From assembly GCA_964549495.1 (NCBI GenBank), contig CAZJWJ010000005.1, positions 2,071 through 66,070 of the forward strand: a stretch of DNA of 64,000 nt. The letters are read 5' to 3'. The stretch comes from an uncultured Anaerolineales bacterium. GTDB lineage: Bacteria; Chloroflexota; Anaerolineae; Epilineales; Epilineaceae. This document shows, one piece after another, positions 1 through 64,000 of this stretch. Position numbers and translations under genes: made by a program. Numbering within the stretch: position 1 is the first letter of the stretch; each line of letters begins with the position of its first letter. A model generated the notes under the pieces. The model was not told the origin of the DNA, did not search any database, and saw only the letters and a program-made list of their open reading frames with translations.

Positions 1-1
1 T

Positions 2-2299
2 GGCCCGAATCGAGATCGGCTCTTCGTCGCCACCGCTCGCCGGGATGGGGTGCTGGACGATGCCAGCCACCAGGCCAGCGTCTGGATGATCGAGCTCGAA
101 ACACCCGACGAGCTTCCCAAGCGGATCGACCTGCCCTCGATGAAGGTCCGCGCCCTGGCCGCCAGCCCGGACGGCCGGCGGGTCTACGCCGCGGTCTTCC
201 ACTCCGGCAATCGCACGACGACCGTCGGCGAGATGGCGGTGGAAGCCGCCGGCGGCCCGCCCTTGCCCGACCCTCCGGGCGACGCCGAGGAGCCGCCGCC
301 TCGCACCAGCCTGATCGTGCAGCAGCAAGCCGATGGCAGCTGGCGCGACGAGGCCGGCGGCGACTGGTCCGAGCAGGTGCCTTTCGACCTACCCGATCAG
401 GATGTCTTCGAACTGCTGGCCGCTGCGCCGGACGCGCCCGTCCTCGGCCGGCGCTTCTCGGGTCTCGGGACCGTGCTCTTCAACATGGCCTTTCGGCCAG
501 GATCCGCGGAACTCTGGGTCAGCAACACCGAGGCCCGCAACCTGGTCCGCTTCGAGCCCAAGCTGCGCGGCCATGCGGTCGACAGCCGTGTCACGCGCCT
601 GAGCCTGGACGGCGGCGCGGTCGCGGAGGCCATCGACCTCAACCCGCAGCTGTTGCCACGACCCGAAGTCGGCTCGGACGCACTGCGCGACCAGGCCCTG
701 GCCCAACCGACCGACCTGATCTTCGATCCGACCGGACAGCGCGCCTACGTCGCGGCCTTCCAGTCGGGCAAGGTGGGCGTGCTCGATGGCGCAGGCCGGC
801 TGCTCGAGCGCATCGACGTGGGCTTCGGCCCCTCGGGTCTGGCGCTGGACGCGCCGGCCGAGCGGCTCTTCGTCCTCGAGCGCCTGGATGCCAGCATCTC
901 GGTGGTCGATCTGGACGGCCGGCGCGTGGTCCAGACGGTGCGGCTGGGCTTCGATCCGACGCCCGAGGTCATCCGGCGGGGACGACCCTTTCTCTACGAC
1001 GCCCGGGCCACCAGCCTTCACGGCGACATGGCCTGCGCCAGCTGCCATGTCTTTGCCGACTTCGACCAGCTGGCCTGGGATCTGGGCGAGCCGGGCGGTG
1101 CGGTGCTGGACATCCCCTTCGAGCTGACGCACGAGAACTTCCTGCTCAAGCCGCGCGACTTCCACCTGCATCCGATGAAGGGTCCGATGACCACACAGAG
1201 CTTCCGCGGCATGGAAGGCGCCGGACCGATGCACTGGCGCGCCGATCGCTATGGTCCGGAGGGATCGGCCGGCGACGAGCTGGCCAGCTTCCGGCAGTTC
1301 AACGCCGCCTTCGTCAGCCTCAACGGGCGGGACGAGCGGTTGGCGCTGGCCGACATCGACGCCATGGCCCGTTTCCTCTTCTCGATCCGCTACCCGCCCA
1401 ATCCCCATCAGCGCCTCGACCGCCAGCTCGAGCCGGAAGCCCATGCGGGCGCCGAGCTCTTCTCGGGCGAGTTCCCCATCGACAGCGGCATCGTCAACTG
1501 CGAGAACTGCCACAGCCTGCCCTTGGGCACCAACGGCCGGGTGAACTTCGAGGGCGATCGCAGCAGCCAGGCCTTCAAGTCGCCGCATTTGCGCAACGTC
1601 TACCAGAAGATGGGTCGCATCGACGAGGCCGATGCCCGAGCGCCCAGCGGCTTCGGTTTGATCCACGACGGGAGCATCGGCAGCATCCAACACTTCCTGG
1701 TCGAGGCCGGCGTCTTCGAGATGCCGGCAGAGGACGAGGAAGACGAGGCCCGGCAGCGGCGCGAGCTGGCGGCCTTCGTCCTGGCCTTCGACACCGGCAT
1801 GGCGCCGGCCGTCGGCTGGCAGGCCAGCTTCGCCGGAGCGCTCGACGGGCATGCGCGGCAGGGCGAGCTCGAGACGGTCATCGCTCGGGCGGCGGAGGGG
1901 GACTGCGATCTCGTCGCCCATGGACGGGTCGATGGCGGACCGGCCGCGTGGCTCTACCGGCCCGAGGACGATCGCTTCGAGGCCGATCGCGAAGCGGCCG
2001 AGACGATGGACTTGGGGATGCTCTTCGCGGAGGCGGCGGGCCCGAACTCGCCGCTCAGCTTCACCTGCGTGCCGCCCGGCGACGGTCGGCGCAGCGCGCT
2101 CGATCGCGATGGCGACGGCCACCTCGACGGCGACGAGCGGTCTGCCGGCAGCGATCCGGCCGACCCGGAGAGCCGACCGGGCCTGCCGACCCTCACGCCC
2201 ACGCCGACGATCGCTCCGACGCCGACCGCAAGCGACGCCCCGCCTGGGCTCCGGGCTTGGATCTACCTGCCCAAGCTGCTGCTTCACCACCAGGAGTGA
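2..2299 (+). CDS. beta-propeller / di-haem cytochrome c peroxidase-like secreted protein; 5' end truncated by window edge
   Basis: Reading frame is open back to nt 2 (…PNRDRLFVATARRDG…), so the N-terminus lies outside the window. Two CxxCH haem-binding motifs (MACASCH, VNCENCH) spaced as in bacterial di-haem CCP/MauG-type proteins. YVTN-like beta-propeller repeats (RVYAAVFHSGN, RAYVAAFQSGKVGVLD). C-terminal Asp-rich Ca-binding repeat (DRDGDGHLDGDE) and PT linker. Confidence 0.55.
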   Translation, partial: GPNRDRLFVATARRDGVLDDASHQASVWMIELETPDELPKRIDLPSMKVRALAASPDGRRVYAAVFHSGNRTTTVGEMAVEAAGGPPLPDPPGDAEEPPPRTSLIVQQQADGSWRDEAGGDWSEQVPFDLPDQDVFELLAAAPDAPVLGRRFSGLGTVLFNMAFRPGSAELWVSNTEARNLVRFEPKLRGHAVDSRVTRLSLDGGAVAEAIDLNPQLLPRPEVGSDALRDQALAQPTDLIFDPTGQRAYVAAFQSGKVGVLDGAGRLLERIDVGFGPSGLALDAPAERLFVLERLDASISVVDLDGRRVVQTVRLGFDPTPEVIRRGRPFLYDARATSLHGDMACASCHVFADFDQLAWDLGEPGGAVLDIPFELTHENFLLKPRDFHLHPMKGPMTTQSFRGMEGAGPMHWRADRYGPEGSAGDELASFRQFNAAFVSLNGRDERLALADIDAMARFLFSIRYPPNPHQRLDRQLEPEAHAGAELFSGEFPIDSGIVNCENCHSLPLGTNGRVNFEGDRSSQAFKSPHLRNVYQKMGRIDEADARAPSGFGLIHDGSIGSIQHFLVEAGVFEMPAEDEEDEARQRRELAAFVLAFDTGMAPAVGWQASFAGALDGHARQGELETVIARAAEGDCDLVAHGRVDGGPAAWLYRPEDDRFEADREAAETMDLGMLFAEAAGPNSPLSFTCVPPGDGRRSALDRDGDGHLDGDERSAGSDPADPESRPGLPTLTPTPTIAPTPTASDAPPGLRAWIYLPKLLLHHQE

Positions 2300-2409
2300 G
2301 GGCTCGACCGGGACCGGGGTCTCCAACCGAGCGCTGGAAGTCCACCTGCGACCTGCGAAGATGATAGACTTCCCCAGGTCGAGCGCAAGACGCTCGAGAA
2401 GGGAAGCGG

Positions 2410-2907
2410 ATGCGGATGTCGCCACATCTTCAGGTCGGGCCCCGCGAGGCCTACGAGATGCAGCAGGACGAGGCGCAGCCTTGGACCATCATCGACGTGC
2501 GCAGCGTCGAAGAGTTCGAGGCGGGGCATCCGGCCGGCGCCTGGAACCTGCCCATCGCCCTGGCCGGCCCGGTCGGATTGCAGCCCAATCGCCGCTTCGT
2601 CGAGCTCCTGCGCGCCCATTTCGAGCCGGATCGGAGATTGATCTTCAGCTGCGCCTCCGGGCCGCGATCCGACCATGCCTGCGTCTTGTTGGCCGGATCG
2701 GGCTACCGGCACCTGGCCAATCTGCAAGGCGGTTTCAAGGGCTTGCACGATCCCTTCGGCCGCTCGATCGCGCCCGGCTGGAAGGACTTGGGACTGCCGG
2801 CCGAGACGCGGGCGCGGCCCGGCCGGAGCTGGCGGGAGCTGAGCGACGCGAGCGAGCCCGGGGACCGAGATCGAGCGGCGCAGAGCGACAAAGGAGCCCT
2901 GAGCTGA
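2410..2907 (+). CDS. rhodanese-like single-domain sulfurtransferase
   Basis: WTIIDVRSVEEFEAGHPAGAWNLP … IFSCASGPRSDHA matches the rhodanese fold with an active-site Cys loop. GAAGGGAAG RBS-like sequence immediately upstream. Confidence 0.75.
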   Translation: MRMSPHLQVGPREAYEMQQDEAQPWTIIDVRSVEEFEAGHPAGAWNLPIALAGPVGLQPNRRFVELLRAHFEPDRRLIFSCASGPRSDHACVLLAGSGYRHLANLQGGFKGLHDPFGRSIAPGWKDLGLPAETRARPGRSWRELSDASEPGDRDRAAQSDKGALS

Positions 2908-2939
2908 GCCAGCACCGACCGGGGCACGCGCCTCGACGC

Positions 2940-4943
2940 ATGCCGATCGCCATCCTCGGCGCCGGCTTCGGCCTCTTCGGCCTCTTCGGCCTCTTCGGCC
3001 CACCCGAGCCGATTCGGGCCCAGACGGCCGGCATCCACTTCGGCCTGGCCCACGTGGACGTGATGGAGCTCCACCTGGAACGCCAGCCGGAGGGCCCGCC
3101 GGTAGCTCGCGCGGCCCTGCCGGCCGGCGAGATCGAGCGGCGCTACCAGCTGGCCCGCGATAGCGGCGCGCGCTGGCATCGCTGGAGCATCTACCGCGAG
3201 CTGATCGAGCGAAACGAAAGCAGCGATTACGATTGGAGCGTCAGCGACGGCATCGCCGAACGCGACGCCCGCGCGGGGCTGTCGACCCTGGCCATCTTGC
3301 AGGGGCCAAGGGACGGCTTCCAAGCCGCGATCTTCGTCGACGCCCAAGGCCAGCCGACCGACGATCCCGAGCGTGCGATCGAGATCCACCCGGCCAACGG
3401 CTGGGCCCGCTTCGTCGACGCGGCGGTGGCGCGCTACATGCCGGGCGGCAGCCTTCCGAGGGCCCGCGGCTGGCCGGCCGGCGGCGGCATCCGGGCCTGG
3501 GAGATCGGCAACGAGCCCAATCTGGCCAGCTTCTTCTCGGGCACGCCCGCGGACTACGCCCGCTACCTCGAGGTGGCCTATCTGGTCATCCACCGCCGCG
3601 ATCCGGCCGCCACCGTGCTGCACGGCGGCATCGGCGACGACGGCAACGCCGAGGCTTGGTATCGCGGTTTCCTGGCGGCCCTGGCGGCCCGCGCGGCCGA
3701 CACGCCCTTGGTCCAGGCCCACGGCTACTATTTCGACAAGGCGGCTTGGCATTGGTACCGCACGCCGGGCCTCCTGATGACCGGGCCCGCCCAGGCGCGG
3801 GCGCTCCTGGCCGAGGCCGGCTTGCCGGCCAAGCCGATCTGGGTGACCGAGACGGGCCTGCCGGTCTGGAGCGAGTACCCGGGCCCCTGTTGGGATCCCG
3901 GCAGCCCCGGCCGGGCGACGGTGGTCGAGCAAGCCGACTTCGTCTGGCAGACTCTGGGCGAGGCGGCGGCCAGCGGGGTCGAGGTGGTCATCCTCTTCCA
4001 ACTCTTCGACGACTGCGGGAACGGGCCGAGCAGCTACGACGCCTTCGGTCTGGTGCGCAACCCCATCGGCTGGTCCTGCTGGCTGCCGGCCGAGGGCCGC
4101 GACTGCTGGCGGCCCGACCCGGCCACGGCCGGCCAGCCCCGGCCGGCCTACGAGGCCTTCCGCAGTCTGGCCGGCGAGCTCTCGGGCGCCAGCCCGCGCG
4201 CGGGCAGCGGACGGGGCGGCGAGGGCTGGCGCCAGCTGGTCTTCGATCGACAACCGGGCACGCGCATCACCCTGGCCTGGGCCACCGGCCGGCAAGGCCG
4301 GCGCATCGAGATCCCGGCCACCGCTGCGATCGCGCAGCTCTCGGCCATCGAGGCCGACGGCAGCGTCTCGCGGCGCCAGCTGCCGGCCGAGGGCGGTCGC
4401 TACCGGGTCGAGCTGCCGGGCGCCGCCAACCGCAACGACATCGGGGGCCGCGGCATCCTCGACGGCCGGCCGATCATGCTGGTCGAGGGCGATGTCCTGC
4501 TCGCGCCCTCCTCGGCCGCGGCACCGTCGGCCGGCGCACCGGCCGATGCCGGGCCGGATCGCGACCCGCCGCTGCTGGCCCTGGTCGAGCCCCTGCCCGA
4601 GGTCTCCCCGCCGCGCATGAGCTTGGCCGTCGCCGCCGCCGACGAAGGCAGCGGGATCACGGCCTGGATGCTCTACGTGGCCACCGGACCCGATCCCCCG
4701 ACCGATGCTTCCGCGTGGCGCCTCCACACCGGTCCCGCGGCCTGGAGCGCCGATCCCAAAGCCGGGAGGATCCGCCTGCCCTTCGAAGCGCGACCGGGTC
4801 GACGCTACCATTTCGCGGCCCGCGCGGTGGACGGTGCCGGCAACTGGAGCCCGATGCCCAGCTTCGTTCAGGCCACGACGCGCATCGCGTCGGTCGGCCG
4901 CAACCGGGGTGGCGGCATCGCCCAGGGCCATCTGCCCTACTGA
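2940..4943 (+). CDS. secreted glycoside hydrolase (GH5/GH39-like TIM barrel) with C-terminal beta-sandwich domain
   Basis: Start placed at the internal ATG (MPIAILGAGFGLFGLFGLFG, signal-like). The upstream part of ORF 1851..4943 overlaps the CCP-like and rhodanese genes and is rejected. Catalytic-acid motif WEIGNEPNL typical of clan GH-A hydrolases. Paralogous to the gene at 23627..25372. Confidence 0.6.
   Translation: MPIAILGAGFGLFGLFGLFGPPEPIRAQTAGIHFGLAHVDVMELHLERQPEGPPVARAALPAGEIERRYQLARDSGARWHRWSIYRELIERNESSDYDWSVSDGIAERDARAGLSTLAILQGPRDGFQAAIFVDAQGQPTDDPERAIEIHPANGWARFVDAAVARYMPGGSLPRARGWPAGGGIRAWEIGNEPNLASFFSGTPADYARYLEVAYLVIHRRDPAATVLHGGIGDDGNAEAWYRGFLAALAARAADTPLVQAHGYYFDKAAWHWYRTPGLLMTGPAQARALLAEAGLPAKPIWVTETGLPVWSEYPGPCWDPGSPGRATVVEQADFVWQTLGEAAASGVEVVILFQLFDDCGNGPSSYDAFGLVRNPIGWSCWLPAEGRDCWRPDPATAGQPRPAYEAFRSLAGELSGASPRAGSGRGGEGWRQLVFDRQPGTRITLAWATGRQGRRIEIPATAAIAQLSAIEADGSVSRRQLPAEGGRYRVELPGAANRNDIGGRGILDGRPIMLVEGDVLLAPSSAAAPSAGAPADAGPDRDPPLLALVEPLPEVSPPRMSLAVAAADEGSGITAWMLYVATGPDPPTDASAWRLHTGPAAWSADPKAGRIRLPFEARPGRRYHFAARAVDGAGNWSPMPSFVQATTRIASVGRNRGGGIAQGHLPY
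2964..3000 (+). repeat. tandem 9-bp repeat (ggcctcttc) x3-4 encoding GLFGLFGLFG in the signal region of the glycosidase
   Basis: Direct inspection: ggcttcggcctcttcggcctcttcggcctcttcggcc. Confidence 0.8.
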
Positions 4944-5050
4944 CCCAGCGAGCTGCCCATTGCCAGCAGGGTCCATTGCGCGGCGACAGACCCGCATCTC
5001 GAGGCGTTGGCCGTGCGGCCACCACTTCGATCAACGTCAGGTGAAGATGG

Positions 5051-6304
5051 ATGAGCGAGCCGGCAAGCAGTCCGACCTTCCGCAGTCGCCAGGACATGGA
5101 GGCGCACGAGCTGCAGTGGCTGGCGCCCTACGCCGAACGCTCTGCCGAGAGCCGCGGGCGTGAGCATCGCAGCAGCCCGCACGACTATCGCACCGAGTTT
5201 CAGAAGGACCGCGACCGCATCATCCACACCACGGCCTTCCGGCGCCTTCAGTACAAGACCCAGGTCTTCATCAACTACGAGGGAGACTACTACCGAACGC
5301 GCCTGACGCATACCTTCGAGGCGGCCCAGATCGCGCGCACCATCGCCCGCGCGCTGCGCGCCAACAGCGAGCTGACCGAGGCCATTACCTTGGCCCACGA
5401 CCTGGGCCACTCGCCCTTCGGGCATTCCGGCGAGGCCACCCTGGATGCCCTGATGCTCGAGCGGGCGGGCGGCGACCCAAAGGACCCGGCGCAGCGCGGC
5501 CGCGGCTTCAACCACACCCTGCAGTCCTTGCGCGTGGTCGAGTCGCTCGAGAAGCGCTGGACGGGCTTCGACGGGCTCAACCTCTGCTGGGAGACCCGGG
5601 AGGGCATCGTCAAGCACGCCACCGAGTACGACGCGGTGCACGAAGATTGGATGGGCCCCTACGAGCCGTCGCTGCGGGCCTCGCTGGAAGCCCAGATCGT
5701 CAACTGGGCCGACGAGCTGACCTACAGCGCCCACGATCTGGACGACGGGCTGCGCAGCGGGATGATCCGCGCCGACATGCCGGAGCTCGAGCGGCTGGAG
5801 ATCTGGCAGCGAGCCGGCGCCGGCATCCGCGATAGGGATCCGGAGCTGAGCCGGCATAAGCGCATCCGCCGGGTCATCGACCTCCTGATCGGCGATCTGG
5901 TCGCGACCAGCGCCGAGCGCCTGGCCACAGCGGCGCCCGACTCCTCGATGGCCATCCGGCGGGCCGATGGCCCGATGATGGCCCTGAGCCAGGCGATGGC
6001 CAGCCAGCAGCGCGAGCTCAAGGACTTCCTCTTCGCTCGGCTGTATCGGCATTGGCGGGTGGTTCGCATGTTCAAGAAGGCCCAACGCACGCTGCGGCGG
6101 CTCTTCGAGGCCTTCGAGGAGGACCATCGGCAGCTGCCGGCCGAGACCTTGGCGCGGCTTCTCGAAGCCCAACCGGATGCGAGGCCCGGCGGACCCCTAT
6201 CGCCCCAGGCCTATAGGGTGATCTGCGACTATCTGGCCGGTATGACCGACCGCTACGCCCTGCAGGAGCATCAGCGCCTCTACGATCCCTACGAGCGGGC
6301 CTGA
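5051..6304 (+). CDS. dgt: dGTP triphosphohydrolase-like HD-domain phosphohydrolase
   Basis: HD motif (AHDLGHSPFGHSGE) and dGTPase-family layout (FQKDRDRIIHTTAFRRLQYKTQVF). AGGTGAAG RBS upstream. Confidence 0.85.
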   Translation: MSEPASSPTFRSRQDMEAHELQWLAPYAERSAESRGREHRSSPHDYRTEFQKDRDRIIHTTAFRRLQYKTQVFINYEGDYYRTRLTHTFEAAQIARTIARALRANSELTEAITLAHDLGHSPFGHSGEATLDALMLERAGGDPKDPAQRGRGFNHTLQSLRVVESLEKRWTGFDGLNLCWETREGIVKHATEYDAVHEDWMGPYEPSLRASLEAQIVNWADELTYSAHDLDDGLRSGMIRADMPELERLEIWQRAGAGIRDRDPELSRHKRIRRVIDLLIGDLVATSAERLATAAPDSSMAIRRADGPMMALSQAMASQQRELKDFLFARLYRHWRVVRMFKKAQRTLRRLFEAFEEDHRQLPAETLARLLEAQPDARPGGPLSPQAYRVICDYLAGMTDRYALQEHQRLYDPYERA

Positions 6305-7134
6305 TGCGCGATCTCGAAGCCCTGATCCTGGGCGCCCTGCAAGGCGCCACCGAGTTCCTGCCGGTGTCCAGCAGCGGGCATCTGGTCATCTTGCCGGCCC
6401 TGCTGGGCTGGAGCTCCAGCTTGACCTTCGACGTCATCGTGCACTGGGCGACGACCATGGCGGTGTTGATCTACTTCCGTCGCGACTGGACCGCCTTGCT
6501 GAGCGGCGGCCTGCGCGGGCTGCGCCGTGGGGCGCCCTGGCGCGATCCGCTTGGGGCGCGATTGAGCTGGATCGCGCTGGCCACCCTGCCGGCGCTGGTG
6601 GCCGGGTTGGCCATCGAGCCGGCCCTGGAGTCGGCATTGGAGACTCAGGCGCTGGCTTCGGCACGCCTTGCAGCGCTCCTGCTCCTGGTCACCGGGGGCC
6701 TGTTGATCGCCGGCGAGCGGCTGGCGGGCCGCGAAACCGCGAGACAGGTGGGGCTCGACGGGCTGGGCGTACGGCGGGCCATGTGGATCGGCGTCGCCCA
6801 GGCCCTGGCCATCCTGCCGGGCATCTCGCGTTCCGGCGCGACCATCGCGGCCGGTCTGGCCCTCGGCCTGGACCGCGAGGAGTCGGCCCGCTTCAGCTTC
6901 CTGCTCTCGGCACCCGTCATCCTGGGCGCCGCCGTGCTGAAGCTCGGCGAGCTCTTCGAGCGAGGGCTGGCGCCGGGAGAGGGCCGCAGCCTAGTGCTGG
7001 GCTTCCTGGCCGCGTTCGCGGTGGGCTATCTGGCGATCGGCTGGCTCCTGAGCTACCTCCGGCGCGCGTCGCTGCGCGCCTTCGCGGTCTACTGCTGGGC
7101 CTTCGGCCTGCTGGCACTGTGGTGGCTGCGATGA
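6304..7134 (+). CDS. uppP: undecaprenyl-diphosphate phosphatase
   Basis: GATEFLPVSSSGHL signature plus a second PGISRSGATI motif; polytopic membrane protein. TGATG stop/start junction with dgt. Confidence 0.9.
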   Translation: MRDLEALILGALQGATEFLPVSSSGHLVILPALLGWSSSLTFDVIVHWATTMAVLIYFRRDWTALLSGGLRGLRRGAPWRDPLGARLSWIALATLPALVAGLAIEPALESALETQALASARLAALLLLVTGGLLIAGERLAGRETARQVGLDGLGVRRAMWIGVAQALAILPGISRSGATIAAGLALGLDREESARFSFLLSAPVILGAAVLKLGELFERGLAPGEGRSLVLGFLAAFAVGYLAIGWLLSYLRRASLRAFAVYCWAFGLLALWWLR

Positions 7135-8075
7135 GCCGCCAGGCGGCCGGCCGCCTGGCGCTGTCGAGCATGTGGGCCCAGCGCTTCGAGCCGGCAGATG
7201 ACCTGGATGCCTTCTTCGAGGCCGGCCGGCGCATGGGCTTCGAACGCTTCGAGCTGAGCCACGGCCACTCGCCGGAGCAGATCGCGAGCATCGATCCCCG
7301 CCGCGTGTCGATCCCCTCGGTCCATCATCCCTGCCCGCTGGAGGCCGGAAGCCAGCCGGGCGAGAGTCCGATCTCCCGCGAGGGGAGAACCAGGGCGAGA
7401 GCTCAGCAGGCCTGGATCCACAGCCTCGAGACGGCGGCCCGTCTGGGAGCCGAGGTGGTGGTGGCCCATCTGGGACGGATCGAGGACGATGAGCACGGCA
7501 GCTGCCGGCGCCTGCGATTCGAGGTGGAAGCGCGTTGGCGCGGCGGGCTGGTCGACGGCCGGCGCTTCGACCGGGCACGTCGATCCCTGCGAGCCTGGCT
7601 CGCCGAGCGGGAGGACCGCGCCCTAGAGCGTGCCCTGGACGCGCTCCCGCCGATCCTGGATCGCGCCCGCGCGCTGGGCCTCCGACTGGGCCTGGAGAGC
7701 GGCTATCACGCCGACGAGCTGCCCACGGCGGCGGGCATGCGCCGGCTCCTGGCCGGGCTGACCGATCGGGGCTACGACCAGGATGTGGTCGGCGCCTGGT
7801 TGGACGTGGGCCACGTCGGTGCACGCCAGCGCATCGGGCCGGACGGTCTGCCGGATTGGCTGGCGGCCGTGGAGGGCCGCTGGCTGGGGGTGCATCTCCA
7901 CGACCTGGTGGGCTTGCGCGATCACCTGGTCCCAGGCATGGGCGAGCTCGATCTGGCCGATCTCGCCCTTCGCTTGCCCGATTCGATCCTGGTCACCTGC
8001 GAGCTCGACTGGTACTTCGACGAAGCCGAAATCCAAGGCGGAATCGCGCATCTCGACCGTGCTGGCTGGGCCTAG
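7131..8075 (+). CDS. sugar phosphate isomerase/epimerase (xylose-isomerase-like TIM barrel)
   Basis: Start at internal ATG 7131 (MSRQAAGRL), overlapping the uppP stop as ATGA. The 5' part of ORF 6783..8075 overlaps uppP and is rejected. Conserved E/H/D residues of the AP-endonuclease-2/xylose-isomerase-like family (GYHADEL … LDVGHV … HLHD). Confidence 0.7.
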   Translation: MSRQAAGRLALSSMWAQRFEPADDLDAFFEAGRRMGFERFELSHGHSPEQIASIDPRRVSIPSVHHPCPLEAGSQPGESPISREGRTRARAQQAWIHSLETAARLGAEVVVAHLGRIEDDEHGSCRRLRFEVEARWRGGLVDGRRFDRARRSLRAWLAEREDRALERALDALPPILDRARALGLRLGLESGYHADELPTAAGMRRLLAGLTDRGYDQDVVGAWLDVGHVGARQRIGPDGLPDWLAAVEGRWLGVHLHDLVGLRDHLVPGMGELDLADLALRLPDSILVTCELDWYFDEAEIQGGIAHLDRAGWA

Positions 8076-8080
8076 CCTAC

Positions 8081-8110
8081 TTGTCATCGCGCGCGGCGGC
8101 GTGCTATACT
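8081..8110 (+). promoter_or_regulatory. sigma70-like promoter upstream of nusA (-35 TTGTCA, 18-nt spacer, -10 TATACT)
   Basis: ttgtcatcgcgcgcggcggcgtgctatact, 6 nt after the stop of the upstream gene. Near-consensus hexamers stand out in 70% GC DNA. Confidence 0.5.
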
Positions 8111-8143
8111 CGCGGTCCGAAATCGGGCAGGACGACCGGCGGT

Positions 8144-8175
8144 GGAAAGTGGGTGTTGCCCCACTTTTCTTTGCG
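8144..8175 (+). terminator. intrinsic-terminator-like hairpin in the nusA 5' leader (candidate attenuator)
   Basis: ggAAAGTGGGtgttgcCCCACTTTtctttgcg: ~9-10 bp stem, 6-nt loop, then a U-rich run TTTTCTTTG. It sits between the putative promoter and the nusA RBS (gaaggggtgggttcATG). Confidence 0.45.
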
Positions 8176-8215
8176 TAGGGACCAGCCCGCGAAGGTCCCG
8201 AGAAGGGGTGGGTTC

Positions 8216-9916
<1,701 letters not shown>

Positions 9917-10202
9917 GCGAAGGCTCCAGCCCGCGTCCTCTCGCGACCTCGTGAGGCCGGGCGATCGCGGTGCGACCGACATCGCGACACTGGTCGGTGG
10001 CCCCTTCACCCGGGCCGGGCAGCAGGTGGACAGGGGTGAAAGAGCGGAGGACTTGGAGGACTCGACGATGCGCTAGCCCCTAGCGAGGGCCCAGCGCCCT
10101 GCCGAAGTCCCCCGCGATCAACATGACGGAATCGAAACGCGGCTCGAGCGACCCCTTGGGTTCCTTGGAGCCCTCGGCAAGATAAGCGGGTGGACGGCAG
10201 AC

Positions 10203-12026
<1,824 letters not shown>

Positions 12027-12030
12027 GCCG

Positions 12031-12441
12031 ATGCCGACCCGCAGACAGGCGCGCATCAACGAGCTCCTTCTCGAAGAGTTGAGCATGCTCCTGCCCGGAC
12101 GGGTGACCGACCCGCGCTTGACCGACGTGCGCATCACCCGCGTGCACAGCACGCAAGACCTGAGCACGGCCAAGGTCTTCTACGTTCTGGCGCCGGATGC
12201 CGCCGATGCGGACCACGCCGAGGTCTCCGACGCGCTGCGGCGCGCCGAGGGCCATCTCCGGCACGAGCTGGCCAGCGCGGGCCTCCGTCGCATCCCGAAC
12301 CTGGTCTTCGCCCGCGACAAGAGCTTCGAGAGCGGACAGCGGGTGCTGGACATCCTCGAAGGGCTGCGCGGGTCGGATCCGGAGGATGATCGATCATCGG
12401 ACTCCGAGGAAGAGGCCGGCGGCCAGGCCGAAGAGCGCTGA
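12031..12441 (+). CDS. rbfA: ribosome-binding factor A
   Basis: Start at internal ATG 12031 (MPTRRQARINELLLEELSMLL), 5 nt after the infB stop. Classic RbfA N-terminus and KH-like fold; C-terminal acidic extension. Confidence 0.85.
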   Translation: MPTRRQARINELLLEELSMLLPGRVTDPRLTDVRITRVHSTQDLSTAKVFYVLAPDAADADHAEVSDALRRAEGHLRHELASAGLRRIPNLVFARDKSFESGQRVLDILEGLRGSDPEDDRSSDSEEEAGGQAEER

Positions 12442-12444
12442 GCC

Positions 12445-13506
12445 GTGCCATCGAGCGAGGGCGGCAGCGCGGTCGATCACCCCGGCCTTCTCGACGCCGC
12501 CGCGACGGCACTCCGCGACGCCGATCGCGTGTGGATCGGCACCCATCTCGATCCGGACGGCGACGCCATCGGCTCGCTGCTCGGCCTGGGACTCGTCCTG
12601 GAGACGATGGGCAAACAGGTGCGATTGTGCTGCCAGGACGCGCCACCGCGAGAAGCGGGCTGGTTGCCAGCTGCCGATCGTATCGAGGCCGCCAGTCCGG
12701 GTGGCGAGGATCTGCTCGTGGCCTTGGACGCGGCCGATCCGGGCCGCCTGGGACGCATCGCCAGCGCCGAGGACTTCGCCACGCGACCCAGCCTGGTCAT
12801 CGACCATCATCGCTCCAATCCGGGCTTCGGCCACATCGACCTGATCGATCCCGGCGCCGCGTCGACGGCCGAGATCTTGGTCGAGCTACTGGATCGGATG
12901 GATATCGCTCCGAGCCCCGACGCGGCGACCTGCTTGCTCACCGGACTGATCACCGACACGATCGGCTTTCGCACGTCGAACACCAGTGCCAGCAGCCTGC
13001 GACGCGCCGGCCGCTTGGTCGAAGCCGGCGCCGAATTGGACCGGGTGAACCAGATGGTCTTCTATCGCCAGCCGATCGGTGCCCTGGGGCTCATCGGCCA
13101 GGCCTTGGATCGCTTGGAGATGCGCGGTGCTTTCGCCTGGACCTGGATCGCTCGCAAGGATCTGGCCCGCCACGGCTGCGAGCCGGGGGATACGCGCGAG
13201 CTGACCCGCCTGGTCGCCAGTGCGGCGGAACCGGCGGCGGTGGCCATCCTCCGCGAGCGGGAGGACGGCCGTTGGGATCTCTCGCTGCGCAGCAAGCCGG
13301 ATGTCGACCTGATCCCGCTGGCGCGCGCCCTCGGCGGCGGCGGCCATCCCCAGGCCGCGGGCGCCCGCCTGGACGGACCGCTGGAGCGGGCTCGCGACCA
13401 TCTCTTGTCCGTCCTGCCCGAGGGCCTCTTGGACGACCCGCGGTCGGGATCGACCTCGTGGTCGACCGCGCATGCTAGCCCGGATGGATCGGAGGGCTCG
13501 AGTTGA
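12445..13506 (+). CDS. nrnA: bifunctional oligoribonuclease / pAp phosphatase NrnA (DHH-DHHA1)
   Basis: DHH motifs (THLDPDGDAIGS, DHHRSNPGFG) and DHHA1 GGGGHPQAAGA. Conserved position between rbfA and truB. Confidence 0.85.
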   Translation: MPSSEGGSAVDHPGLLDAAATALRDADRVWIGTHLDPDGDAIGSLLGLGLVLETMGKQVRLCCQDAPPREAGWLPAADRIEAASPGGEDLLVALDAADPGRLGRIASAEDFATRPSLVIDHHRSNPGFGHIDLIDPGAASTAEILVELLDRMDIAPSPDAATCLLTGLITDTIGFRTSNTSASSLRRAGRLVEAGAELDRVNQMVFYRQPIGALGLIGQALDRLEMRGAFAWTWIARKDLARHGCEPGDTRELTRLVASAAEPAAVAILREREDGRWDLSLRSKPDVDLIPLARALGGGGHPQAAGARLDGPLERARDHLLSVLPEGLLDDPRSGSTSWSTAHASPDGSEGSS

Positions 13507-14561
13507 TGACCGAGGACGCGCGAGGGCCGGAGCCGGGGCAGTCTGGTGCGGACCCGGCCGAAGTGCCCGAGTGGATGCAGCGCTTGAACGAAGATCGCGA
13601 CGCCGTCATCCCGCTGATGCCGGCCGGCCGGCGCCCCAGTCCGCCCCCGCGCGACGAGCCGGTCAAGAGCGGAATCCTGGTCATCGACAAGCCGGCGGGC
13701 CAGACCAGCCACGACGTGGTCCAGGCCGTTCGGCGCGCGGCCGAACTCCGGCGCATCGGGCATGCCGGAACGCTCGACCCGATGGCCACGGGCGTCCTGG
13801 TGCTGGCCCTGGGTTCGGCCACGCGCGTGATCGACGAGGTCCAGGCCATGCCCAAGGTCTACCGTGCGCGACTGCGCCTGGGCGAGACCACCGATACCTA
13901 TGATCGCGAAGGTGAAATCGTCGAGCGCCGGGACAGTTCGGGAATCCAACGCCAGGACGTCGAAGCCGCGCTGGAGTCCTATCGCGGCGAGATCGAGCAG
14001 GTTCCGCCGATGTACTCGGCCTTGCGTCACGAGGGCCGGCGCTTGTACGAGCTGGCTCGAGAAGGCAAGGAAATCGAGCGCGAGCCGCGGCGGGTGCGTG
14101 TCGATCGCTTGGAGATCACCGCCTGGGAGGCTCCGGAGCTAGCCCTGGAGATGCAGGTATCCAAGGGCACCTACGTTCGCTCCATCGCCCACGATCTGGG
14201 TCAGGACCTGGGCGTTGGCGCGCACTTGACGTCCTTGGAGCGCAGTGCGGTCGGCCATTTTCGGGTCGAGGAGTCAGAGCCCTTGACCCGGGTCGTGGAG
14301 GCCTTCCTGGAGGGCTGGTGGCCGGCCTTGATCCATCCTCTCGACGCGGCCTTGCTGCACCATTCGGCCATGCTGGTCGACGACGACCAGGAGGCCGCCT
14401 TGCGCATGGGACAGCAGATCGAGGCCGCCCATCCGGACTCGAACACGACCGATCTGGTTCGGGTCTACGATCGGGATGGCCGTTTCGTAGCCCTGGTGCG
14501 CTGGGACGATCTTCACCAGCGCTGGCAGCCCGACAAGGTGTTTCCGAGGCCGGGCGGGTGA
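13506..14561 (+). CDS. truB: tRNA pseudouridine(55) synthase TruB (possible N-terminal extension)
   Basis: ILVIDKPAGQTSHDVV … GHAGTLDPMATGVLV catalytic-Asp motif; C-terminal PUA-like region. ATG at 13506 overlaps the nrnA stop (TGATG). About 55 aa precede the conserved core, so the true start may be an internal Met (13575 or 13617). Confidence 0.85.
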   Translation: MTEDARGPEPGQSGADPAEVPEWMQRLNEDRDAVIPLMPAGRRPSPPPRDEPVKSGILVIDKPAGQTSHDVVQAVRRAAELRRIGHAGTLDPMATGVLVLALGSATRVIDEVQAMPKVYRARLRLGETTDTYDREGEIVERRDSSGIQRQDVEAALESYRGEIEQVPPMYSALRHEGRRLYELAREGKEIEREPRRVRVDRLEITAWEAPELALEMQVSKGTYVRSIAHDLGQDLGVGAHLTSLERSAVGHFRVEESEPLTRVVEAFLEGWWPALIHPLDAALLHHSAMLVDDDQEAALRMGQQIEAAHPDSNTTDLVRVYDRDGRFVALVRWDDLHQRWQPDKVFPRPGG

Positions 14562-15934
14562 GCGCTCCCGCATCGGCTGGCCTCCGCCCCCGCGTAGCCT
14601 TGACCATCGGCAAGTTCGACGGTGTCCACGCCGGCCACCGGCTCCTGGCCGCCGGCGTTCTCCAAGCCGCCTCCGAGCTCCAGGCCGCTGCGGCCGCCCT
14701 GATCCTGCATCCCCATCCGGCCAGTGTGCTGGCCGGGCTCAGAATCCCGCGGCTCTCCACGGTGCGTCAACGTTGCCGGCGCCTGCTCGCGCTGGGCCTG
14801 GACTTCGCGGAGCCCTTGCAGTTCACCGAAGAGGTGGCGGCCCTCGGCCCGGAAGCCTTCCTCGACCGATTGGAGCAGCGCTTCGAACTGGCGGCCATCG
14901 CGGTCGGGCCCGACTTCGCCTTCGGTCGGGAGCGGGCGGCCGATGTCACCGCGTTGGCCCATCTGGCCGATCGAAGGGGCTTCGTCCTGCGGGTGATCGA
15001 GCCGCTGGACGTCGAGGGCACTCGGGTTTCCAGCCACGGCATCCGAACGGCCATCGAGGCCGGACGCGTGCGGACCGCCCGAAGTCTCCTGCGCGAGCCG
15101 CCCCGCCTGGGCGGCACGGTGGTCCACGGCGCGGCCCGCGGCCGCGAGCTGGGCTTTCCCACCGCCAACCTCGACCTGCGCCAGGATGTCGTGGTGCCAG
15201 GCAACGGGATCTATGCCGTCCGTGCTCGATGGGAGGGATCGGGAGCGGGGCCGCGGGACGAGTGGATGGACGGCGTGGCATCGATCGGCGTCCGGCCCAC
15301 CTTCGACGACGGGCCCCGGTCGGTCGAGGTCTTCCTGATCGACTTCGACGGCGACCTGTACGGCCGGCATCTCGATGTGGCCTTCATCGAGCGACAACGC
15401 GGCGAGGAGCGCTTCGAGCGCATCGAGAACCTGATCGAGCAGATGCACCTCGATGTCCAGATCTCGCGGCGGATCCTGGCAGCCGAGCAAGCACCCTCTT
15501 GGCAGGTCGTCGAGCATCCGCGGGGCCCGCGCGCGCACCTCCGCGGCTTCGACATGGCCGATCTATGCCAGGCCGCGGCCGGCAGCCTCGAGGCGCTGTT
15601 GGCCGGCCAAGTGGCCGCTGCCGATGGCCGATCCTGGCCGGCGGCCGGCGGCCGGCTACCGCGAAGGCCGGACGCCAGGCCCCAGCTCTTGAGCCTCGAC
15701 GGCCCGAAGGAGGCCGGCGACGAGGCCGCGATCCTGGCCGATTGGCTCTCGGCACTAGGATCTTCGCGATCGGCCAGCGTCTTCGCCGCCGGCGCCGGCG
15801 GCACGCGGGGTCTGGTCTGGCGTGACGGCGATGCGGGACCGGAGCCTGCCCCGGCCGAACTCGTCGACGGTCCTCGTCGAGGACAGGATGGCTGGCTGCA
15901 CGCCAGCATCATGCGGAGGGCGAGCACGGCTTGA
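14558..15934 (+). CDS. ribF: bifunctional riboflavin kinase / FMN adenylyltransferase RibF with ~150-aa low-complexity C-terminal extension
   Basis: GTG 14558 overlaps the truB stop (GTGA). FAD-synthetase motifs LTIGKFDGVHAGHRLL and riboflavin-kinase GFPTANL … IYAV … GDLYG. The canonical RibF ends near residue ~305, but the frame stays open for another ~150 Ala/Gly/Arg-rich residues. Confidence 0.8.
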   Translation: MSAPASAGLRPRVALTIGKFDGVHAGHRLLAAGVLQAASELQAAAAALILHPHPASVLAGLRIPRLSTVRQRCRRLLALGLDFAEPLQFTEEVAALGPEAFLDRLEQRFELAAIAVGPDFAFGRERAADVTALAHLADRRGFVLRVIEPLDVEGTRVSSHGIRTAIEAGRVRTARSLLREPPRLGGTVVHGAARGRELGFPTANLDLRQDVVVPGNGIYAVRARWEGSGAGPRDEWMDGVASIGVRPTFDDGPRSVEVFLIDFDGDLYGRHLDVAFIERQRGEERFERIENLIEQMHLDVQISRRILAAEQAPSWQVVEHPRGPRAHLRGFDMADLCQAAAGSLEALLAGQVAAADGRSWPAAGGRLPRRPDARPQLLSLDGPKEAGDEAAILADWLSALGSSRSASVFAAGAGGTRGLVWRDGDAGPEPAPAELVDGPRRGQDGWLHASIMRRASTA

Positions 15935-16010
15935 GCCCGTGCCGGCCCGAACCGGACCGAGCATGCGCGCCGGAGGGGCCATTCATCTCCCGGCTCCAGA
16001 AGGCGCTCGC

Positions 16011-17021
16011 CTACTCGTAGCCCAGGCGCCGCAGTTCCGCCGGATCGCTGCGCCAGCCCGGCTTGACGGTGACGAAGAGCTCGAGGAAGACCCTGGCGTC
16101 GATGGCCCGCTCCAATTCGCGCCGCGCGGCGCTGCCGATGCGCCGGATCATGGTGCCGCCACGGCCGATGACGATGGCCTTGTGCGCGGTGCGCTCGACG
16201 AAGATCTTGGCCGCGACTTCGACCAGGCCATCCTCGCGGGTCTTCCAGGACTCGATGACGACCTCCAGGCCATGTGGGACCTCTTGCTGGAGGTAGCGCA
16301 GCGCGGCTTCTCGCACCAGCTCGGCCGCCAACATCCGATCGCTCTGGTCGCTGACCTGATCGACGGGATAGAGCGGCGGACCTTGCGGCGCGCGCGCCAG
16401 CATCTCCAACCAGAGCCGGTCCAGATTGTGCCCTTCGGTGGCGATGGTCATCAGCCAGGCCTCTGGCTCGGCCAGCTCGATCCACGCCCGACTGTGAGCT
16501 TCGATGTCCCGAGGCCGCAGCTGATCCACCTTGTTCATGGCCAGGATCAAGGGACGCTCGGCACGGGACAGCAGGCGGGCGATGCGCCGGTCTTCCGCAT
16601 CCGGCAGACGCGAGGCATCGACGACCCAGACCACGACATCGGCGGCGGGAAGCGCGGCGGTGGCGGCACGGACCATGCTGCGGCCCAGGCCGGGCGCGGG
16701 ATCGTGGAGACCGGGGGTGTCCAGGAAGACCAGCTGGCTACCGCCTTCGCTCCGGATGCCCAGGATCCGGCGACGCGTGGTCTGCGGCTTGGGCGAGACG
16801 ATGGCCACCTTCTCTCCGACCAAGGCGTTGAGGAGGGTGCTCTTGCCGACGTTGGGTCGCCCGACCAAGGCCACGAAGCCGCTCCGACCACCCTCCGGCA
16901 CATCACTCGGCCCGAAGATCCGATCCTCGATCGACGGACCGTCTTGGCCCGAGTTAGCGATATCCGGCACGGAGGCAACCGGATCTTCGTCGCCGGGAAG
17001 ATCGGTGGGCTTCGAAGGCAT
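16011..17021 (-). CDS. era: GTPase Era
   Basis: G1 VALVGRPNVGKSTLLNAL, G3 DTPG, G4 NKVD, C-terminal KH domain. About 45-aa N-terminal extension, so the start is uncertain. Longer overlapping ORF 16547..17413 in another frame is rejected. Confidence 0.9.
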   Translation of the reverse strand: MPSKPTDLPGDEDPVASVPDIANSGQDGPSIEDRIFGPSDVPEGGRSGFVALVGRPNVGKSTLLNALVGEKVAIVSPKPQTTRRRILGIRSEGGSQLVFLDTPGLHDPAPGLGRSMVRAATAALPAADVVVWVVDASRLPDAEDRRIARLLSRAERPLILAMNKVDQLRPRDIEAHSRAWIELAEPEAWLMTIATEGHNLDRLWLEMLARAPQGPPLYPVDQVSDQSDRMLAAELVREAALRYLQQEVPHGLEVVIESWKTREDGLVEVAAKIFVERTAHKAIVIGRGGTMIRRIGSAARRELERAIDARVFLELFVTVKPGWRSDPAELRRLGYE

Positions 17022-17215
17022 GAATTCCTATCCTGTCCAGATCCTGCGAGTTCGAGGTGATGGAATCGGGCGCGGCCTCGCCCGCGCTTCGGGTCGAGAC
17101 GGTCGGCGCATAACGCAGGCCCTGCCCTTCCGTTTTGGCAAGCATAGGATTCGGGCATCCGGCGGTCAATGCCCCGTCCCCTTCGCGTTCCGCGCCATCG
17201 CCAGATCCGAGGCCC

Positions 17216-18412
17216 ATGCATTCCCACCGGCAGCACGGCATCTTCCTCTTGATCCTCGTCCTCTCGCTGGCCGGCTCGAGCCCTGGCTTGCGCGCCGAGG
17301 CGCCGAACTGGCTGGCCGGCGACCTGCCGGACTACGCCCCATCGGGCATGCCCGACTTCTCGCAATGCCGCGGCGAGTGGAGCCTGCCGGGTAGCCCGCC
17401 CCAGTGGACCCATGCCGCACCGGTCGCCTTGGCCGACCTCCTATGGTGGCTGGACTCGGCGGCCGAGCGCGATCCGCTGCCGCCGCCAGGGGTTCGGGAC
17501 ACGCATCCCCTGGTCAGCGCCTATCCCGTGTTCGGGCCGGCCCGCGACGACCACGAGGTCGCCAACCTCTATCCCCTGGTGCTCGATCTTGCCGGCCGGC
17601 TGGGCACCAACGATGGCGCGCTCCGGGGCACGCGCTGGAGCGAGGTCATCCCGGCGATTCAGTCTTATGTCGAGTCCCGCGGGATCGCCGGGCTGTATTC
17701 GCTCGAGCAGCAAGATGCGCCCGATGGTCACTGGCTGAACCAGCAGGTCGCTCGTTCGGCCGGGATCCTGCTCCTCTTGGGTCTGTGGGAGATGCAGGAC
17801 GAAGAGTGGCTGCGCGTCGGCGGCCATTACGCCAGCCTGGCCGGCAGCACCTCGGAGGCGGTCTATCTGGCCGATCCCTTGGCCGATGAGGCCGGCCGCA
17901 CCGGACGGGGTCGCGCGCGGCCGGAGGACCCCGCCCTGCACAGCTGCCGCGAGGCACCGTCGGCCCACGACGATGCGGCGCGGGTCTCGCATGATCGCTA
18001 CCGGCTATCCCCGGAACCGGTCCTGCCCGGCGGCCGGCTGGTGCTCGAGGACTACTTCGCCGCCGATCGGCTCGGCGAAGCGGCCGCCTTCAGCGGCCAG
18101 AATCCGGCCGGCCCGGCACCGGATGCCGCATGGCTTGGCGGTCCGGTGGTGATGGCAGTCGATGCCGCCGCCGCATTGCTGCCGGACCCGATCTTGCTTC
18201 CCCGGTCGAGCCCGAGCCCGGAACCGAGTCCGCCGGCCTCGCCGACGCCAAGCCCGGAGCCGAGCCGCCCGGCCACCTCCAGCCCGACACCCACTCCGAC
18301 CGGAACGGCCGGGTCGACGAGCCCGACCCCCGGGCCGGAACCCACGGCCAGCCCGACGACTTGGCCGACCGATGTCGCGAGCCGATGCTGGTTGCCGAGC
18401 CTGCGGCGCTAG
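17216..18412 (+). CDS. secreted hypothetical protein with C-terminal Pro/Ser/Thr-rich linker
   Basis: Start placed at MHSHRQHGIFLLILVLSLAGSSPGLRA (signal peptide). C-terminal SPSPEPSPPASPTPSPEPS…TPTPTGT linker. No recognisable catalytic motif. Confidence 0.45.
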   Translation: MHSHRQHGIFLLILVLSLAGSSPGLRAEAPNWLAGDLPDYAPSGMPDFSQCRGEWSLPGSPPQWTHAAPVALADLLWWLDSAAERDPLPPPGVRDTHPLVSAYPVFGPARDDHEVANLYPLVLDLAGRLGTNDGALRGTRWSEVIPAIQSYVESRGIAGLYSLEQQDAPDGHWLNQQVARSAGILLLLGLWEMQDEEWLRVGGHYASLAGSTSEAVYLADPLADEAGRTGRGRARPEDPALHSCREAPSAHDDAARVSHDRYRLSPEPVLPGGRLVLEDYFAADRLGEAAAFSGQNPAGPAPDAAWLGGPVVMAVDAAAALLPDPILLPRSSPSPEPSPPASPTPSPEPSRPATSSPTPTPTGTAGSTSPTPGPEPTASPTTWPTDVASRCWLPSLRR

Positions 18413-18506
18413 CCTCCCGGGAAGCAGCCGATGCGCTGGCGGGCCCCGGGGCCCCGGCGGCTTGCGAGACTGCGATATCGGCCGCGGGCTGTGATAGAAT
18501 CGGCCC

Positions 18507-19781
18507 ATGCACGACTCCATGACCCGGCGTTTCATCGCCGCGACCGCGATCGGCCTGCTGCTGTCCCTGCCGGGCGGTGAGCGGGTCTTGGCGCAGGAGA
18601 CGGCCGGCAGCTTGGCGGTCGAGGACAACCGGTTGGACTCGGTCTTTGCCGAGCGATTGGATTTCGAGGCCTTGATCCGACAAGACCCTGGGGCCAGCCA
18701 GCTGGTCCTGCGATTCCAGGTCGGCAGCGAAGGTCCCATCAATCGGCGCATACCCGAGGTCGAGGCTGCCGAAGGTGGCTGGCGCGCCAGCCACAGCGAG
18801 GGCCTGGTCCGAGGACAGATCCCGCCGGCCTCCCGCATTCGTTGGTGGTGGAGCCTCGAAGGCCGGCAAGCCGCTGAATTGCAGGGACCCGTCGAGGAAC
18901 GGACCTACCTCGACGAGCGATTCGACTGGCAGTCGATGGAGTCCGAGGACTTGCGCATCTGGTGGTACGACCAGCCGCCCGAGTTCGCGGCCTCCGTGCG
19001 CGACTCCGCCCGGCGGTCCTTGGACGCGCTGGAGGCGCTCTTCGGCGGCGGCTTCGACCGCCGCGTCGAGATCGTCTGCTACCGATCCCAAGCCGACCTG
19101 AGGCCGGCATTGGTCGATCGCGGCGAAACCTACGAGGCGCGGCTGGCCACGCTCGGCGCCCGGGTGGCGGATGACATCCTGATCTTGGACGCCGGCACCC
19201 GCAGCCAGGAGTTCGAAGAGGTCCTGGCCCACGAGCTCAGCCACATCGCGCTCAACCTATACCTGGAGGAATCCTATATCGACGCGCCGCTCTGGCTGGA
19301 CGAGGGCTTGGCCATGTACATCGAGGGCCCCTTGGACGCCGAGGAACGCGAGGTGCTCGATCGGGCTATCGTCACCGACGAGCTGATGAGCGTGCGCTCG
19401 ATGAGCTCCTTTCCGGGCGATGCCTCCCTGGTCGTCCTGGCCTACGCCCAGAGCCAAGACCTGGTGTCCTTCATGATCCAGTCGCGCGGGCTGGTGCCGA
19501 TGCGCGAGCTCTTGACCCGAATCGGCTCGGGAGAGGCCAGCGTCGACGAGGCCCTCGAGTCCATCTACGGCTACGATCAGCTGGGGCTCTACCAGGCCTA
19601 TCGGGAAAGCCATTCGCTCGACCCGGCCCAGCCGGTGGAAGGGGCCACGATTGAAGACCGGGAGCGCCGGCCGGTCTCGGAGCGCGATCGGAACCTACCT
19701 GCGCTTCCGCCCTGCAGCGCAAGCATCCTCATCCTCCTCGCCGGCCTGACTCTGCAGCGTCGCTTCTCCGGGGCGCCCTGA
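18507..19781 (+). CDS. secreted zinc metallopeptidase-like protein (peptidase MA-like, HExxH)
   Basis: Signal peptide (FIAATAIGLLLSLPGG). HELSHIALNLY … LWLDEGLAMYIEG gives HExxH plus a downstream Glu as in the MA clan. C-terminal hydrophobic anchor. Confidence 0.5.
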   Translation: MHDSMTRRFIAATAIGLLLSLPGGERVLAQETAGSLAVEDNRLDSVFAERLDFEALIRQDPGASQLVLRFQVGSEGPINRRIPEVEAAEGGWRASHSEGLVRGQIPPASRIRWWWSLEGRQAAELQGPVEERTYLDERFDWQSMESEDLRIWWYDQPPEFAASVRDSARRSLDALEALFGGGFDRRVEIVCYRSQADLRPALVDRGETYEARLATLGARVADDILILDAGTRSQEFEEVLAHELSHIALNLYLEESYIDAPLWLDEGLAMYIEGPLDAEEREVLDRAIVTDELMSVRSMSSFPGDASLVVLAYAQSQDLVSFMIQSRGLVPMRELLTRIGSGEASVDEALESIYGYDQLGLYQAYRESHSLDPAQPVEGATIEDRERRPVSERDRNLPALPPCSASILILLAGLTLQRRFSGAP

Positions 19782-19821
19782 TCGATCGCGCCCTCCATCT
19801 GCGTCGCGTGGTCGGCCCCAC

Positions 19822-19850
19822 GGGAGCAGGCCTTGGAATGGCCCTGCTCC
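19822..19850 (+). terminator. GC-rich hairpin downstream of the metallopeptidase gene
   Basis: GGAGCAGGCCttggaatGGCCCTGCTCC: 10-bp stem with one bulged C, no U-tract. Confidence 0.3.
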
Positions 19851-19873
19851 TGCCCCCACCGCGGCGGTGGTTA

Positions 19874-19902
19874 TTGATTTATTAGGACCGAGGCGCTAGA
19901 AT
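19874..19902 (+). promoter_or_regulatory. sigma70-like promoter in an AT-rich island (-35 TTGATT, 17-nt spacer, -10 TAGAAT)
   Basis: ttattgatttattaggaccgaggcgctagaat is a conspicuously AT-rich patch in 70% GC DNA, ~30 nt upstream of ORF 19930. Confidence 0.45.
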
Positions 19903-19929
19903 CCTCACCACGGTCCACCCGTAGCTCCC

Positions 19930-21297
19930 GTGCGAGAAGGCCACCGGCATCCGTGGGAGCGCTGCTACTGGGAGTTCAACGTGTTCCCTCATCCCCGCTC
20001 TCGGGCGTCTCGGCCAAGCCGCGTCCGTCTGGCCGTCATCGTGTGCCTCTCGATGGCCGGCCTGATGTTGGGCTGGGCGACCACCGAACCGGCCGCCACC
20101 TCGGGGATCCAGTCGATGCAGCCCCGGGACCTGCGAGCCGCTTTGGACAGCGCCCCGCCGCCGATCGAGGGGGAGCGGATCCAAGCGCTGCTGCAGCCCG
20201 AGTCGGGCATCGGGGAGGGATCGCAGGGGCTCCTGCAGAACCCCACCCGCTTGGCCTTGGAGGATTTCGAAGACGGCTCCTGGCCGGCGGGGACGAGCCT
20301 CCACCCGGCCGCCAGCTGGTTGGTCGAGAGCCTGACCGATTTGCGCGGCGGCAGCTTCGGCTATCACTGGGCCGGCAGCGATTGTCGAGCCGCGGGCGGC
20401 CTGCGATCGCTCTGCGCGATCTGCGGTGGCACCGGCGGCCAACAGCTCGGCTGCGATGACCCCTACCCCGATGGGGTCGCCAGTTCGGTGATCCTGCGCT
20501 TGGATCTGGCGCCCTGGCGCGAGATGGATCGCCTCGACTTGGTCATGGACATCTGGACCGAGGCGGAGCCGCATGAGGGGCTCATCGTCAACTACCTGGA
20601 CTACGCGAGGGACGGCAGCCTGCGCGGCCGGCACGCCATCCGCTCCTTTACCGGCCAGTTGATGGACTGGGCGCGCGATCAGCGAATCGACCTCTTGCGC
20701 GCGGTGGACGAAGAGGACCCGTCCTGGACGCGCAACTTCGCCGGACAGATCATCTTGCTCGAGCTGCTCTTCGTCAGCAGCGAGGACGCCGGCAACGGCC
20801 GGGGCATCTACATCGACGACATGGCGCTGGAGTTCGAGTCCAGCACCGTCGTGGTCACGGCCGAGGCCAGCCCCACGGCCACCGCCAGCGCCACCCCACG
20901 CTCCACGCCCACGCCAAGCGTGGGGCCGTCCCCCTCGGCCACGCCCGGTGATCGGACGGTCTATTGCCCGAGCGGCCAAGACTGCAGTCGCCTGCGGGTC
21001 GAGGCCTTCATCGACCTCCGCTGTGACGGGCGCTACAACGCGGGCGTCGACAGCTGGGTCACGGGCCGGCGGATCGATCTGGTCACCGGCGGTGGCGTAG
21101 CCCTCGGCGGTCCGCTGAGCCGCAGGGGCAGCATTTACTTCCTACTGCCCAGCCGGGACGGGGCCGAAGTCCGCTTCGATGTACCGAGCGGCTACGAGAT
21201 GTGCGCCAACTCCCCCAATCCGCGCGAGGTCAGCGCCGGGGACTTCGGCCGCTTCGGCAACGAGCAGATCGACTTTCGGATCCGACGCCAGCGCTGA
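19930..21297 (+). CDS. secreted hypothetical protein with PT linker; start codon uncertain
   Basis: Hydrophobic signal-like segment (RLAVIVCLSMAGLMLGWATT). SPTATASATPRSTPTPSVGPSPSATPG linker followed by a Cys-containing C-terminal domain. No motif recognised. Confidence 0.4.
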   Translation: MREGHRHPWERCYWEFNVFPHPRSRASRPSRVRLAVIVCLSMAGLMLGWATTEPAATSGIQSMQPRDLRAALDSAPPPIEGERIQALLQPESGIGEGSQGLLQNPTRLALEDFEDGSWPAGTSLHPAASWLVESLTDLRGGSFGYHWAGSDCRAAGGLRSLCAICGGTGGQQLGCDDPYPDGVASSVILRLDLAPWREMDRLDLVMDIWTEAEPHEGLIVNYLDYARDGSLRGRHAIRSFTGQLMDWARDQRIDLLRAVDEEDPSWTRNFAGQIILLELLFVSSEDAGNGRGIYIDDMALEFESSTVVVTAEASPTATASATPRSTPTPSVGPSPSATPGDRTVYCPSGQDCSRLRVEAFIDLRCDGRYNAGVDSWVTGRRIDLVTGGGVALGGPLSRRGSIYFLLPSRDGAEVRFDVPSGYEMCANSPNPREVSAGDFGRFGNEQIDFRIRRQR

Positions 21298-21393
21298 GCG
21301 CGATGCTCGGACACGCGACCGAAGCGCGCGAGGCCTCGCATTCGGAATCGGTGCATTCGGGCTCGACGCATCCGATGTCGATCGGCGCGCATC

Positions 21394-22338
21394 TCAGCGC
21401 TCCTCGCCCTCGAGCATGCGTCGGTAGCTCTCGTAGCGACGCTTCGACACATCCCCGGCCTGGACCGCCTCGCGCACCGCGCAGCCCGGCTCGTGCATGT
21501 GACTGCAGTCGTAGAAGCGACAGGCGTTCAGATAGGGCTCGAACTCGACGAAGGCCCATTCCAGCTCACCTGGATCGACCGACCACAGTCCCAGCTCGCG
21601 CAGCCCGGGCGTGTCGGCCACCCAGCCGCCTCCGGCTAGCGGGAGCAGCTGCCCGACCCGGGTCGTGTGGCGCCCCTTCTGCAGGGCATCGCTCACCTCG
21701 CCGACGCGCAGGCCGAGGCCGGGTTCGGCCGCGTTGAGCAAGCTCGACTTGCCCACGCCGCTCGGCCCGACGACCGCGCTGATCTTGCCGCTGAGCGCCG
21801 AGCGCAGCCGGTCGATGCCCCGACCGTCTACGACCGAACATCGGATCACCGGGTATCCGATGGCCTCGTAGGTCTCGATCTCCCGCTCCAAGGCGGGCGG
21901 GATGCCCAGATCGATCTTGTTGAAGACGATCTGGCTCGGGATGTCATCGATCTCGGCCAGCGCCAGGAAGCGGTCCAGCATCGCCAGTCGCGGATCCGGC
22001 AGGCGGACGGAGAAGACGGGCAGCAGCTGCTCCACGTTGGCCACCACCACGTCCTGGGCCCAGACGCCCTTGGGTCCGGGAGCACGCCGGGCCAGCACGG
22101 ATCGCCGCGGCAAGACTTCGACCAACACGGCATCGACCTTGCCGCTCTCGCCTTCCGGGAGCTCCAGTGCCTCGATGCGCACGCGATCGCCCAATGCGGC
22201 CAGCCCTTCGCTGCGGCGCTCCTTCTTCTGCCGGCCTCGCAGCACGGCCGTATACTGCTCACCCGCGTCGGTGCGCACGGAGTAGAAGCCGCTCTGCGCG
22301 CGCATCACGCGCCCTTCGATCAGTGCTTGCGCTGCCAA
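21394..22338 (-). CDS. rsgA: ribosome small-subunit-dependent GTPase A
   Basis: Circularly permuted GTPase (NKIDL … VGPSGVGKSSLLNA). C-terminal zinc-finger CRFYDCSHMHEPGCAV. N-terminal OB fold. Confidence 0.9.
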   Translation of the reverse strand: MAAQALIEGRVMRAQSGFYSVRTDAGEQYTAVLRGRQKKERRSEGLAALGDRVRIEALELPEGESGKVDAVLVEVLPRRSVLARRAPGPKGVWAQDVVVANVEQLLPVFSVRLPDPRLAMLDRFLALAEIDDIPSQIVFNKIDLGIPPALEREIETYEAIGYPVIRCSVVDGRGIDRLRSALSGKISAVVGPSGVGKSSLLNAAEPGLGLRVGEVSDALQKGRHTTRVGQLLPLAGGGWVADTPGLRELGLWSVDPGELEWAFVEFEPYLNACRFYDCSHMHEPGCAVREAVQAGDVSKRRYESYRRMLEGEER

Positions 22339-22593
22339 GCGCGCTCCTATCGCTCAGGCAAGGGGAATCGCGAATCGCCCCCAAACCGCCTCACCGTCCG
22401 GTCCAGACAACCCGGACCGCGTGGCAACGCCGAACCGAACCGGTGGCGGCGCTGCTCCTCGCCCAACGATAGCATGGCGACGCGGCGATCAGCATGTCGA
22501 GAGGGCGACGGCGGATGGTCGCAGCCGAGGCCGGCCGCGGCCGATCCCAGAAGGGGCTGGGGCCAAGGCGCCCTGCATGCTATCCTCCGCCCC

Positions 22594-23637
22594 ATGCGAA
22601 GCGAGGAATTCGACTATCATCTGCCGCGCGAGCGCATCGCACAGCATCCCGCCGAACCGCGCGATCGCGCCCGGCTGATGGTGGTCGACCGCTCGAAGTC
22701 CGAGATCGAGCACCACCGATTCGATGCCCTGGGGGCGCTACTTCGTGCAGGGGATCTCCTGGTGGCCAACGACAGTCGCGTGCTGCCGGCGCGCATCCGG
22801 GGCTCGAAACTGCCCGGAGGGGGTGCGGTGGAAGCCTTGCTCCTGCGCGCGTCTCGGGACGAGCCCTCGATCTGGCGCTGCCTGGTGCGAGGGCGCGTCC
22901 GCCCCGGGAGCCGGCTGCGGTTCGAGTCCGGCACGGAATCGGTCGAGGCCGAGGTCCTCGAGCTGCTCGACGGTGGCCAGCGCAAATTGCGTTTCTCGCG
23001 GCCGGTATCCGACTGGTTGGAAGGGATCGGCGAGATGCCGCTGCCGCCATACATCCGGCATCTTCCGGAGGATCCGGAGCGCTACCAAACGGTCTACGCG
23101 CGCCGACCGGGATCGTCGGCCGCGCCCACCGCCGGCCTGCACTTCACGCCGGCCCTTCGCGAGGACCTGCGCCGCGCCGGTGTCGGTTGGGCCAGCGTCA
23201 CCTTGCATATCGGGCTGGACACCTTCAAGCCCATGGAAGCCGGCGACATCGAAGCCCATCGCATCCACCGTGAGTGGATCGAGCTGCCGGAGGCCACCGC
23301 GCGGGCCATCGCCGACGCGCGCGCGGCGGGCGGGCGGATCATCGCCGTCGGCACGACCAGCATGCGCGTGCTCGAGAGTGCCGCAGGTTGGGCGGAGTCG
23401 GCCGGCAGCAAGGCAGCGGTCGTCGCCGGCTCGGCGTGGACCGATCTCTACCTTCGTCCGGGCTCGCGATTCCATGTGGTGGATGCCTTGCTGACCAACT
23501 TCCACCTTCCGCGCTCGTCGCTGTTGGTCCTGGTGGCCGCCTTCGCCGGGAAGGACTTGATCGACCGGGCCTACCGCGAGGCCATCGAAGGGGAGTATCG
23601 CTTCTTCAGCTTCGGGGACGCCATGTTCATCCGCTGA
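22594..23637 (+). CDS. queA: S-adenosylmethionine:tRNA ribosyltransferase-isomerase
   Basis: Start at internal ATG 22594 (MRSEEFDYHLPRERIAQHPAEPRDRARLMVV…LVANDSRVLPARI). QueA-specific motifs; C-terminus FHLPRSSLLVLVAAF. The 5' part of ORF 21667..23637 overlaps rsgA antisense and is rejected. Confidence 0.9.
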   Translation: MRSEEFDYHLPRERIAQHPAEPRDRARLMVVDRSKSEIEHHRFDALGALLRAGDLLVANDSRVLPARIRGSKLPGGGAVEALLLRASRDEPSIWRCLVRGRVRPGSRLRFESGTESVEAEVLELLDGGQRKLRFSRPVSDWLEGIGEMPLPPYIRHLPEDPERYQTVYARRPGSSAAPTAGLHFTPALREDLRRAGVGWASVTLHIGLDTFKPMEAGDIEAHRIHREWIELPEATARAIADARAAGGRIIAVGTTSMRVLESAAGWAESAGSKAAVVAGSAWTDLYLRPGSRFHVVDALLTNFHLPRSSLLVLVAAFAGKDLIDRAYREAIEGEYRFFSFGDAMFIR

Positions 23638-25372
23638 AGCGGGCCAATGGATCGCCGGCATCATCCAGATCCACCCTTCGCAGCAGGGCGCGCGCGTCGA
23701 TCAGCAGCAGGATCAACAGGCCGGCCGCCAGACCGCCCAAGGCCAGGCACCATGGGCGCCGGGGATCGGCAGAAGGGTCGGTGGACACCCGGAAGCCGTC
23801 GATGGCCACCATACCGCCCGCGGCACCCACCTCCAGCTCGAGCTCGTGCAAGCCCGGTCCGAGCCCATCGGCCAGGCTCTCCCAACGCCAGCCATCCTGC
23901 CCTTGGAGGATCAGGGACTGGAAGTCACCGCCGCCGTCGATACGGTAGCGCAGGGTGCCGGCATCGGCGCCCCGGAGCAAGCGCAGCTCGATGGCCGTGC
24001 CCCGGAAGCTCATCCGGAGGCTGGCACCGGCGATGCTGGACTCGATGAAGCGATGGTCGATGGCGGTCTCGGGCTCCTCCAGGAAGACCCGGCCACAGTC
24101 CCGCGAGCGTGATGAAAGGCTCCCGTCCCAGCGCCAGGCCCAGTCGCTCGGTTGGTCCAGCCGCACCGGCGCGGAGCGTTCGGCCCATTCGCCGGGCGTT
24201 GCCACGCTGGGCTCGGCCGCCACGGCGCGCACGGCCTCGAACAGGCGACGGCGGTTGAAGCTCTCATCCAGCATCTGGAAGTGATAGACGGCATCGTCCG
24301 GCGACTTGCAGCAATGCCGGAAGTACCAGATGCTGAAGACTCCGGCCCAGGGCCAATGCTGCTGGGCATAGCGGATCCCGTCGACCGTCCACTCGGCTTG
24401 CTGTTCCTGGCTGACGCTCTGCCAGATCGAGAAGAGCCCCTCCGGCGAGGCGTTCCAGCCATACTCGTTGGCCCAGACGGCCTTGCAGCGATCGCCCTCG
24501 GCCTCCATGATCTCGCGCTGAAGCTCGATGCGCCGGAAGTTCAGCCGGTCCAGCGAGGGCTCGTCCTCGGGCGGTCGATCCAGGCCGAAGGCGTTGGCGC
24601 TCAGCACGTCGAAGTGCTCGGAGGCACCAGCCTCGTACATCCCGCGCAGATAGTCCAGGTCGCTCATGTTGCCGACCTGGTCGGGCCGTTCGTTGTTGAT
24701 GGCCAAGGGCGCGCTGAGGATGACCACGTCCGGATCCGCCTCGCGGGCCGCGCGGGTCGCGGCGGCCAGGAGCGTAACGTACTCCGCCGGATCGACCGGG
24801 TGTTGGGGGTTGAGGCCCCATTCGGTGATCAGATTCGGCTCGTTCCAGATCTGATAGAAGCGCACCCGCCCGCGAAAGTGCTCCACCGTTGCCCGAACGA
24901 ATTCGGCGTACTGCTCCGGCGAGGCCGGGGGGATGTTGTTGGGCGGACCGAGCTTCTCGCCGGGCGCCCAGGCTACCGGTGGCACCCAGGCCGCCGGGAA
25001 GTCCAGCCGCAGGATGACCTCCATGCCGTGCTCGACGTAGAGATCGACGATGCGATCGAACTTGGCCCAGTTGTACTCCCCCGGCTCGGGCTGGATCTCG
25101 TACCAGGGCATGTGCTGCTTGGCCCAGCGGATGCCGGCCAATCGCGCTTCCTCGACCGTCTTGCGCTGATCCCAGGCCTCCACCTCCTCGTGCAGGAAGA
25201 AGTTGGCGCCCCAGGGATCGACGTCGGTCAGGGGGATGCTGCGCGCCGCGCGCCGGCCACCCGGCCCGGCAGGGCCCACCGCGTTGGTGGCGACCCAAGC
25301 CAAGGCGGCCAGGCTGAGCAGCAAGAGGAGCAGGACCAGCTTGAGCCGGCGCAGTCGATGGGGGGGGACCAT
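23627..25372 (-). CDS. membrane-anchored glycoside hydrolase (GH5/GH39-like), paralogue of 2940..4943
   Basis: N-terminal TM/signal (LKLVLLLLLLSLAALAWVATNA). TIM-barrel glycosidase motif FYQIWNEPNLITEWG. C-terminal beta-sandwich. Its 3' end overlaps queA convergently by 11 nt. Confidence 0.6.
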   Translation of the reverse strand: MVPPHRLRRLKLVLLLLLLSLAALAWVATNAVGPAGPGGRRAARSIPLTDVDPWGANFFLHEEVEAWDQRKTVEEARLAGIRWAKQHMPWYEIQPEPGEYNWAKFDRIVDLYVEHGMEVILRLDFPAAWVPPVAWAPGEKLGPPNNIPPASPEQYAEFVRATVEHFRGRVRFYQIWNEPNLITEWGLNPQHPVDPAEYVTLLAAATRAAREADPDVVILSAPLAINNERPDQVGNMSDLDYLRGMYEAGASEHFDVLSANAFGLDRPPEDEPSLDRLNFRRIELQREIMEAEGDRCKAVWANEYGWNASPEGLFSIWQSVSQEQQAEWTVDGIRYAQQHWPWAGVFSIWYFRHCCKSPDDAVYHFQMLDESFNRRRLFEAVRAVAAEPSVATPGEWAERSAPVRLDQPSDWAWRWDGSLSSRSRDCGRVFLEEPETAIDHRFIESSIAGASLRMSFRGTAIELRLLRGADAGTLRYRIDGGGDFQSLILQGQDGWRWESLADGLGPGLHELELEVGAAGGMVAIDGFRVSTDPSADPRRPWCLALGGLAAGLLILLLIDARALLRRVDLDDAGDPLARFSG

Positions 25373-25391
25373 GGGTCGCTCAAGGATAGCA

Positions 25392-25425
25392 GAGGCGGCG
25401 TGGGGATGACTCCCCGCGCCGCCTC
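25392..25425 (-). terminator. GC-rich 15-bp hairpin between the large secreted-protein gene and the glycosidase gene
   Basis: gaggcggcgtggggaTGACtccccgcgccgcctc (one mismatch). No U-tract, which is common for high-GC terminators. Confidence 0.3.
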
Positions 25426-25492
25426 ATCGTGCGTCAACGTGGCCGGCCGGGCGGCGGGTCGCTGCCCGCCAGCCCGGCCGGCTAGGCCTCGA

Positions 25493-27706
25493 TCAGCGCA
25501 AGATGCCTCGCGCGTGTTCGAAGGGTCCGATCTCGCGGATCTTCTCGGCTTCGATCATCCCGGCCGGCTCGACCGACAGGAGACGCGGGTTCCGGCCGGA
25601 ATCGAGCCGCAAGCTACCGGCGCGCTGGGCAGCATCGCCCACACAGATCTGTAGCTCGACCGAGTCGAGCAGGTGGGCCGAGGCAGCTTCGGCGTCGTTG
25701 CGGCTCTCGAAGAGCAGCTGGCCGCCGGTCCAGCCTGCGCGAGCCGTGACCAAGGCGGTGACGTCGATGGGCTGACTGAGACGATACCAAGAGTTGGACT
25801 CGATCAGCTCCTCGGAGTATGCGCTACCCGGGATCCCGACCGCATCGCCTCCGGAGGCAGGTACCAGACCTGCCACGAACAAGTCATCCGCCACACCGTC
25901 CTTGACCTCTTCCGTGATGATGCCGAAGGCGAAGTCCAGGGTTGCGGAAACGATGTCCGATGCCTCCGGAAAGTCGAAGGCGGTGGAGATCAGCTGGTCG
26001 CGCACGTTCACCGCACGACCGCCGACCGCCAACCAGTCCCCTTCGTCGGCCACCAGCTGCAGGTCGGAGGCTCGGACGATCACACGCGAGAGGGTGTTGT
26101 TGGGCGGCTGGACGTTGGTCGCCAGCGACCAGCCGACCGAAGGACCGCGTTCGAAGTCCCCGTTCTCGATGACCTGCGTGCAACCCGGATCGAAGGGCGG
26201 ATCGTTGGTCGGGTCGGGCTGCGGTGTCGGGCTGGGCTCACCGGTCGGCCAAGGCGTCGGGCTGGCCGGCAGGGCCGTCGCGTTGGGCGGAACATCCTGG
26301 GTGATCTCGGCGATCTTGGACGCGGCCGGTTCCGCCGCGTCGTCGACGAAGACCTGCACCCGATACTCGTTGGCCCAGATCGGCACGTCGTTGCCCTGCT
26401 CGTCGACCGCGCGAATACATCGGGTGGCGTAGGGTCGCTGCTCCTGCCCGACCGTGATGAAGTCGTTGAGCGTACCCGACTGGATCGATTCGAAACGATT
26501 GCCGGACTTCTGCGCCCACTCCCAGCGCACGCGGGTCGCGTCCGGCCAACCAAACCAGTTCACCTGCGCGCAGAGGCGCATGGCGCCGTACTGGAACTGC
26601 TGCCCGATATTCTGCACCCGATCGGCCGGATCGATGGCGGTACCGAACCAGATGTCGACGTACTGCGAGGGCATCTGCGACGGATCGTCCTTGTCGGCAT
26701 TGGCCAGCAGCATCGGGAGGAAGGCGATCTTGGCCCGCTCCGTGGGCGTCGGCGTGATCGTCGGGGTGGGCGGCGTCACCGGCACCGTGGGCGGGGTCGT
26801 CGGCGAGACGGCCGACGTCGCGGTCGGCGGCGGCGCCTCGGTCAAAGCTTCCACGCGAACATTGTCGACGAAGCCACCGGCATAGTTGCCGCTGCCATTG
26901 CGATCGTTGAACCAGAACATGACCTCGATCGAGGCCTTGCTGCCGGCACCCGGGAACTGCAGCGGGTTCTGCAAGCCCAACCAGCGTCGCTGCTGATTGG
27001 CATTCGGATTGATGTAGAAGCAGTCCCCGACCTGGGTCGCGCCCGACTCGCGCCAGCAGACGTTGAAGGACTCGCTGCCCTGCGGGATGTCCAGCCAAAG
27101 CCGGAAGTCCACCTGCACGCCGAAGGGATAGGTCGTCGTGTCGATCCCGTCCAGATACAGTCGGGTGCTGGTGGGCTTGCCGATATTCTGCCCGCAGCTC
27201 AGGTTCTCCCCTTCACTGCCGCCGCCGGCCACCCAGGCCGCGGCTTGTCCGCCGACGTTGGCCTCGGTGTTGCAGATCTGACGACTCCAGGTGTTCACCG
27301 GATCCGGCTGGGTGGCGATGGTCAGCTGGTCGTCGACCTCCCAACCCTCCGGTGGAAACTGCGGATCCTCGAAGTCGAGCTCGTCGATCAGCTCGGCCTG
27401 ATTCGGAGCCATCGGCTGCAGACCACCGGCATCGAGATGGTCTGCCACTGCGACCAGCTCGACGGGCGCGGGACGGCTGCGCATCTCGAGGCCCGAGGCG
27501 AGGACCTGCTCGCCTCGGTCCGGGACGGGGCCATCGAAGGGACGCGCAGCTTCCACGCTGCCGAGAGCCACTACCAGGGCGAAGGCCGAGAGCAAGGCCG
27601 GCCACCATCCCCTGGCGCGGATCGACAGCCGATCTCGTCGACTCGAATTGCGAACGTTCATGGGTCTCCTCCCTAGGTGCGGGCGCAGCGAGGCGCAATG
27701 GCGCAT
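25493..27706 (-). CDS. large secreted protein with central Pro/Thr linker
   Basis: Signal peptide (WWPALLSAFALVVALGSVEA). 737 aa. Linker APPPTATSAVSPTTPPTVPVTPPTPTITPTPT and a second PT stretch. Beta-rich Gly/Asn/Trp composition. The antisense ORF 25673..27676 is a shadow. Confidence 0.45.
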   Translation of the reverse strand: MRHCASLRPHLGRRPMNVRNSSRRDRLSIRARGWWPALLSAFALVVALGSVEAARPFDGPVPDRGEQVLASGLEMRSRPAPVELVAVADHLDAGGLQPMAPNQAELIDELDFEDPQFPPEGWEVDDQLTIATQPDPVNTWSRQICNTEANVGGQAAAWVAGGGSEGENLSCGQNIGKPTSTRLYLDGIDTTTYPFGVQVDFRLWLDIPQGSESFNVCWRESGATQVGDCFYINPNANQQRRWLGLQNPLQFPGAGSKASIEVMFWFNDRNGSGNYAGGFVDNVRVEALTEAPPPTATSAVSPTTPPTVPVTPPTPTITPTPTERAKIAFLPMLLANADKDDPSQMPSQYVDIWFGTAIDPADRVQNIGQQFQYGAMRLCAQVNWFGWPDATRVRWEWAQKSGNRFESIQSGTLNDFITVGQEQRPYATRCIRAVDEQGNDVPIWANEYRVQVFVDDAAEPAASKIAEITQDVPPNATALPASPTPWPTGEPSPTPQPDPTNDPPFDPGCTQVIENGDFERGPSVGWSLATNVQPPNNTLSRVIVRASDLQLVADEGDWLAVGGRAVNVRDQLISTAFDFPEASDIVSATLDFAFGIITEEVKDGVADDLFVAGLVPASGGDAVGIPGSAYSEELIESNSWYRLSQPIDVTALVTARAGWTGGQLLFESRNDAEAASAHLLDSVELQICVGDAAQRAGSLRLDSGRNPRLLSVEPAGMIEAEKIREIGPFEHARGILR

Positions 27707-27771
27707 CCCCTGCAGTCTAGCATAGCCTCGAGGACCGAGGCCAGAGCTCCGGCGCCGGCCGAAGGGCGAGA

Positions 27772-29163
27772 TCAGGGCGCCCCGAGCAGGCTTTCGAAGA
27801 GCGGGGTCTGGTTGAGCAGGTAGACGCGATGGAGTCGTTGGCCGTCCACACCCAAGCCTCCGGCGATCCAGATCTCGCGCCCGGCGTTGCGCAGGTCGGC
27901 GCCCGCGCCCTGGCGCGGCGTCTGCAGCGGACCCGGGATCGGACGCCAGCCGGCCTCGCCGCCCAAATCGAGCGTCAGGGCGGCCGCTTCATCGCGGTCT
28001 TGGGTTCCGCCGACCAGGTAGATGCGACGCAGCACCGACACGCCCAGCGCGGCCTGACCGGCCCGGGCCGAGGGCAGCTCCTGACCTGTATCGTCGAGCC
28101 AAGCGGGGCTCGAACCCGGGCGGAAGATCCAGTGGTTCCGTTGCGGCCGGCCGCCTTCGTCCCGACCTCCGAGGACATGGACTTGCTCGTCGACCACCGC
28201 GGCGGCCAGCCCGGAGCGCGGGCGAGCCATCTCGTCCTCGATCTGCCAGGCATCCTCGCCCAAGCGCAGGGAGTAGACCCTGCGGCTGGCGCTGTCGGGG
28301 GAAGCTCCCGAGCGCCCGCCGAAGAGGTAGATCCGGCCGCGACCGGGCAGATGCGCCAGCGCGTAATCGCAGCGCGGCTCCGGCAGCGGCGGACCCTCGC
28401 TCCAACGACCGGACTCCGTATCGAAGAGCTCCACGGTGGTCAGCGCTCGGCCGCTGGCATCGCAGCCGCCCGGGACGACGATGAATCCCTGTACCGCGAC
28501 CGCCTGGATGTCGCGCACGGCCGTCGGCTTCTCGGCCAATTCGTCCCAGACCTGGACGATGCCGCGGGTGTAGCGCAGCGTGTCGGCCAAGACCCCGTCC
28601 TCGTCCTCGCCCCCGATGGCGTAGAGCCCGTCGGCGAAGACCAGCGCCAAGCCATCGCGCTCGCTGGGCAGATAGCCGGCCGGCGTCCAGGGCTGACCCG
28701 GCTGCGCCGTCGGTTCGGGAGCCGGCGTGGCGGTCGCCGAGCCGCGCAGGACCCGATCCCCGAAGGCCCATCCCATCGCGGCGATGACCAGCAGGAGCAG
28801 GAGCAGCAGGCCACCGAGCAGCCGCACCGTGCGCCGGGATTGCTGCCGGGCGCGCTCGAGCTCCTCGGCCAGGCGGCGCGCCGCCTGACGCTGGGCCTCC
28901 TGCTCCTCGGCGCGCGGCGAATCCTCATCGCTGTCCTCGACGGGGCCGAGGTGGATCAGCCCGTGCTCGAGTGCACGCCGCACCGCCTCGGTCCGGTTGC
29001 CCGTGCCGAGCTTGCCGTTGATGTTGGAGAGGTGCTTCTTGACGGTGGCCTCGGAGATCGACCGCTCGTGGGCGATCTCGCGATTCGTCGCGCCCGTGGC
29101 GACGAGCTCGAGGATGGCCAGCTCCGTCTCGCTCAGTGGCACCGGACTGGGACTGTCGGACAT
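27772..29163 (-). CDS. membrane-anchored LuxR-family HTH regulator fused to an extracytoplasmic Kelch-type beta-propeller
   Basis: N-terminal LuxR/GerE HTH (ETELAILELVATGATNREIAHERSISEATVKKHLSNINGKLG). One TM helix (LLGGLLLLLLLVIAAMGWAF). Then ~300 aa of Kelch-like repeats (YAIGGED… IVVPGG… YLFGG… HVLGGRDE… YLVGG… WIAGG). Confidence 0.6.
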   Translation of the reverse strand: MSDSPSPVPLSETELAILELVATGATNREIAHERSISEATVKKHLSNINGKLGTGNRTEAVRRALEHGLIHLGPVEDSDEDSPRAEEQEAQRQAARRLAEELERARQQSRRTVRLLGGLLLLLLLVIAAMGWAFGDRVLRGSATATPAPEPTAQPGQPWTPAGYLPSERDGLALVFADGLYAIGGEDEDGVLADTLRYTRGIVQVWDELAEKPTAVRDIQAVAVQGFIVVPGGCDASGRALTTVELFDTESGRWSEGPPLPEPRCDYALAHLPGRGRIYLFGGRSGASPDSASRRVYSLRLGEDAWQIEDEMARPRSGLAAAVVDEQVHVLGGRDEGGRPQRNHWIFRPGSSPAWLDDTGQELPSARAGQAALGVSVLRRIYLVGGTQDRDEAAALTLDLGGEAGWRPIPGPLQTPRQGAGADLRNAGREIWIAGGLGVDGQRLHRVYLLNQTPLFESLLGAP

Positions 29164-29254
29164 CGAGAGGCCTTGATGTGGATGGAAGACTCGGCTTCGA
29201 CGGACCCGCCGCGGACAGATCCCGAAAGGCAGCGAGACCGGGCGAGGCGCAAGC

Positions 29255-29300
29255 GCCGATTATACCACGTCCCATCCCGCCCTCCGCTGACCGAGCCCGG
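29255..29300 (-). promoter_or_regulatory. putative promoter of the LuxR-Kelch gene (-10 TATAAT on minus strand at 29259..29264)
   Basis: Minus-strand sequence GGTATAATCG lies ~95 nt upstream of the start codon. The -35 is weak. Confidence 0.35.
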
Positions 29301-29307
29301 ATCGCGC

Positions 29308-30381
29308 CTAGGGCGCGCCTCCATCCGAGGAGGCCACCAGGTCGAGCCGGCAAACGCAGCGCCGACAGGTCGGGTCCCGCGATGGATCGAAGGCCGCCTC
29401 GAAGGCCCGGGCCCGGGATCCGGCGAGGATCTCCAGCAGGCGCCCATCCCGCGGCCAACGGCCGACCGATCGGTGGAAGAAGCAGGGCCGGACCGTCCCG
29501 TCGGCCTCGATGACGGCGCTGACCAGCGGGGCGTTGCAGCGGCCCGCCTCCGGCAGCCGGCCCGCCTCCAGCGCCCTGAAATGCTCCACCAGACGCGCTC
29601 GGAGCTTGGCCGGGGTCTCGACGGTCGAACGGGCCAGCCGCGGATCGGCCTCGATCGCGGCGATCTGCTCGGCCAGGGCGTCGATCTGCGCGCCGACCGG
29701 CAGCAGCGCGTTCCGCCTCGTCGAGGACCATTCCTCGCCGCGCTGAAAGGCGGAGCTGTGCGCATCGACGGCCAGGAAGGAGACACGATCGATGCCCAGC
29801 TGCCCGGCCGCCTCCAGGGCATCGACCAGGCTGGTGCAGTTGCCGCGCTGGACCGTGTAGCGCGCCGTGATCGCCAGGCCCGGCGACAGCGAGCGGAGGG
29901 CCTCGAGGCCATCGGCGAGATGATCGAAAGCCCCGGCCTGGCCGCGGATTCGATCGTGGATGTGGGGAGGACCATCCAGCGAGATCACCAGATCGTCCAC
30001 GCGTCGCGCGATCTCCCCGGCCTCTTCGACCAAGCCCGGGCCGCTGGAGAGCAGGCTCAGCCCCACGCCCCGACGGTGCAGCGGATCGACGAGGGTCCAC
30101 AGATCGGGGTGGAGCAGCGCCTCGCCACCGGTCAGCACCAAGCGGCGCAGGCCGGCCGCCAGCCAGTCCTCGGCCTCGGCGGCCAGCGGCTCGGAGCGCA
30201 AGTGATTCCCGCTCCGGTCGCGCCAGATCCCGCACATGCGGCAGCGCCAACAGCAGCCGGAAAAGGGCGACATGAGCAGGATCGGCAGGCGGGGCAGGCC
30301 GGCCGGCCGTCGCGGCCTGCCGGACGGTACCTGCTCGAGTCGTCCATCCGAACGCGGTTGGGGACCGAGCCGGGTGCTCAT
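29308..30381 (-). CDS. radical SAM enzyme with C-terminal SPASM/twitch-like Cys cluster
   Basis: Start at internal ATG 30381 (MSTRLG…) overlapping the upstream stop as ATGA; an alternative ATG is at 30273. CxxxCxxC at GCCWRCRMCGIW. C-terminal auxiliary-cluster cysteines (CNAPLVSAVIEADGTVRPCFFH … DPTCRRCVC). The upstream ~310 codons of ORF 29308..31320 are a shadow of the neighbouring gene. Confidence 0.7.
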   Translation of the reverse strand: MSTRLGPQPRSDGRLEQVPSGRPRRPAGLPRLPILLMSPFSGCCWRCRMCGIWRDRSGNHLRSEPLAAEAEDWLAAGLRRLVLTGGEALLHPDLWTLVDPLHRRGVGLSLLSSGPGLVEEAGEIARRVDDLVISLDGPPHIHDRIRGQAGAFDHLADGLEALRSLSPGLAITARYTVQRGNCTSLVDALEAAGQLGIDRVSFLAVDAHSSAFQRGEEWSSTRRNALLPVGAQIDALAEQIAAIEADPRLARSTVETPAKLRARLVEHFRALEAGRLPEAGRCNAPLVSAVIEADGTVRPCFFHRSVGRWPRDGRLLEILAGSRARAFEAAFDPSRDPTCRRCVCRLDLVASSDGGAP

Positions 30382-31400
30382 GCGCCGGGGCCGGCCTCCG
30401 GCTCGGCCTCCGCGACGCGCCGGCCGACCAGCAAGGGCAAGTCGGCCGACTCGCGACCGCTCTGCAGGCGGCGCCGCAGCCGGTGAAAGCGCCAGGACCA
30501 TCCGCGGCGCGGTCCGGGTCGGGCCCAGCGCAGCGAGAAGGCCTCCGCCCACCGCGGCAGGTCCGACTCCAGCAGGTACTCCCGGCTGCCCAAGGCATCG
30601 GAGGCGAAGCCGTAGCGCGCTTCGAAGGCCGAGCGTCGCGCCTGGACCATGGCGCGTCCGGCCTCCGGCGAGCGGTAGACCGGCGAGTCCATGATGACCA
30701 GGCTGCCGCCGGTCGCCATCACGCGCAGCGCCTCGCGCAGGCTGGAGGCCGGCTCCGGCGCGTAGTGCAGGCTGGCGTTGAAGACCACCACGTCGGCTCG
30801 AGCCGCGACCAAGGGCAGCCGATCGAAGTCCGCCAGCAGACAGTCGAAGGGGGCCTCGCGGTCCGCCCCGAGGCGAGCCGCCACGCCCAGTCCGACCCGG
30901 GCGTGATCCGAGAGGTCGATGGCCAAGGGGCGATGCCCCTCGAAGGCCAGGCGACGGCTCAGCCAGCCGACGCCGGCGCCCAGATCGAGCACGCGCAATG
31001 ATACCGCGCCGGCGCGGGCGCGCAAGACATCCAGCAGGCAGTCGTAGCTGGCCGCGCGCTGCCACCACTCCCAGGCAAAGCGCATCTCCGCGCCAGGCCA
31101 GGGCAGGTCGCGCGCCCGCTCCACGCCGCCCTCGCCGCGCCCCTCGGCGATCCGGACCTGCTCGTACTCCTCGAGAAATCGCCGCTGGGCGACCGTCAGG
31201 TCGCGGAAGTCGACGGTGCCGGTGGACTCCGAACGAGACCAGCGCCGGCCGCAGCCAGGGCAGACCAGGCCATCGGCGGCCGCCGAGAGCGCCCCGAGCG
31301 GGCGGCGGCATTCGGGGCATGCCAGTTGCGGAAACCGAAAATCGTCGTCGCCGGATGCGGGCCTGGCGGGCCTGGGGCCAGCTTCGTCGATGGGGCTCAT
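30378..31400 (-). CDS. SAM-dependent methyltransferase with N-terminal Trm112-like zinc-ribbon
   Basis: Start at internal ATG (MSPIDEAG) overlapping the upstream stop (ATGA); exact coordinate ±1 nt. Zn-ribbon LACPECRRPLG … LVCPGCGRRW. Class I MTase motif I VLDLGAGVGWL and post-I AIDLSD. Confidence 0.7.
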   Translation of the reverse strand: MSPIDEAGPRPARPASGDDDFRFPQLACPECRRPLGALSAAADGLVCPGCGRRWSRSESTGTVDFRDLTVAQRRFLEEYEQVRIAEGRGEGGVERARDLPWPGAEMRFAWEWWQRAASYDCLLDVLRARAGAVSLRVLDLGAGVGWLSRRLAFEGHRPLAIDLSDHARVGLGVAARLGADREAPFDCLLADFDRLPLVAARADVVVFNASLHYAPEPASSLREALRVMATGGSLVIMDSPVYRSPEAGRAMVQARRSAFEARYGFASDALGSREYLLESDLPRWAEAFSLRWARPGPRRGWSWRFHRLRRRLQSGRESADLPLLVGRRVAEAEPEAGPGA

Positions 31401-32212
31401 GCGCTGCGCTCCAATTCGAGCAGGTAGTGATCCGATAGCCGCGCGGCCAGCGGCAGGCCGGCCAGCCGGCGCTCGACGACCAGGCGCCGCCGCAGTCGCT
31501 CCGGCCGGCGCTCGAGCGCTCCGGCCAAATCGGTCGGGGGCAGGAGCAAGCCCAGCGCCCGAAGCCCGCGCGGCGCGAAGCGCGGGCCGAAGGCGGCCCG
31601 AACGCGCTCGGGGCTCGGATAGCGCAGCCACAAGTCCCGCCCGCCTACCTTGGCGCGAATCGGCCTCGGACCGAGACGACGCCAGGCGCGGCGGTCGAGG
31701 CGGATTCCGAAGCCCAACAGCTCGAGCAGGCAGAAGGGGCCCATCACGACCAGAACGATCCGGGCACCGGGCCGCATGCGTTCGGCAAGCCGGCATCCCA
31801 GCGCCGGCAGATCGGCGATGCAGTTGATGACCCCGAAGTTGCTCAGCAGCCCGTCGAAGGGCCCGTCGAAGGCGGAGAGCTCGCCGAGCCGCTCGGCCGG
31901 GACGTGGTGGAAGCGCGGCCGCAGGGACTCGGGCATGCTGGCGCAGCGCGCCCGGGCCCGCTCCAGCATGGCCGACGAGGCGTCCAGGCCGACGACCCGG
32001 CATCCGCGGCTGGCCAGCCAATGCGCATCCACGCCGCTGCCACAGCCCAGATCCAGGATGCGATCACCGGCGGAGAAGCTAGCGGCCGAGCGGCGCCAGA
32101 CCTCGCCCCGCAAGGCCCGACCCAGTGCGCGCTCGGTGAAGCGCACGTCGTAGTCGGCCGCCAGGCCGTCGAAGGCGGCCGGCTCGATCCGCTGCTCAGG
32201 CTTCGGGGTCAT
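31397..32212 (-). CDS. class I SAM-dependent methyltransferase (Methyltransf_11/25-like)
   Basis: Start at MTPKPEQRIEP (ATG 32212). Motif I ILDLGCGSGVDAHWLA, motif II VVGLDAS, LLSNFGV. Confidence 0.75.
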   Translation of the reverse strand: MTPKPEQRIEPAAFDGLAADYDVRFTERALGRALRGEVWRRSAASFSAGDRILDLGCGSGVDAHWLASRGCRVVGLDASSAMLERARARCASMPESLRPRFHHVPAERLGELSAFDGPFDGLLSNFGVINCIADLPALGCRLAERMRPGARIVLVVMGPFCLLELLGFGIRLDRRAWRRLGPRPIRAKVGGRDLWLRYPSPERVRAAFGPRFAPRGLRALGLLLPPTDLAGALERRPERLRRRLVVERRLAGLPLAARLSDHYLLELERSA

Positions 32213-33602
32213 GGACGCTCCGCCGCATCCGGCGCTTGTACCAGGCGATCTCCAGCGCGCCGCGCAGCAGGGCCGGCCAGGCGCGCGGATGCCGGCCGGC
32301 ATCCAGGCGATCGCGCTGCGCCAGCTCGGCCTGCAAGCGGCTGGAGACCGCGCGGTAGTAGGCCGGGCCCGGCCGGCCGAGGACGGCGTGATCGCGGTCC
32401 GATCCCTCGGCCCAGGGCCGTCGGAGCCGCACCTTGTCGGCCACGCTCTGGTAGTAGGGCGTACCGCGGATGGGATAGGCCACCGTGGTCAGCACCCGAT
32501 CGGCGCGGACGCGCTTGACCTCGCGGATGGTGGCCTCGATGTCCTGGCCGGTCTCCCCCTCGTAACCCCACATCACGAAGAGGCCCACCGAGATGCCCTC
32601 CGCTTGGAGCAGGCCGGTCGATCGGCGCACCTGCGCCGCGGTGGTCCCGCGCTCCATCGCATCCAGCACCGGCTGCGATCCGCTCTCGGCTCCCAACCAG
32701 ACCCGAAAGCAGCCCAGCTGCGCCAAGAGCCGCGCCGTCTCCGCATCGACCCGATCGGCGCGGGTGATGCATTCGAAGGGGATTTGCAGGCCCCGCTGCT
32801 CCATCTCGCCCGCGAAGTCGCGCAGCCAACGCCGGCTGGCGGTGAAGACGTCATCGGCATACCAGAGCTGGTCCGGCGCGTAGCGCGCGCGGATCCAGGC
32901 CACCTCCTCGGCCACGTCCCGCGGCGAGCGGCGGGCATGGCGATGCCCGAAGACGGCGTGGCTACACCAGCGACAGCGCCAAGCGCAGCCCCGCGCGGTG
33001 ACGAGGTTGAGCGAGCCGCGGCCATGCTGCTCGCGCCAGCAATCGATGTAGGGCTGCAAGTCGATGGCCTCGCGGTCGGGCCAGGGCAAGCGGGCTAAGT
33101 CGCGCATCGGAGGGCGGGCCGGCTCGCGCTGGATGGCACCCGCCCTGTCGCGCCATGCCAGCCCCGCGATGCCCTCCAGGCTCGCATCGGGCTGGCTCGA
33201 CCAGCGATCCAGCAGCTCGGTCAGGCCGATCTCGCCCTCGCCGATCACGACCGCATCGGCGCCGGCATCCAGGTACTCCTCCACGTATTCGGAAGGATCC
33301 GGGCCGCCCACCACCACGCGCTGGCCCCGCTCTCGGCCTTCGGCGATCAGCTCCAGGGCCGCGGCGCGGGTCATCATGTTGGCATAGATGCCCAGCACGG
33401 GTGCAGCGACCGCCCCCAGCCGGCGCCGGTGCATCCGGCGATCCAGGAAGGTGCCATCGACCACCGTCACCGACCGCCCGGCGCGGCGCAGCCAGGCCGA
33501 GAGCGAGAGCAGCCCCAGCGGGGGGTAGGGGCGCACATGCCGCTGCTCGGCCAGGTCTTCGCATAGGCGATGCCCGTGGGTCAGCAGCAGGTCGACGCTC
33601 AT
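32196..33602 (-). CDS. B12-binding-domain radical SAM enzyme (class B)
   Basis: Start ATG 33602 (MSVDLLLTHG), 1 nt after the upstream stop. N-terminal cobalamin-binding Rossmann region (RPYPPLGLLSLSAWLRRAGRSVTVVDG). CxxxCxxC at GCAWRCRWC. Confidence 0.8.
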   Translation of the reverse strand: MSVDLLLTHGHRLCEDLAEQRHVRPYPPLGLLSLSAWLRRAGRSVTVVDGTFLDRRMHRRRLGAVAAPVLGIYANMMTRAAALELIAEGRERGQRVVVGGPDPSEYVEEYLDAGADAVVIGEGEIGLTELLDRWSSQPDASLEGIAGLAWRDRAGAIQREPARPPMRDLARLPWPDREAIDLQPYIDCWREQHGRGSLNLVTARGCAWRCRWCSHAVFGHRHARRSPRDVAEEVAWIRARYAPDQLWYADDVFTASRRWLRDFAGEMEQRGLQIPFECITRADRVDAETARLLAQLGCFRVWLGAESGSQPVLDAMERGTTAAQVRRSTGLLQAEGISVGLFVMWGYEGETGQDIEATIREVKRVRADRVLTTVAYPIRGTPYYQSVADKVRLRRPWAEGSDRDHAVLGRPGPAYYRAVSSRLQAELAQRDRLDAGRHPRAWPALLRGALEIAWYKRRMRRSVHDPEA

Positions 33603-33603
33603 C

Positions 33604-35262
33604 CTAGCCGGACCCACCGTTCGCCGCGCCAAAGCGCGTCGGCTGCTCGCTGCGCTCCGCCCGCTCGCGCCGGGCCATCTCGCGCCATCGGTCGCCGATC
33701 GCACGAAGCTCGGCGCGGCTGGCCTCCTGCGCCTTCCGGCTGAGCGGACCCGACCTCCCGTCCTCCTCGGCGATCGAGGTCACCTCGATCAGATCTCGGC
33801 GGCGGAGCAGGGCTTCGTGCTCGCAGTGGAGCAGCGCGTGCAGCTCGCGGTAGAAGGCGCTGCGATAGCTGCCCTGGAAGAGCATGGCCAGATCCTGGCT
33901 GTCCCGCCAATGCCGGCGTGCGCCGAGCTGCTCGGCCACGCGCGCATGAAAGGGCGTGCCCGGCAGCGGATAGCTGACCGAGACCCCGATGGCGTCCGGC
34001 AGGCATCGTCGCATCAGCTCCGCCGTGGCTTCGATCTCCGCCCAGCCCTCGCCCGGATAGCCCAGCTGCAGAAAGAAGGCCACCCGGATCCCCTGCGCGC
34101 GCAAGGTCCGGGTCGCGCGCTCTACCTGCTCGACCCGGATGCCCTTCTCCATCGCATCCAGGATGGTCTGGGAACCGCTCTCCACCCCCAGCCAGAGCTC
34201 CTCGCAACCCGAGCGCGCCAGCTGCTCGGCGTAGTCCTCGTCCACCCGATCGACCCGGCTCTGCGCCACATAGGGCAGCCGCACGCTCCGGGCTTCCAGC
34301 GCGTCGGCAAACTCGCGCACCCAGTCCGCTTGCAGACCGAGCACGTCATCGACGAACCAGAGCCCGTCCGGCGCCTGCTCGGTCGCGATCTGGGCCACCT
34401 CGTCGGCCACCGACTCGGGCCGGCGTTGGGCATAGCGACGGCCCCAGATCGGCCGGGCGCACCAGTTGCAGGCGTAAGGGCAACCGCGCGAGGCAGCCAG
34501 GTTCAGCTGGAAATGTCCGTGCGCCCGCCGCCATCGCCGGCGGTAGGCCTCCATGTCGACCAAGTCGCGCGCCGGCAGCGGGAAGCCTTCCAGGTTGCGC
34601 GCCGGGGGACGCGCGGGACCGCGCAGGAGCGCGCCGTCCGGCCCGGTCGTGACGCTGCCGGCGATGCGCTGCCATGCCATGCCTTCGGCCGATTTTCGCG
34701 CCTCCTCGGCCGAGCTCACCGGCTCCTCGACCGGACCCCGCGCCGCGATCGGCAGGCTTTGGACCGCCTCCAGCAGGCTCCATTCGGCCTCGCCGGTCAA
34801 GACCGCGGTGGCCCCGGCCTCCAGCCAAAGCTCGGGCCGATCGCTGGCATCCGAGCCGGCCACCAGGCAGGGCAGGCCCCGCGCGCGGGCGGTCCGCAGC
34901 ATCTCGAAGCCCGCCTCGCGCATCCGCGACAGGCACATCTTGGACAGGAAGTTGAAGCTGTCCTCGAAGAGGGCGACCAGACGCGGCCGGCTGGCCTCCA
35001 GGGCCGCCTCGAAGGCCTCGGGGCCCGGGGCGAGCATGGCATCGAAGAGCGCCACGCGCAGCCCGGCCCGTCTCAGGATCGAAGCGGCGTAGAGCGTGCC
35101 CAAGGGCGGGTAGGGCCGCATCCGCGCGACCTGCTTGGGATCCAGGGCCATGTAGAGCGTGTGGCCGAGCAGCACGTCGACCGGGCCGCCGGCGTCGCCG
35201 CGACAATGCGGCGCGAAGCGGCGGATGGCGGGCGACCGGCGGATGGCGGGCGATCGACTCAT
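33604..35262 (-). CDS. B12-binding-domain radical SAM enzyme (class B), paralogue of 32196..33602
   Basis: N-terminal B12-binding region (RPYPPLGTLYAASILRRAGLRVALFDA). CxxxCxxC at GCPYACNWC. Start overlaps the upstream amidohydrolase stop (ATGA). Confidence 0.8.
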   Translation of the reverse strand: MSRSPAIRRSPAIRRFAPHCRGDAGGPVDVLLGHTLYMALDPKQVARMRPYPPLGTLYAASILRRAGLRVALFDAMLAPGPEAFEAALEASRPRLVALFEDSFNFLSKMCLSRMREAGFEMLRTARARGLPCLVAGSDASDRPELWLEAGATAVLTGEAEWSLLEAVQSLPIAARGPVEEPVSSAEEARKSAEGMAWQRIAGSVTTGPDGALLRGPARPPARNLEGFPLPARDLVDMEAYRRRWRRAHGHFQLNLAASRGCPYACNWCARPIWGRRYAQRRPESVADEVAQIATEQAPDGLWFVDDVLGLQADWVREFADALEARSVRLPYVAQSRVDRVDEDYAEQLARSGCEELWLGVESGSQTILDAMEKGIRVEQVERATRTLRAQGIRVAFFLQLGYPGEGWAEIEATAELMRRCLPDAIGVSVSYPLPGTPFHARVAEQLGARRHWRDSQDLAMLFQGSYRSAFYRELHALLHCEHEALLRRRDLIEVTSIAEEDGRSGPLSRKAQEASRAELRAIGDRWREMARRERAERSEQPTRFGAANGGSG

Positions 35263-36530
35263 GCCGGCCGCCTCGTCGCCGCTCCGGCCGGCTCCAGATG
35301 GAATCCAGGCTCGATGAGTCCGGAAGGCACCAGGGGCTCGAGCAGTCCTGCCGCGATGCGACGCGGACGACCATCCAGTCGGGCCCGCAGCAGCGGATCC
35401 CGGGCCGGGTCGAGCCGCTCGGCCAGCTCCGGCGCGGCCAGCATCACCCTGCCGGCGCGCAGGATCAGTTGCAGGTCGGAGCGCCGGCTGGCCAAGAGCT
35501 GCTCGATGGGCGAACGCCCCTGGTCGGCCAGGACGATCAGGTCGGCCGGCGCGCCCGGATCGATACGGCCGGCCCGGGACCGGCCGCAGAGCGCGGCGGC
35601 GTCCAGCGTGACCATCCGCAGCAGCTGCAGGGGGCGCAAGCGCCCGTCGGCGGCCGCGTGCCCGAGCTCGTCCAAGAGATCGCGCGAACCGGTCAGCCTA
35701 GCATCGCTGCCCAGGGCCAGGCGCCGTGCCGCCGCGAAGTCGACGGGATCGGCGGCCCGGCCGAAGAGCCGCCGGTTGCTGGCCGGGCACCAGATCATCC
35801 CGCAGCCCGCGGCCAGCGCCCGGCCGCGGCGCGCGGCATCCAGGCCCACGGCGTGCACCAAGCGGGTGCGCGGGTCCAGCCCCCCGAGCGCCTCGATCCG
35901 ATCGAAGTCCCGCCGCGCCCGGCGCCCGATGCCCTCGGCCGCGTGGACGACCCAGGGCCGACCCGGCCGCCGAGCCGCGAGCCCCTCCTCGAGCCCGGGC
36001 CCATAGCGACCAGCCAGACTGGGCGAGTGCACCCAACCCGGCGAGTCGAGCACCCGCAGGGGAAAGTCCCGGCGCTCGAAGACGCTCAGCCACGGATCGT
36101 GGTGCAGCACGCTGGTCACACCGGAAATCAGGTTCTTCACGGCGCCATGCCAGGCGCGCTGGGGCATCGGTATCCGGCGGAGCGCGGCGTAGACGTCGCT
36201 GGCCAGGAGGCGGCGCATGTCGGCGATCCAGTCGTCGGCATGACGGTAGGCCCCGGCCGCCGGCCCGGGCGGAAAGAGGTTGTGCCCCAGGTGGTCGTGG
36301 GCGTTGACCAGGCCCGGCAAGAGCCAATGACCAGAGAGATCGAGGCGGTGGGCGCGCCGGCCGATCCGGGCCAGCGGCTGGATCCGACCCGCCTCGATCA
36401 AGAGGCGCCCTCGGCGGAACCTGCCGGTCACCGGATCCACGATGCCCGCGCCTTCGATCAGCAGCTGTCTCAGGTGCCTGCCTCCCGTCGATCGCCGGTG
36501 CCCGGCTCGGGCACCGCTGCGACGTCGCAT
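35259..36530 (-). CDS. amidohydrolase-superfamily deaminase (MtaD/DadD/SsnA-like chlorohydrolase family)
   Basis: Start placed at internal ATG 36530 (MRRRSGARAG…). LLIEGAGIVDP … LPGLVNAHDHLGHNLF is the metal-binding HxH motif of the amidohydrolase fold, resembling MTA/SAH/5'-deoxyadenosine deaminases. The N-terminal ~220 codons of ORF 35259..37190 overlap the divergent methyltransferase and are rejected. Confidence 0.65.
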   Translation of the reverse strand: MRRRSGARAGHRRSTGGRHLRQLLIEGAGIVDPVTGRFRRGRLLIEAGRIQPLARIGRRAHRLDLSGHWLLPGLVNAHDHLGHNLFPPGPAAGAYRHADDWIADMRRLLASDVYAALRRIPMPQRAWHGAVKNLISGVTSVLHHDPWLSVFERRDFPLRVLDSPGWVHSPSLAGRYGPGLEEGLAARRPGRPWVVHAAEGIGRRARRDFDRIEALGGLDPRTRLVHAVGLDAARRGRALAAGCGMIWCPASNRRLFGRAADPVDFAAARRLALGSDARLTGSRDLLDELGHAAADGRLRPLQLLRMVTLDAAALCGRSRAGRIDPGAPADLIVLADQGRSPIEQLLASRRSDLQLILRAGRVMLAAPELAERLDPARDPLLRARLDGRPRRIAAGLLEPLVPSGLIEPGFHLEPAGAATRRPA

Positions 36531-36734
36531 GGTACCGATGCTCGGCAGGCAGGTCCATTCGGAGGCCGGCCGGCAGGTCGGCCCAGCAGATACCGGCCGC
36601 CCCGCCGAAGCCGTGGCATCCTTGTGCACATCTCGGGCATGAGATGGCTCGGCCGAGCCCTCGGCAGCGCTCGGTAGCGCCCTACCTGGATGCCCACCCG
36701 TCCCATCGGTCAGCAGCCGGAGCGAGAGCAGCGA

Positions 36735-37487
36735 ATGGAAGTCGCTCGAGACATCGCCGAGCGCCGAGCGCTCCGCCGCGTGCGCGAGGCCTACGCCGCC
36801 TGGAGCGCGACCTACGAGCGGAGCGGGCACAATCCGCTGACGGCGGCGGCCGAAGAGCTGCTGGGCCCGTGGCTTCGCGATCTGCGTGGACAACGCCTGC
36901 TCGATTTGGCCTGCGGCGACGGCCGCGTGCTCGGTCTGGCGCGGCAGGAAGCGACGCGCTTTCGGGCCGGACTCGACTTCAGCCGCGGCATGCTGCTGGC
37001 CGCGCGTCGCCGCCATCCCGATACGCCCTTGATCGAGGCGGAGCTGTGCGCGCTGCCCCTGGCCGCCGAGAGCTTCGATCGGGTCGCGCTGAGCCTGGCG
37101 CTGAGCCACTTGCCGCGCATCGAGGTCGCCGTCTTTGAAATGGCGCGCGTCTTGGCACCGGGCGGCCGGCTCCTGCTGATCGACCTGCATCCGGATGCCG
37201 CCGAGCGCGGTTGGACGCGCAGCTTCCGCGATGCCGCGGGCCGCAGGCGCAGGGTCGACTGGTGGCCCCAGGATCTGGACCGGATCGAGGCGCTCTGCCG
37301 CGCGGCCGGCCTGGAGATCCTGCGCCGACGCGAGCGAGCCCTCGATCCGACGCGCCTCCCGCCGGACGCGCCGCCTTCGGCCGGGCGGGGCCTCGCGCTC
37401 TACGCCATCGAAGCCCGGAAGCCGGCCGAGCAGAGCAGCGATCAGCGCTCGCCGTCGGCCAGCCCATTGAATCCGATCGGCAGGTAG
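36735..37487 (+). CDS. class I SAM-dependent methyltransferase, divergent from the radical-SAM cassette
   Basis: ATG 36735 with GGAGCGAGAG RBS 9 nt upstream. Motif I LLDLACGDGRVLGLA, post-I GLDFSRGML, LAPGGRLLLIDL. Confidence 0.7.
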   Translation: MEVARDIAERRALRRVREAYAAWSATYERSGHNPLTAAAEELLGPWLRDLRGQRLLDLACGDGRVLGLARQEATRFRAGLDFSRGMLLAARRRHPDTPLIEAELCALPLAAESFDRVALSLALSHLPRIEVAVFEMARVLAPGGRLLLIDLHPDAAERGWTRSFRDAAGRRRRVDWWPQDLDRIEALCRAAGLEILRRRERALDPTRLPPDAPPSAGRGLALYAIEARKPAEQSSDQRSPSASPLNPIGR

Positions 37488-38626
37488 ATCGGCGCACCGT
37501 CGAGATCCTCGCCCACCGCCAGCGACCAGGCATCGGCCAGATAGCGCACGTCACCGCCCTCGCCGCGCGTGCCGCCGTAGACCAGCATCCGCGACTGGCT
37601 CGGGTCCCAGTCCGCCGCATGCCCGGCGCGCGCGCCGGGCCCTTGGCCGTCGAGCGGCAGTCGCGCCTCGACGCTTTCCCAGGCGGGGCTCTCGGGATGG
37701 TCGTAGTCCAGCCGCCAGATCTCGGCCAGGTCCGTGGCGCCGTCCTCGCCGGCCACGTAGCCCCCGTAGAGCAGGAAGGCGGACTGCCCGGTGGCAAAGA
37801 CCATCGTGGCGCCGATGCGGGCGCTGGGCGCCGGCGCGCCGTCCCGCAGGCCGAGCGGCTGCCAGGCGTCCGCCCGATCGATCGACGCCAGGTCGACCCG
37901 CCAGGCAGCGGCAACCGCCGCACCGGTCTCGTCCTGACCGCCGACGACCAGCAGGTCGCCGCTGGCGGGATCGACGGCATAGGCCTGGTGCAGCAGCCGG
38001 AAGGGAACGGCCGGCAAGGCCTGCCAAGACCCGGGGGCCGCCGAGAGGTCCAAAGCCCAGACCTCGTCGCTGAGGCTGTTGGTGCCGTAGCGATCCCCTC
38101 CGAAGAGGATGGCCCGATCGCGTTCGGCATCGTAGACCAGTCCCGGGTACCACAGCGCCAGATCGGTCTCGGTCTCGACCTGGGTCCACTCGCCGCTGGC
38201 CAAATCGTAAAGGTAGGTCTGACCGTCCTGGCAATCGCAGATCAAGAGCAGGCGGTCGTCATCGGCATCCAGGATGGCGCGGGCACCGATCAGGCCGCGG
38301 CCGGCCTGGCGCGAACGGGGGATCGATCCCGTCTGCTCCAGATCCGCCCATTCGCTTGCGACAGCGCCCAGCTCGAGGCTTCGAGCCAGGCCCGGTGCGC
38401 CGAAGCCGGACTCGCCACCGATCAGCAGCCACCGGTCCTCGGCGGCGAGCAGGCTGCTGTGTCCGGCCAGGGGCAGATCCGAGGGCAGACCGGACCATCG
38501 GTAGTCGACGTCCTCGTGCTGCAGCTCGGCGCCTGCCGAAGGCGGGAGGGCGGCGAGCAGGGCGAGGAGCACGAGGATTGCGGCCGGCAAGGCCGGTCGG
38601 CCTGCGGAGACGGAAGGCTGGGTCAC
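37442..38626 (-). CDS. secreted Kelch-repeat beta-propeller protein
   Basis: GTG 38626 with GGAGGA RBS 6 nt upstream. Signal peptide (AAILVLLALLAALPPSAGA). Kelch-like repeats (LLIGGES…, LYGGYV…, LVVGGQDE…, ILFGGDR…). The upstream part of ORF 37442..39190 overlaps the PQQ-dehydrogenase gene antisense and is rejected. Confidence 0.55.
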   Translation of the reverse strand: MTQPSVSAGRPALPAAILVLLALLAALPPSAGAELQHEDVDYRWSGLPSDLPLAGHSSLLAAEDRWLLIGGESGFGAPGLARSLELGAVASEWADLEQTGSIPRSRQAGRGLIGARAILDADDDRLLLICDCQDGQTYLYDLASGEWTQVETETDLALWYPGLVYDAERDRAILFGGDRYGTNSLSDEVWALDLSAAPGSWQALPAVPFRLLHQAYAVDPASGDLLVVGGQDETGAAVAAAWRVDLASIDRADAWQPLGLRDGAPAPSARIGATMVFATGQSAFLLYGGYVAGEDGATDLAEIWRLDYDHPESPAWESVEARLPLDGQGPGARAGHAADWDPSQSRMLVYGGTRGEGGDVRYLADAWSLAVGEDLDGAPIYLPIGFNGLADGER

Positions 38627-38819
38627 GGCGGGTCCTCCAATCCATGTGGGTGGGCATCGTCGGTCGCCGGGCGAGCGCCGGCGACAGGCGCTAGGATTGT
38701 AGGGCATGCGGCGCGTCGGTGGGAAGAGGCATCGGCGCAACCCTGCCGAGGCGGGCCGTGCCGACCCGTCCGCAGCCACCCAGGCATCCGATCGGCGCAA
38801 ACCAGGGAGAATGGTATCG

Positions 38820-40214
38820 ATGATACGCAGGACCACCGGCAACGCTGTTCCGGCCCGACTTGTCGGGCTCGGGATGGCCATCGTGCCGCTCGTCTTGGCG
38901 CTGGCTTGCCGGACCACCGGTACGGACCCGGCCAACCCCGGAGACGCCTCGATCGCCACCTCCGCTCCGCTCGGCACGGCAGCGAGCCAAGGCATGGCCA
39001 TCGAGTCCGAGGGCGCGGCGACCGAAGCCAGCCCGGTCGAGGCCGACGCCACGGCGTCCACCGTCCCCAGCTCCTCGGCCAGCGCCACCCCGACGGCCCT
39101 GGAAGACCTTCGCATCGAGCTCTTCGAGTTGGCCAGCGGCTTCGACTCGCCGCTCTTGGTCACCCATGCCCCAGACGGCTCGGGCCGCATCTACATCGTG
39201 GAGCAAGCGGGCCGCATCTACTCGATGGATCTCGAGGACCCCGAGGGCTCGCGCAGCATGGAACTCGACATTCGCGAGCGGATCGAGGACGGGGCCAGCG
39301 AGCAGGGACTGCTGGGCCTGGCCTTCCACCCGGACTTCGAGCGCAATCGCCGGCTCTTCGTCAACTACACGGATCTGGCGGGTGACACAGTGGTGGCCGA
39401 GCTGCGCGCGCTGCCCGGCACCGACGGCTTCGACCCGGCCAGCGAGGAGACCATCCTGGCCTTCGAGCAGCCGGCGGGCAACCACAATGGCGGACACCTG
39501 GCCTTCGGCCCCGACGGCATGCTCTTCGTCGCCACCGGCGACGGGGGCGGCGCCGACGACCGCTACGGGCATGGCCAGAACCCCGGCAGCCTCTTGGGCA
39601 AGATCCTGCGCATCGACGTCGATGCGCGCCAGGACGGGGCGGCCTACGGCCTGCCGCCGGACAACCCCTTCCTGGACCGCGAAGGCTATCGCCCGGAGAC
39701 CTGGGCTTGGGGGCTGCGCAACCCTTGGCGCTTCAGCTTCGACCGGCAGACCGGCGACCTCTACATCGGCGACGTCGGACAGGCGCGCTGGGAGGAGATC
39801 GACCTCATGCCGGCCGGCAGCGCCGGCTTCAACTTCGGCTGGCCCATCTTCGAAGGGCGGGCCTGCCAGCGTGACGATGGCGCCTGCCAGGACCCGAGCC
39901 TCCAGGCGCCCATCCTGGTCTACGAGCACCAAGCCGGGGCCTGCTCGGTGACCGGTGGCTACGTGTACCGGGGGCCGGCCGAGGATGGCGGAGCCGCGTT
40001 GCAGGGCGCCTACCTCTACGCCGACTACTGCTCGGGCCAGATCCGGGTGGCACGCGAGGAAGCGGGCGGCTGGCGCTCGCGCGTGATCCTGGAGACCGAG
40101 CTGGACATCAGCAGCTTCGGCCAGGACGAGGCGGGCCGGCTCTACCTGAGCGACCTGGATGGTGGCTCGATCTACCGCATCCGTCCCGGACAGGCCGAGG
40201 AGCCTGGGCTATAA
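38820..40214 (+). CDS. PQQ-dependent soluble sugar/sorbosone dehydrogenase (lipoprotein)
   Basis: ATG 38820 with GGAGA RBS. Lipobox LVLALAC. sGDH-family motifs LVTHAPDGSGRIYIVEQAGRIY, EQGLLGLAFHPDF, NHNGGHLAFGPDGMLFVATGDGG. Confidence 0.85.
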   Translation: MIRRTTGNAVPARLVGLGMAIVPLVLALACRTTGTDPANPGDASIATSAPLGTAASQGMAIESEGAATEASPVEADATASTVPSSSASATPTALEDLRIELFELASGFDSPLLVTHAPDGSGRIYIVEQAGRIYSMDLEDPEGSRSMELDIRERIEDGASEQGLLGLAFHPDFERNRRLFVNYTDLAGDTVVAELRALPGTDGFDPASEETILAFEQPAGNHNGGHLAFGPDGMLFVATGDGGGADDRYGHGQNPGSLLGKILRIDVDARQDGAAYGLPPDNPFLDREGYRPETWAWGLRNPWRFSFDRQTGDLYIGDVGQARWEEIDLMPAGSAGFNFGWPIFEGRACQRDDGACQDPSLQAPILVYEHQAGACSVTGGYVYRGPAEDGGAALQGAYLYADYCSGQIRVAREEAGGWRSRVILETELDISSFGQDEAGRLYLSDLDGGSIYRIRPGQAEEPGL

Positions 40215-40249
40215 TCCCCCGCGACGCCGACCGCCCCGCCCGCACCAGG

Positions 40250-40936
40250 ATGCTTTCGATGCGCATGAGGACGACAACGCGCTGGATCCGATGCCTCTTG
40301 CCGATCGCCATGGCCCTCCCCCTGGCCGGCTGCCTGACCCGGTCCACGCCCGAGACGGGCCCGGATGGCGCGGCCCTCTACGCCCAGTACTGCCAGGTCT
40401 GTCACGGCCCCGACGGCCGGATGGTCGAAGGGGTGACCAACCCGGTCACCATCAGCCATCCCGACTTCTTGCGGGTGGTCGACGACCAGTTCCTCTTCGA
40501 CAGCATCGCCCAGGGCCGGCCCGGTTCGAACGGCCGCGGTCGCCCGGGCACCAAGATGTCGGCCTACGGATTGGAGGACGGTCGGGTCCTATCCGACGAG
40601 GAGATCTGGGCCATCGTGGCCCACCTGGGCGGCTGGCGCGAAGGCGATAGGATCGAGCCCGAGCCCTTCGACGCTTCGGGGGGTGATGTGGCCGCGGGCG
40701 CCGAGCTCTACGCCGATCGCTGCGCCGAATGCCACGGGCCGGAGGGCTGGGGCAGCCAGGCACCGCGACTGGCCGGCGATACCCTGCAGCAGACCGCCAG
40801 CGACGCCTATCTGGCCCACACGATCCGCCACGGACGTGCGGGCACGGACATGGAGGCCTACGATCTGGACGATGCGGCCATGGCCGACCTGCTGGCCTTC
40901 ATCCGACAGCTGGACGATCGAAGTGAGGAACCCTAG
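40250..40936 (+). CDS. di-haem class I cytochrome c (lipoprotein)
   Basis: Two CxxCH motifs (CQVCHGP, CAECHGP). Lipobox LPLAGC. Confidence 0.8.
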   Translation: MLSMRMRTTTRWIRCLLPIAMALPLAGCLTRSTPETGPDGAALYAQYCQVCHGPDGRMVEGVTNPVTISHPDFLRVVDDQFLFDSIAQGRPGSNGRGRPGTKMSAYGLEDGRVLSDEEIWAIVAHLGGWREGDRIEPEPFDASGGDVAAGAELYADRCAECHGPEGWGSQAPRLAGDTLQQTASDAYLAHTIRHGRAGTDMEAYDLDDAAMADLLAFIRQLDDRSEEP

Positions 40937-40938
40937 CC

Positions 40939-41508
40939 ATGGAGTCTCCAGCGATGACGGATCCCCCGACCGAAGCCGGACCGGACGCGCGCCCAGAGGC
41001 GGGTTGGCTCGAGCGTCATGGCTCGAGCATCGTGCTGGCCGTGGCCTGGACGGCCATGCTCGGCAGCCTCTACTTCAGCGAGGTGCTGCATTACCTGCCC
41101 TGCCGGCTGTGCTGGTTCCAGCGCATCCTGATGTACCCGATCGCCCTGATCGCGCTGGTCGGCATCTTGCGCAACGACCGCGGGGCTCCGCTATACGTCT
41201 TGCCGCTCTCCCTGCTCGGCATTCTGGTCTCCAGCTATCACATCTTGATTCAAAACGGCTTCCTCTCGGAGTCCACCGCCTGCCAGGCCGGTGTGCCCTG
41301 CGCCGGGCGCTACATCAACTGGCTCGGTTTCGTCACCATCCCCGTGCTGGCGCTGACCGCATTCCTGCTGATCAGCTTCGCCGGGTCGGCGGCCCTGCGG
41401 GCGCCTGGGCTCGACCATCCGCGCTCGGAGCGCTTGCGCCGCGTCGGCCTGATCATCGGCATCATCGTCACCTTCTTCGCCCTGCTCTGGCTGCGCGCGA
41501 CAGCCTGA
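40939..41508 (+). CDS. disulfide-bond oxidoreductase DsbB/BdbC family
   Basis: 4-TM protein with Cys pairs in periplasmic loops (LPCRLCWFQRI; ACQAGVPC), as in Bacillus BdbC-type DsbB. Confidence 0.7.
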   Translation: MESPAMTDPPTEAGPDARPEAGWLERHGSSIVLAVAWTAMLGSLYFSEVLHYLPCRLCWFQRILMYPIALIALVGILRNDRGAPLYVLPLSLLGILVSSYHILIQNGFLSESTACQAGVPCAGRYINWLGFVTIPVLALTAFLLISFAGSAALRAPGLDHPRSERLRRVGLIIGIIVTFFALLWLRATA

Positions 41509-41584
41509 GCGCCCACGGCGCCGATTCCGCGCGATTCCCGACCGGACGATCCCCCCGAACCCGCACCCAGGAGATCTGCTTTCC

Positions 41585-42058
41585 ATGACCGACGCGCTCT
41601 ATTCTTTCGGCCTCGTCGCACATTCCCTGATGCGCTGGGCCGTCGTCATCTTCCTCGCCCTGGCCCTGTTCTCGGCGCTGCGCGGCTGGTTCGGGAGACG
41701 CGACTTCTCCAGCCTGGATGATGCCTTCGGCCGCTACCTGACCATCAGCGCCGACATCCAGCTCCTGCTCGGATTGCTGCTCTACGTCCTCAGCCCGATC
41801 GTCATCCAAGCCCGACAGGACATGGGCGCCGCGATGGAGAACCCGGCCCTGCGCTACTACTCGATGGAACACCTGGTGATGACCTTGGCGGCCATCGTCT
41901 TGATCCACATCGGACGCGCGCGCAGCCGTCGGGCCATCGACGCGGTGCTCAAGCACAAGCAGGCCGCGATCTTCTTCGGCCTGGCCGCGCTGTTGATCCT
42001 CATCGGCGTGCCCTGGCCCTTCATGCCCAATGCGCGGCCGCTGCTGCCCTCCTTCTAG
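41585..42058 (+). CDS. hypothetical integral membrane protein (4 predicted TM helices)
   Basis: Hydrophobicity pattern only; no motif recognised. Confidence 0.45.
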   Translation: MTDALYSFGLVAHSLMRWAVVIFLALALFSALRGWFGRRDFSSLDDAFGRYLTISADIQLLLGLLLYVLSPIVIQARQDMGAAMENPALRYYSMEHLVMTLAAIVLIHIGRARSRRAIDAVLKHKQAAIFFGLAALLILIGVPWPFMPNARPLLPSF

Positions 42059-42089
42059 CGAGCCGGAGACGGGGTTGCCGACATCCAGA

Positions 42090-42117
42090 GGGCCGGTGAC
42101 CGCGCGGTCACCGGCCC
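42090..42117. terminator. perfect 28-nt palindrome (12-bp GC stem, 4-nt loop) between convergent genes; candidate bidirectional terminator
   Basis: gggccggtgaccgcgcggtcaccggccc is its own reverse complement. Confidence 0.4.
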
Positions 42118-42208
42118 TCGTCACGTCCGTCGCCGATTGCCCTCATCCGGCCGAAGGCCCGCGCGATTCGCCGATGGCGGCCGCAGGGGATTCGGACCGA
42201 TGGGCAGA

Positions 42209-42373
42209 TCAGTCGGGAATCACCACCTTGGGGGCGATCCGCTGCAGCTTCTCGACCAGGCGCTCGCGCTCCTTGCGATCGCTGGACTCGGCGATGCGCG
42301 CCTTGAGCTTGGCGACCTTCTTGCTTCGCTTGCGGCGTCGGACCAGGCGTCGGTGCTTCTCGGATGCGGCCAT
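42209..42373 (-). CDS. small highly basic protein (54 aa), conserved-looking hypothetical
   Basis: MAASEKHRRLVRRRKRSKKVAKLKARIAESSDRKERERLVEKLQRIAPKVVIPD with GAGGAA RBS 6 nt upstream. Composition is unlike the GC-driven shadow ORFs. Confidence 0.4.
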   Translation of the reverse strand: MAASEKHRRLVRRRKRSKKVAKLKARIAESSDRKERERLVEKLQRIAPKVVIPD

Positions 42374-42531
42374 GCGGCGTTCCTCGGGCTCGGCGTCGGG
42401 TCCGCGCGGCCCGCACGTCGAGGCCGCGGCCACCCGCGCTTCGGATTCTGGCTCGATCCCCGGCGGGGAATCTTTGGGCAGAGTCTAGCCCAAGCCCGCG
42501 GCGCTGGCGAGTGCTGGATGGGCCCATTAGA

Positions 42532-43719
42532 ATGGACGTCATGATCGACCTATTGCGATGGTCCGGCTTCCCGCTGATCGACTTCGCCACGGCCCTGCTC
42601 CTGCTCGGTCTGGGCATGAAACTTCTCGACCTGGTCATCGACCTCATCCTGGGGCGCTTGGTTTCCTGGACCCGCCTGGAGCTCGACGACCTGGCGGTGG
42701 CGGCCCTGCACGGGCCGGCGATGGCGCTGGCGGGCCTTCTGGGCTTGGCCGGCTCGCTGCGCTTGCTGGTGGTCCCGCTGGAGATCGAGGTCGGCCGGTC
42801 GGAGCAGAAGGCCCAGCTGGCGCGTGAGGCGGCACGGGCCATCGCGGACCCCGCCGGCGGCCGGCTCCTGCGCCTGGCCAAGCTCAACCTGGCCCCGGAG
42901 CAGCTGGAGACGGCCGACCGCCTGCTCTGGACCCTGGCCTTCCTGGCGATCGCCTTGGCCGCCGGCCGTTTGGTCGGTCTGGCCGTGGAAGGCATGGGCC
43001 AGCGAGCGGACGGAGCCGGCAGCCTGGCCCGCGAGATGGGACCGCTCTTGGTCAACTTGGGCAAGGTGGCCGTGCTGCTGGCCGCGGCCGTAGGCGTGCT
43101 GTCGATCTGGGACATCTCGATCACGCCGCTCTTGGCCTCGGCCGGCGTGGTCGGTCTGGCGGTGGCCCTGGCGGCCCAGGAGTCGCTGGCCAACTTCTTC
43201 GGCGGCGTCAGCCTCTTTCTGGACCGCAGCTATCAAATCGGGGACTACATCGTGCTCGACGGAGAGGAGCGGGGCGCGGTCGAGCACCTCGGCCTGCGCT
43301 CGACCCGGCTGCGGACTCGGGACGACGTCTTGATCACCATCCCCAACAGCATCATGGCCGCCAGCAAGGTGGTCAATCAGAGCGGTCCGGGCGGACGCTT
43401 CCGGGTGCGCTTGCCGGTGGGCATCGCCTACGGCGCCGACATCGATGCGGCCGAGCGGCAGATGCTCGAGGCCGCGGCGGGAGAAGACCTGGTCCTGGAC
43501 CGCCCCGAGCCGCGCGTGCGCTTCCGGGCCTTCGGCGACTCCTCGCTGAACCTGGAGCTCCTGTGCTGGTGCGCCGATCCGGCCGAGCGCGGGCTCTTGG
43601 TGCACCGCCTCGGCAAGGACGTCTACCGGCGCTTCGAGGCCGAGGGCGTCCTCATCCCCTTCCCGCAGCTGGACGTGCACCTACACCGGGACGGATCCAA
43701 GGAGGAGCACGACGGATGA
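42532..43719 (+). CDS. mechanosensitive ion channel MscS family
   Basis: TM helices followed by the MscS signature region (LAAQESLANFFGGVSLFLDRSYQIGDYIVLDGEERGAVEHLGLRSTRLRTRDDVLITIPNS). Confidence 0.85.
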   Translation: MDVMIDLLRWSGFPLIDFATALLLLGLGMKLLDLVIDLILGRLVSWTRLELDDLAVAALHGPAMALAGLLGLAGSLRLLVVPLEIEVGRSEQKAQLAREAARAIADPAGGRLLRLAKLNLAPEQLETADRLLWTLAFLAIALAAGRLVGLAVEGMGQRADGAGSLAREMGPLLVNLGKVAVLLAAAVGVLSIWDISITPLLASAGVVGLAVALAAQESLANFFGGVSLFLDRSYQIGDYIVLDGEERGAVEHLGLRSTRLRTRDDVLITIPNSIMAASKVVNQSGPGGRFRVRLPVGIAYGADIDAAERQMLEAAAGEDLVLDRPEPRVRFRAFGDSSLNLELLCWCADPAERGLLVHRLGKDVYRRFEAEGVLIPFPQLDVHLHRDGSKEEHDG

Positions 43720-44885
43720 GCTCGCACCGCCTGGCCGCCTTCGGCACCTCGGTCTTCAGCCAGATGAGCGCCCTGGCCCGGGACCACGACGCCATCAACT
43801 TGTCCCAGGGCTTCCCCGACTTCGAAGGACCGCCCGAGCTGCTGGATCTGGCCGAAGCGGCCCTGCGCGAGGGACACAACCAGTACGCGCCCTCGACCGG
43901 TCATCCCGAGCTGGTCTCGGCCTTGGCCGAAGCCACCCGCCAGCGCTATGGGCTGGACTACGATCCGGCCGGCGAGACCAGCGTCTTCTGCGGCGCGACC
44001 GAGGCCTTGGCGGCCGCCGTCCTGGGCCTGGCCGGCCCCGGCGACGAGATCCTGCTCGTCGAGCCCTTCTACGACAGCTATCCGGCCCTGGTGGCCCTGG
44101 CCGGCGCCGAGGCCCGCTACCTGACGCTGCGCTTCCCGGACTTCGCGCTGGACCTCGAGGCCCTCGACGCGGCCATCTCGCCGCGCACGCGGGCCATCCT
44201 GCTCAACACGCCGCACAATCCGAGCGGCAAGGTCTTCGACCGGGCGGAGCTGGAGGCCCTGGCCGAGCGCTGCCGGCGCCACGACCTGATCGTGATCGCC
44301 GACGAGGTCTACGAACACCTGACCTTCGACGATGCCAGGCACCAGAGCATCGCCGAGCTGCCGGGCATGCGCCAGCGCACGCTGCGCATCTCCAGCTTCG
44401 GCAAGAGCTTCTCGATGACCGGCTGGAAGGTCGGCTGGGCCCAGGGCCCGCCCGAACTGGTGGCCGCGGCGCAGTCGGCCCACCAATTCCTGACCTTCTG
44501 CACCGCGGCGCCGATGCAGGTGGCGGCCGGCCGTGCCATCCGACACTTCGGTCAGGACTACTTCGAGACCTTGCGCCGGGACTATACCGCCCGGCGAAAG
44601 ATCTTGCTCGAAGGCCTCCAGCAAGCCGGCTTCGCCGCGGCTGCGCCCCAGGGCACCTACTTCGTCCTGGCCGACTTCTCGGCACTATGGGAGGGTGACG
44701 ACCGCAGCTTTGCCGAGCATCTGGTGCGCGAAGCGGGCGTAGCGACCATCCCGCCCAGCAGCTTCTACGCGCGGGACCGTGCCGAAGGCCAGCATCTCTT
44801 GCGCTTCGCCTTCTGCAAGCGGCGGGAGACTTTGGAGCGCGCGATGGAGCGCCTGGCCCGAAACGTGCGTGCCGGCGCGGGATGA
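43716..44885 (+). CDS. PLP-dependent aminotransferase class I/II (methionine/aspartate aminotransferase-like)
   Basis: ATG 43716 overlaps the MscS stop (ATGA); AGGAGG RBS. INLSQGFPDFEGPPEL … SFGKSFSMTGWKVGW (PLP-Lys) … NPSGKV. Confidence 0.85.
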   Translation: MSSHRLAAFGTSVFSQMSALARDHDAINLSQGFPDFEGPPELLDLAEAALREGHNQYAPSTGHPELVSALAEATRQRYGLDYDPAGETSVFCGATEALAAAVLGLAGPGDEILLVEPFYDSYPALVALAGAEARYLTLRFPDFALDLEALDAAISPRTRAILLNTPHNPSGKVFDRAELEALAERCRRHDLIVIADEVYEHLTFDDARHQSIAELPGMRQRTLRISSFGKSFSMTGWKVGWAQGPPELVAAAQSAHQFLTFCTAAPMQVAAGRAIRHFGQDYFETLRRDYTARRKILLEGLQQAGFAAAAPQGTYFVLADFSALWEGDDRSFAEHLVREAGVATIPPSSFYARDRAEGQHLLRFAFCKRRETLERAMERLARNVRAGAG

Positions 44886-46075
44886 GCTCCACGAGATCCT
44901 CCGAGGCAGCCAGCGCGTCGCGTCCGGACGAGGCTCCGGACGAGGCTCGGGCCGTGGGCGGGTTCGAATTGGATGGCGGGCTCGAAGACGTCGGCGGGCA
45001 CGAGTACGGCGGCTTCTGCGCCCGCTGTGGCCGCCGACACGCCATCGGCGCCGGCCACGGTGCCGCGCAGGAGGCGGCGGACTTGCTGGACCGGTCGCTG
45101 CAAGCGGGGCGCTTGCCGACGCCGGTCGGCAGCCCGCCAGGCCCCTCCATCAGCCCGCGATTCGAGGCCTCGGGCGGCCAGATGATCGGGGTCTTGGTGG
45201 CCCGCGCCCCCGACGGGCAGCAGCATCTGCTGCGCGCCTTCTCCGGCCGTTGGGACGGAAGAGCGCGGGTCCCGGGCTGGGCGCCCCCGCTGGTCTTCCC
45301 CGATGGCGACCCCGACTGGTGGATCGAGGGCACGCGCGCGCTGGACGCCCTGGGGGAGGCCATCGAGACCGAGCGTTCGGCCGTCGCCGACTTGCGCGAG
45401 ACCCTGCATGGCGCCCTTCGAAGCCAGCGGCAGGCCTTCGATCGGGATCTGGAGCAGCGCCTGGCAGCTCGCCGAGCGGCACGACGGGCGCGCGCCCGGG
45501 CTCGGTCCGTGCTGCAGGATGGCCGCCTCGATCCCGCGACCGATCCTCGGAATGCCGCCGCGCTGGAAGGCTTGGATGCCGAAAGCCGTCGCGAGAAGGC
45601 CGACATCGCCCGCTTTCGCCGGCGACATCGCCAGGCGCGCTCGGCGCTGCAGGCCGAACTGGCCGCGCTCGAGGCGCCGGCCAGAGATCTCTCGCGCCAG
45701 CGGCGGGACCTGTCGCGCCGGCTCATGCGCCGCATCCACGCGGCCTACCGGATCGTGGACCGTGCCGGGCGCGAGCATCGCTTGCAGTGCGCACATCTGG
45801 AGCCGGACCGCATGCCCGGCGGGGTGGGCGACTGCTGCGCGCCCCGGCTGCTGGCCTGGGCCTCGCGCCAGGGTCTCGAGCCCTTGGGCATGGCCGAGAT
45901 CTGGATCGGTGCACCGCCAACCTCCGGAGTCCGGCAGCAGGGCCGGATCTACGGCGCCTGCGAGCGGCTCTGCCAGCCCCTGCTCGGCTTCATGCTCTGC
46001 CCGCGGCCCTTGCGTAGCTCGGAGCGGGAGCAGGGGCGCAAGCCGGAGCGCGAACTCGAGGTCGGCCCCGCGTGA
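44882..46075 (+). CDS. hypothetical protein, translationally coupled to the downstream pseudouridine synthase
   Basis: No motif recognised. Cys pair GFCARCGRRH near the N-terminus. Central Arg/Ala-rich predicted coiled coil. C-terminal Cys cluster (DCCAPRLL … GACERLCQPLLGFMLCP). ATGA overlaps at both ends. Confidence 0.45.
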   Translation: MSSTRSSEAASASRPDEAPDEARAVGGFELDGGLEDVGGHEYGGFCARCGRRHAIGAGHGAAQEAADLLDRSLQAGRLPTPVGSPPGPSISPRFEASGGQMIGVLVARAPDGQQHLLRAFSGRWDGRARVPGWAPPLVFPDGDPDWWIEGTRALDALGEAIETERSAVADLRETLHGALRSQRQAFDRDLEQRLAARRAARRARARARSVLQDGRLDPATDPRNAAALEGLDAESRREKADIARFRRRHRQARSALQAELAALEAPARDLSRQRRDLSRRLMRRIHAAYRIVDRAGREHRLQCAHLEPDRMPGGVGDCCAPRLLAWASRQGLEPLGMAEIWIGAPPTSGVRQQGRIYGACERLCQPLLGFMLCPRPLRSSEREQGRKPERELEVGPA

Positions 46076-46776
46076 GGATGGCGCTCCCGCCCATGGCGGC
46101 CGGCTTCGAGCCCCCGGATCTCCGTGGTATCCCCTTGCCCATCGTCTACCGCGACGAGGCCCTGCTGGTGGTCGACAAACCGGCCGGACTCTTGGCCGTG
46201 CCGGGGCGCGGTCCCTGGCGCCGCGACAGCGTGATCGCGCGCATCGCCGACCGCTTCCCCGACGCCGATGGACCGCTGACCGTCCACCGGCTGGACATGG
46301 ACACCTCGGGCTTGATGCTGGTGGCCCTGAATGCAGGCAGCCAGCGCGCCCTGTCGATGGCCTTCGAAGGGCGGCGCGTTGACAAGCGTTATGTCGCCTT
46401 GCTGGATGGCCGTCTCGAGGCCGAGGCCGGCTGCGTCCAGCTGGCGACGCGCTTGGATCCGGGAGATCGGCCCCGCCGGATGGTCGACCCCCGTCGGGGC
46501 AAGCTGGGGCGGACGGTCTGGCGCCGTTTGGCCCGGGAGCTCGACGCGGCTGGCCGCGACCGGACCCGCGTCGCGCTGGAGCCGATCACCGGGCGCACCC
46601 ACCAGCTGCGCATCCACGCGGCGCATCCGGCCGGGCTCGGCCGGCCCATCCTGGGCGACCGGCTCTATGGAGAAGCCGAGCGGGCGCCGCGCTTGATGCT
46701 CCACGCCTGCGCGCTGAGCTTCGAGCACCCGGTGGACGGGCGGCCGATGGAGCTGACCTCGCCGGCCCCGTTTTGA
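46072..46776 (+). CDS. RluA-family pseudouridine synthase
   Basis: LLVVDKPAGLLAVPGRG … HRLDMDTSGLMLVALN catalytic-Asp motif … GRTHQLRIH. Confidence 0.85.
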   Translation: MRMALPPMAAGFEPPDLRGIPLPIVYRDEALLVVDKPAGLLAVPGRGPWRRDSVIARIADRFPDADGPLTVHRLDMDTSGLMLVALNAGSQRALSMAFEGRRVDKRYVALLDGRLEAEAGCVQLATRLDPGDRPRRMVDPRRGKLGRTVWRRLARELDAAGRDRTRVALEPITGRTHQLRIHAAHPAGLGRPILGDRLYGEAERAPRLMLHACALSFEHPVDGRPMELTSPAPF

Positions 46777-46813
46777 TCGCGTCCGGTCCGAACCGGACCC
46801 TGGCAAGAGAGAG

Positions 46814-47617
<804 letters not shown>

Positions 47618-47650
47618 AAACGAGATGCTCTATGGCGCGGCCGACGAGGT

Positions 47651-47666
47651 CTCGGCCGAGCGGTCG
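47651..47666. terminator. short GC hairpin (6-bp stem) between convergent CN-hydrolase and argG genes
   Basis: ggccgaGCGGtcggcc. Confidence 0.25.
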
Positions 47667-47676
47667 GCCCGCGCGA

Positions 47677-48948
47677 TCAATCCCGCTTGAACTGCGAGTA
47701 GTCCGGCGCGGCGTAGCGGGTCTTGCCGCCCTCGGTCATCTCCATCAGCGCCTCCACCTTCATCTGCAAGCCGAAGAGGTTGATGAAGCCGCGGGCATCG
47801 GCCTGATCGTAGACGTCGTCCTTGCCGAAGGTGGCGAAGTCCTCGCGATAGAGGCTGCGCGGGCTGCTGCGACCGTCGACGATGATCTGGCCCTTGTAGA
47901 GCTTGAGCCGCACCCGACCGGTCACGTGACGCTGGGTCTGATCGATGAAGGCCTGCAAGCCCTCGCGCAGGGTGTGAAACCATTGGCCGAAGTAGACCAT
48001 CTCGGCGTAGCGCGAAGCCAGACGCTCCTTGAAATGCGCCGTCTCGCGATCCAGACACAGCGACTCGAGCTCGCGGTGGGCTGCATACAGGATGCTGCCG
48101 CCCGGCGTCTCGTAGACGCCGCGCGATTTCATGCCCACCAACCGGTTCTCGACGATGTCGATGCGGCCCACCCCGTGGCGGGCCCCGATCCCATTGAGCC
48201 GCTGGATCAAGGCCGCCGGCGTCAGGGCCTCGCCGGCCAGCGCAACCGGGACGCCGCGCTCGAACTCGATCTCGACCCGCTCGGGCTTGTCGGGCGCGTC
48301 CTCGGGCGACACGGTCCACTGGAACATCTCCGGATCCGGCGGCCGATTCGGGTCCTCCAACGGGCCGCCTTCGTGCGAGATATGCCAGAGGTTGCGATCG
48401 CGGCTGTAGACGGAGGCCTCGCGCTTCTCGACCGGCACGCCGTGGAGCTCGGCGTAGTCCAAGGCGTCGTCGCGCGAGCGGATCTCCCACTCGCGCCAGG
48501 GCACGATGACCTCCAGGGCCGGGTTGAGGGCCTTGTAGGTCAATTCGAATCGCACCTGGTCGTTGCCCTTGCCGGTACAGCCATGGGCCAGGGCGTCGGC
48601 GCCCACCGCCTCGGCGATGGAGACCTGCCATTTGGCGATCAGCGGCCGGGCGATGGCGGTGCCCAGCAGGTATTGGCGCTCGTAGATGGCACCCGACTGC
48701 ATCATCGGCAGCAGGAAATCGCGCGCGAACTCCTCGCGCAAGTCCTCGACGATGCAATCCACCGCGCCGCTGGCAAGGGCTTTTTGCGGCAGGGCGTCCA
48801 GCGGCTCGTCCTGGCCCAGATCGGCGCAGAAACAGACCACCTCGCATCCATAGTTCTCGCGCAGCCAGGGGACGATCACGGAAGTGTCGAGGCCTCCGGA
48901 GTAGGCCAGGACGACCTTGTTCAGCTTGCGACCTTTGGAGGCTGGCAT
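47677..48948 (-). CDS. argG: argininosuccinate synthase
   Basis: Start at internal ATG 48948 ([23 protein letters not shown]) with GAGGGAG RBS. The upstream ~490 codons of ORF 47677..50412 are a shadow of argH. Confidence 0.95.
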
Positions 48949-50354
48949 CAACCTGCTCCCTCTCGAGATGGGTGGTCGGAGGCATCCGTCCATGGATCCT
49001 CCGCCAGGATGGCGCGCAGCTTGCCGAGCTGCTGCTCGACGCTGGCGGGGCTCCCTCCGCCGGGCGTGCAACGGCGGCGCACCGAGTCGGCCGGGTCGAT
49101 CCGCTCCAGATCGCCGGCCTCGAAGAGCGGATGGGCGGCCCGCAGCTCGTCGACCTGCAGGTCCTCCAAGCGGCGCGCCTCGGACAGCAGGCGCGCCACG
49201 ACGCCGCCGACGACGCCGTGCGCCTGCCGGAAGGGCAGACCGCGCGCCACGAGCAGCTCGGCCAGGTCCAGCGCGGTGACCCAGCTGGAGGGTGCTGGGG
49301 GATCGAAGCGCGCGCTCTCGATCATACCGCGCAGGGCCGGCAGGGCGCCGGCAAGGGCATCGTCGGCGCGAAAGACGGCGGCCTTGTCCTCTTGGAGATC
49401 CCGGTTGTAGGTCAGGGGCAGCCCCTTCTGCAGGGCCAACAGACCGGTCAGCTCGCCGATGACCGTGGCCGCCTTGCCGCGGGCCAGCTCGGCGATGTCC
49501 GGGTTCTTCTTTTGCGGCAGGGCCGAGGAGCCGGTGGCGAAGCGGTCGTCGAGCTCCAGCCAGCCGAAGGATTCGGAGGCCCAGAGGATGATCTCTTCGC
49601 CCAGTCGCGAGAGGTGGACCATGGCCTGGGCACAGCAGAAGGCGTACTCGCTGACGAAGTCGCGCGCGGCGACGGCGTCCATGGAGTTGTCGAAGATGGC
49701 CGGCAGCCCCAGGTCTTCGGCCACTGCCCAGGGATCCAGCGGCAGCGCGCTGCCCCCGGCCGCGCCGGCTCCGAGCGGCGAGACGGCGATGCGCTCCTCG
49801 ACCTGCTGGAAGCGCTGCGCATCGCGCAGCAGCATCCAGGCGTAGGCCAGCAGGTGGTGGGCCAGGGGCACCGCCTGGGCCGGCTGCAGGTGGGTCATGG
49901 CCGGTACCAGCCTGTCGCCCGCCGTCTCGGCGCGGTCGGCCAGCGTGGCCACCAAGGCCCGCAGGTCCCGAACTCGCGCTCGCGCCGACCGCCGTAAGTA
50001 GAGCCGCAGGTCCAGACACACCTGGTCGTTGCGCGAGCGACCGGTATGCAGCTTTCCGGCAAGCGCACCGACCCGCTCCCCCAGCCGGCGCTCGACCGCC
50101 GTATGCACGTCCTCGTCGTCGGGAGCGAACTCGAAGCGGTCCTGCTCGGCCTCCTCCTGGAGCCGCTGCAAGGCTGTCTCGAGGGTCGCCACCTCGTCCG
50201 CGCCGAGCAGGCCCACCCGGCCCAGCATGCGCAGATGAGCCAGCGAGCCCCGGAGATCGTCCAACAGGAGCCGGCGATCGGCCGGATCCACGGTGAAGTG
50301 CCAGAGATCTCGATCCGGCTCGGCTTCGAATCGACCAGCCCAGAGTCTCGTCAT
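48948..50354 (-). CDS. argH: argininosuccinate lyase
   Basis: [14 protein letters not shown] … fumarate-lyase signature [12 protein letters not shown]. Stop overlaps the argG start (TGATG). Confidence 0.9.
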
Positions 50355-51739
50355 GTGGCTTCGGCCTCCTGATCGGGGCCGGGATTATCGGCAAGGGGCG
50401 CTCGCGGGGCAAGCGAGGTCCCCCAGCTCAGGCGCAGCTCGGTGCCACCGGGGGCCGAGGCCAGCCGCAGCCCCGACTCGCTCTCCGAGACCGAGGGACC
50501 ATCCTCCGGCGCTCTGGCGCCCAGTTGCAGCCGCAGCCACGAGGCCGATGCCGGGATGGCGGATCTGGCGATCAAGGCCTCGCCCGCCGCATGGGCCAGC
50601 AAGCCCATCGTCAGCCGGGCGTTGATCTCGCCCAAGGGATGGAAGCGCAAGCGACCCGCGGCATCACGGTAGCGCCAGGCATCGACACCGAAGGGCCCGC
50701 GATAGCCCGTGCGGGCCAGGGCGCGTCCTGCCGCGTCGAAGGCTTGTTCGAGCAGCGAGGCTTCGGCCGCGGTCAGTTGGCCGACGCGGGGCGCCAGGGG
50801 GCGCTCGGGCGATGGGCCGGCCGGCCCGGAGGTCGAATCCGCCCCCAGACCGATCGGCGCGCCGGGGCTCCAATCCAGTCCGCGAAAGCGGCCGTGGGCA
50901 TCGCAGCGCAAGTGGTGCCCACCCAAACGGGCCGGCGCGCCCTCGTCGATCACGCCCACCAGGGCCCAGTCGTCTACCCGATCCATCCACGGTTCGAGGC
51001 AGAGCTGGCGATGCCGATCCAGGAGGCGCCGCGCGGCAGCCCGCTGGCCGGGTCGATGGTCGAGCTGGCCGCGGCCTCGAAGCCGATGCCGGCCCGCGGC
51101 CGACCAGGCGGCCTTGAGCACCCATGGCGCCGATTCGCCCTGCCGGTCGCGGAGCAGCTCGAGCCCCGAGTCGATCGCTTCGATGCTCTCGACCATACAC
51201 GCGCCGGGTAACGCCCATCCGGCCTCCCGCGCGATGCGCAGCGCGAAGCCCCGATGGTTCACCGCGGCGGCCCGGTCCGGCGCGCATGGCGGGAGGGCGC
51301 GCAGCCGGTCGGCCATCGGCCGGCCAAGTCGCGCCGGACTCGGGGCGGGCGCGGGGGATGATCGTGCCCGCAGGCTGGCCACGGCATCGCTCTCCCCCCA
51401 GGCCAGGATCGGAGCGAGGGCCGGCAGCGCGCTCCAGGCGCCTTCGAGCACTCTCGGTGTGGGCAGCACCGGGTCCAGGGCCAGGGCCCGGGGCTTCCAG
51501 TGGCCCGGCAGCCAGAGCGCATCCTCCTCCTCGGCGGACAGAGCGCGCATCAGGCTGCCGGCAACCGCCGCGACTTCGGTCGCCCAGCCCCCGATCGGTG
51601 GCGGCGCGTCGAGAGGCTTGCCGATCGAGGCGCGGGCCCATTCGGACTCGCAGTCGAGGTTGGCGATCAGGAGCATGTCGGGTTCCGCCGCTGTCGGTCG
51701 CGCGCCGCCCTGCCGCGCTGCCTCGAGACCGTCGGCCAA
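50351..51739 (-). CDS. hypothetical protein with ATP-grasp-like C-terminal half
   Basis: [13 protein letters not shown] (Lys of an ATP-grasp-like strand), GPFGVDAW and [10 protein letters not shown] resemble the ATP-grasp E-x-N motif. Stop overlaps the argH start (ATGA). Low-complexity N-terminus. Confidence 0.45.
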
Positions 51740-51767
51740 CCCGGAAAAGAGGCGACGGACTCGCGGC

Positions 51768-52628
51768 TCACCTTGAATCCGTCGGCCGACCCTGCCCGCG
51801 GCGGCTGCGCTCGAGGCGATCGCGATCCGCCTCGTAGCCTTCCAGCCGGCGCAGGAAGTCCGGATCGATGCCGGCGGCCAGCCTGCCCTGCGGGTAGAAG
51901 TTCCGTCCGCGGGCGAGGCTGGGCCGCAGAGGCCAGTCGATGTGGTCGCAGAAGGCCTCCCACATCCCTCGATCGCTCGGCTTGAGGCGCTTCAGCCAGC
52001 GCCAGCCGAAGGCCACGTGCCGGCGCTCGTCCCGATGGACCTTGTCGATCACCGCGGCGGTGGCTTCGTCGCCGGCCTCGCGCGCGGCGGTAGCGTAGTC
52101 GACCGTATGGTCGAGATTGGCGTTCTCGAAGGTCAAGGCCATGGCGCAAACAAAATGCAGGGGCCGAGTCCACTGGGCGGCCTTGTTCCAAAAATAACCG
52201 GTCACCGGCAGGCTGCCGAAAGGACAACCGAGGTCGGCACAACGCGACATGTACATCCGCGTGTGGCGCTGTTCGTCGCCGAGGATCGTCAGCAGTTCGC
52301 GGCGGAAGTCCGGCGGCGCGTCGGGGTAGGCCAAGAGCGCCCAGGCGTAGAGTTCCGCGGCCTGCAGCTCGTGATTGGCCATCGCGTGCAGGATGCGCGC
52401 CCGCTGGTCCGGATCGCGCATGCCCTCGATGCTCGGCGTCGATCGCGCGCGCCGAACATCGACGATCTCCAGCCCCTCGGGCCGGCCCGGGACCATCGGC
52501 AGCTCGCGCGGCGCAGCCCCTTCGTCCAGTAGGTCCTTCGGGGCCGGCGCCAGCTTCTCGACCATGCTCCGGCCGAGCACCACGCCTTCGGCGAATTGCC
52601 GCAGCGTCGCCACCTTCTCCCGCGTCAT
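51768..52628 (-). CDS. ferritin-like di-iron protein (DUF455-like)
   Basis: Start at internal ATG 52628 (MTREKVATL). Two ExxH motifs (DEQRH, DERRH) plus HAMANHELQAAEL, characteristic of the DUF455 ferritin-like family. Confidence 0.55.
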   Translation of the reverse strand: MTREKVATLRQFAEGVVLGRSMVEKLAPAPKDLLDEGAAPRELPMVPGRPEGLEIVDVRRARSTPSIEGMRDPDQRARILHAMANHELQAAELYAWALLAYPDAPPDFRRELLTILGDEQRHTRMYMSRCADLGCPFGSLPVTGYFWNKAAQWTRPLHFVCAMALTFENANLDHTVDYATAAREAGDEATAAVIDKVHRDERRHVAFGWRWLKRLKPSDRGMWEAFCDHIDWPLRPSLARGRNFYPQGRLAAGIDPDFLRRLEGYEADRDRLERSRRGQGRPTDSR

Positions 52629-52708
52629 GCGATCGCGCGGGCCCGGGCGATCGGCCGGCTGGGCCAAGCCGGTAGCAGGGCGCGGTCGACCGACATCGCT
52701 CCGACGGC

Positions 52709-53962
52709 TCAGGTATGCGCCAGATAGGCCCTGGGGAAGACCTGCTTCTGCTCGTCGGTGCATAGATCGTAGATCCGGCGCTCCTCTTCGGTCAGCGGGC
52801 TGCCGGGCGAGAGGCTGATGGCGAGGATGACCTCGAAGTCGGTGGGGACCGCCGCCAAGTCCTGCACGTAATGCCACCAATCCTGCAGCTGGGCGTACTC
52901 GTGCGGATCGACCATCAGGATCTTGGCGTTGTAGTCCTCACCCTCCTCGCGGGTCAAGAAGTGCGGCAGGGGCGGGGTGTCGCCCGGGCCGGGCACACGC
53001 CCGAAGAAGACCGCGCGGGCATCGCCGCCGGCGGCGGCCGCATCCCGCGCTTCCGCAAGAGCCGCGATCTGCTCCTCGGGCGTGTTGACCACCATCGCGT
53101 AGTGCAGGCTTCCCCAGCCCTTCAGCGACTGCTCGACGACCGGACGGCGCGTGGTCGCGATCTGGATCCCTCCGGAGCCGACCACGACGGTCAGATTATG
53201 GGGCGCCGAACGGATATGTTCGCAGGCGTACTCGGTCAAGCGCAGTTCGGGATCCGCCATCAAGGGCGCATGCACCTCGATGGCCTTGGGTACCGCTTCG
53301 GACTCGGCCATGTAGCGGCGCACGTGCTCGGCCAAGGCCTTGTCCGCGCGCTCCATTCGCAGCCGCTCGAGGGCATCGATGGCCTTGGTGCGGCGCTCGG
53401 GATCGTTGAGCCGAAGATCATCGCTCAGGCGGTCGATGCCGAAAGCATCACCCAGCCGCGCCATGGCCGCGGCCGCGCGGATGTGGATCTCCAGCCCGTC
53501 CTCCTCTTCGCGATCATCCGCGTCGAGGCTCTCGCGCACGGCGTTGAGGCAGTCCTCGTCGCCGGTCACTCCCAGGATGTCCATCAGGCGTGCGCGGCGC
53601 ATGCCGACGACGCTCAGGTCGAAGGCTTCGCGCTGCGCGGCGGCCGAGAGCTTGCTGCCATAGGTCGACAGGGCCTCGAGCACGGCATCGTCCCCGAAGT
53701 TCAGGTAGGCGTTCATCAAGGGGCGCATCCCGGTCGGTGTCGCCATCTCGGCCAGCCGCTCGGCGGCGCGGGCACGCCGCACGGGATTGTTCTGACCGAG
53801 CAATCGCACCAACTGCTTGGCCGACATCTGATCGATGCCGTCGGACTCGGACTGCGCCTCCGGCGGGGCCTTTCCCGCGTCCGGACCTGAGCGCCTGGCG
53901 CCCGGACCGGATGCCTTGTCGGCTTTCTTGTCCCCGCCGAACAGCTTCTTGAGGAAGCCCAT
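52709..53962 (-). CDS. HEAT-repeat protein
   Basis: ATG 53962 (MGFLKKLFGGDKK) with AAGGAGGG RBS. Repeated alpha-helical segments (NPVRRARAAERLAEM…, NDPERRTKAIDALERL…) typical of HEAT/PBS lyase-like repeats. Confidence 0.5.
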   Translation of the reverse strand: MGFLKKLFGGDKKADKASGPGARRSGPDAGKAPPEAQSESDGIDQMSAKQLVRLLGQNNPVRRARAAERLAEMATPTGMRPLMNAYLNFGDDAVLEALSTYGSKLSAAAQREAFDLSVVGMRRARLMDILGVTGDEDCLNAVRESLDADDREEEDGLEIHIRAAAAMARLGDAFGIDRLSDDLRLNDPERRTKAIDALERLRMERADKALAEHVRRYMAESEAVPKAIEVHAPLMADPELRLTEYACEHIRSAPHNLTVVVGSGGIQIATTRRPVVEQSLKGWGSLHYAMVVNTPEEQIAALAEARDAAAAGGDARAVFFGRVPGPGDTPPLPHFLTREEGEDYNAKILMVDPHEYAQLQDWWHYVQDLAAVPTDFEVILAISLSPGSPLTEEERRIYDLCTDEQKQVFPRAYLAHT

Positions 53963-54076
53963 TCCTACCCTCCTTGGCACAGGCATGGATCGCGTGGCGA
54001 GAGCATAACCGAACTCGCCGACGGAGGCCAGCGGCGGTCCCACCTGCGCGCCGCTGCCGGCTCGAAACATATGGAC

Positions 54077-54105
54077 GGGCACATCCGTCGGCGACGGATG
54101 TGCCC
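54077..54105 (-). terminator. perfect 14-bp inverted repeat (1-nt centre) between the HiPIP and HEAT-repeat genes; terminator or operator
   Basis: gggcacatccgtcgGcgacggatgtgccc. In the minus-strand transcript it is followed by GUCCAUAUGUUUCGAG. Confidence 0.45.
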
Positions 54106-54147
54106 GGTCGGTCTATGACGGGATCAACGGGACGAGGCCCGGCCTCG

Positions 54148-54516
54148 CTAGCTGACCTTCTCGGCCCAGCTGCTGCACCAACCCTCGGGGTTGATCGGGC
54201 CGGGAACGACGAGACAGGTTCCGCAGCTGCCCTCGGTGTCGGGCACCTGGTACTGCTGGCAGTTCGTGCAGTTCTCGCCCTCGGTCTCCGACATCTCGAC
54301 GTACTCCAGCGAGGTGCGGACCGCGACCTGGGACTCGTCGAGAGCCGAGACATCCGTGCAATCGAGGGCTGCGGTTTCGCCGCCACCCTCTCCTTCGCCC
54401 TCGCCGCCGCCCTCGCCGGGGCCGCAGGCAGTCAGGTAGCCAGCGCCGACCGTAGCCGCGCCGAGCACCGTGATGCGTTGAATGAATCGTCGTCGGTTCA
54501 GAATCGAATCGCTCAT
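54148..54516 (-). CDS. high-potential iron-sulfur protein (HiPIP) with Tat signal and lipobox
   Basis: RRRFIQRITVLGAATVGAGYLTAC (twin-Arg plus lipobox Cys). 4-Cys pattern ENCTNCQQY…GSCGTCLVVPGP…GWCSSWAEK matches the HiPIP consensus C-x2-C-x(12)-C-x(12-13)-W-C-x-x-W. Confidence 0.65.
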   Translation of the reverse strand: MSDSILNRRRFIQRITVLGAATVGAGYLTACGPGEGGGEGEGEGGGETAALDCTDVSALDESQVAVRTSLEYVEMSETEGENCTNCQQYQVPDTEGSCGTCLVVPGPINPEGWCSSWAEKVS

Positions 54517-54702
54517 GTTCTTCTTCCTCCCTGGGACCCATGTTCGGATCCATGGTACGGCCTGATTGCGGTCGCGCCCAAGGTATTGCGCGACGCTGCG
54601 GATTATCGGTCAGGCCCGCGCGGGCTGTCAAGTACTCGTTCTTGACCCGGCACCCGACGGGCGCCTACCGTAGGCATCTCGCCACCTGGATCGGAGTCCG
54701 AA

Positions 54703-56559
54703 ATGCGCCAATCCCGCTTCGTCTTGCTATCGCTGCTGGTCGGGCTCTCCGCCGGCCAAATCGCCTGCCGCTCCGGGCCCGAGCCGAGCCGCGTGCCGAC
54801 CCCCCATCTCGATGCGACGGACGAACCAGGGCCGGCGATCGGCCTCGAGGAATCTGAAATCGGCTTCGACCGGCAGGAAGGTCGGGTCCACGGACGGCTG
54901 CCGGCCGCCGGCGGCGGTCGGCTGCGGCTGGAAGGCGAGGGCTTCGTGCCAGCGCGGGAGCTGGATCTGGATGCCGAGGGCCGCTTCGAGGTCACCTCGG
55001 CGAGTGGATCGCTTCGGGGCGGGCAAGTCATCAGCTTCACGCTGACCGGCGATCCCCCTGACGAAGCCTTCACCCGCTTGGTGCCCTATCTTCGGGTGTC
55101 GCTCCATCCGGGCGACGTGGTGGGCAGTATGCAGCCCCGCGCACAGATCCGCCTGCGCCTGCTCGACGGGCCCGACGGCGCGAGCCTGGGAGACGGCCTG
55201 GCCATCGCCGGAGATCTGGGCCGCTTCAGCACCTGGATCCTGGATGCGTCGGGCAAGCGGATCGTACCCCGGACCGGCCAGCGGCTGATCGCGGAGGATG
55301 GCTTCAGCCGCATCGAGTTGGACATTCCGGACCTGCGAGCCCGCGAGAATCCGGACCTGGGGCAAATCGAAGGCTCGGGTCTGCCCGATGCCCTCATCGG
55401 GCTGGTCTCCTGGAATCCATGGTGGCCCGGACTGTCCGGCTCGCCGGAAGGCCGGGTCGACCCGGCCGGCCGGTGGGCCCTGGATCCCGGCTTCGACTTG
55501 CAGCCGGCCACGCATTTCTATGTCACCGAACACCTGCCGTCCGGCGATCAGCTCTACTCCTGCCGGCAGCTTCCCATGCTCTATGTCAGCCCGGGCCGCG
55601 CCCTGGTCGAGGTCCAGACGCTCTGGGAGGTGGAAGCCGAGTTGGAGCTGCTGCGCGAGGGGCGCACCATCGCCAACGCCACCGGCGGCGGCGCCTGGTC
55701 GGGCAACCTTGGCCTGATCTTGCGCGACGCCGCCGGCAATCCGGCTCCCACGCTACCGGGAGACCGCCTGCGCGCCCTGCTGGACGGCCGGCCGATCGAG
55801 CTGGAGGTGGGCCGGCTGGAGGCCGAGCTGAACCCCTCCTCGGGCCGCATCCTGGGCCGCGCGGCACCCGATGCCGAACTGGACCTGGCCCTGCCCGAAC
55901 GCCCCTTGGAACGATGGACGCGGGCGGACGGTTCCGGGCGCTTCGAGCTGGACGCGAGCGAGTGGTTGGACGATGGCGGCCTGCGGCCGGGCGTCCGCAT
56001 CGAGGTCTACCAGCGCACCCCCACCGGCCACAACTTACGTCAGCGTTTCGAAGGCATCTTCCTCGAAGCGGGTCTCGGCGAAGGCAGTCTGGAAGGCCGT
56101 GCCCAAGCCGGTAGCCGGCTGGAGATCCGGCGCGAAACGCCAAACGGAGCGGTCGACGAGCTATCGGTCGACGTCGGACTCGATGGGCGCTGGCAAGCCC
56201 GGCTGCCCTCGGATGCCGAACTTCTCGCGACCGGGGACCGGCTGCGCCTCCAGACCCCGAACGCCGCCTTGGCGGTCGAGCTACCCCAACTGGAGCTCGA
56301 GGTCGACGCCGACCGGCGCCGAGCGCGGGGGCTGGCGCCGGCCGATGCGCTGGTCGACCTGGCCGCCATCACCGCGACGGGCCAGCCGCCGACGCGGCTC
56401 TCGACCGACGCCGACGCCGGCGGCCGCTGGTCGGTCGATCTCCTGGATCGCGGCAACGGCCTGAGCGGCGTCGACCCGGCACGCCTCCAGGCCCTGGAGC
56501 TGGCCTGGCTCGACGACGGGCTGCGCATCTATCGCCGGCTGGAACTCGATCCCCGCTGA
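54703..56559 (+). CDS. hypothetical lipoprotein, beta-rich repetitive
   Basis: Signal plus lipobox (FVLLSLLVGLSAGQIAC). 618 aa with recurring ~90-aa Gly/Asp/Leu-rich modules (…LELEVGRLEAELNP…, …LELEVDADRRRARG…). Confidence 0.45.
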   Translation: MRQSRFVLLSLLVGLSAGQIACRSGPEPSRVPTPHLDATDEPGPAIGLEESEIGFDRQEGRVHGRLPAAGGGRLRLEGEGFVPARELDLDAEGRFEVTSASGSLRGGQVISFTLTGDPPDEAFTRLVPYLRVSLHPGDVVGSMQPRAQIRLRLLDGPDGASLGDGLAIAGDLGRFSTWILDASGKRIVPRTGQRLIAEDGFSRIELDIPDLRARENPDLGQIEGSGLPDALIGLVSWNPWWPGLSGSPEGRVDPAGRWALDPGFDLQPATHFYVTEHLPSGDQLYSCRQLPMLYVSPGRALVEVQTLWEVEAELELLREGRTIANATGGGAWSGNLGLILRDAAGNPAPTLPGDRLRALLDGRPIELEVGRLEAELNPSSGRILGRAAPDAELDLALPERPLERWTRADGSGRFELDASEWLDDGGLRPGVRIEVYQRTPTGHNLRQRFEGIFLEAGLGEGSLEGRAQAGSRLEIRRETPNGAVDELSVDVGLDGRWQARLPSDAELLATGDRLRLQTPNAALAVELPQLELEVDADRRRARGLAPADALVDLAAITATGQPPTRLSTDADAGGRWSVDLLDRGNGLSGVDPARLQALELAWLDDGLRIYRRLELDPR

Positions 56560-56596
56560 TCGCGGGGACCGAGCGGTTCGGACTCCAGACGGCCGG

Positions 56597-58507
56597 CTAG
56601 GGACAGCTATTGATCCGTCCGGCGATCTGGCGGTAGATGCCGGCCAAGTCCTCGCCATCCGGCGCGAAGTAGTAGTCCGCCGGCGCGCTGGCGGCCTCCA
56701 GCAACAGGTCGCGCAGGATGTCGTCCGGCAGCCCGAGCCCGATGGTGAAGACCCGCGTGCCGGCCGCCTTGGCCGCCTCGGCCACGCGGAGCACGCTGCA
56801 TTCCTGGCGGTCGCAGCCGGGATGGTCGCTGCCCGGCCCGAAGGGCACCCGGTTGGGCAAGCCGTCGGTCAGGAGGATCATCACCGGATCGTTGCCGGCA
56901 CGGCGCTGGCTGGCGTCGATGACCGTCTGCCCCTCGGCCAAGGCCAAATCGAGGCGCGTGCCTTGCGCCACGCCATCCAAGAGCCCGTCGACCGCCGCCA
57001 TCGCGGCCGCGCGGTCCTCTGTGAGGCCGATCGATGTCCATGCTCGGTCGTTGAAGCCGACCACGGCCACGCGATCACCACGGCCGCGCTCGTCGGGCTC
57101 CAGGCTCAGTTGGTCGACGAAGAGCCGCGCGGCTTCGATGGCCGCCTCGTGCTTGCTGCGGCCCAAGCGGGTCTCGCGGTACATCGAGGTCGACATGTCC
57201 AGGACCAGGACCGCGTCGGCGAACTGGAACTCGGGGATGCAGACCTCTTCGTCCCAGGGGATCATCGGCAGGTAGATCTTGAAGATCGAGGGCGTCGGGG
57301 TGGCGCTGGGCAAGGGGGTCGCCGTCGGGGTCGCGCTGGGCAAGGGAGTGGCCGTCGGCGTGGGCGTCGGCGGCGGCGTCGGCGTGTTCGAAGCCGTCGG
57401 GGTCGGGGTCGGACAGAGGTCGACCACCTCCATGTCCAGCTCCGGAGCCTGCAAGCGCTGTACCAAGCGGCCGCTGTCGACCACGGTCAGCTCGCCCTTG
57501 ATCTTGGCCGGCCCCAGCTCCTCGGGCTTGACCTCGTAGGTGACGGTATAGGTCTGCAGGGCCTCCGGAGCCTCCCAGTTCCAGGTCAGGACCGTGCCGC
57601 CCTCCTCGCCCGCAGAGACCTCCGGCTCGCCGCCGGTCGCGCTCTCCTCGATGTATCGCAGGCCGGCCGGCAGCACTTGAGTCAGGTGCATCGATCGCAC
57701 GTCGGCCCCGCGCGGGAAGTCCTTCATCTCGTCCTGGACCATCCGGCGCAGCTTGCCCGACTCGCTGTACTCGGTGTAGTTCCGCCGCTCCCGCGGCATC
57801 TCGGGCGCCACACGACAGTACCAACTGCCCGGCTCCATCGGGCAGCCGATCATCAGGTTGGCGTCCCGTTTGAGCGTTTGCGCGGCGCGCAGCATCGCCT
57901 GGCGCTGTTCTTCGTAATGGCTCTTGGTGTAGGCGTACATGATGACGATCTCGCAAGGCGTGTCATCGGACTCCCTGCGAGCTGCATCGAGCTCGCGACG
58001 GGCGAGATTCGCCGCCCGTTCGACCGCTCCGTTCGGATTGTAGGAATTGTCCGCAGTCAGCTTGGCATAGACCTGCTCCACGCGATCGGTGAGCGCTTGC
58101 TTGGTCTGCGCACCGTTGTTGTCGTACTCGACGAGGGCCGCGCGCAGCGGCGTGTCAGGATCCAGATAGCGGTCGGCCCAGCGCTCGATCTCCTGCAGCG
58201 CCTTGCGCGACTCCTGCTCCTGCCAGCGATTCTGCGGCGTGTCGATGTGCACGAATATCACGTGCACCCCGCCCGGGCAGACCGGACATTGGGGCTCGAC
58301 GGCCACCGTGATCTTGTTGGTGGCGCAGATCGAGACCTCGTCGGTGGTCATGGTGTTGGTGATCCCGCCGCCGCATTGACCCACCCGGGGTCCGGGCGGC
58401 TGGGCGGCCGGCGCGGCATCGGCCGGCGTTGGCATCCAGCGCAAGGCGACCAAGCTCAGACCGCATAGAACAGCGAAGAGCGCAAGGGCTCGCATCCACG
58501 AAGGCAT
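56597..58507 (-). CDS. membrane-anchored von Willebrand factor A (VWA) domain protein
   Basis: ATG 58507 (MPSWMRALALFAVLCGLSLVA) with AGGGAG RBS. PT-repeat linker (PTPTATPLPSATPTATPLPSATPTPS). C-terminal VWA with MIDAS DMSTSMY … ILLTDGLPN. Confidence 0.7.
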   Translation of the reverse strand: MPSWMRALALFAVLCGLSLVALRWMPTPADAAPAAQPPGPRVGQCGGGITNTMTTDEVSICATNKITVAVEPQCPVCPGGVHVIFVHIDTPQNRWQEQESRKALQEIERWADRYLDPDTPLRAALVEYDNNGAQTKQALTDRVEQVYAKLTADNSYNPNGAVERAANLARRELDAARRESDDTPCEIVIMYAYTKSHYEEQRQAMLRAAQTLKRDANLMIGCPMEPGSWYCRVAPEMPRERRNYTEYSESGKLRRMVQDEMKDFPRGADVRSMHLTQVLPAGLRYIEESATGGEPEVSAGEEGGTVLTWNWEAPEALQTYTVTYEVKPEELGPAKIKGELTVVDSGRLVQRLQAPELDMEVVDLCPTPTPTASNTPTPPPTPTPTATPLPSATPTATPLPSATPTPSIFKIYLPMIPWDEEVCIPEFQFADAVLVLDMSTSMYRETRLGRSKHEAAIEAARLFVDQLSLEPDERGRGDRVAVVGFNDRAWTSIGLTEDRAAAMAAVDGLLDGVAQGTRLDLALAEGQTVIDASQRRAGNDPVMILLTDGLPNRVPFGPGSDHPGCDRQECSVLRVAEAAKAAGTRVFTIGLGLPDDILRDLLLEAASAPADYYFAPDGEDLAGIYRQIAGRINSCP

Positions 58508-58698
58508 CGATCCACTCCCTCTCTCGCCGTCGCCGGGCGGGTCGATGCCCGCGGGACCGATCGACATCGGATCCCCGGGGCACGACTCTGGCGCATCCAG
58601 CGGCGGCACCATATCGGCGTTTGCGAAGCACGGCATCCGGTCGCATCCTATCGCAGCCCGTCCAGGAGAGCCAGTCCGCATGCAGCGCAAGACGATGC

Positions 58699-59586
58699 AT
58701 GTCCCGGCGACATCCGGCTGGCGGCAGCAATCCGACCAGGAGCCTTAACACGCCAGTGCCGAAAATTGGACAGCCCGATTTCGTCCCGAAGTTCACCCGC
58801 TCGCCGCTGCACCGCGTGCTTCTGCGCTGGCCGGCCTGCACCCTACTGGGCACGCTACCCGGCGCGGCCTGGCCGGCGTGGGCGCTCGAGCCGGTTTACC
58901 GCTTCTCGCCGGCGGCCTTCTGCATCACGCTCGCAAGCCTGGCCGCCCTGTCCTGGCTGGCCTTCCTTCACGGGGTGACGAGGGATCCTCGGCGCGGGAG
59001 CCGTTGGACGGCCGAGGGTCCGGATCCTGTCGGCGCCGAGTCCGGTAGTGGAAGCACGGTCGGCTACCCTCTCGGCATGGCGGCGATGGACCTGTTCGCC
59101 CTCGCCCGACGCAATGCCCGCTTCGCTCTGGCTGTGCTCCCCGTGGCGCTCGCCCTGCGACTGGCGCGTGCCGAAAGCCTCGATCTCGCAACCGCGGGAC
59201 CCGTCGCGGATGGATCGCGTTCATCGAGGGTTTCGCTCCTGGAACTCGATCCGCATGTGCTGGCCGCGATCGCGATCGGCGTCGCGCTGCTCCTGCTCGT
59301 CCGCTGCCGTGAAGCATCGCTCCTGGAGCTCCTGCCTTTGGCTCTGATCGCCGGGCTGATCGCGTGGGCTCCGCTCGGATCGTGGGCGGCAGATCTGGCA
59401 TGGCCCGAGCCGGGATCCGCGGCCTGGTTGGTCGTCTGGCCCTTTTCGGCGCCGGGCCTCGTCGGAACGGGCCCCGGAGCCTGGGCTGGTCTGGGCGGGC
59501 TGGTCTGGGCCGCGTGGCTGGAGCTGCTGGCCCGGTCGCGCCACCCGCTTGGCGGTGGCTTCGAACCGCAGCCGAAACCGCATTGA
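58699..59586 (+). CDS. hypothetical membrane protein (start uncertain)
   Basis: Hydrophobic Ala/Leu/Trp-rich segments (LASLAALSWLAFL; LAAIAIGVALLLLV; LALIAGLIAWAPL). Could partly be GC-driven; low confidence. Confidence 0.3.
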   Translation: MSRRHPAGGSNPTRSLNTPVPKIGQPDFVPKFTRSPLHRVLLRWPACTLLGTLPGAAWPAWALEPVYRFSPAAFCITLASLAALSWLAFLHGVTRDPRRGSRWTAEGPDPVGAESGSGSTVGYPLGMAAMDLFALARRNARFALAVLPVALALRLARAESLDLATAGPVADGSRSSRVSLLELDPHVLAAIAIGVALLLLVRCREASLLELLPLALIAGLIAWAPLGSWAADLAWPEPGSAAWLVVWPFSAPGLVGTGPGAWAGLGGLVWAAWLELLARSRHPLGGGFEPQPKPH

Positions 59587-59668
59587 TAACAGGTACTAGC
59601 GCAGCGTCTCGAGACGCCGCAACGGTCCTGCGGAGGCCGACGCCGACATCGAAGCGAGGGAGCAGACG

Positions 59669-60166
59669 ATGGCCAAGCCGATCAAGCTCAACAGCATGCG
59701 CCGGCTCGAGTCGGCGGGGATCGACTTCGGCGTGCACCGCTACGATCCCACGCTTCGCTCGGCCGAGGCCGTGGCCGAGGCCTTGGGCCTGGAGGCCGGA
59801 GTGGTCTTCAAGACCCTGGTGGCGTCGACCCCCGAAGGCCCGGCCATCCTGGCCCTGATCCCGGGCGATCGGCAGCTGGACACCAAGGCCCTGGCGCGGG
59901 CCGCCGGGGTCAAGCGCGCGGCCATGGCCTCACAGGTCGAGGCCGAAGCGCTGACCGGTCTGCAGATCGGCGGCATCTCGCCCTTGGCCACCGCCGTCCG
60001 GATGCGGACCTTCGTCGACCAGCGGTCCGCGGAGCTGCCGGCGGGTCGGGTCGTGATCAGCGCCGGCCGGCGCGGATTCCAGCTGGAGCTGGCCGTCGAG
60101 GATCTGCTGGCGGTCACCGATGGCCGCCTGGCTCGGCTCTGCCGTGACGGGCAGGATCCGGCATAA
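59669..60166 (+). CDS. ybaK: Cys-tRNA(Pro)/Cys-tRNA(Cys) deacylase YbaK
   Basis: GAGGGAGCAGACG RBS. YbaK/ProX deacylase domain (GVVFKTLVAS … QIGGISPL). Confidence 0.85.
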   Translation: MAKPIKLNSMRRLESAGIDFGVHRYDPTLRSAEAVAEALGLEAGVVFKTLVASTPEGPAILALIPGDRQLDTKALARAAGVKRAAMASQVEAEALTGLQIGGISPLATAVRMRTFVDQRSAELPAGRVVISAGRRGFQLELAVEDLLAVTDGRLARLCRDGQDPA

Positions 60167-60379
60167 CTTTCCGACCCGCTCTTCGTCTTGTATGTCGGCG
60201 TGCGCGATCCCATTCCCCTGTCACCCCGTCCCGGTTCGCGGATCGCGCTCCATCTCACCCGCTCATCCGACGCAGCCGCATCCCGCATCGCCCGGCGAGG
60301 ATCGCGACCACGGCTCCGGGCCGCATCCGTCCGGACCCGCCCGAGGATTGCCTTGACCCCCCAAGCCAAGCGTTCGCCC

Positions 60380-63300
60380 ATGCTCCGCCTGCCGCGCGTC
60401 GCGCTCCTCGCGGCGCTGCTCCTAGCGAGCCTGACGACGGCCCGCGGTCTGGTCTCCGGCCAGACGCCGGCCGAAGGCCCCTTGGCCGGTGGCCGCTGGG
60501 AAACACTGGCCAACGGTGATCGCATCTCGCGGATCTTGCACGAGGACGATGTGATCTGGTCGGCCACCGATGGTGGCGGCGTGCTTCGCTGGTCGCAGGC
60601 GGATCGAAGCTCCGAGCAGTACCTGGCGCCCCAGGACGGTCTGGCCTCGAATCGGGTCTGGGACCTGGCCCGCGACGCGCAAGACCGGCTCTGGGCGGCC
60701 ACCGAACGGGGTCTATCGCGCTACGACGAGGCCGCGGACCGCTGGGTGACGATCACGCCCGAGCAGTCCGAGGGCATGCCGGCCCGGGTGGTGCGCGCCC
60801 TGCTGCCGGCGGCCGAGGGCGGTCTGTGGGTCGGCTTCGGGCAGGAATGGGATCCCGAGCTGCCACATCCCCGCACCGGCGCGCCGGGAGCCTTCGCGCC
60901 CGGCGGGCTAGCCCGCTACCTGCCGGACGAGGACCGCTGGGTGGACCGTTTCGTAGCAGAGATCGAAACAGATCTGCAGGGCAGCCGCTACATCTCGCTG
61001 GCCTCCGACAACATCACCCGGCTGGCCTATGGTTCGGACGGAATCCTTTGGGTGGGCACACAGCCCTATTACCTCTGGGACCGGTCGGCTTGTGGCGACG
61101 AGTGCAGCCCGGAGGATGGCGCATGGATCAGAGCCGGCGGCGGTCTGGCGGCCTATCAGGGCGGGGAATGGGCTCGCTGGAATGCCGCGGACAGCTCGGC
61201 CAGCTGCTATCCCAGCCACGTAACGGACCTGGCCGCCGATGTCGACGGTCGGATGTGGGTCGGCACCCTCGGCCGAGGCCTCTTGGTCTTGCGCCAGGGC
61301 TTGACCGTGCGCAGCTGTGCCGCGGGCCTGGCCTACTACACCCAGCCGCGGCGGGCGAACATCGAGGGCGGCTTGCGTGGCAACACCGTCTGGTCGGTCG
61401 ATGTGGCGCCGGACGGCAAGATCTGGATCGGCCACGGCGAGGGCAACGACGTGGGCCAGGGCATCGCCATCCTGGACCACAAGGGCACGTTTTCCGATTC
61501 CTCCGCCTGCGATAGCTGCCAGAGCGACGACGACTGGAGCTACGTCGACCTGGATGGCGTGGCCGGCGAGAGCGACGCCTTGGTGACGCAACTGCTCGTG
61601 ACCGGCCACGACGAAGTCCTGATGGGCACCCGCGACCACCGCAAGGGCGACGGTGAGGGCATCCGGCGTTACCGACCCAGCCAGGGCAGCTGGGAAGCCT
61701 TCCGCGACGCCGAGGACGGTTTGCCCAGCAACCACGTCCGCGCGGTGGAGGTCAATCCGGTCGACGGCAAGCTCTGGCTGAGCTTCGAGCGCAGGGGGGT
61801 CGCCCGTTTCGACGGCCAGCGTTGGCAGGGCTGGCGCATGTTCGGAGCTGGCCCGCAGGTCGGAAGCGTCACGCTGGAGTCGCGCGCCGGCTACGCTCTG
61901 GTACAGGTCGACATCCCCGATCGAGAGGCATATCAGGAACGCTTCCCGGTGCAGCCGGCCAGCGTCCGCGTGGCCGAGCATCCGATCGTCTACTCGGTCA
62001 AGCGCTACAAGGATCCGGCCGGCAACACCCCGGCCTACCTCGAGCTCAGCCCGCCGCTGATCCAGCCCGTCTCCGCCGGCGACGCGATCCGGGTGGTCGA
62101 CCGCGGGCCGGCCAGCGACGCGAGCACCCAGATCGACTTCACGCCCGATGGTGCGGCTTGGATCGGCGGTCGAGAGACCGTGTGGCTGGGCGAGAACTGC
62201 CCTCCGGATCGCAAGCGCAGCGGCGAGTGCTGGCTGGATGGCGGCGTGTCGCGATTCGACGGACGACATTGGCGCAACTTCGATGAGGCCGGCAGCCAGA
62301 TCCCGGATCAAGAGGTCCAGGCGGTGACGGTCGACAGGGCGGGTCAGGTCTGGATCGGCACCGGCGACGGCGGATCGGAAGGCGACGGTATCGGAGTCTA
62401 TAATCCCCAGACCGCCAGCTGGACCGTCTACGAGCGATCGACCATGCCCGGCGACAGCCGTATGGGCAGCAACGGCGTGGCAGACATCGCCATCGACCCC
62501 GAGAACGGCGACGTCTGGACCGCGCACCACGCGGTCGTCCAATACACCCAGAACCTGGGCGGAGGCTGGTCGCGCAGCTACATCGGCGGGGGCGTCTCGC
62601 GCTGGGACGGCGCCCGCTGGACCACCTGGAGCAAGCCGGCGGCCAACCTCAAGGCCTTCGGTGTGGGAGGGGACGTGCGCAAGCTGCTGGTCGACCGCGG
62701 CCACGGCCGCATCTGGGCCGGCACTTGGTCGCCCGCCGAGAGCTTCCACTGGCTGCAGGGTTACGGCATCGACGCCACCCTGAACTGGTGCGCGCTGGAA
62801 TCCTGCGGCAACCAGGAATGGCAGTCCAAGGTCTGGCCGGGCGACGGCATCGTGGCCGCCCTGGCGCAGGATGCGAACGGTCATGTCTGGGCTGGCACCC
62901 ACCGTAATGGCGCCGGCAAGGTCCCACCCGTGGCCGGGATCAAGCTTTACGACGGCAGCCGGTGGTTCGAGTACACCGCCGAGAACAGCGGCCTGGTTTC
63001 CAGTGAGGTGACGGCCCTGGCGCGCGAAGGCGAGTCGATGTGGATCGGCACGCTGGACGCCGGGCTCTCCCGCTGGTCCCCCGCCCTCCCGCCGACGGCG
63101 ACGCCAAGCCGGGCGCCGGCCAGCGCCACCCCGCCGCCCTCCATCGAACCCAGCCCGACCTCGCTGGCCACCCGCCCGACGACCACCCCTAGCCGGACGC
63201 CGGGGCCGAGCCGCTGCGGGGCCGGCCAGCCTTGTCATCTCTTCCTCCCGGTCGTCCAGCTGCAGGCCAGCTGCCTGGGCTGCGGCCGGGCCACCGCCAC

Positions 63301-64000
63301 CCCTGCGCCCGCCACCGCCACCCTCGGGCCCGGCAGCCCCCAGCCCAGCCCCACCGCCACGCGGCAGCCGAGCGCGACGGCGACGCCGCGACCCGGCATC
63401 ACGCCGAGCGCGACTCCCGTGCTACCCACCCCGACCGAGCGGCCCGAGCAGAGCGCGACCCCCTCGCCGACCTCCACGCGCACGCCGACTTCGACCCGCA
63501 CGCCCACCTCGACGGCCAGCGCCAGCCCGACCGCGACGCGCCAGGCCGAGCTGGCGCCCATCGGCACTTGGAGCATCTACGATCCCGGACCGCTGGCACG
63601 GTTGCCGCGCGAGAACCTCTACGACGTGGATGGCACGGCGGCTGACGACGTCTGGCTGATCGGCGCCGCCGGCACCGCGCTCTACTGGGACGGCACGCAG
63701 CTCCTGCAGGAGACCCTGCCGGGCCAGAGCGACCTGCGCCGGATCCAGATGCTCTCGCAGCGCCGGGGCTTCATCGCCGGCGACGAGGGCACGGCCCTGG
63801 AGATGCGCTCCGGGCGCTGGGTGCGCGCCAACACCAACGCGGTGATCGACGATTGGCGCGGCCTGGCGGTCTTCGACACCATCGACGGGCCGCGGGGCTG
63901 GCTCCTGGGCGCCGGGCGAGGAAACCGCCTCTTCTTCGACGGCAGCAGCTGGAACACCACCTCGCCGGACGATCGGAACACCGGCCACAGCTACAGCGGC
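60380..64000 (+). CDS. large secreted protein with two-component-regulator-propeller (Reg_prop-like) beta-propeller repeats and PT linker; 3' end beyond window
   Basis: Absent from the supplied ORF track because it has no in-window stop. Frame 2 was checked at several points (MLRLPRVALLAALLLASLTTARG…; VGTLGRGLLVLRQGLTVRSCA; NPQTASWTVYERSTMPGDS; LPRENLYDVDGTAADDVWLI; SPDDRNTGHSYSG) with no stop seen. Repeats such as VWSVDVAPDGKIWIG, VWDLARDAQDRLWAAT and GHVWAGT. PT-rich linker ~63.1-63.5 kb. Confidence 0.65.
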   Translation, partial: MLRLPRVALLAALLLASLTTARGLVSGQTPAEGPLAGGRWETLANGDRISRILHEDDVIWSATDGGGVLRWSQADRSSEQYLAPQDGLASNRVWDLARDAQDRLWAATERGLSRYDEAADRWVTITPEQSEGMPARVVRALLPAAEGGLWVGFGQEWDPELPHPRTGAPGAFAPGGLARYLPDEDRWVDRFVAEIETDLQGSRYISLASDNITRLAYGSDGILWVGTQPYYLWDRSACGDECSPEDGAWIRAGGGLAAYQGGEWARWNAADSSASCYPSHVTDLAADVDGRMWVGTLGRGLLVLRQGLTVRSCAAGLAYYTQPRRANIEGGLRGNTVWSVDVAPDGKIWIGHGEGNDVGQGIAILDHKGTFSDSSACDSCQSDDDWSYVDLDGVAGESDALVTQLLVTGHDEVLMGTRDHRKGDGEGIRRYRPSQGSWEAFRDAEDGLPSNHVRAVEVNPVDGKLWLSFERRGVARFDGQRWQGWRMFGAGPQVGSVTLESRAGYALVQVDIPDREAYQERFPVQPASVRVAEHPIVYSVKRYKDPAGNTPAYLELSPPLIQPVSAGDAIRVVDRGPASDASTQIDFTPDGAAWIGGRETVWLGENCPPDRKRSGECWLDGGVSRFDGRHWRNFDEAGSQIPDQEVQAVTVDRAGQVWIGTGDGGSEGDGIGVYNPQTASWTVYERSTMPGDSRMGSNGVADIAIDPENGDVWTAHHAVVQYTQNLGGGWSRSYIGGGVSRWDGARWTTWSKPAANLKAFGVGGDVRKLLVDRGHGRIWAGTWSPAESFHWLQGYGIDATLNWCALESCGNQEWQSKVWPGDGIVAALAQDANGHVWAGTHRNGAGKVPPVAGIKLYDGSRWFEYTAENSGLVSSEVTALAREGESMWIGTLDAGLSRWSPALPPTATPSRAPASATPPPSIEPSPTSLATRPTTTPSRTPGPSRCGAGQPCHLFLPVVQLQASCLGCGRATATPAPATATLGPGSPQPSPTATRQPSATATPRPGITPSATPVLPTPTERPEQSATPSPTSTRTPTSTRTPTSTASASPTATRQAELAPIGTWSIYDPGPLARLPRENLYDVDGTAADDVWLIGAAGTALYWDGTQLLQETLPGQSDLRRIQMLSQRRGFIAGDEGTALEMRSGRWVRANTNAVIDDWRGLAVFDTIDGPRGWLLGAGRGNRLFFDGSSWNTTSPDDRNTGHSYSG

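What the first reader, a model, noticed from the sequence alone, without database searches (positions are those of the whole stretch)
27772..29163. Single-pass membrane LuxR-HTH::Kelch-propeller one-component regulator next to the cassette
A cytoplasmic LuxR/GerE DNA-binding domain at the N-terminus is followed by one TM helix and a ~300-aa extracytoplasmic Kelch-type beta-propeller. DNA-binding-first/sensor-outside topology is known from ToxR/CadC, but is unusual for LuxR-type HTHs. The gene has its own TATAAT -10 and sits immediately downstream of the rSAM cassette. A second, secreted Kelch propeller (37442..38626) flanks the cassette on the other side, which suggests the propellers bind a shared ligand, possibly the cassette product.
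Basis: seen in the sequence. Interest (0 to 1): 0.55.

Follow-up and report, generated by a model that had tools for sequence, protein, structure and literature searches.

The report
Membrane-anchored LuxR regulator with Kelch sensor
This gene encodes a membrane-anchored DNA-binding regulator with a six-bladed propeller domain outside the cell; it is real and well conserved across the phylum Chloroflexota, but the architecture was already catalogued, and nobody has tested what it senses or controls.

Summary
The ORF at 27772..29163 (-) encodes 463 aa:
- a GerE/LuxR HTH (aa 9-66);
- a long helix ending in one TM segment (aa ~113-136);
- a Pro/Thr linker;
- a six-bladed Kelch propeller (aa 160-451; AF2 pLDDT 90.8).

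Positive-inside charge bias and a perfectly co-varying Cys pair (86 both, 29 neither, 0 single) place the propeller outside the cytoplasm. A consensus extended -10 (TGGTATAAT) is the only one in the 64-kb window. It is conserved in 8/8 orthologous loci examined.

- **Not unusual.** GerE is the third most common DNA-binding domain among transmembrane transcription regulators, ahead of the ToxR type. The same GerE+Kelch single-pass architecture is already listed for Roseiflexus (Rcas_0145) and Chloroflexus (Chy400_2071).
- **Family size.** Relatives were found in at least 575 places in species-representative genomes. All 80 loci returned are from Chloroflexota.
- **Cassette link is frequent, not obligatory.** A B12-rSAM/methyltransferase core lies directly upstream in 7 of 11 orthologue contexts. 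The cassette also occurs elsewhere without this regulator.
- **Invariant partners lie downstream.** These are a secreted protein (~720 aa here) and a PslG-like GH39 glycosidase (10/10 contexts).
- **The two propellers are barely similar** (E 0.005).

Most likely it is an envelope/glycan-related transmembrane one-component regulator. It is a new member of a known kind, and its function is untested.

The parts
27772..29163 (-). CDS of the LuxR/GerE-TM-Kelch protein (463 aa)
   Evidence: ORF. Pfam GerE and Kelch hits. At least 285 homologous clusters; nearly all of the 120 listed carry both GerE and Kelch domains. AF2 pLDDT 90.8.
29259..29267 (-). Consensus extended -10 promoter element, TGGTATAAT, 95 nt upstream of the ATG
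   Evidence: Only match in the 64-kb window, against 0.02 expected. TGNTATAAT is present upstream of the gene in 8/8 orthologous loci examined. No -35 match and no conserved operator were found.
28966..29139 (-). Cytoplasmic GerE/LuxR-type helix-turn-helix, aa 9-66
   Evidence: PF00196, 61.2 bits. Four helices with pLDDT above 93. Recognition-helix residues T40, V41, H44 and I48 are invariant, and K42, N47 and K51 are at least 90% conserved.
28828..28965 (-). Acidic flexible linker (aa 67-83) and charged juxtamembrane helix (aa 84-112) carrying the motif RRLAEELERAR
   Evidence: Low pLDDT at aa 76-80, then a continuous helix 84-140. L98, E101, L102, R104 and R106 are conserved in at least 90% of orthologues and at most 30% of more distant family members.
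28756..28827 (-). Single transmembrane segment, aa ~113-136
   Evidence: Kyte-Doolittle 2.53 over 19 aa. An equivalent segment is the top hydrophobic stretch in 46/47 members. Flanking K+R averages 4.4 (N side) against 1.2 (C side).
28687..28755 (-). Pro/Thr/Ala-rich extracytoplasmic linker, aa 137-159
   Evidence: Sequence RVLRGSATATPAPEPTAQPGQPW. Low pLDDT block.
27811..28686 (-). Six-bladed Kelch beta-propeller, aa 160-451, with the Cys234-Cys265 pair (codons 28462-28464 and 28369-28371)
   Evidence: Pfam. Six Gly-Gly doublets (five fully invariant) and six conserved Trp: W159, W206, W254, W306 invariant, W355 and W406 at least 90% conserved. Foldseek matches six-bladed Kelch domains at TMt about 0.8. 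Cys pair: 86 both, 29 neither, 0 single.
25493..27664 (-). Conserved downstream neighbour: secreted ~723-aa protein of unknown family. Three beta-sandwich regions are separated by Pro/Thr linkers. TGCTAGACT -10-like element at 27714-27722.
   Evidence: Present downstream in 10/10 orthologue contexts with enough sequence. No Pfam, NCBIfam or PDB sequence hit. Poor AF2 model, with only weak CBM/lectin-like fold hits. -10-like element conserved in several orthologue loci.
23627..25372 (-). Conserved downstream neighbour: membrane-anchored PslG-like (GH39 / clan GH-A) glycoside hydrolase, 581 aa. TGCTATCCT -10-like element at 25383-25391.
   Evidence: Best PDB sequence hit is PslG (4zn2, 5bx9), E 9e-13 over aa 70-329. 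Weak GH42/GH10/GH39/CE2_N Pfam hits. NEP and NEYG motifs. Present in 10/10 contexts at 46-73% identity.
29308..36500 (-). Upstream cassette: amidohydrolase, two B12-binding radical-SAM enzymes, two SAM methyltransferases, and a radical-SAM/SPASM protein
   Evidence: Pfam and NCBIfam. The full set is upstream in 4 of 11 orthologue contexts, a core of two B12-rSAM and two methyltransferases in 3, and nothing in 4.
37442..38626 (-). Secreted Kelch propeller protein with a signal-peptide-like N-terminus. Possible co-component.
   Evidence: Pfam Kelch. N-terminal hydrophobic segment. Found upstream of the regulator in 9/11 orthologue contexts, and directly adjacent where the cassette is absent (L007, L012, L095). 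Only marginally similar to the regulator's own propeller.

Best explanation
The gene encodes a single-pass, N-in/C-out transmembrane transcription regulator, a one-component system. It has three parts:
- a cytoplasmic GerE/LuxR-type HTH;
- a long helix that joins the HTH to the membrane and contains the TM segment;
- a disulfide-stabilised six-bladed Kelch propeller outside the cytoplasmic membrane, which acts as the sensor.

It belongs to a family found throughout Chloroflexota. It is transcribed from its own consensus extended -10 promoter. That kind of promoter needs no activator, so the sensor is probably made constitutively.

Proposed mechanism (inferred). The propeller binds an extracytoplasmic cue, most likely a glycan or a glycan-associated protein of the cell envelope. 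Occupancy changes the pairing of two chains through the TM and juxtamembrane helices. The two HTHs then form the dimer that LuxR-type domains need in order to bind DNA. The protein then controls nearby envelope genes while still tethered to the membrane.

The most probable targets are the two invariant downstream genes: the secreted beta-sandwich protein and the PslG-like GH39 glycosidase. Each has its own weaker, non-consensus -10 element. Where the B12-rSAM/methyltransferase genes are present, they may also be targets. The adjacent secreted Kelch protein may act as a co-component, in the manner of ToxS or TcpH.

Shown: domain architecture, fold, family distribution, conserved promoter element and conserved gene neighbourhood. 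Strongly inferred from sequence: membrane topology and the disulfide. Inferred only: ligand, dimer switching and regulon.
For: - **Architecture and fold.**
- **Topology.** One hydrophobic segment in 46/47 members. Positive-inside bias of 4.4 against 1.2. The Cys234/Cys265 pair is present together in 86 homologues, absent together in 29, and never present singly. 111 of 115 members have no Cys in the cytoplasmic part.
- **Intact DNA-binding helix.** Recognition-helix residues are invariant or nearly so. Residues conserved specifically among orthologues concentrate in the HTH and the juxtamembrane helix, which implies a shared DNA target and a shared transmission element.
- **Promoter.** Unique in the window and conserved in 8/8 orthologous loci examined.
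- **Neighbourhood.** The PslG-like glycosidase and the secreted protein lie downstream in 10/10 contexts. The secreted Kelch lies upstream in 9/11, and the rSAM/methyltransferase core in 7/11.
- **Glycan theme.** PslG is the best solved homologue of the neighbour. A periplasmic-type sugar dehydrogenase (GSDH) is next door. Cassette homologues elsewhere sit among glycosyltransferases and a Wzy-like protein. More distant family members often lie near GT4, GT2, pyruvyl-transferase and SLT genes.
- **Kelch as a sensor domain elsewhere.** A similar propeller is fused to a Ser/Thr kinase in P0369.
- **Class precedent.** GerE-type transmembrane regulators are common, and this architecture is already listed among them.
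Against: - No experimental data exist for any family member.
- No operator or inverted repeat shared between orthologous promoters was found; the only recurrent palindromes are GC-rich ones.
- The glycan theme in the wider family is a minority signal. No neighbour cluster is found in more than 18 of 81 loci, and no background rate was computed.
- Orthologue-specific conservation is low in the propeller, so no ligand pocket can be pointed to.
- The Kelch domain falls below the NanM/mutarotase family thresholds, so sugar binding is not supported by family membership.
- Topology was not checked with a dedicated predictor.
Confidence: 0.55

Rival explanations
1. The regulator is the dedicated sensor of the product of the adjacent B12-rSAM/methyltransferase cassette (a small molecule or modified peptide). 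The regulator's propeller and the secreted propeller bind that same ligand, giving feedback control of the cassette.
For: - A core of two B12-rSAM and two methyltransferase genes ends 5-150 nt before the regulator gene in 7 of 11 orthologue contexts, across 42-64% protein identity.
- A secreted Kelch gene flanks the other side in most of them.
Against: - 4 of 11 orthologue contexts (L007, L009, L012, L095) lack the cassette but keep the regulator and its downstream genes.
- Cassette homologues at 47-51% identity occur without any LuxR-Kelch gene. In a Terriglobia genome they sit next to an OmpR-type two-component system. In Chloroflexi OHK40 they sit inside a glycosyltransferase cluster.
- The two propellers are only marginally similar (E 0.005).
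- The regulator has its own promoter.
Confidence: 0.15
2. The protein is a membrane-tethered latent transcription factor. The membrane anchor keeps the HTH away from its targets. A signal at the propeller triggers site-1 and site-2 proteolysis, which releases a soluble ~110-aa LuxR-type regulator. This is analogous to anti-sigma factor cleavage and to the cleavage-dependent activation proposed for CadC.
For: - The released fragment would resemble free-standing small LuxR regulators. The best NCBIfam hit of the N-terminus is the 74-residue PedR model, and GerE itself is a stand-alone HTH.
- The TM segment contains helix-destabilising Gly residues.
- Proteolytic activation has been reported for another transmembrane regulator (PMC11484849, listed; abstract only).
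- A Peptidase_MA_2 gene recurs about 8 kb downstream in several orthologue loci.
Against: - No protease gene is directly adjacent.
- The conserved charged juxtamembrane helix and the flexible acidic linker are at least as compatible with DNA binding from the membrane.
- No cleavage motif was identified.
- Nothing here distinguishes release from tethered action.
Confidence: 0.15
3. The propeller is not a signal receptor. It is an enzymatic or structural envelope module (for example a sugar mutarotase-like protein, a lectin or a matrix anchor). The HTH then serves only autoregulation or nucleoid-membrane tethering.
For: - JGI annotates some members as 'N-acetylneuraminic acid mutarotase'.
- There are weak hits to NANM and to the cyclically permuted mutarotase family.
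- Orthologue-specific conservation in the propeller is low.
Against: - The mutarotase hits are far below family thresholds: 23.5 bits against 45, and 32 against 243.
- The HTH recognition helix is the best conserved part of the protein across the phylum, which indicates selection on specific DNA binding.
- The DNA-binding-domain / TM / extracytoplasmic-domain layout is the defining layout of transmembrane one-component regulators.
Confidence: 0.1

Closest known systems
Rcas_0145 (WP_011997685.1, Roseiflexus castenholzii) and Chy400_2071 (WP_012257786.1, Chloroflexus sp. Y-400-fl), catalogued as single-pass transmembrane transcription regulators in Demey et al. 2023 (PMC10269533, supplementary tables)
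   Same: Same architecture (GerE followed by Kelch repeats, one TM, 454-487 aa) and same phylum. Roseiflexus and Chloroflexus MAG homologues align over nearly the full length at 29-34% identity.
   Different: They are distant paralogues or orthologues with other gene neighbourhoods. The window protein belongs to a subgroup (at least 42% identity) defined by the downstream PslG-like glycosidase and the secreted protein (~720 aa here). None has been studied experimentally.
ToxR / TcpP / CadC transmembrane one-component regulators, with their co-components ToxS and TcpH
   Same: N-terminal cytoplasmic DNA-binding domain, one TM and a C-terminal extracytoplasmic sensor. The sensor domain is disulfide-containing (for ToxR and CadC this is from general knowledge). 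A neighbouring secreted or membrane partner gene is possible.
   Different: The DNA-binding domain is a GerE/LuxR four-helix HTH, not the OmpR-type winged helix; there is no Trans_reg_C hit. The sensor is a ~290-aa Kelch propeller, not a small alpha/beta periplasmic domain. The phylum is Chloroflexota, not Proteobacteria.
Bacteroides hybrid two-component systems with periplasmic beta-propeller (Reg_prop/Y_Y_Y) glycan sensors
   Same: A beta-propeller outside the membrane and a DNA-binding domain inside, in one polypeptide, encoded next to glycan-degrading genes. The census counts them as 'hybrid TTRs'. That they sense glycans is from general knowledge.
   Different: Those proteins signal through histidine-kinase and receiver domains and use AraC-type HTHs. 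The window protein has no kinase or receiver domain, so any signal must pass directly through the TM helix.
CsgD / EpsA-type LuxR regulators of matrix and exopolysaccharide genes, and small stand-alone LuxR HTHs (GerE, PedR)
   Same: The same HTH family. The N-terminus gives partial NCBIfam hits to PedR (58 bits), EpsA and CsgD. The neighbourhood contains an exopolysaccharide-type hydrolase.
   Different: All hits are far below the family cut-offs (58 against 120 for PedR). Those regulators are soluble. CsgD and EpsA carry the HTH at the C-terminus, after a different N-terminal domain.
Bacterial Ser/Thr kinases with extracytoplasmic Kelch propellers (for example P0369 found here)
   Same: A related Kelch propeller is attached to a cytoplasmic signalling domain. 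This supports a sensor role for such propellers.
   Different: The output is a protein kinase, not a DNA-binding domain. P0369 has two propellers.

Membership tests
LuxR/GerE HTH superfamily (PF00196) | Sequence match above the curated Pfam threshold | tested here: met
   61.2 bits against a cut-off of 23.5, aa 9-64.
LuxR/GerE HTH superfamily (PF00196) | Four-helix bundle with a conserved recognition helix | tested here: met
   AF2 helices 12-22, 27-34, 38-52 and 57-66 at pLDDT above 93. T40, V41, H44 and I48 are invariant, and K42, N47 and K51 are at least 90% conserved, across 47 members.
LuxR/GerE HTH superfamily (PF00196) | Binds DNA as a dimer at a repeat operator | tested here: inconclusive
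   A search for palindromes shared by promoters of 8 orthologous loci gave only GC-rich repeats. Binding itself needs experiment.
Kelch beta-propeller | Kelch repeat profile matches above threshold | tested here: met
   Kelch_1 67.4 bits against 20.1; PF24681 83.8 against 50.
Kelch beta-propeller | Closed propeller of six four-stranded blades | tested here: met
   Six Gly-Gly doublets (five fully invariant) and six conserved Trp. AF2 pLDDT 93-98 over most of aa 160-451, dipping to about 90 near aa 401-410. Foldseek E 1e-17 to 1e-20 and TMt about 0.8 to six-bladed Kelch structures.
Transmembrane transcription regulators (TTRs, as defined by Demey et al. 2023) | A DNA-binding domain and at least one transmembrane region in the same protein | tested here: met
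   GerE domain plus one hydrophobic segment of KD 2.53, conserved in 46/47 members and modelled as a helix. Definition taken.
Transmembrane transcription regulators (TTRs, as defined by Demey et al. 2023) | Sensor domain outside the cytoplasm, DNA-binding domain inside | tested here: met
   K+R 4.4 against 1.2 across the TM. Cys pair co-variation 86/29/0 and a nearly Cys-free cytoplasmic part. These are indirect; no TMHMM-type predictor or experiment was available.
Transmembrane transcription regulators (TTRs, as defined by Demey et al. 2023) | Regulates transcription while membrane-bound | not testable with these tools
   Needs fractionation plus ChIP or reporter assays.
ToxR/CadC/TcpP family proper | OmpR-type winged-helix DNA-binding domain (Trans_reg_C, PF00486) | tested here: not met
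   No Trans_reg_C hit at E <= 0.01. The domain is GerE.
Quorum-sensing LuxR receptors | N-terminal autoinducer-binding domain (PF03472) followed by a C-terminal HTH | tested here: not met
   No Autoind_bind hit. The HTH is N-terminal. SdiA and PA1136-family models match only over the HTH and far below their cut-offs.
NarL/FixJ response regulators | Receiver domain with a phospho-acceptor Asp | tested here: not met
   No Response_reg hit. NarL, FixJ and UhpA models match only aa 9-70.
NanM / Kelch-type sugar mutarotases | Family profile above threshold | tested here: not met
   PF24996 23.5 bits against 45; TIGR03548 32.2 against 243.2.
PedR (small LuxR-type regulator of cyanobacteria) | NCBIfam equivalog score | tested here: not met
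   58 bits against a cut-off of 120.

The most novel reading that the evidence does not exclude
The regulator and the adjacent secreted Kelch protein form a two-propeller 'co-component' sensor, analogous to ToxR/ToxS. This sensor would read the state of a Chloroflexota envelope or sheath glycan. That glycan would be C-methylated or otherwise tailored by the B12-radical-SAM/methyltransferase genes and trimmed by the PslG-like hydrolase. The signal would feed back directly on those genes from the membrane. If so, this would be the first characterised Kelch-sensor transmembrane regulator and the first defined envelope-sensing pathway in this phylum.
Probability: 0.15. Interest if true: 0.55.

Novelty: new member of a known kind. 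Interest (0 to 1): 0.3.

Why it matters
Chloroflexota are abundant, mostly uncultured filamentous bacteria, and their signalling and envelope biology are almost unexplored. This protein belongs to a family found across the phylum, and it has an unusually clean modular layout: HTH, one TM helix, propeller. Its gene neighbourhood is tightly conserved. That makes it a tractable entry point for two questions: how a transmembrane regulator passes a signal through a single helix, and what controls envelope-glycan remodelling in these organisms. As a discovery it is modest. The class is known, the architecture is already catalogued, and nothing about it contradicts expectation.

Tried and rejected
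- **Source contig.** A look-up of the window protein's own contig found nothing on record.
- **Promoter scan.** The sigma-70 two-hexamer scan found no promoter. The element is an extended -10 without a -35, so a direct pattern search was used instead.
- **Operator search.** A search of three promoter regions in 8 orthologous loci for shared inverted repeats found only GC-rich palindromes shared by at most 5 loci. Shuffled sequences reached 3-4. This was rejected as uninformative.
- **RNA elements.** Rfam scan of 22-41 kb at E <= 1 gave no hits. The 89-nt leader folds no better than shuffles, z = 0.16. A riboswitch or structured leader is therefore rejected.
- **Downstream secreted protein.** Only 8 homologues were retrievable. 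The AF2 model is poor (pLDDT 58.6). Foldseek gives low-TM hits to CBM and lectin jelly-rolls. This is kept only as a weak hint.
- **Metagenome scan.** The single-protein scan returned one locus. An alignment query would have been better.
- **AlphaFold-database fold search.** The library was unavailable.
- **TM-Kelch with a different N-terminal domain.** Seven representatives whose best match began at the TM were checked. All carry GerE, so the idea of domain swapping within the family was rejected.
- **Two window propellers as recent paralogues.** Rejected (E 0.005).
- **Literature.** Searches for LuxR+Kelch, and for the locus tags of catalogued members, found no functional study.
Full report
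**1. What is at the coordinates**

The minus-strand ORF 27772..29163 encodes 463 aa. The window has about 70% G+C, so long spurious ORFs overlap it in other frames, for example an 885-aa ORF on the plus strand. This frame is the real gene, for three reasons. Pfam finds GerE at aa 9-64 (61.2 bits, cut-off 23.5). Pfam also finds Kelch repeats over aa ~170-436 (PF24681 83.8 bits; Kelch_1 67.4 bits). A protein search returns at least 285 homologous clusters, and nearly all of the 120 listed are 430-510 aa with both domains.

**2. Anatomy**

An alignment of 47 family members and an AF2 model with mean pLDDT 90.8 give the following layout:

| Residues | Feature |
|---|---|
| 12-66 | four-helix HTH |
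| 67-83 | acidic, poorly ordered linker |
| 84-140 | one continuous helix: a charged juxtamembrane part (RRLAEELERAR...) followed by the hydrophobic segment at aa ~113-136 |
| 137-159 | Pro/Thr/Ala linker |
| 160-451 | beta-propeller |

Six Gly-Gly doublets (five of them fully invariant) and six conserved tryptophans mark six blades. Foldseek against the PDB returns six-bladed Kelch domains (designed SAKe6 proteins, LZTR1, KEAP1, KLHL2/3/12/20). E-values are 1e-17 to 1e-20 and target TM-scores are about 0.8.

**3. Topology**

No dedicated predictor was available, so three indirect tests were used.
- One segment with mean Kyte-Doolittle hydropathy of at least 1.9 over 19 aa lies between the HTH and the propeller in 46 of 47 members. 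No other segment of comparable hydrophobicity occurs elsewhere in these proteins.
- The 15 residues before the segment carry on average 4.4 Lys+Arg, against 1.2 after it. By the positive-inside rule this places the HTH in the cytoplasm.
- The only two cysteines of the protein, C234 and C265, lie in neighbouring blades. They co-vary perfectly in 115 homologues: 86 have both, 29 have neither, none has only one. In addition, 111 of 115 members have no cysteine at all in the cytoplasmic part. This is the signature of a structural disulfide, and therefore of an extracytoplasmic domain.

A DsbB gene recurs a few kilobases away in two orthologous loci.

**4. Promoter**

TGNTATAAT occurs once in the whole 64-kb window on either strand, against 0.02 expected. 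It is found upstream of the orthologous gene in all eight loci examined. In some of them it lies inside the end of the preceding coding sequence. No -35 hexamer and no conserved operator accompany it. The leader matches no Rfam family and is not unusually structured.

The two downstream genes are each preceded by a different -10-like element with a TG extension. TGCTAGACT lies before the secreted protein and TGCTATCCT before the glycosidase. Each recurs in several orthologous loci. Hairpin-like GC-rich inverted repeats are visible between these two genes in the window and some orthologous loci, but the terminator scan was not run on this region. The three genes therefore look like separate transcription units. 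From the consensus match alone, the regulator's promoter looks the strongest. This is an inference.

**5. How common is the architecture?**

All 80 loci returned are from Chloroflexota. They include Anaerolineae, Ardenticatenales, Caldilineaceae, Thermoflexales, Roseiflexus, Chloroflexus, Herpetosiphonaceae and others. An exhaustive search of 1.84 billion cluster representatives gave 607 at E <= 1e-30. About two thirds of the top 150 are 430-510 aa proteins of this type; the rest are giant multi-Kelch proteins. Seven representatives that seemed to match only from the TM onwards all carry GerE as well.

In its supplementary tables GerE is the third most frequent DNA-binding domain, with 4,943 proteins (9.8%), ahead of the ToxR/CadC-type Trans_reg_C with 3,459. 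[quoted passage not shown] Kelch sensors are rare in that sample: Kelch_1 occurs in 9 of 50,302 regulators. No paper mentioning these proteins functionally was found.

**6. Neighbourhood**

Eleven distinct contexts of orthologues (42-64% identity) were compared.

| Feature | Frequency | Loci |
|---|---|---|
| Secreted protein, usually about 700 aa, downstream | 10 of 10 with enough sequence | |
| Membrane-anchored glycosidase of about 560-580 aa, at 46-73% identity | 10 of 10 with enough sequence | |
| Secreted Kelch gene upstream | 9 of 11 | all except L004 and L009 |
| Full cassette upstream | 4 of 11 | window, L001, L004, L005 |
| Core of two B12-rSAM and two methyltransferases | 3 of 11 | L010, L093, L096 |
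| No cassette | 4 of 11 | L007, L009, L012, L095 |

Other points:
- Downstream of the glycosidase usually come queA and/or rsgA.
- The glycosidase is also directly downstream in two more distant members (L013, L015).
- Where the cassette is absent and the secreted Kelch gene is present (L007, L012, L095), that gene abuts the regulator.
- The four full-cassette loci form one clade of the regulator tree. The other clade mixes short-cassette and cassette-free loci.
- Homologues of the B12-rSAM enzymes are very numerous, with at least 7,980 at E <= 1e-30.
- At about 47-51% identity these homologues occur without any LuxR-Kelch gene in two places. One is a Terriglobia contig, where they lie beside a Wzy-like gene and an OmpR-type two-component system. 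The other is Chloroflexi OHK40, where they lie inside a GT4/GT87 glycosyltransferase cluster.

The cassette is thus a frequent but dispensable and separable neighbour. The invariant partners are the two downstream genes.

**7. What the partners are**

The 581-aa protein (23627..25372) has PslG as its best solved homologue. PslG is the GH39 hydrolase of the Pseudomonas Psl exopolysaccharide pathway (E 9e-13 over aa 70-329). The 581-aa protein has weak GH42/GH10/GH39 and CE2_N Pfam hits. It has clan GH-A-like NEP and NEYG motifs and hydrophobic segments at both ends.

The ~723-aa protein (25493..27664) has a signal peptide and Pro/Thr linkers, and no Pfam, NCBIfam or PDB sequence match. Its model is poor, and the fold hits to CBM and lectin jelly-rolls are weak.

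A glucose/sorbosone-dehydrogenase-type gene lies beyond the secreted Kelch.

Among 81 loci of the wider family no neighbour is universal. GT4 (17 loci), SLT (8), GT2 (7) and pyruvyl-transferase (6) genes recur. The common thread is extracytoplasmic carbohydrate chemistry. It is suggestive, not proven.

**8. Mechanism proposed**

The protein is a transmembrane one-component regulator. LuxR-type HTHs act as dimers (established knowledge of the family). The only connection between sensor and HTH is a single helix. The most economical mechanism is therefore ligand-dependent change in dimer geometry, transmitted through the TM and juxtamembrane helices.

Consistent with this, the residues conserved specifically among orthologues cluster in two places. 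One is the HTH (T13, R28, R34, E38, A39, K43, N49, T54, N56, R62, R63). The other is the juxtamembrane helix (L98, E101, L102, R104, R106). Only a handful lie in the propeller. A related propeller fused to a Ser/Thr kinase (P0369) shows that such domains serve as sensors in other signalling proteins.

The ligand, the regulon and the role of the secreted Kelch protein as a possible co-component are inferences. Release of the HTH by regulated proteolysis is a live alternative that the data cannot separate.

**9. Comparison and verdict**

It works like ToxR/CadC-type regulators but is not a member of that family, because it has no winged-helix domain. It is also none of the following:
- a quorum-sensing LuxR (no autoinducer-binding domain);
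- a response regulator (no receiver domain);
- a NanM mutarotase (below threshold);
- PedR (below threshold).

It is a member of the GerE-type transmembrane regulators and of a Chloroflexota-specific GerE-Kelch family that was already visible in public catalogues. Novelty is 'new member of a known kind', and interest is modest (0.3). Its main value is as a clean, conserved and untested sensor-regulator in an under-studied phylum.

Noticed in passing
window 23627..25372 (-): PslG-like GH39 / clan GH-A glycosidase with hydrophobic anchors at both ends and a weak CE2_N-like beta-sandwich. At 46-73% identity it is better conserved between orthologous loci than the regulator itself.
   Followed up: partly
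window 25493..27664 (-): Secreted ~723-aa protein with three beta-sandwich regions separated by Pro/Thr-rich linkers. It has no match in Pfam, NCBIfam or PDB sequences. Only 8 homologues were retrievable, and it always lies between the regulator and the glycosidase. The fold is unresolved (pLDDT 58.6).
   Followed up: partly
window 27714-27722 (-) and 25383-25391 (-): TG-extended -10-like elements TGCTAGACT and TGCTATCCT recur at the same places in several orthologous loci. The second lies only 11 nt before the annotated ATG of the glycosidase. This suggests a very short leader, a leaderless mRNA, or a start codon further downstream.
   Followed up: partly
window 29308..36500 (-); L092, L094: The B12-radical-SAM pair belongs to a very large family (at least 7,980 hits at E <= 1e-30). 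In a Terriglobia contig it expands to five B12-rSAM genes plus a methyltransferase, an amidohydrolase and a SPASM protein, next to a Wzy-like gene. In Chloroflexi OHK40 it sits inside a GT4/GT87/DUF2142 cluster. ScmC/HprK-like genes accompany both. This points to glycan or lipid tailoring rather than an obvious RiPP, but the substrate is unknown.
   Followed up: partly
window 38706..40214 (+); L010, L093, L096: A GSDH-type (PQQ-dependent glucose/sorbosone dehydrogenase) gene lies divergently next to the secreted Kelch gene. Cytochrome c and DsbB genes recur beside it in L010 and L093, and a CAP-domain gene in L093 and L096.
   Followed up: no
window 28828..28965 (-), aa 84-112: The juxtamembrane motif A-R-R-L-A-E-E-L-E-R-x-R-R-R is conserved only in the orthologue subgroup (L98, E101, L102, R104, R106). 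It is a candidate dimerisation or signal-transmission element.
   Followed up: partly
P0272 and P0263 (representative library): Predicted proteins of 2,854 and 3,836 aa match the HTH many times. P0272 carries 14 GerE domains by Pfam. These may be real poly-HTH proteins or gene-calling artefacts.
   Followed up: no
window 27829..30486 (+) and other frames: Very long ORFs (for example 885 aa) run antisense to the regulator and the rSAM genes. They are typical of 70% G+C DNA, and no evidence was found that they are genes.
   Followed up: no
L001, L007, L009, L010, L096 (about 8 kb downstream of the regulator): A Peptidase_MA_2 gene and an adjacent unknown ~400-490-aa gene recur on the opposite strand beyond rsgA. 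They are syntenic with the regulator block, and their relevance is unknown.
   Followed up: no

Follow-up and report, generated by a model that had tools for sequence, protein, structure and literature searches.

A widespread radical-SAM and methyltransferase cassette from an uncultured Anaerolineales bacterium, with a possible role in surface-glycan tailoring

A compact block of six genes, all read from the minus strand (29308-36530), and a methyltransferase gene that diverges from it (36690-37487, plus strand) are intact and together make up a slimmed-down form of a modular operon that is very widespread. They lie in the window, i.e. the whole 64,000-nucleotide stretch of contig CAZJWJ010000005.1 that was analysed. 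The cassette is built from familiar enzyme families and its product is unproven; we tentatively propose, with a probability of about 45%, that it tailors a surface glycan or glycoconjugate in the cytoplasm.

Gene layout and enzyme families

The features discussed here are the following:

27772-29163, minus strand: protein with a LuxR-type HTH, a TM helix and a Kelch beta-propeller (Pfam GerE and Kelch)
29308-30381, minus strand: radical-SAM enzyme with a twitch-like (partial SPASM) auxiliary-cluster domain, "twitch rSAM", 357 aa (Pfam Radical_SAM 52.8 bits, SPASM 33.4 bits)
30378-31400, minus strand: MT2, methyltransferase with an N-terminal four-cysteine Zn ribbon, 340 aa (Pfam Methyltransf_11 49.6 bits)
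31397-32212, minus strand: MT1, class I SAM methyltransferase, 271 aa (Pfam Methyltransf_25 53.9 bits); the first 17 nt overlap rSAM-b
32196-33602, minus strand: rSAM-b, B12-binding (class B) radical-SAM enzyme, 468 aa (Pfam Radical_SAM 69.5 bits, B12-binding 43.7 bits)
33604-35262, minus strand: rSAM-a, B12-binding (class B) radical-SAM enzyme, 552 aa (Pfam Radical_SAM 70.2 bits)
35259-36530, minus strand: amidohydrolase of the cytosine/adenosine-deaminase/chlorohydrolase (cog0402-type) clade, 423 aa (Pfam Amidohydro_1)
36531-36689, intergenic: 159 bp (from the gene coordinates) between the operon and the divergent MTdiv, presumed promoter region
36690-37487, plus strand: MTdiv, divergent class I SAM methyltransferase (Pfam Methyltransf_11 62.5 bits)

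The six packed genes and their divergent partner carry the domains and motifs assigned to them in the initial annotation, and in-frame GC3 is 0.86-0.89 for every one of the six. All domain calls hold in Pfam, including Methyltransf_11/25 matches on all three methyltransferases, and two are marginally under the cut-off: the B12-binding match of rSAM-a (31.5 bits, the cut-off of 32.1 being exceeded by rSAM-b) and the Trm112p match of MT2 (20.6 bits, cut-off 22), where a CPxC...CPxC ribbon is visible and is conserved among the orthologues that retain the N-terminus. In operon order, amidohydrolase first, the junctions are ATGA, a 1-nt gap, a 17-nt overlap, ATGA and ATGA. The gap had been read correctly, but there are three ATGA overlaps and not four: the MT1 start lies in the ATGA string at 32212-32209, but rSAM-b does not read the TGA of that string in frame and terminates at 32198-32196 instead. 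The deposited gene call is the same as ours for MT1. The deposited amidohydrolase (380 aa, TTG start at 36401) truncates conserved N-terminal strands, and the deposited twitch rSAM (309 aa from M49) loses two of the three motif cysteines. The true start of MTdiv may be an internal Met at about 36735. A scan of the presumed promoter region found no sigma-70-like match, terminator or Rfam element.

On re-translation the CxxxCxxC motif is present in all three radical-SAM enzymes, and it is conserved at about 100% among 120 homologues of each. It reads CPYACNWC in rSAM-a and CAWRCRWC in rSAM-b (C206, C210 and C213, 100% conserved). These two are paralogues (37% identity across 454 aa), and the homologues of rSAM-b make up more than 6,900 90%-clusters. 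In the twitch rSAM the motif is C43-x3-C47-x2-C50, and C282, C300, C339, C342 and C344 are equally conserved. The Pfam match bears out its description as a SPASM enzyme in part; however, there are only five conserved extra cysteines (Cx17C...Cx2CxC), therefore we regard it as twitch-like, with one auxiliary cluster. Among solved structures BlsE comes closest to it (80.8 bits by profile, TM 0.67/0.72 by structure comparison); BlsE is a sugar-nucleoside decarboxylase whose substrate is cytosylglucuronate. The likeness is moderate, with 19% identity and a TM of about 0.7; sactipeptide maturases score nearly equal, and the best Foldseek E-value belongs to SkfB.

The active site of the amidohydrolase follows the pattern HxH/HxxE/H/D, with H78, H80, H143, H144, H196, E199 (of HxxE), H226 and D276 invariant in 120 homologues. 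The best PDB relatives are the adenosine/MTA deaminases 4gbd/4dyk and the MTA/SAH deaminase 4f0r, and the AF2 model has a pLDDT of 92. By motif and structure the active site is of the nucleoside/nucleobase-deaminase type; the label "MtaD/DadD-like" is right at the level of the clade, the protein being an equivalog of neither.

Distribution and relation to described pathways

The cassette had been called an orphan, which does not stand up to comparison with other genomes. The gene-neighbourhood check that had been suggested finds the same genes together at over 50 loci in several phyla; the arrangement is far beyond chance. Orthologous clusters are present in Acidobacteriota (where they are commonest), Chloroflexota, Armatimonadota, Bacteroidota, Actinomycetota and Proteobacteria; versions of the cassette occur in thousands of soil-bacterial and environmental genomes, and the two cultured hosts are Dyella soli and Roseateles saccharophilus. 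Two further Anaerolineae-type genomes carry the whole cassette in synteny. Two loci, from Terriglobia and Thermoanaerobaculia, have orthologues of 6 of the 7 genes, the missing one being MT2, which occurs in other Terriglobia loci. Orthologues of rSAM-a from Anaerolineae, Terriglobia, Thermoanaerobaculia and Dyella are 45-61% identical, and the order rSAM-a, rSAM-b, MT1 is kept across phyla.

With the twitch rSAM as anchor, 52 GTDB species loci show the modular character: at least one B12-radical-SAM gene is found in 40, at least one orthologous methyltransferase in 42 and the amidohydrolase in 30, and it adjoins the twitch rSAM in 27 of these 30. Across genomes the clusters contain 0-5 B12-radical-SAM paralogues each. 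MTdiv is present in 29 of the 52 loci, and in Terriglobia, Thermoanaerobaculia, Dyella and Roseateles its orthologues are internal to the operon; it belongs to the conserved set and is no bystander.

The statement that the cassette fits no described pathway agrees with our searches: none of the seven proteins, nor the extra paralogues from other loci, reached an NCBIfam equivalog cut-off, and we found no publication on the operon. The hopanoid enzymes HpnP/R/J/H, BchE, ladderane enzymes and Tes do not fit, with scores far below membership level (e.g. HpnR 57-77 against a cut-off of 650, HpnH 25 against 225; Tes/GDGT-MAS, at 18 bits, is the weakest of 22 PDB matches).

Genomic context and the candidate substrate

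The initial annotation saw no glycosyltransferase or transporter. This is true of the window: there and in its two syntenic relatives no glycosyltransferase, flippase or polymerase lies within about 10 kb. It is not true of the orthologous cassettes: these are intermingled with genes of the GT4, GT-C, Wzx, Wzz and LCP types, an indication of a glycan substrate. A survey of 214 ORFs next to the cassette in 50 loci gives GT4 glycosyltransferases as the top Pfam family (20 members), with Bac_transf, Wzy_C, GT87, Wzi and MurJ-like recurring too; by class, GT4, Wzx/Wzy/Wzz, sugar transferases and GT-C enzymes recur. GT4 genes are interspersed among the cassette genes in four loci (L020, L008, L024 and L028), and in L024 a PMT/GT-C gene comes immediately after the radical-SAM gene. 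The cassette is followed in L085 by genes for a Wzx flippase and two GT4 enzymes, and in L086 by those for a polysaccharide deacetylase, a GT2 and a GT87. The Dyella soli locus reads FdtA, acetyltransferase, DegT, Wzx, GT2, Wzz, then MT1, amidohydrolase, MTdiv and a B12-radical-SAM gene, then two GT4 genes, with an rSAM-a orthologue close to the module. In an Acidimicrobiales MAG (locus L089) the MT2 orthologue is fused to a LytR_cpsA_psr domain, with a TM helix as linker; the LytR-CpsA-Psr family ligates polyprenyl-linked glycopolymers onto the cell wall.

We prefer a surface polymer to a peptide because the cassette is often found inside cell-surface polysaccharide gene clusters. We infer a non-peptide substrate, most likely a sugar unit, nucleotide-activated or polyprenyl-linked, of a cell-surface glycan or glycoconjugate, and the reactions and step order below in the same way. 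Besides the GT4/Wzx/Wzz context, the LCP fusion, the BlsE relative, the deaminase-clade amidohydrolase and the broad conservation support this reading. The B12-dependent enzymes would generate a radical that takes a hydrogen off an unactivated carbon; methylcobalamin would then supply the methyl group to the resulting substrate radical; a related B12-radical-SAM rearrangement would be an alternative to C-methylation. The three class I methyltransferases could add O- or N-methyl groups, and the twitch rSAM might carry out a radical oxidation, decarboxylation or epimerisation of the sugar. For the amidohydrolase we speculate on two roles. Firstly, it might clear inhibitory adenosyl by-products (5'-deoxyadenosine, SAH or MTA), which the proposed chemistry would make in quantity. 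Secondly, it might hydrolyse an amidine or amino group on an intermediate.

Several points count against a glycan. The window and its two relatives have no glycosyltransferase nearby, and the stereotyped 10-gene operon of Terriglobia is usually without an internal one. HprK-like/ScmC-like kinase and NTP_transf_5 genes, whose families also appear as tailoring enzymes in peptide (lasso/SCM-type) clusters, recur beside the cassette. The likeness of the twitch rSAM to BlsE is moderate, with sactipeptide maturases close behind. The association with glycan genes could in part be background, polysaccharide loci being common in Acidobacteriota, and we know of no cobalamin-dependent radical-SAM enzyme characterised on an O-antigen or EPS sugar.

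Other candidate substrates and the downstream Kelch gene

It is unlikely that the cassette tailors membrane lipids, i.e. that the B12-dependent enzymes methylate or cyclise alkyl chains and the auxiliary-cluster enzyme forms C-C links in branched tetraethers/iso-diabolic acid or hopanoids. No fatty-acid, ether-lipid, polyprenyl or squalene-hopene genes were recurrent among the 214 neighbours, and the cassette occurs in Dyella, Roseateles, Chitinophagaceae and Acidimicrobiales, which to our knowledge make no such lipids. The top partial NCBIfam matches include HpnJ, HpnR and the ladderane-lipid B12-radical-SAM enzymes, but these, like HpnH, all score far under cut-off, and the position of Tes/GDGT-MAS at the bottom of the PDB matches points the same way. 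The attraction of a lipid lies in the parallel with archaeal clusters of Gms (SPASM) and Grs/Gmm (B12): GDGT-modifying clusters combine one SPASM/twitch enzyme with several B12-radical-SAM enzymes (PMC11214058, PMC13459092), which is the mix of the cassette. Acidobacteriota, the phylum richest in the cassette, make iso-diabolic acid and brGDGTs without Mss (PMC13159169), and some loci adjoin BamA/TamB. However, the twitch rSAM has a single auxiliary cluster whereas Gms and Tes are reported with two (PMC13459092), the comparison with Gms/Grs/Gmm being one by description.

Slightly less probable is a soluble small molecule, such as a cofactor or a metabolite that is of nucleoside type or resembles an aminoglycoside. 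The deaminase-type hydrolase and the BlsE-like enzyme would act on a nucleoside-sugar core, methylated by the B12-radical-SAM enzymes and methyltransferases. Aminoglycoside and nucleoside pathways combine B12-radical-SAM enzymes (GenK, GenD1, AprD4), twitch enzymes (BtrN), GT4s, deacetylases and N-methyltransferases. This enzyme mix, AprD4 as second-best PDB match of rSAM-b, BlsE as top structural and profile match of the twitch rSAM and the adenosine/MTA/cytosine-deaminase clade of the amidohydrolase all speak for it. Against it, the recurrent neighbours include neither a resistance gene nor a dedicated exporter, and no scaffold enzyme such as 2-deoxy-scyllo-inosose synthase or a nucleoside-forming enzyme; the Wzx/Wzy/Wzz/LCP context is one of polymer assembly, and wide, vertical-looking conservation fits a role in cell structure rather than an antibiotic.

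Least probable, by a small margin, is a ribosomal peptide or particular protein, encoded at another site and modified as in polytheonamide (PoyB/C/E) or in MCR methylation by MgmA. The RiPP option raised initially proved weak, since no conserved small ORF (20-100 aa) was found in the intergenic DNA of 55 loci and the window, the 214 neighbours include no PqqD/RRE, YcaO, lanthipeptide or leader-peptidase families, and the motif of the twitch rSAM begins at residue 43, leaving no space for an N-terminal RRE domain. What favours a peptide is the SkfB match, partial NCBIfam matches to the RiPP C-methyltransferases ApyD and rSAM_ocin_1 and to ScmE/ScmF, the HprK/ScmC-like kinase, NTP_transf_5 and ABC-exporter genes that flank some loci, and the nearest solved structure to rSAM-b, 9ccb, which is cited in the MgmA paper (PMC11796369) and is probably MgmA, a protein Gln C-methyltransferase. 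This last match reaches just 56 bits, and at 468-552 aa the B12-dependent enzymes are shorter than the RiPP C-methyltransferase models of about 600 aa.

The Kelch protein is encoded co-directionally, 145 bp downstream of the cassette. No Kelch genes were found recurring beside the cassette in other phyla; the protein is possibly a lineage-specific regulator, its membership of the cassette being uncertain. The window, L001 and L090, the three Anaerolineae-type loci in synteny, all have this gene next to the cassette, and the synteny there extends to housekeeping genes (QueA, RsgA).

Gene content and boundaries of the cassette

The initial annotation described six closely packed minus-strand genes with a further methyltransferase running away from them. 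The genes are listed below, where rSAM stands for a radical-SAM enzyme and MT for a class I SAM methyltransferase; each of the six minus-strand genes has a GC3 of 0.86-0.89 in frame and is backed by homology.

Genes of the cassette
36530..35259, minus strand, amidohydrolase
35262..33604, minus strand, B12-rSAM 'a' (rSAM-a)
33602..32196, minus strand, B12-rSAM 'b' (rSAM-b)
32212..31397, minus strand, methyltransferase MT1
31400..30378, minus strand, methyltransferase MT2, with an N-terminal four-cysteine Zn ribbon
30381..29308, minus strand, auxiliary-cluster rSAM (the last gene)
36690..37487, plus strand, methyltransferase MTdiv, divergent from the six-gene run

Pfam and GC3 bear out the six-gene run and the domains named in it, the Trm112-like ribbon of MT2 marginally so, and the CxxxCxxC motifs on which the domain calls hinge are present and essentially invariant in 120 homologues per family. 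The junctions, read from the sequence, are along the cassette an ATGA overlap, a 1-nt gap, a 17-nt overlap and two more ATGA overlaps, so that the gap was described correctly and three rather than four of the overlaps are of the ATGA kind. At the rSAM-b/MT1 junction the ATGA holds the MT1 start, but rSAM-b does not read the TGA within it in frame.

The G+C content of the window is about 70%, so long spurious ORFs are plentiful on either strand. An 885-aa ORF at 27829-30486 (plus strand), antisense to the last rSAM gene and to a neighbouring LuxR-Kelch gene, has the wrong GC3 pattern and was rejected as an artefact of the 70% G+C; a long ORF produced by GC3-based calling in one orthologous locus (L050) was ignored as spurious. 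Two deposited calls appear too short. That of the last rSAM (309 aa) begins at M49, inside the CxxxCxxC motif, and loses two of the three cluster cysteines, and that of the amidohydrolase (380 aa) begins at a TTG at 36401 and loses conserved N-terminal strands; the orthologue alignments fit ATG starts at 30381 and 36530, respectively. An Rfam search of the whole window gave no riboswitch, cobalamin and SAM types included, and no other element, and promoter and terminator scans of 27.5-38 kb gave no match.

Radical-SAM enzymes, methyltransferases and amidohydrolase

The last rSAM has five invariant extra cysteines, C282-x17-C300 (with Gx4C) and C339-x2-C342-x-C344, and lacks the seven-cysteine SPASM motif of two auxiliary clusters (Cx9-15Gx4C...Cx2Cx5Cx3C...C); the Pfam SPASM model scores 33.4 bits. 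The pattern fits a twitch-like domain with a single predicted auxiliary cluster, and of the SPASM/twitch cluster initially proposed we retain the twitch type and drop the full SPASM type, as there are five extra cysteines and not seven. With a profile built from four orthologues (22 PDB matches), BlsE ranked by far first among the solved relatives with 80.8 bits, ahead of SkfB (48) and MoaA (35). The AlphaFold2 model (pLDDT 86) also has BlsE as its best fold match (TM-score 0.67/0.72, rmsd 3.7 A), followed by SkfB, sactisynthases, anSME, DesII and viperins. BlsE (PDB 7vob), the cytosylglucuronate decarboxylase of blasticidin S, is similar to the last rSAM in size (about 330-360 aa), and both proteins have a single C-terminal auxiliary-cluster region and no N-terminal peptide-recognition domain. 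However, their identity is only 19%, the profile alignment is limited to residues 30-165, and the NCBIfam BlsE model, which has a cut-off of 400, gives a score of 28.5 bits. The enzyme has the predicted characteristics of a twitch-domain rSAM of the BtrN/BlsE/MoaA type.

The two B12-rSAMs are paralogues (37% identity) with the Fe-S motifs CPYACNWC (rSAM-a) and CAWRCRWC (rSAM-b) and Pfam Radical_SAM scores of 70.2 and 69.5 bits, respectively; the three motif cysteines of rSAM-b are 100% conserved among 120 homologues. The B12-binding domain PF02310 scores 43.7 bits in rSAM-b against a cut-off of 32.1, and 31.5 bits (E=1.7e-7), marginally under this cut-off, in rSAM-a. Both proteins bear the marks of class B enzymes, namely a CxxxCxxC core and a predicted B12-binding domain. 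NCBIfam cut-offs were reached by none of the seven cassette proteins, nor by any extra B12-rSAM, accessory protein or glycosyltransferase of the related loci. The best partial matches of the B12-rSAMs (BchE, PhpK, HpnJ, a ladderane-cluster enzyme, ApyD and the MCR glutamine methylase) lie at 75-124 bits, compared to cut-offs of 360-750. The solved structure nearest to rSAM-b is 9ccb (56 bits), cited in the MgmA paper (PMC11796369), which we infer to be MgmA itself; AprD4, CysS and OxsB come next. The CPEC...CPGC ribbon of MT2 is conserved in the orthologues that keep the N-terminus, and the Trm112-like model PF03966 scores 20.6 bits on it, under the cut-off of 22.

In the amidohydrolase the catalytic set H78, H80, H196, E199, H226 and D276 (HxH, HxxE, His, Asp) shows no variation among 18 orthologues or among 120 homologues. 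By profile and fold (model pLDDT 92) the protein falls with the Pseudomonas aeruginosa adenosine/MTA deaminase (4dyk/4gbd), the Chromobacterium MTA/SAH deaminase and TM0936, and further with isocytosine and 8-oxoguanine deaminases and triazine hydrolases, the TM-score being only ~0.65. The designation MtaD/DadD-like is upheld at the level of the clade by motif, profile and fold but not at the level of the equivalog, since the DadD model PRK07228 gives 22.7 against a cut-off of 522; the best NCBIfam match is 51.5 against 532. The MTA/SAH/5'-deoxyadenosine deaminases (MtaD TM0936, PA3170, DadD) and the aminofutalosine deaminase DR_0824 share the fold and the metal/catalytic residues of the cassette enzyme and are among its top matches by profile and fold. 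The cassette enzyme differs from them in its tiny NCBIfam scores and in its central region (residues ~72-177), which aligns to no solved member and contains the family-specific invariant residues R125, N133, H143-H144 and W166-x-H168-S169. These deaminases have a logical tie to the by-products of radical-SAM chemistry. Because B12-rSAM methylation makes one 5'-deoxyadenosine and one SAH per turnover, the amidohydrolase may scavenge both compounds, or it may hydrolyse an amidine or amine on a pathway intermediate.

Distribution and genomic neighbourhood

The cassette was at first called an orphan, a description that has to be abandoned as homologues are very numerous and the same order is found in other genomes. 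At the least, rSAM-b has more than 6,900 clusters at 90% identity (E<=1e-3) and the last rSAM more than 5,500 (E<=1e-30). Two further Anaerolineae-type contigs (loci L001 and L090) keep the order amidohydrolase-a-b-MT1-MT2-rSAM with MTdiv on the other side, so the gene order of the initial annotation is conserved there; the window and both contigs also have in common the flanking LuxR-Kelch protein, a ~700-aa unknown protein, a GH42-like protein, QueA and RsgA. On this synteny the window probably derives from a Chloroflexota/Anaerolineae MAG.

With the last rSAM as anchor, a survey restricted to a single genome for each GTDB species yielded 52 full-length orthologues (36-46% identity) in Terriglobia, Bryobacterales, Acidobacteriaceae, Thermoanaerobaculia, Holophagales, Anaerolineae, Chthonomonadia, Eisenbacteria, Chitinophagaceae and Burkholderiales. 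The cassette is a modular operon: the number of B12-rSAM paralogues varies from 0 to 5 per locus (at least one in 40 of the 52 loci), and at least one orthologous MT is present in 42. If the paralogue groups are denoted B12a to B12g, Terriglobia have the stereotyped order B12c-B12d-B12a-B12b-MT1-MT2-B12e-MTdiv-amidohydrolase-rSAM, while Thermoanaerobaculia, Holophagales and Chthonomonadia have other paralogues instead (B12f, B12g). Mapping of the window proteins and the extra paralogues onto the loci shows that the window contains a reduced, seven-gene version and that MTdiv, correctly noted as divergent, is a true member of the set and not a bystander. The amidohydrolase occurs in 30 of the 52 loci, in 27 of them directly beside the twitch rSAM, and in a few Bryobacterales genomes the two genes form a pair on their own. 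This tight pairing suggests that the amidohydrolase may have a scavenger or pathway-step role. A search with the amidohydrolase also revealed the cultured hosts Dyella soli and Roseateles saccharophilus, the latter with the order rSAM-MTdiv-amidohydrolase-B12f. We found no description of this operon in the literature; the cassette is real and uncharacterised, and its component families are familiar.

The isolated pairs (L042:8820-10942, L048:8682-11020, L030 and L038; Bryobacterales/Terriglobia) have no B12-rSAM or MT within 10 kb and lie among unrelated genes (M48 peptidase, DinB, sigma-54). Two loci, one of them from Chthonomonadia (L005:4891-6342), have a DUF6687 protein (132 bits in Pfam) between MTdiv and a B12-rSAM, and it may be a further accessory member.

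Several neighbours in the window deserve mention. The LuxR-Kelch protein (27772-29163, minus strand) has an unusual domain layout, in which a LuxR/GerE HTH is followed by a coiled or charged stretch, a single TM helix and, at the end, a Kelch beta-propeller. Its gene adjoins the cassette in the window and in both syntenic loci of Anaerolineae type (52% identity in L090), and the protein could be a membrane-anchored regulator that responds to a signal from outside the cytoplasm. Another Kelch protein is encoded at 37442-39190 (minus strand). A 737-aa protein (25493-27706, minus strand), conserved in L001 and L090 (38% identity), has a probable signal peptide, long Pro/Thr-rich linkers (e.g. PPPTATSAVSPTTPPTVPVTPPTPTITPTPT) and no Pfam match; such linkers are typical O-glycosylation sites, so this protein could be a glycoprotein. 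None of these three recurs in other phyla, and the gene order shared by the three related genomes runs on into housekeeping genes, so they are uncertain candidates for cassette members or substrates. Beside the Kelch protein and near the cassette, 38706-40214 (plus strand) encodes a probable PQQ-dependent sugar dehydrogenase, named after its syntenic counterpart in L001 (Pfam GSDH), where the arrangement is kept; a link to a sugar substrate of the cassette is speculative.

Pfam scans covered 214 non-core ORFs, pooled from 50 loci, that lie in the cassette or at most 4 kb away from it. GT4 glycosyltransferases are the commonest family (20 members, a raw tally within these flanks), followed by NTP_transf_5 (at least 8) and HprK-like kinases (7); other recurrent families are bacterial sugar transferases, Wzy_C, GT87, Wzi and MurJ-like flippases. 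Glycosyltransferase, flippase, polymerase or ligase genes, as in surface-polysaccharide loci of the Wzx/Wzy or LCP type, lie beside the cassette in nine loci (L003, L008, L020, L024, L028, L085, L086, L089, L091). GT4 genes are interleaved with those of the cassette, for instance in L020 (B12a-MT1-B12e-MTdiv-GT4-rSAM-amidohydrolase-GT4), a PMT/GT-C enzyme and GT4 follow the rSAM in L024, a Wzx flippase and two GT4 follow the cassette in L085, and a polysaccharide deacetylase, GT2 and GT87 do so in L086. In Dyella soli, FdtA, an LbH acetyltransferase, Acetyltransf_6, DegT, Wzx, GT2, an unannotated gene and Wzz precede MT1-amidohydrolase-MTdiv-B12f, after which come GT4-GT4 and, further on, a B12a orthologue, NTP_transf_5, an HprK-like kinase and an ABC exporter.

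The Acidimicrobiales MAG JBJXGF010000235.1 (L089:6042-8372) encodes a 776-aa fusion of an MT2 orthologue (42% identity over 314 aa to MT2 of the window) to a LytR_cpsA_psr domain, laid out as Zn ribbon, class I MT, Pro-rich linker, TM helix and LytR_cpsA_psr; the gene adjoins B12b and MT1 orthologues, GT4, an HprK-like kinase and NTP_transf_5. The LytR-CpsA-Psr family moves polyprenyl-linked glycopolymers onto the cell wall. The earlier remark that no glycosyltransferase or transporter is visible is valid for the window, where, as in L001 and L090, no glycan genes were found near the cassette, but not for many orthologous loci, among which GT4, GT-C, Wzx, Wzz and LCP genes occur. Taken as a whole, the neighbourhood supports a glycan substrate rather than a peptide or a lipid.

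An HprK/ScmC-like kinase and NTP_transf_5 (PF14907) are found beside the cassette in L011, L012, L021, L023, L051, L085, L086, L089 and L091, and in some Terriglobia loci they follow straight after the twitch rSAM in the same direction. The same pair is known as tailoring enzymes of lasso-peptide clusters.

Possible substrates and comparison with known systems

What is established for the cassette is limited to its gene content, its motifs, its conservation and its genomic setting. From these we propose, with a probability of roughly 0.45, that it is a cytoplasmic tailoring set for a surface glycan or glycoconjugate. The B12-rSAMs a and b would carry out C-methylation or another radical change at unactivated carbons, O- or N-methylation would fall to MT1, MT2 and MTdiv, the twitch rSAM would perform a BlsE-, BtrN- or DesII-like radical transformation of a sugar, and the amidohydrolase would remove adenosyl by-products or trim a nitrogen substituent.

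It is instructive to compare the B12-rSAMs with GenK and GenD1 (gentamicin) and MoeK5 (moenomycin), cobalamin-dependent C-methyltransferases that act on sugars or lipid-linked saccharides. Both groups combine an N-terminal B12-binding Rossmann domain with a CxxxCxxC barrel, both (the cassette in many of its orthologous loci) are accompanied by GT4-type glycosyltransferases and class I MTs, and methylation at an unactivated carbon is their presumed common chemistry. The differences are threefold. Firstly, there is no detectable orthology, and the best matches to curated families (BchE, PhpK, HpnJ and ladderane models) stay at 75-124 bits where 360-600 would be required. Secondly, the setting, where glycan genes are present, is that of housekeeping-like surface-polysaccharide loci and not of antibiotic clusters. 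Thirdly, a single operon may contain up to five distinct B12-rSAM paralogue groups.

Lipid tailoring is an improbable rival. In archaeal tetraether clusters Gms (a SPASM rSAM) occurs together with the B12-rSAMs GrsA/B and Gmm (PMC11214058, PMC13459092), the same mix of enzyme classes as in the cassette, an analogy that is real at class level, and Acidobacteria have no known membrane-spanning-lipid synthase (PMC13159169); for these two reasons we keep this alternative. However, genes for fatty acids, ether lipids, isoprenoids or hopanoids do not recur among the 214 neighbours, and the cassette is also present in Proteobacteria, Bacteroidota and Actinomycetota. Gms-type enzymes are reported with two auxiliary clusters and the last rSAM has one by prediction, the recurrent neighbours are glycan and not lipid genes, and the class I MTs and the deaminase-type hydrolase are additional. 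Tes (7tol, GDGT-MAS type) is the last of the 22 PDB matches of the last rSAM, with only 18 bits, and was rejected on score and context. A reading of higher impact, in which the 10-gene operon of Acidobacteria would supply branched tetraether (brGDGT) lipids with their methyl branches or rings, is very improbable and less likely than the glycan version.

A soluble nucleoside- or aminoglycoside-like metabolite is marginally less probable than a lipid; the pathway of BlsE differs, in that no other bls genes occur with the cassette. Modification of a peptide or protein comes close behind. All ORFs of 20-100 aa outside large genes in 55 loci and the window were clustered, and no recurring family was found, only edge artefacts and near-identical duplicates from the same genome, which agrees with the earlier failure to see a precursor-peptide ORF. 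Among the 214 neighbours there is no PqqD/RRE, YcaO, lanthipeptide or leader-peptidase family, and the CxxxCxxC of the last rSAM begins at residue 43, leaving no room for an N-terminal RRE domain. These points make a RiPP unlikely, even if a precursor encoded elsewhere is conceivable.

As the initial annotation held, no described pathway matches. The hopanoid set (HpnH/HpnJ/HpnP/HpnR/HpnI/HpnK) follows a similar logic, with an rSAM, B12-rSAMs, a glycosyltransferase and a deacetylase/hydrolase working on one scaffold, but the scores are below the cut-offs (HpnJ ~101 vs 578, HpnR 57-77 vs 650, HpnH 25 vs 225), no squalene-hopene cyclase (shc) or hpn gene is found in any locus (214 neighbours), and this identity was rejected. 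So were bacteriochlorophyll synthesis by BchE/BchQ/BchR (BchE 75-124 vs 481; no bch genes in the gene survey of the window or the related loci) and, on score and context, a ladderane identity.

Within the surface-glycan reading we speculate on a more specific version, which is unlikely, although clearly less so than any of the rivals: an unrecognised, widespread pathway in which B12-rSAMs C-methylate or rearrange lipid-linked or nucleotide-activated sugars of surface polysaccharides, the twitch rSAM and the hydrolase forming a dedicated two-enzyme step. We know of no earlier case of B12-radical-SAM chemistry in the tailoring of O-antigen, EPS or cell-wall glycans, so this would be the first, and dominant soil bacteria (Acidobacteriota, Chloroflexota) would carry heavily C-methylated, hitherto undescribed sugars. 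Many operons rich in radical-SAM enzymes have no assigned product; this cassette stands out by its thousands of 90%-identity clusters for each core enzyme, its presence in at least six phyla dominating soils, its modularity (0-5 B12-dependent paralogues per locus) and its repeated location inside surface-polysaccharide loci. If glycan tailoring is correct, cobalamin-dependent radical methylation would join the repertoire of bacterial surface-sugar modification, the soil cobalamin supply would be tied to cell-envelope chemistry, and new sugar structures would be predicted, with relevance to soil aggregation, phage/immune recognition and biomarker chemistry. Since Dyella soli and Roseateles saccharophilus are in culture, the question can be addressed by genetics and glycan analysis.
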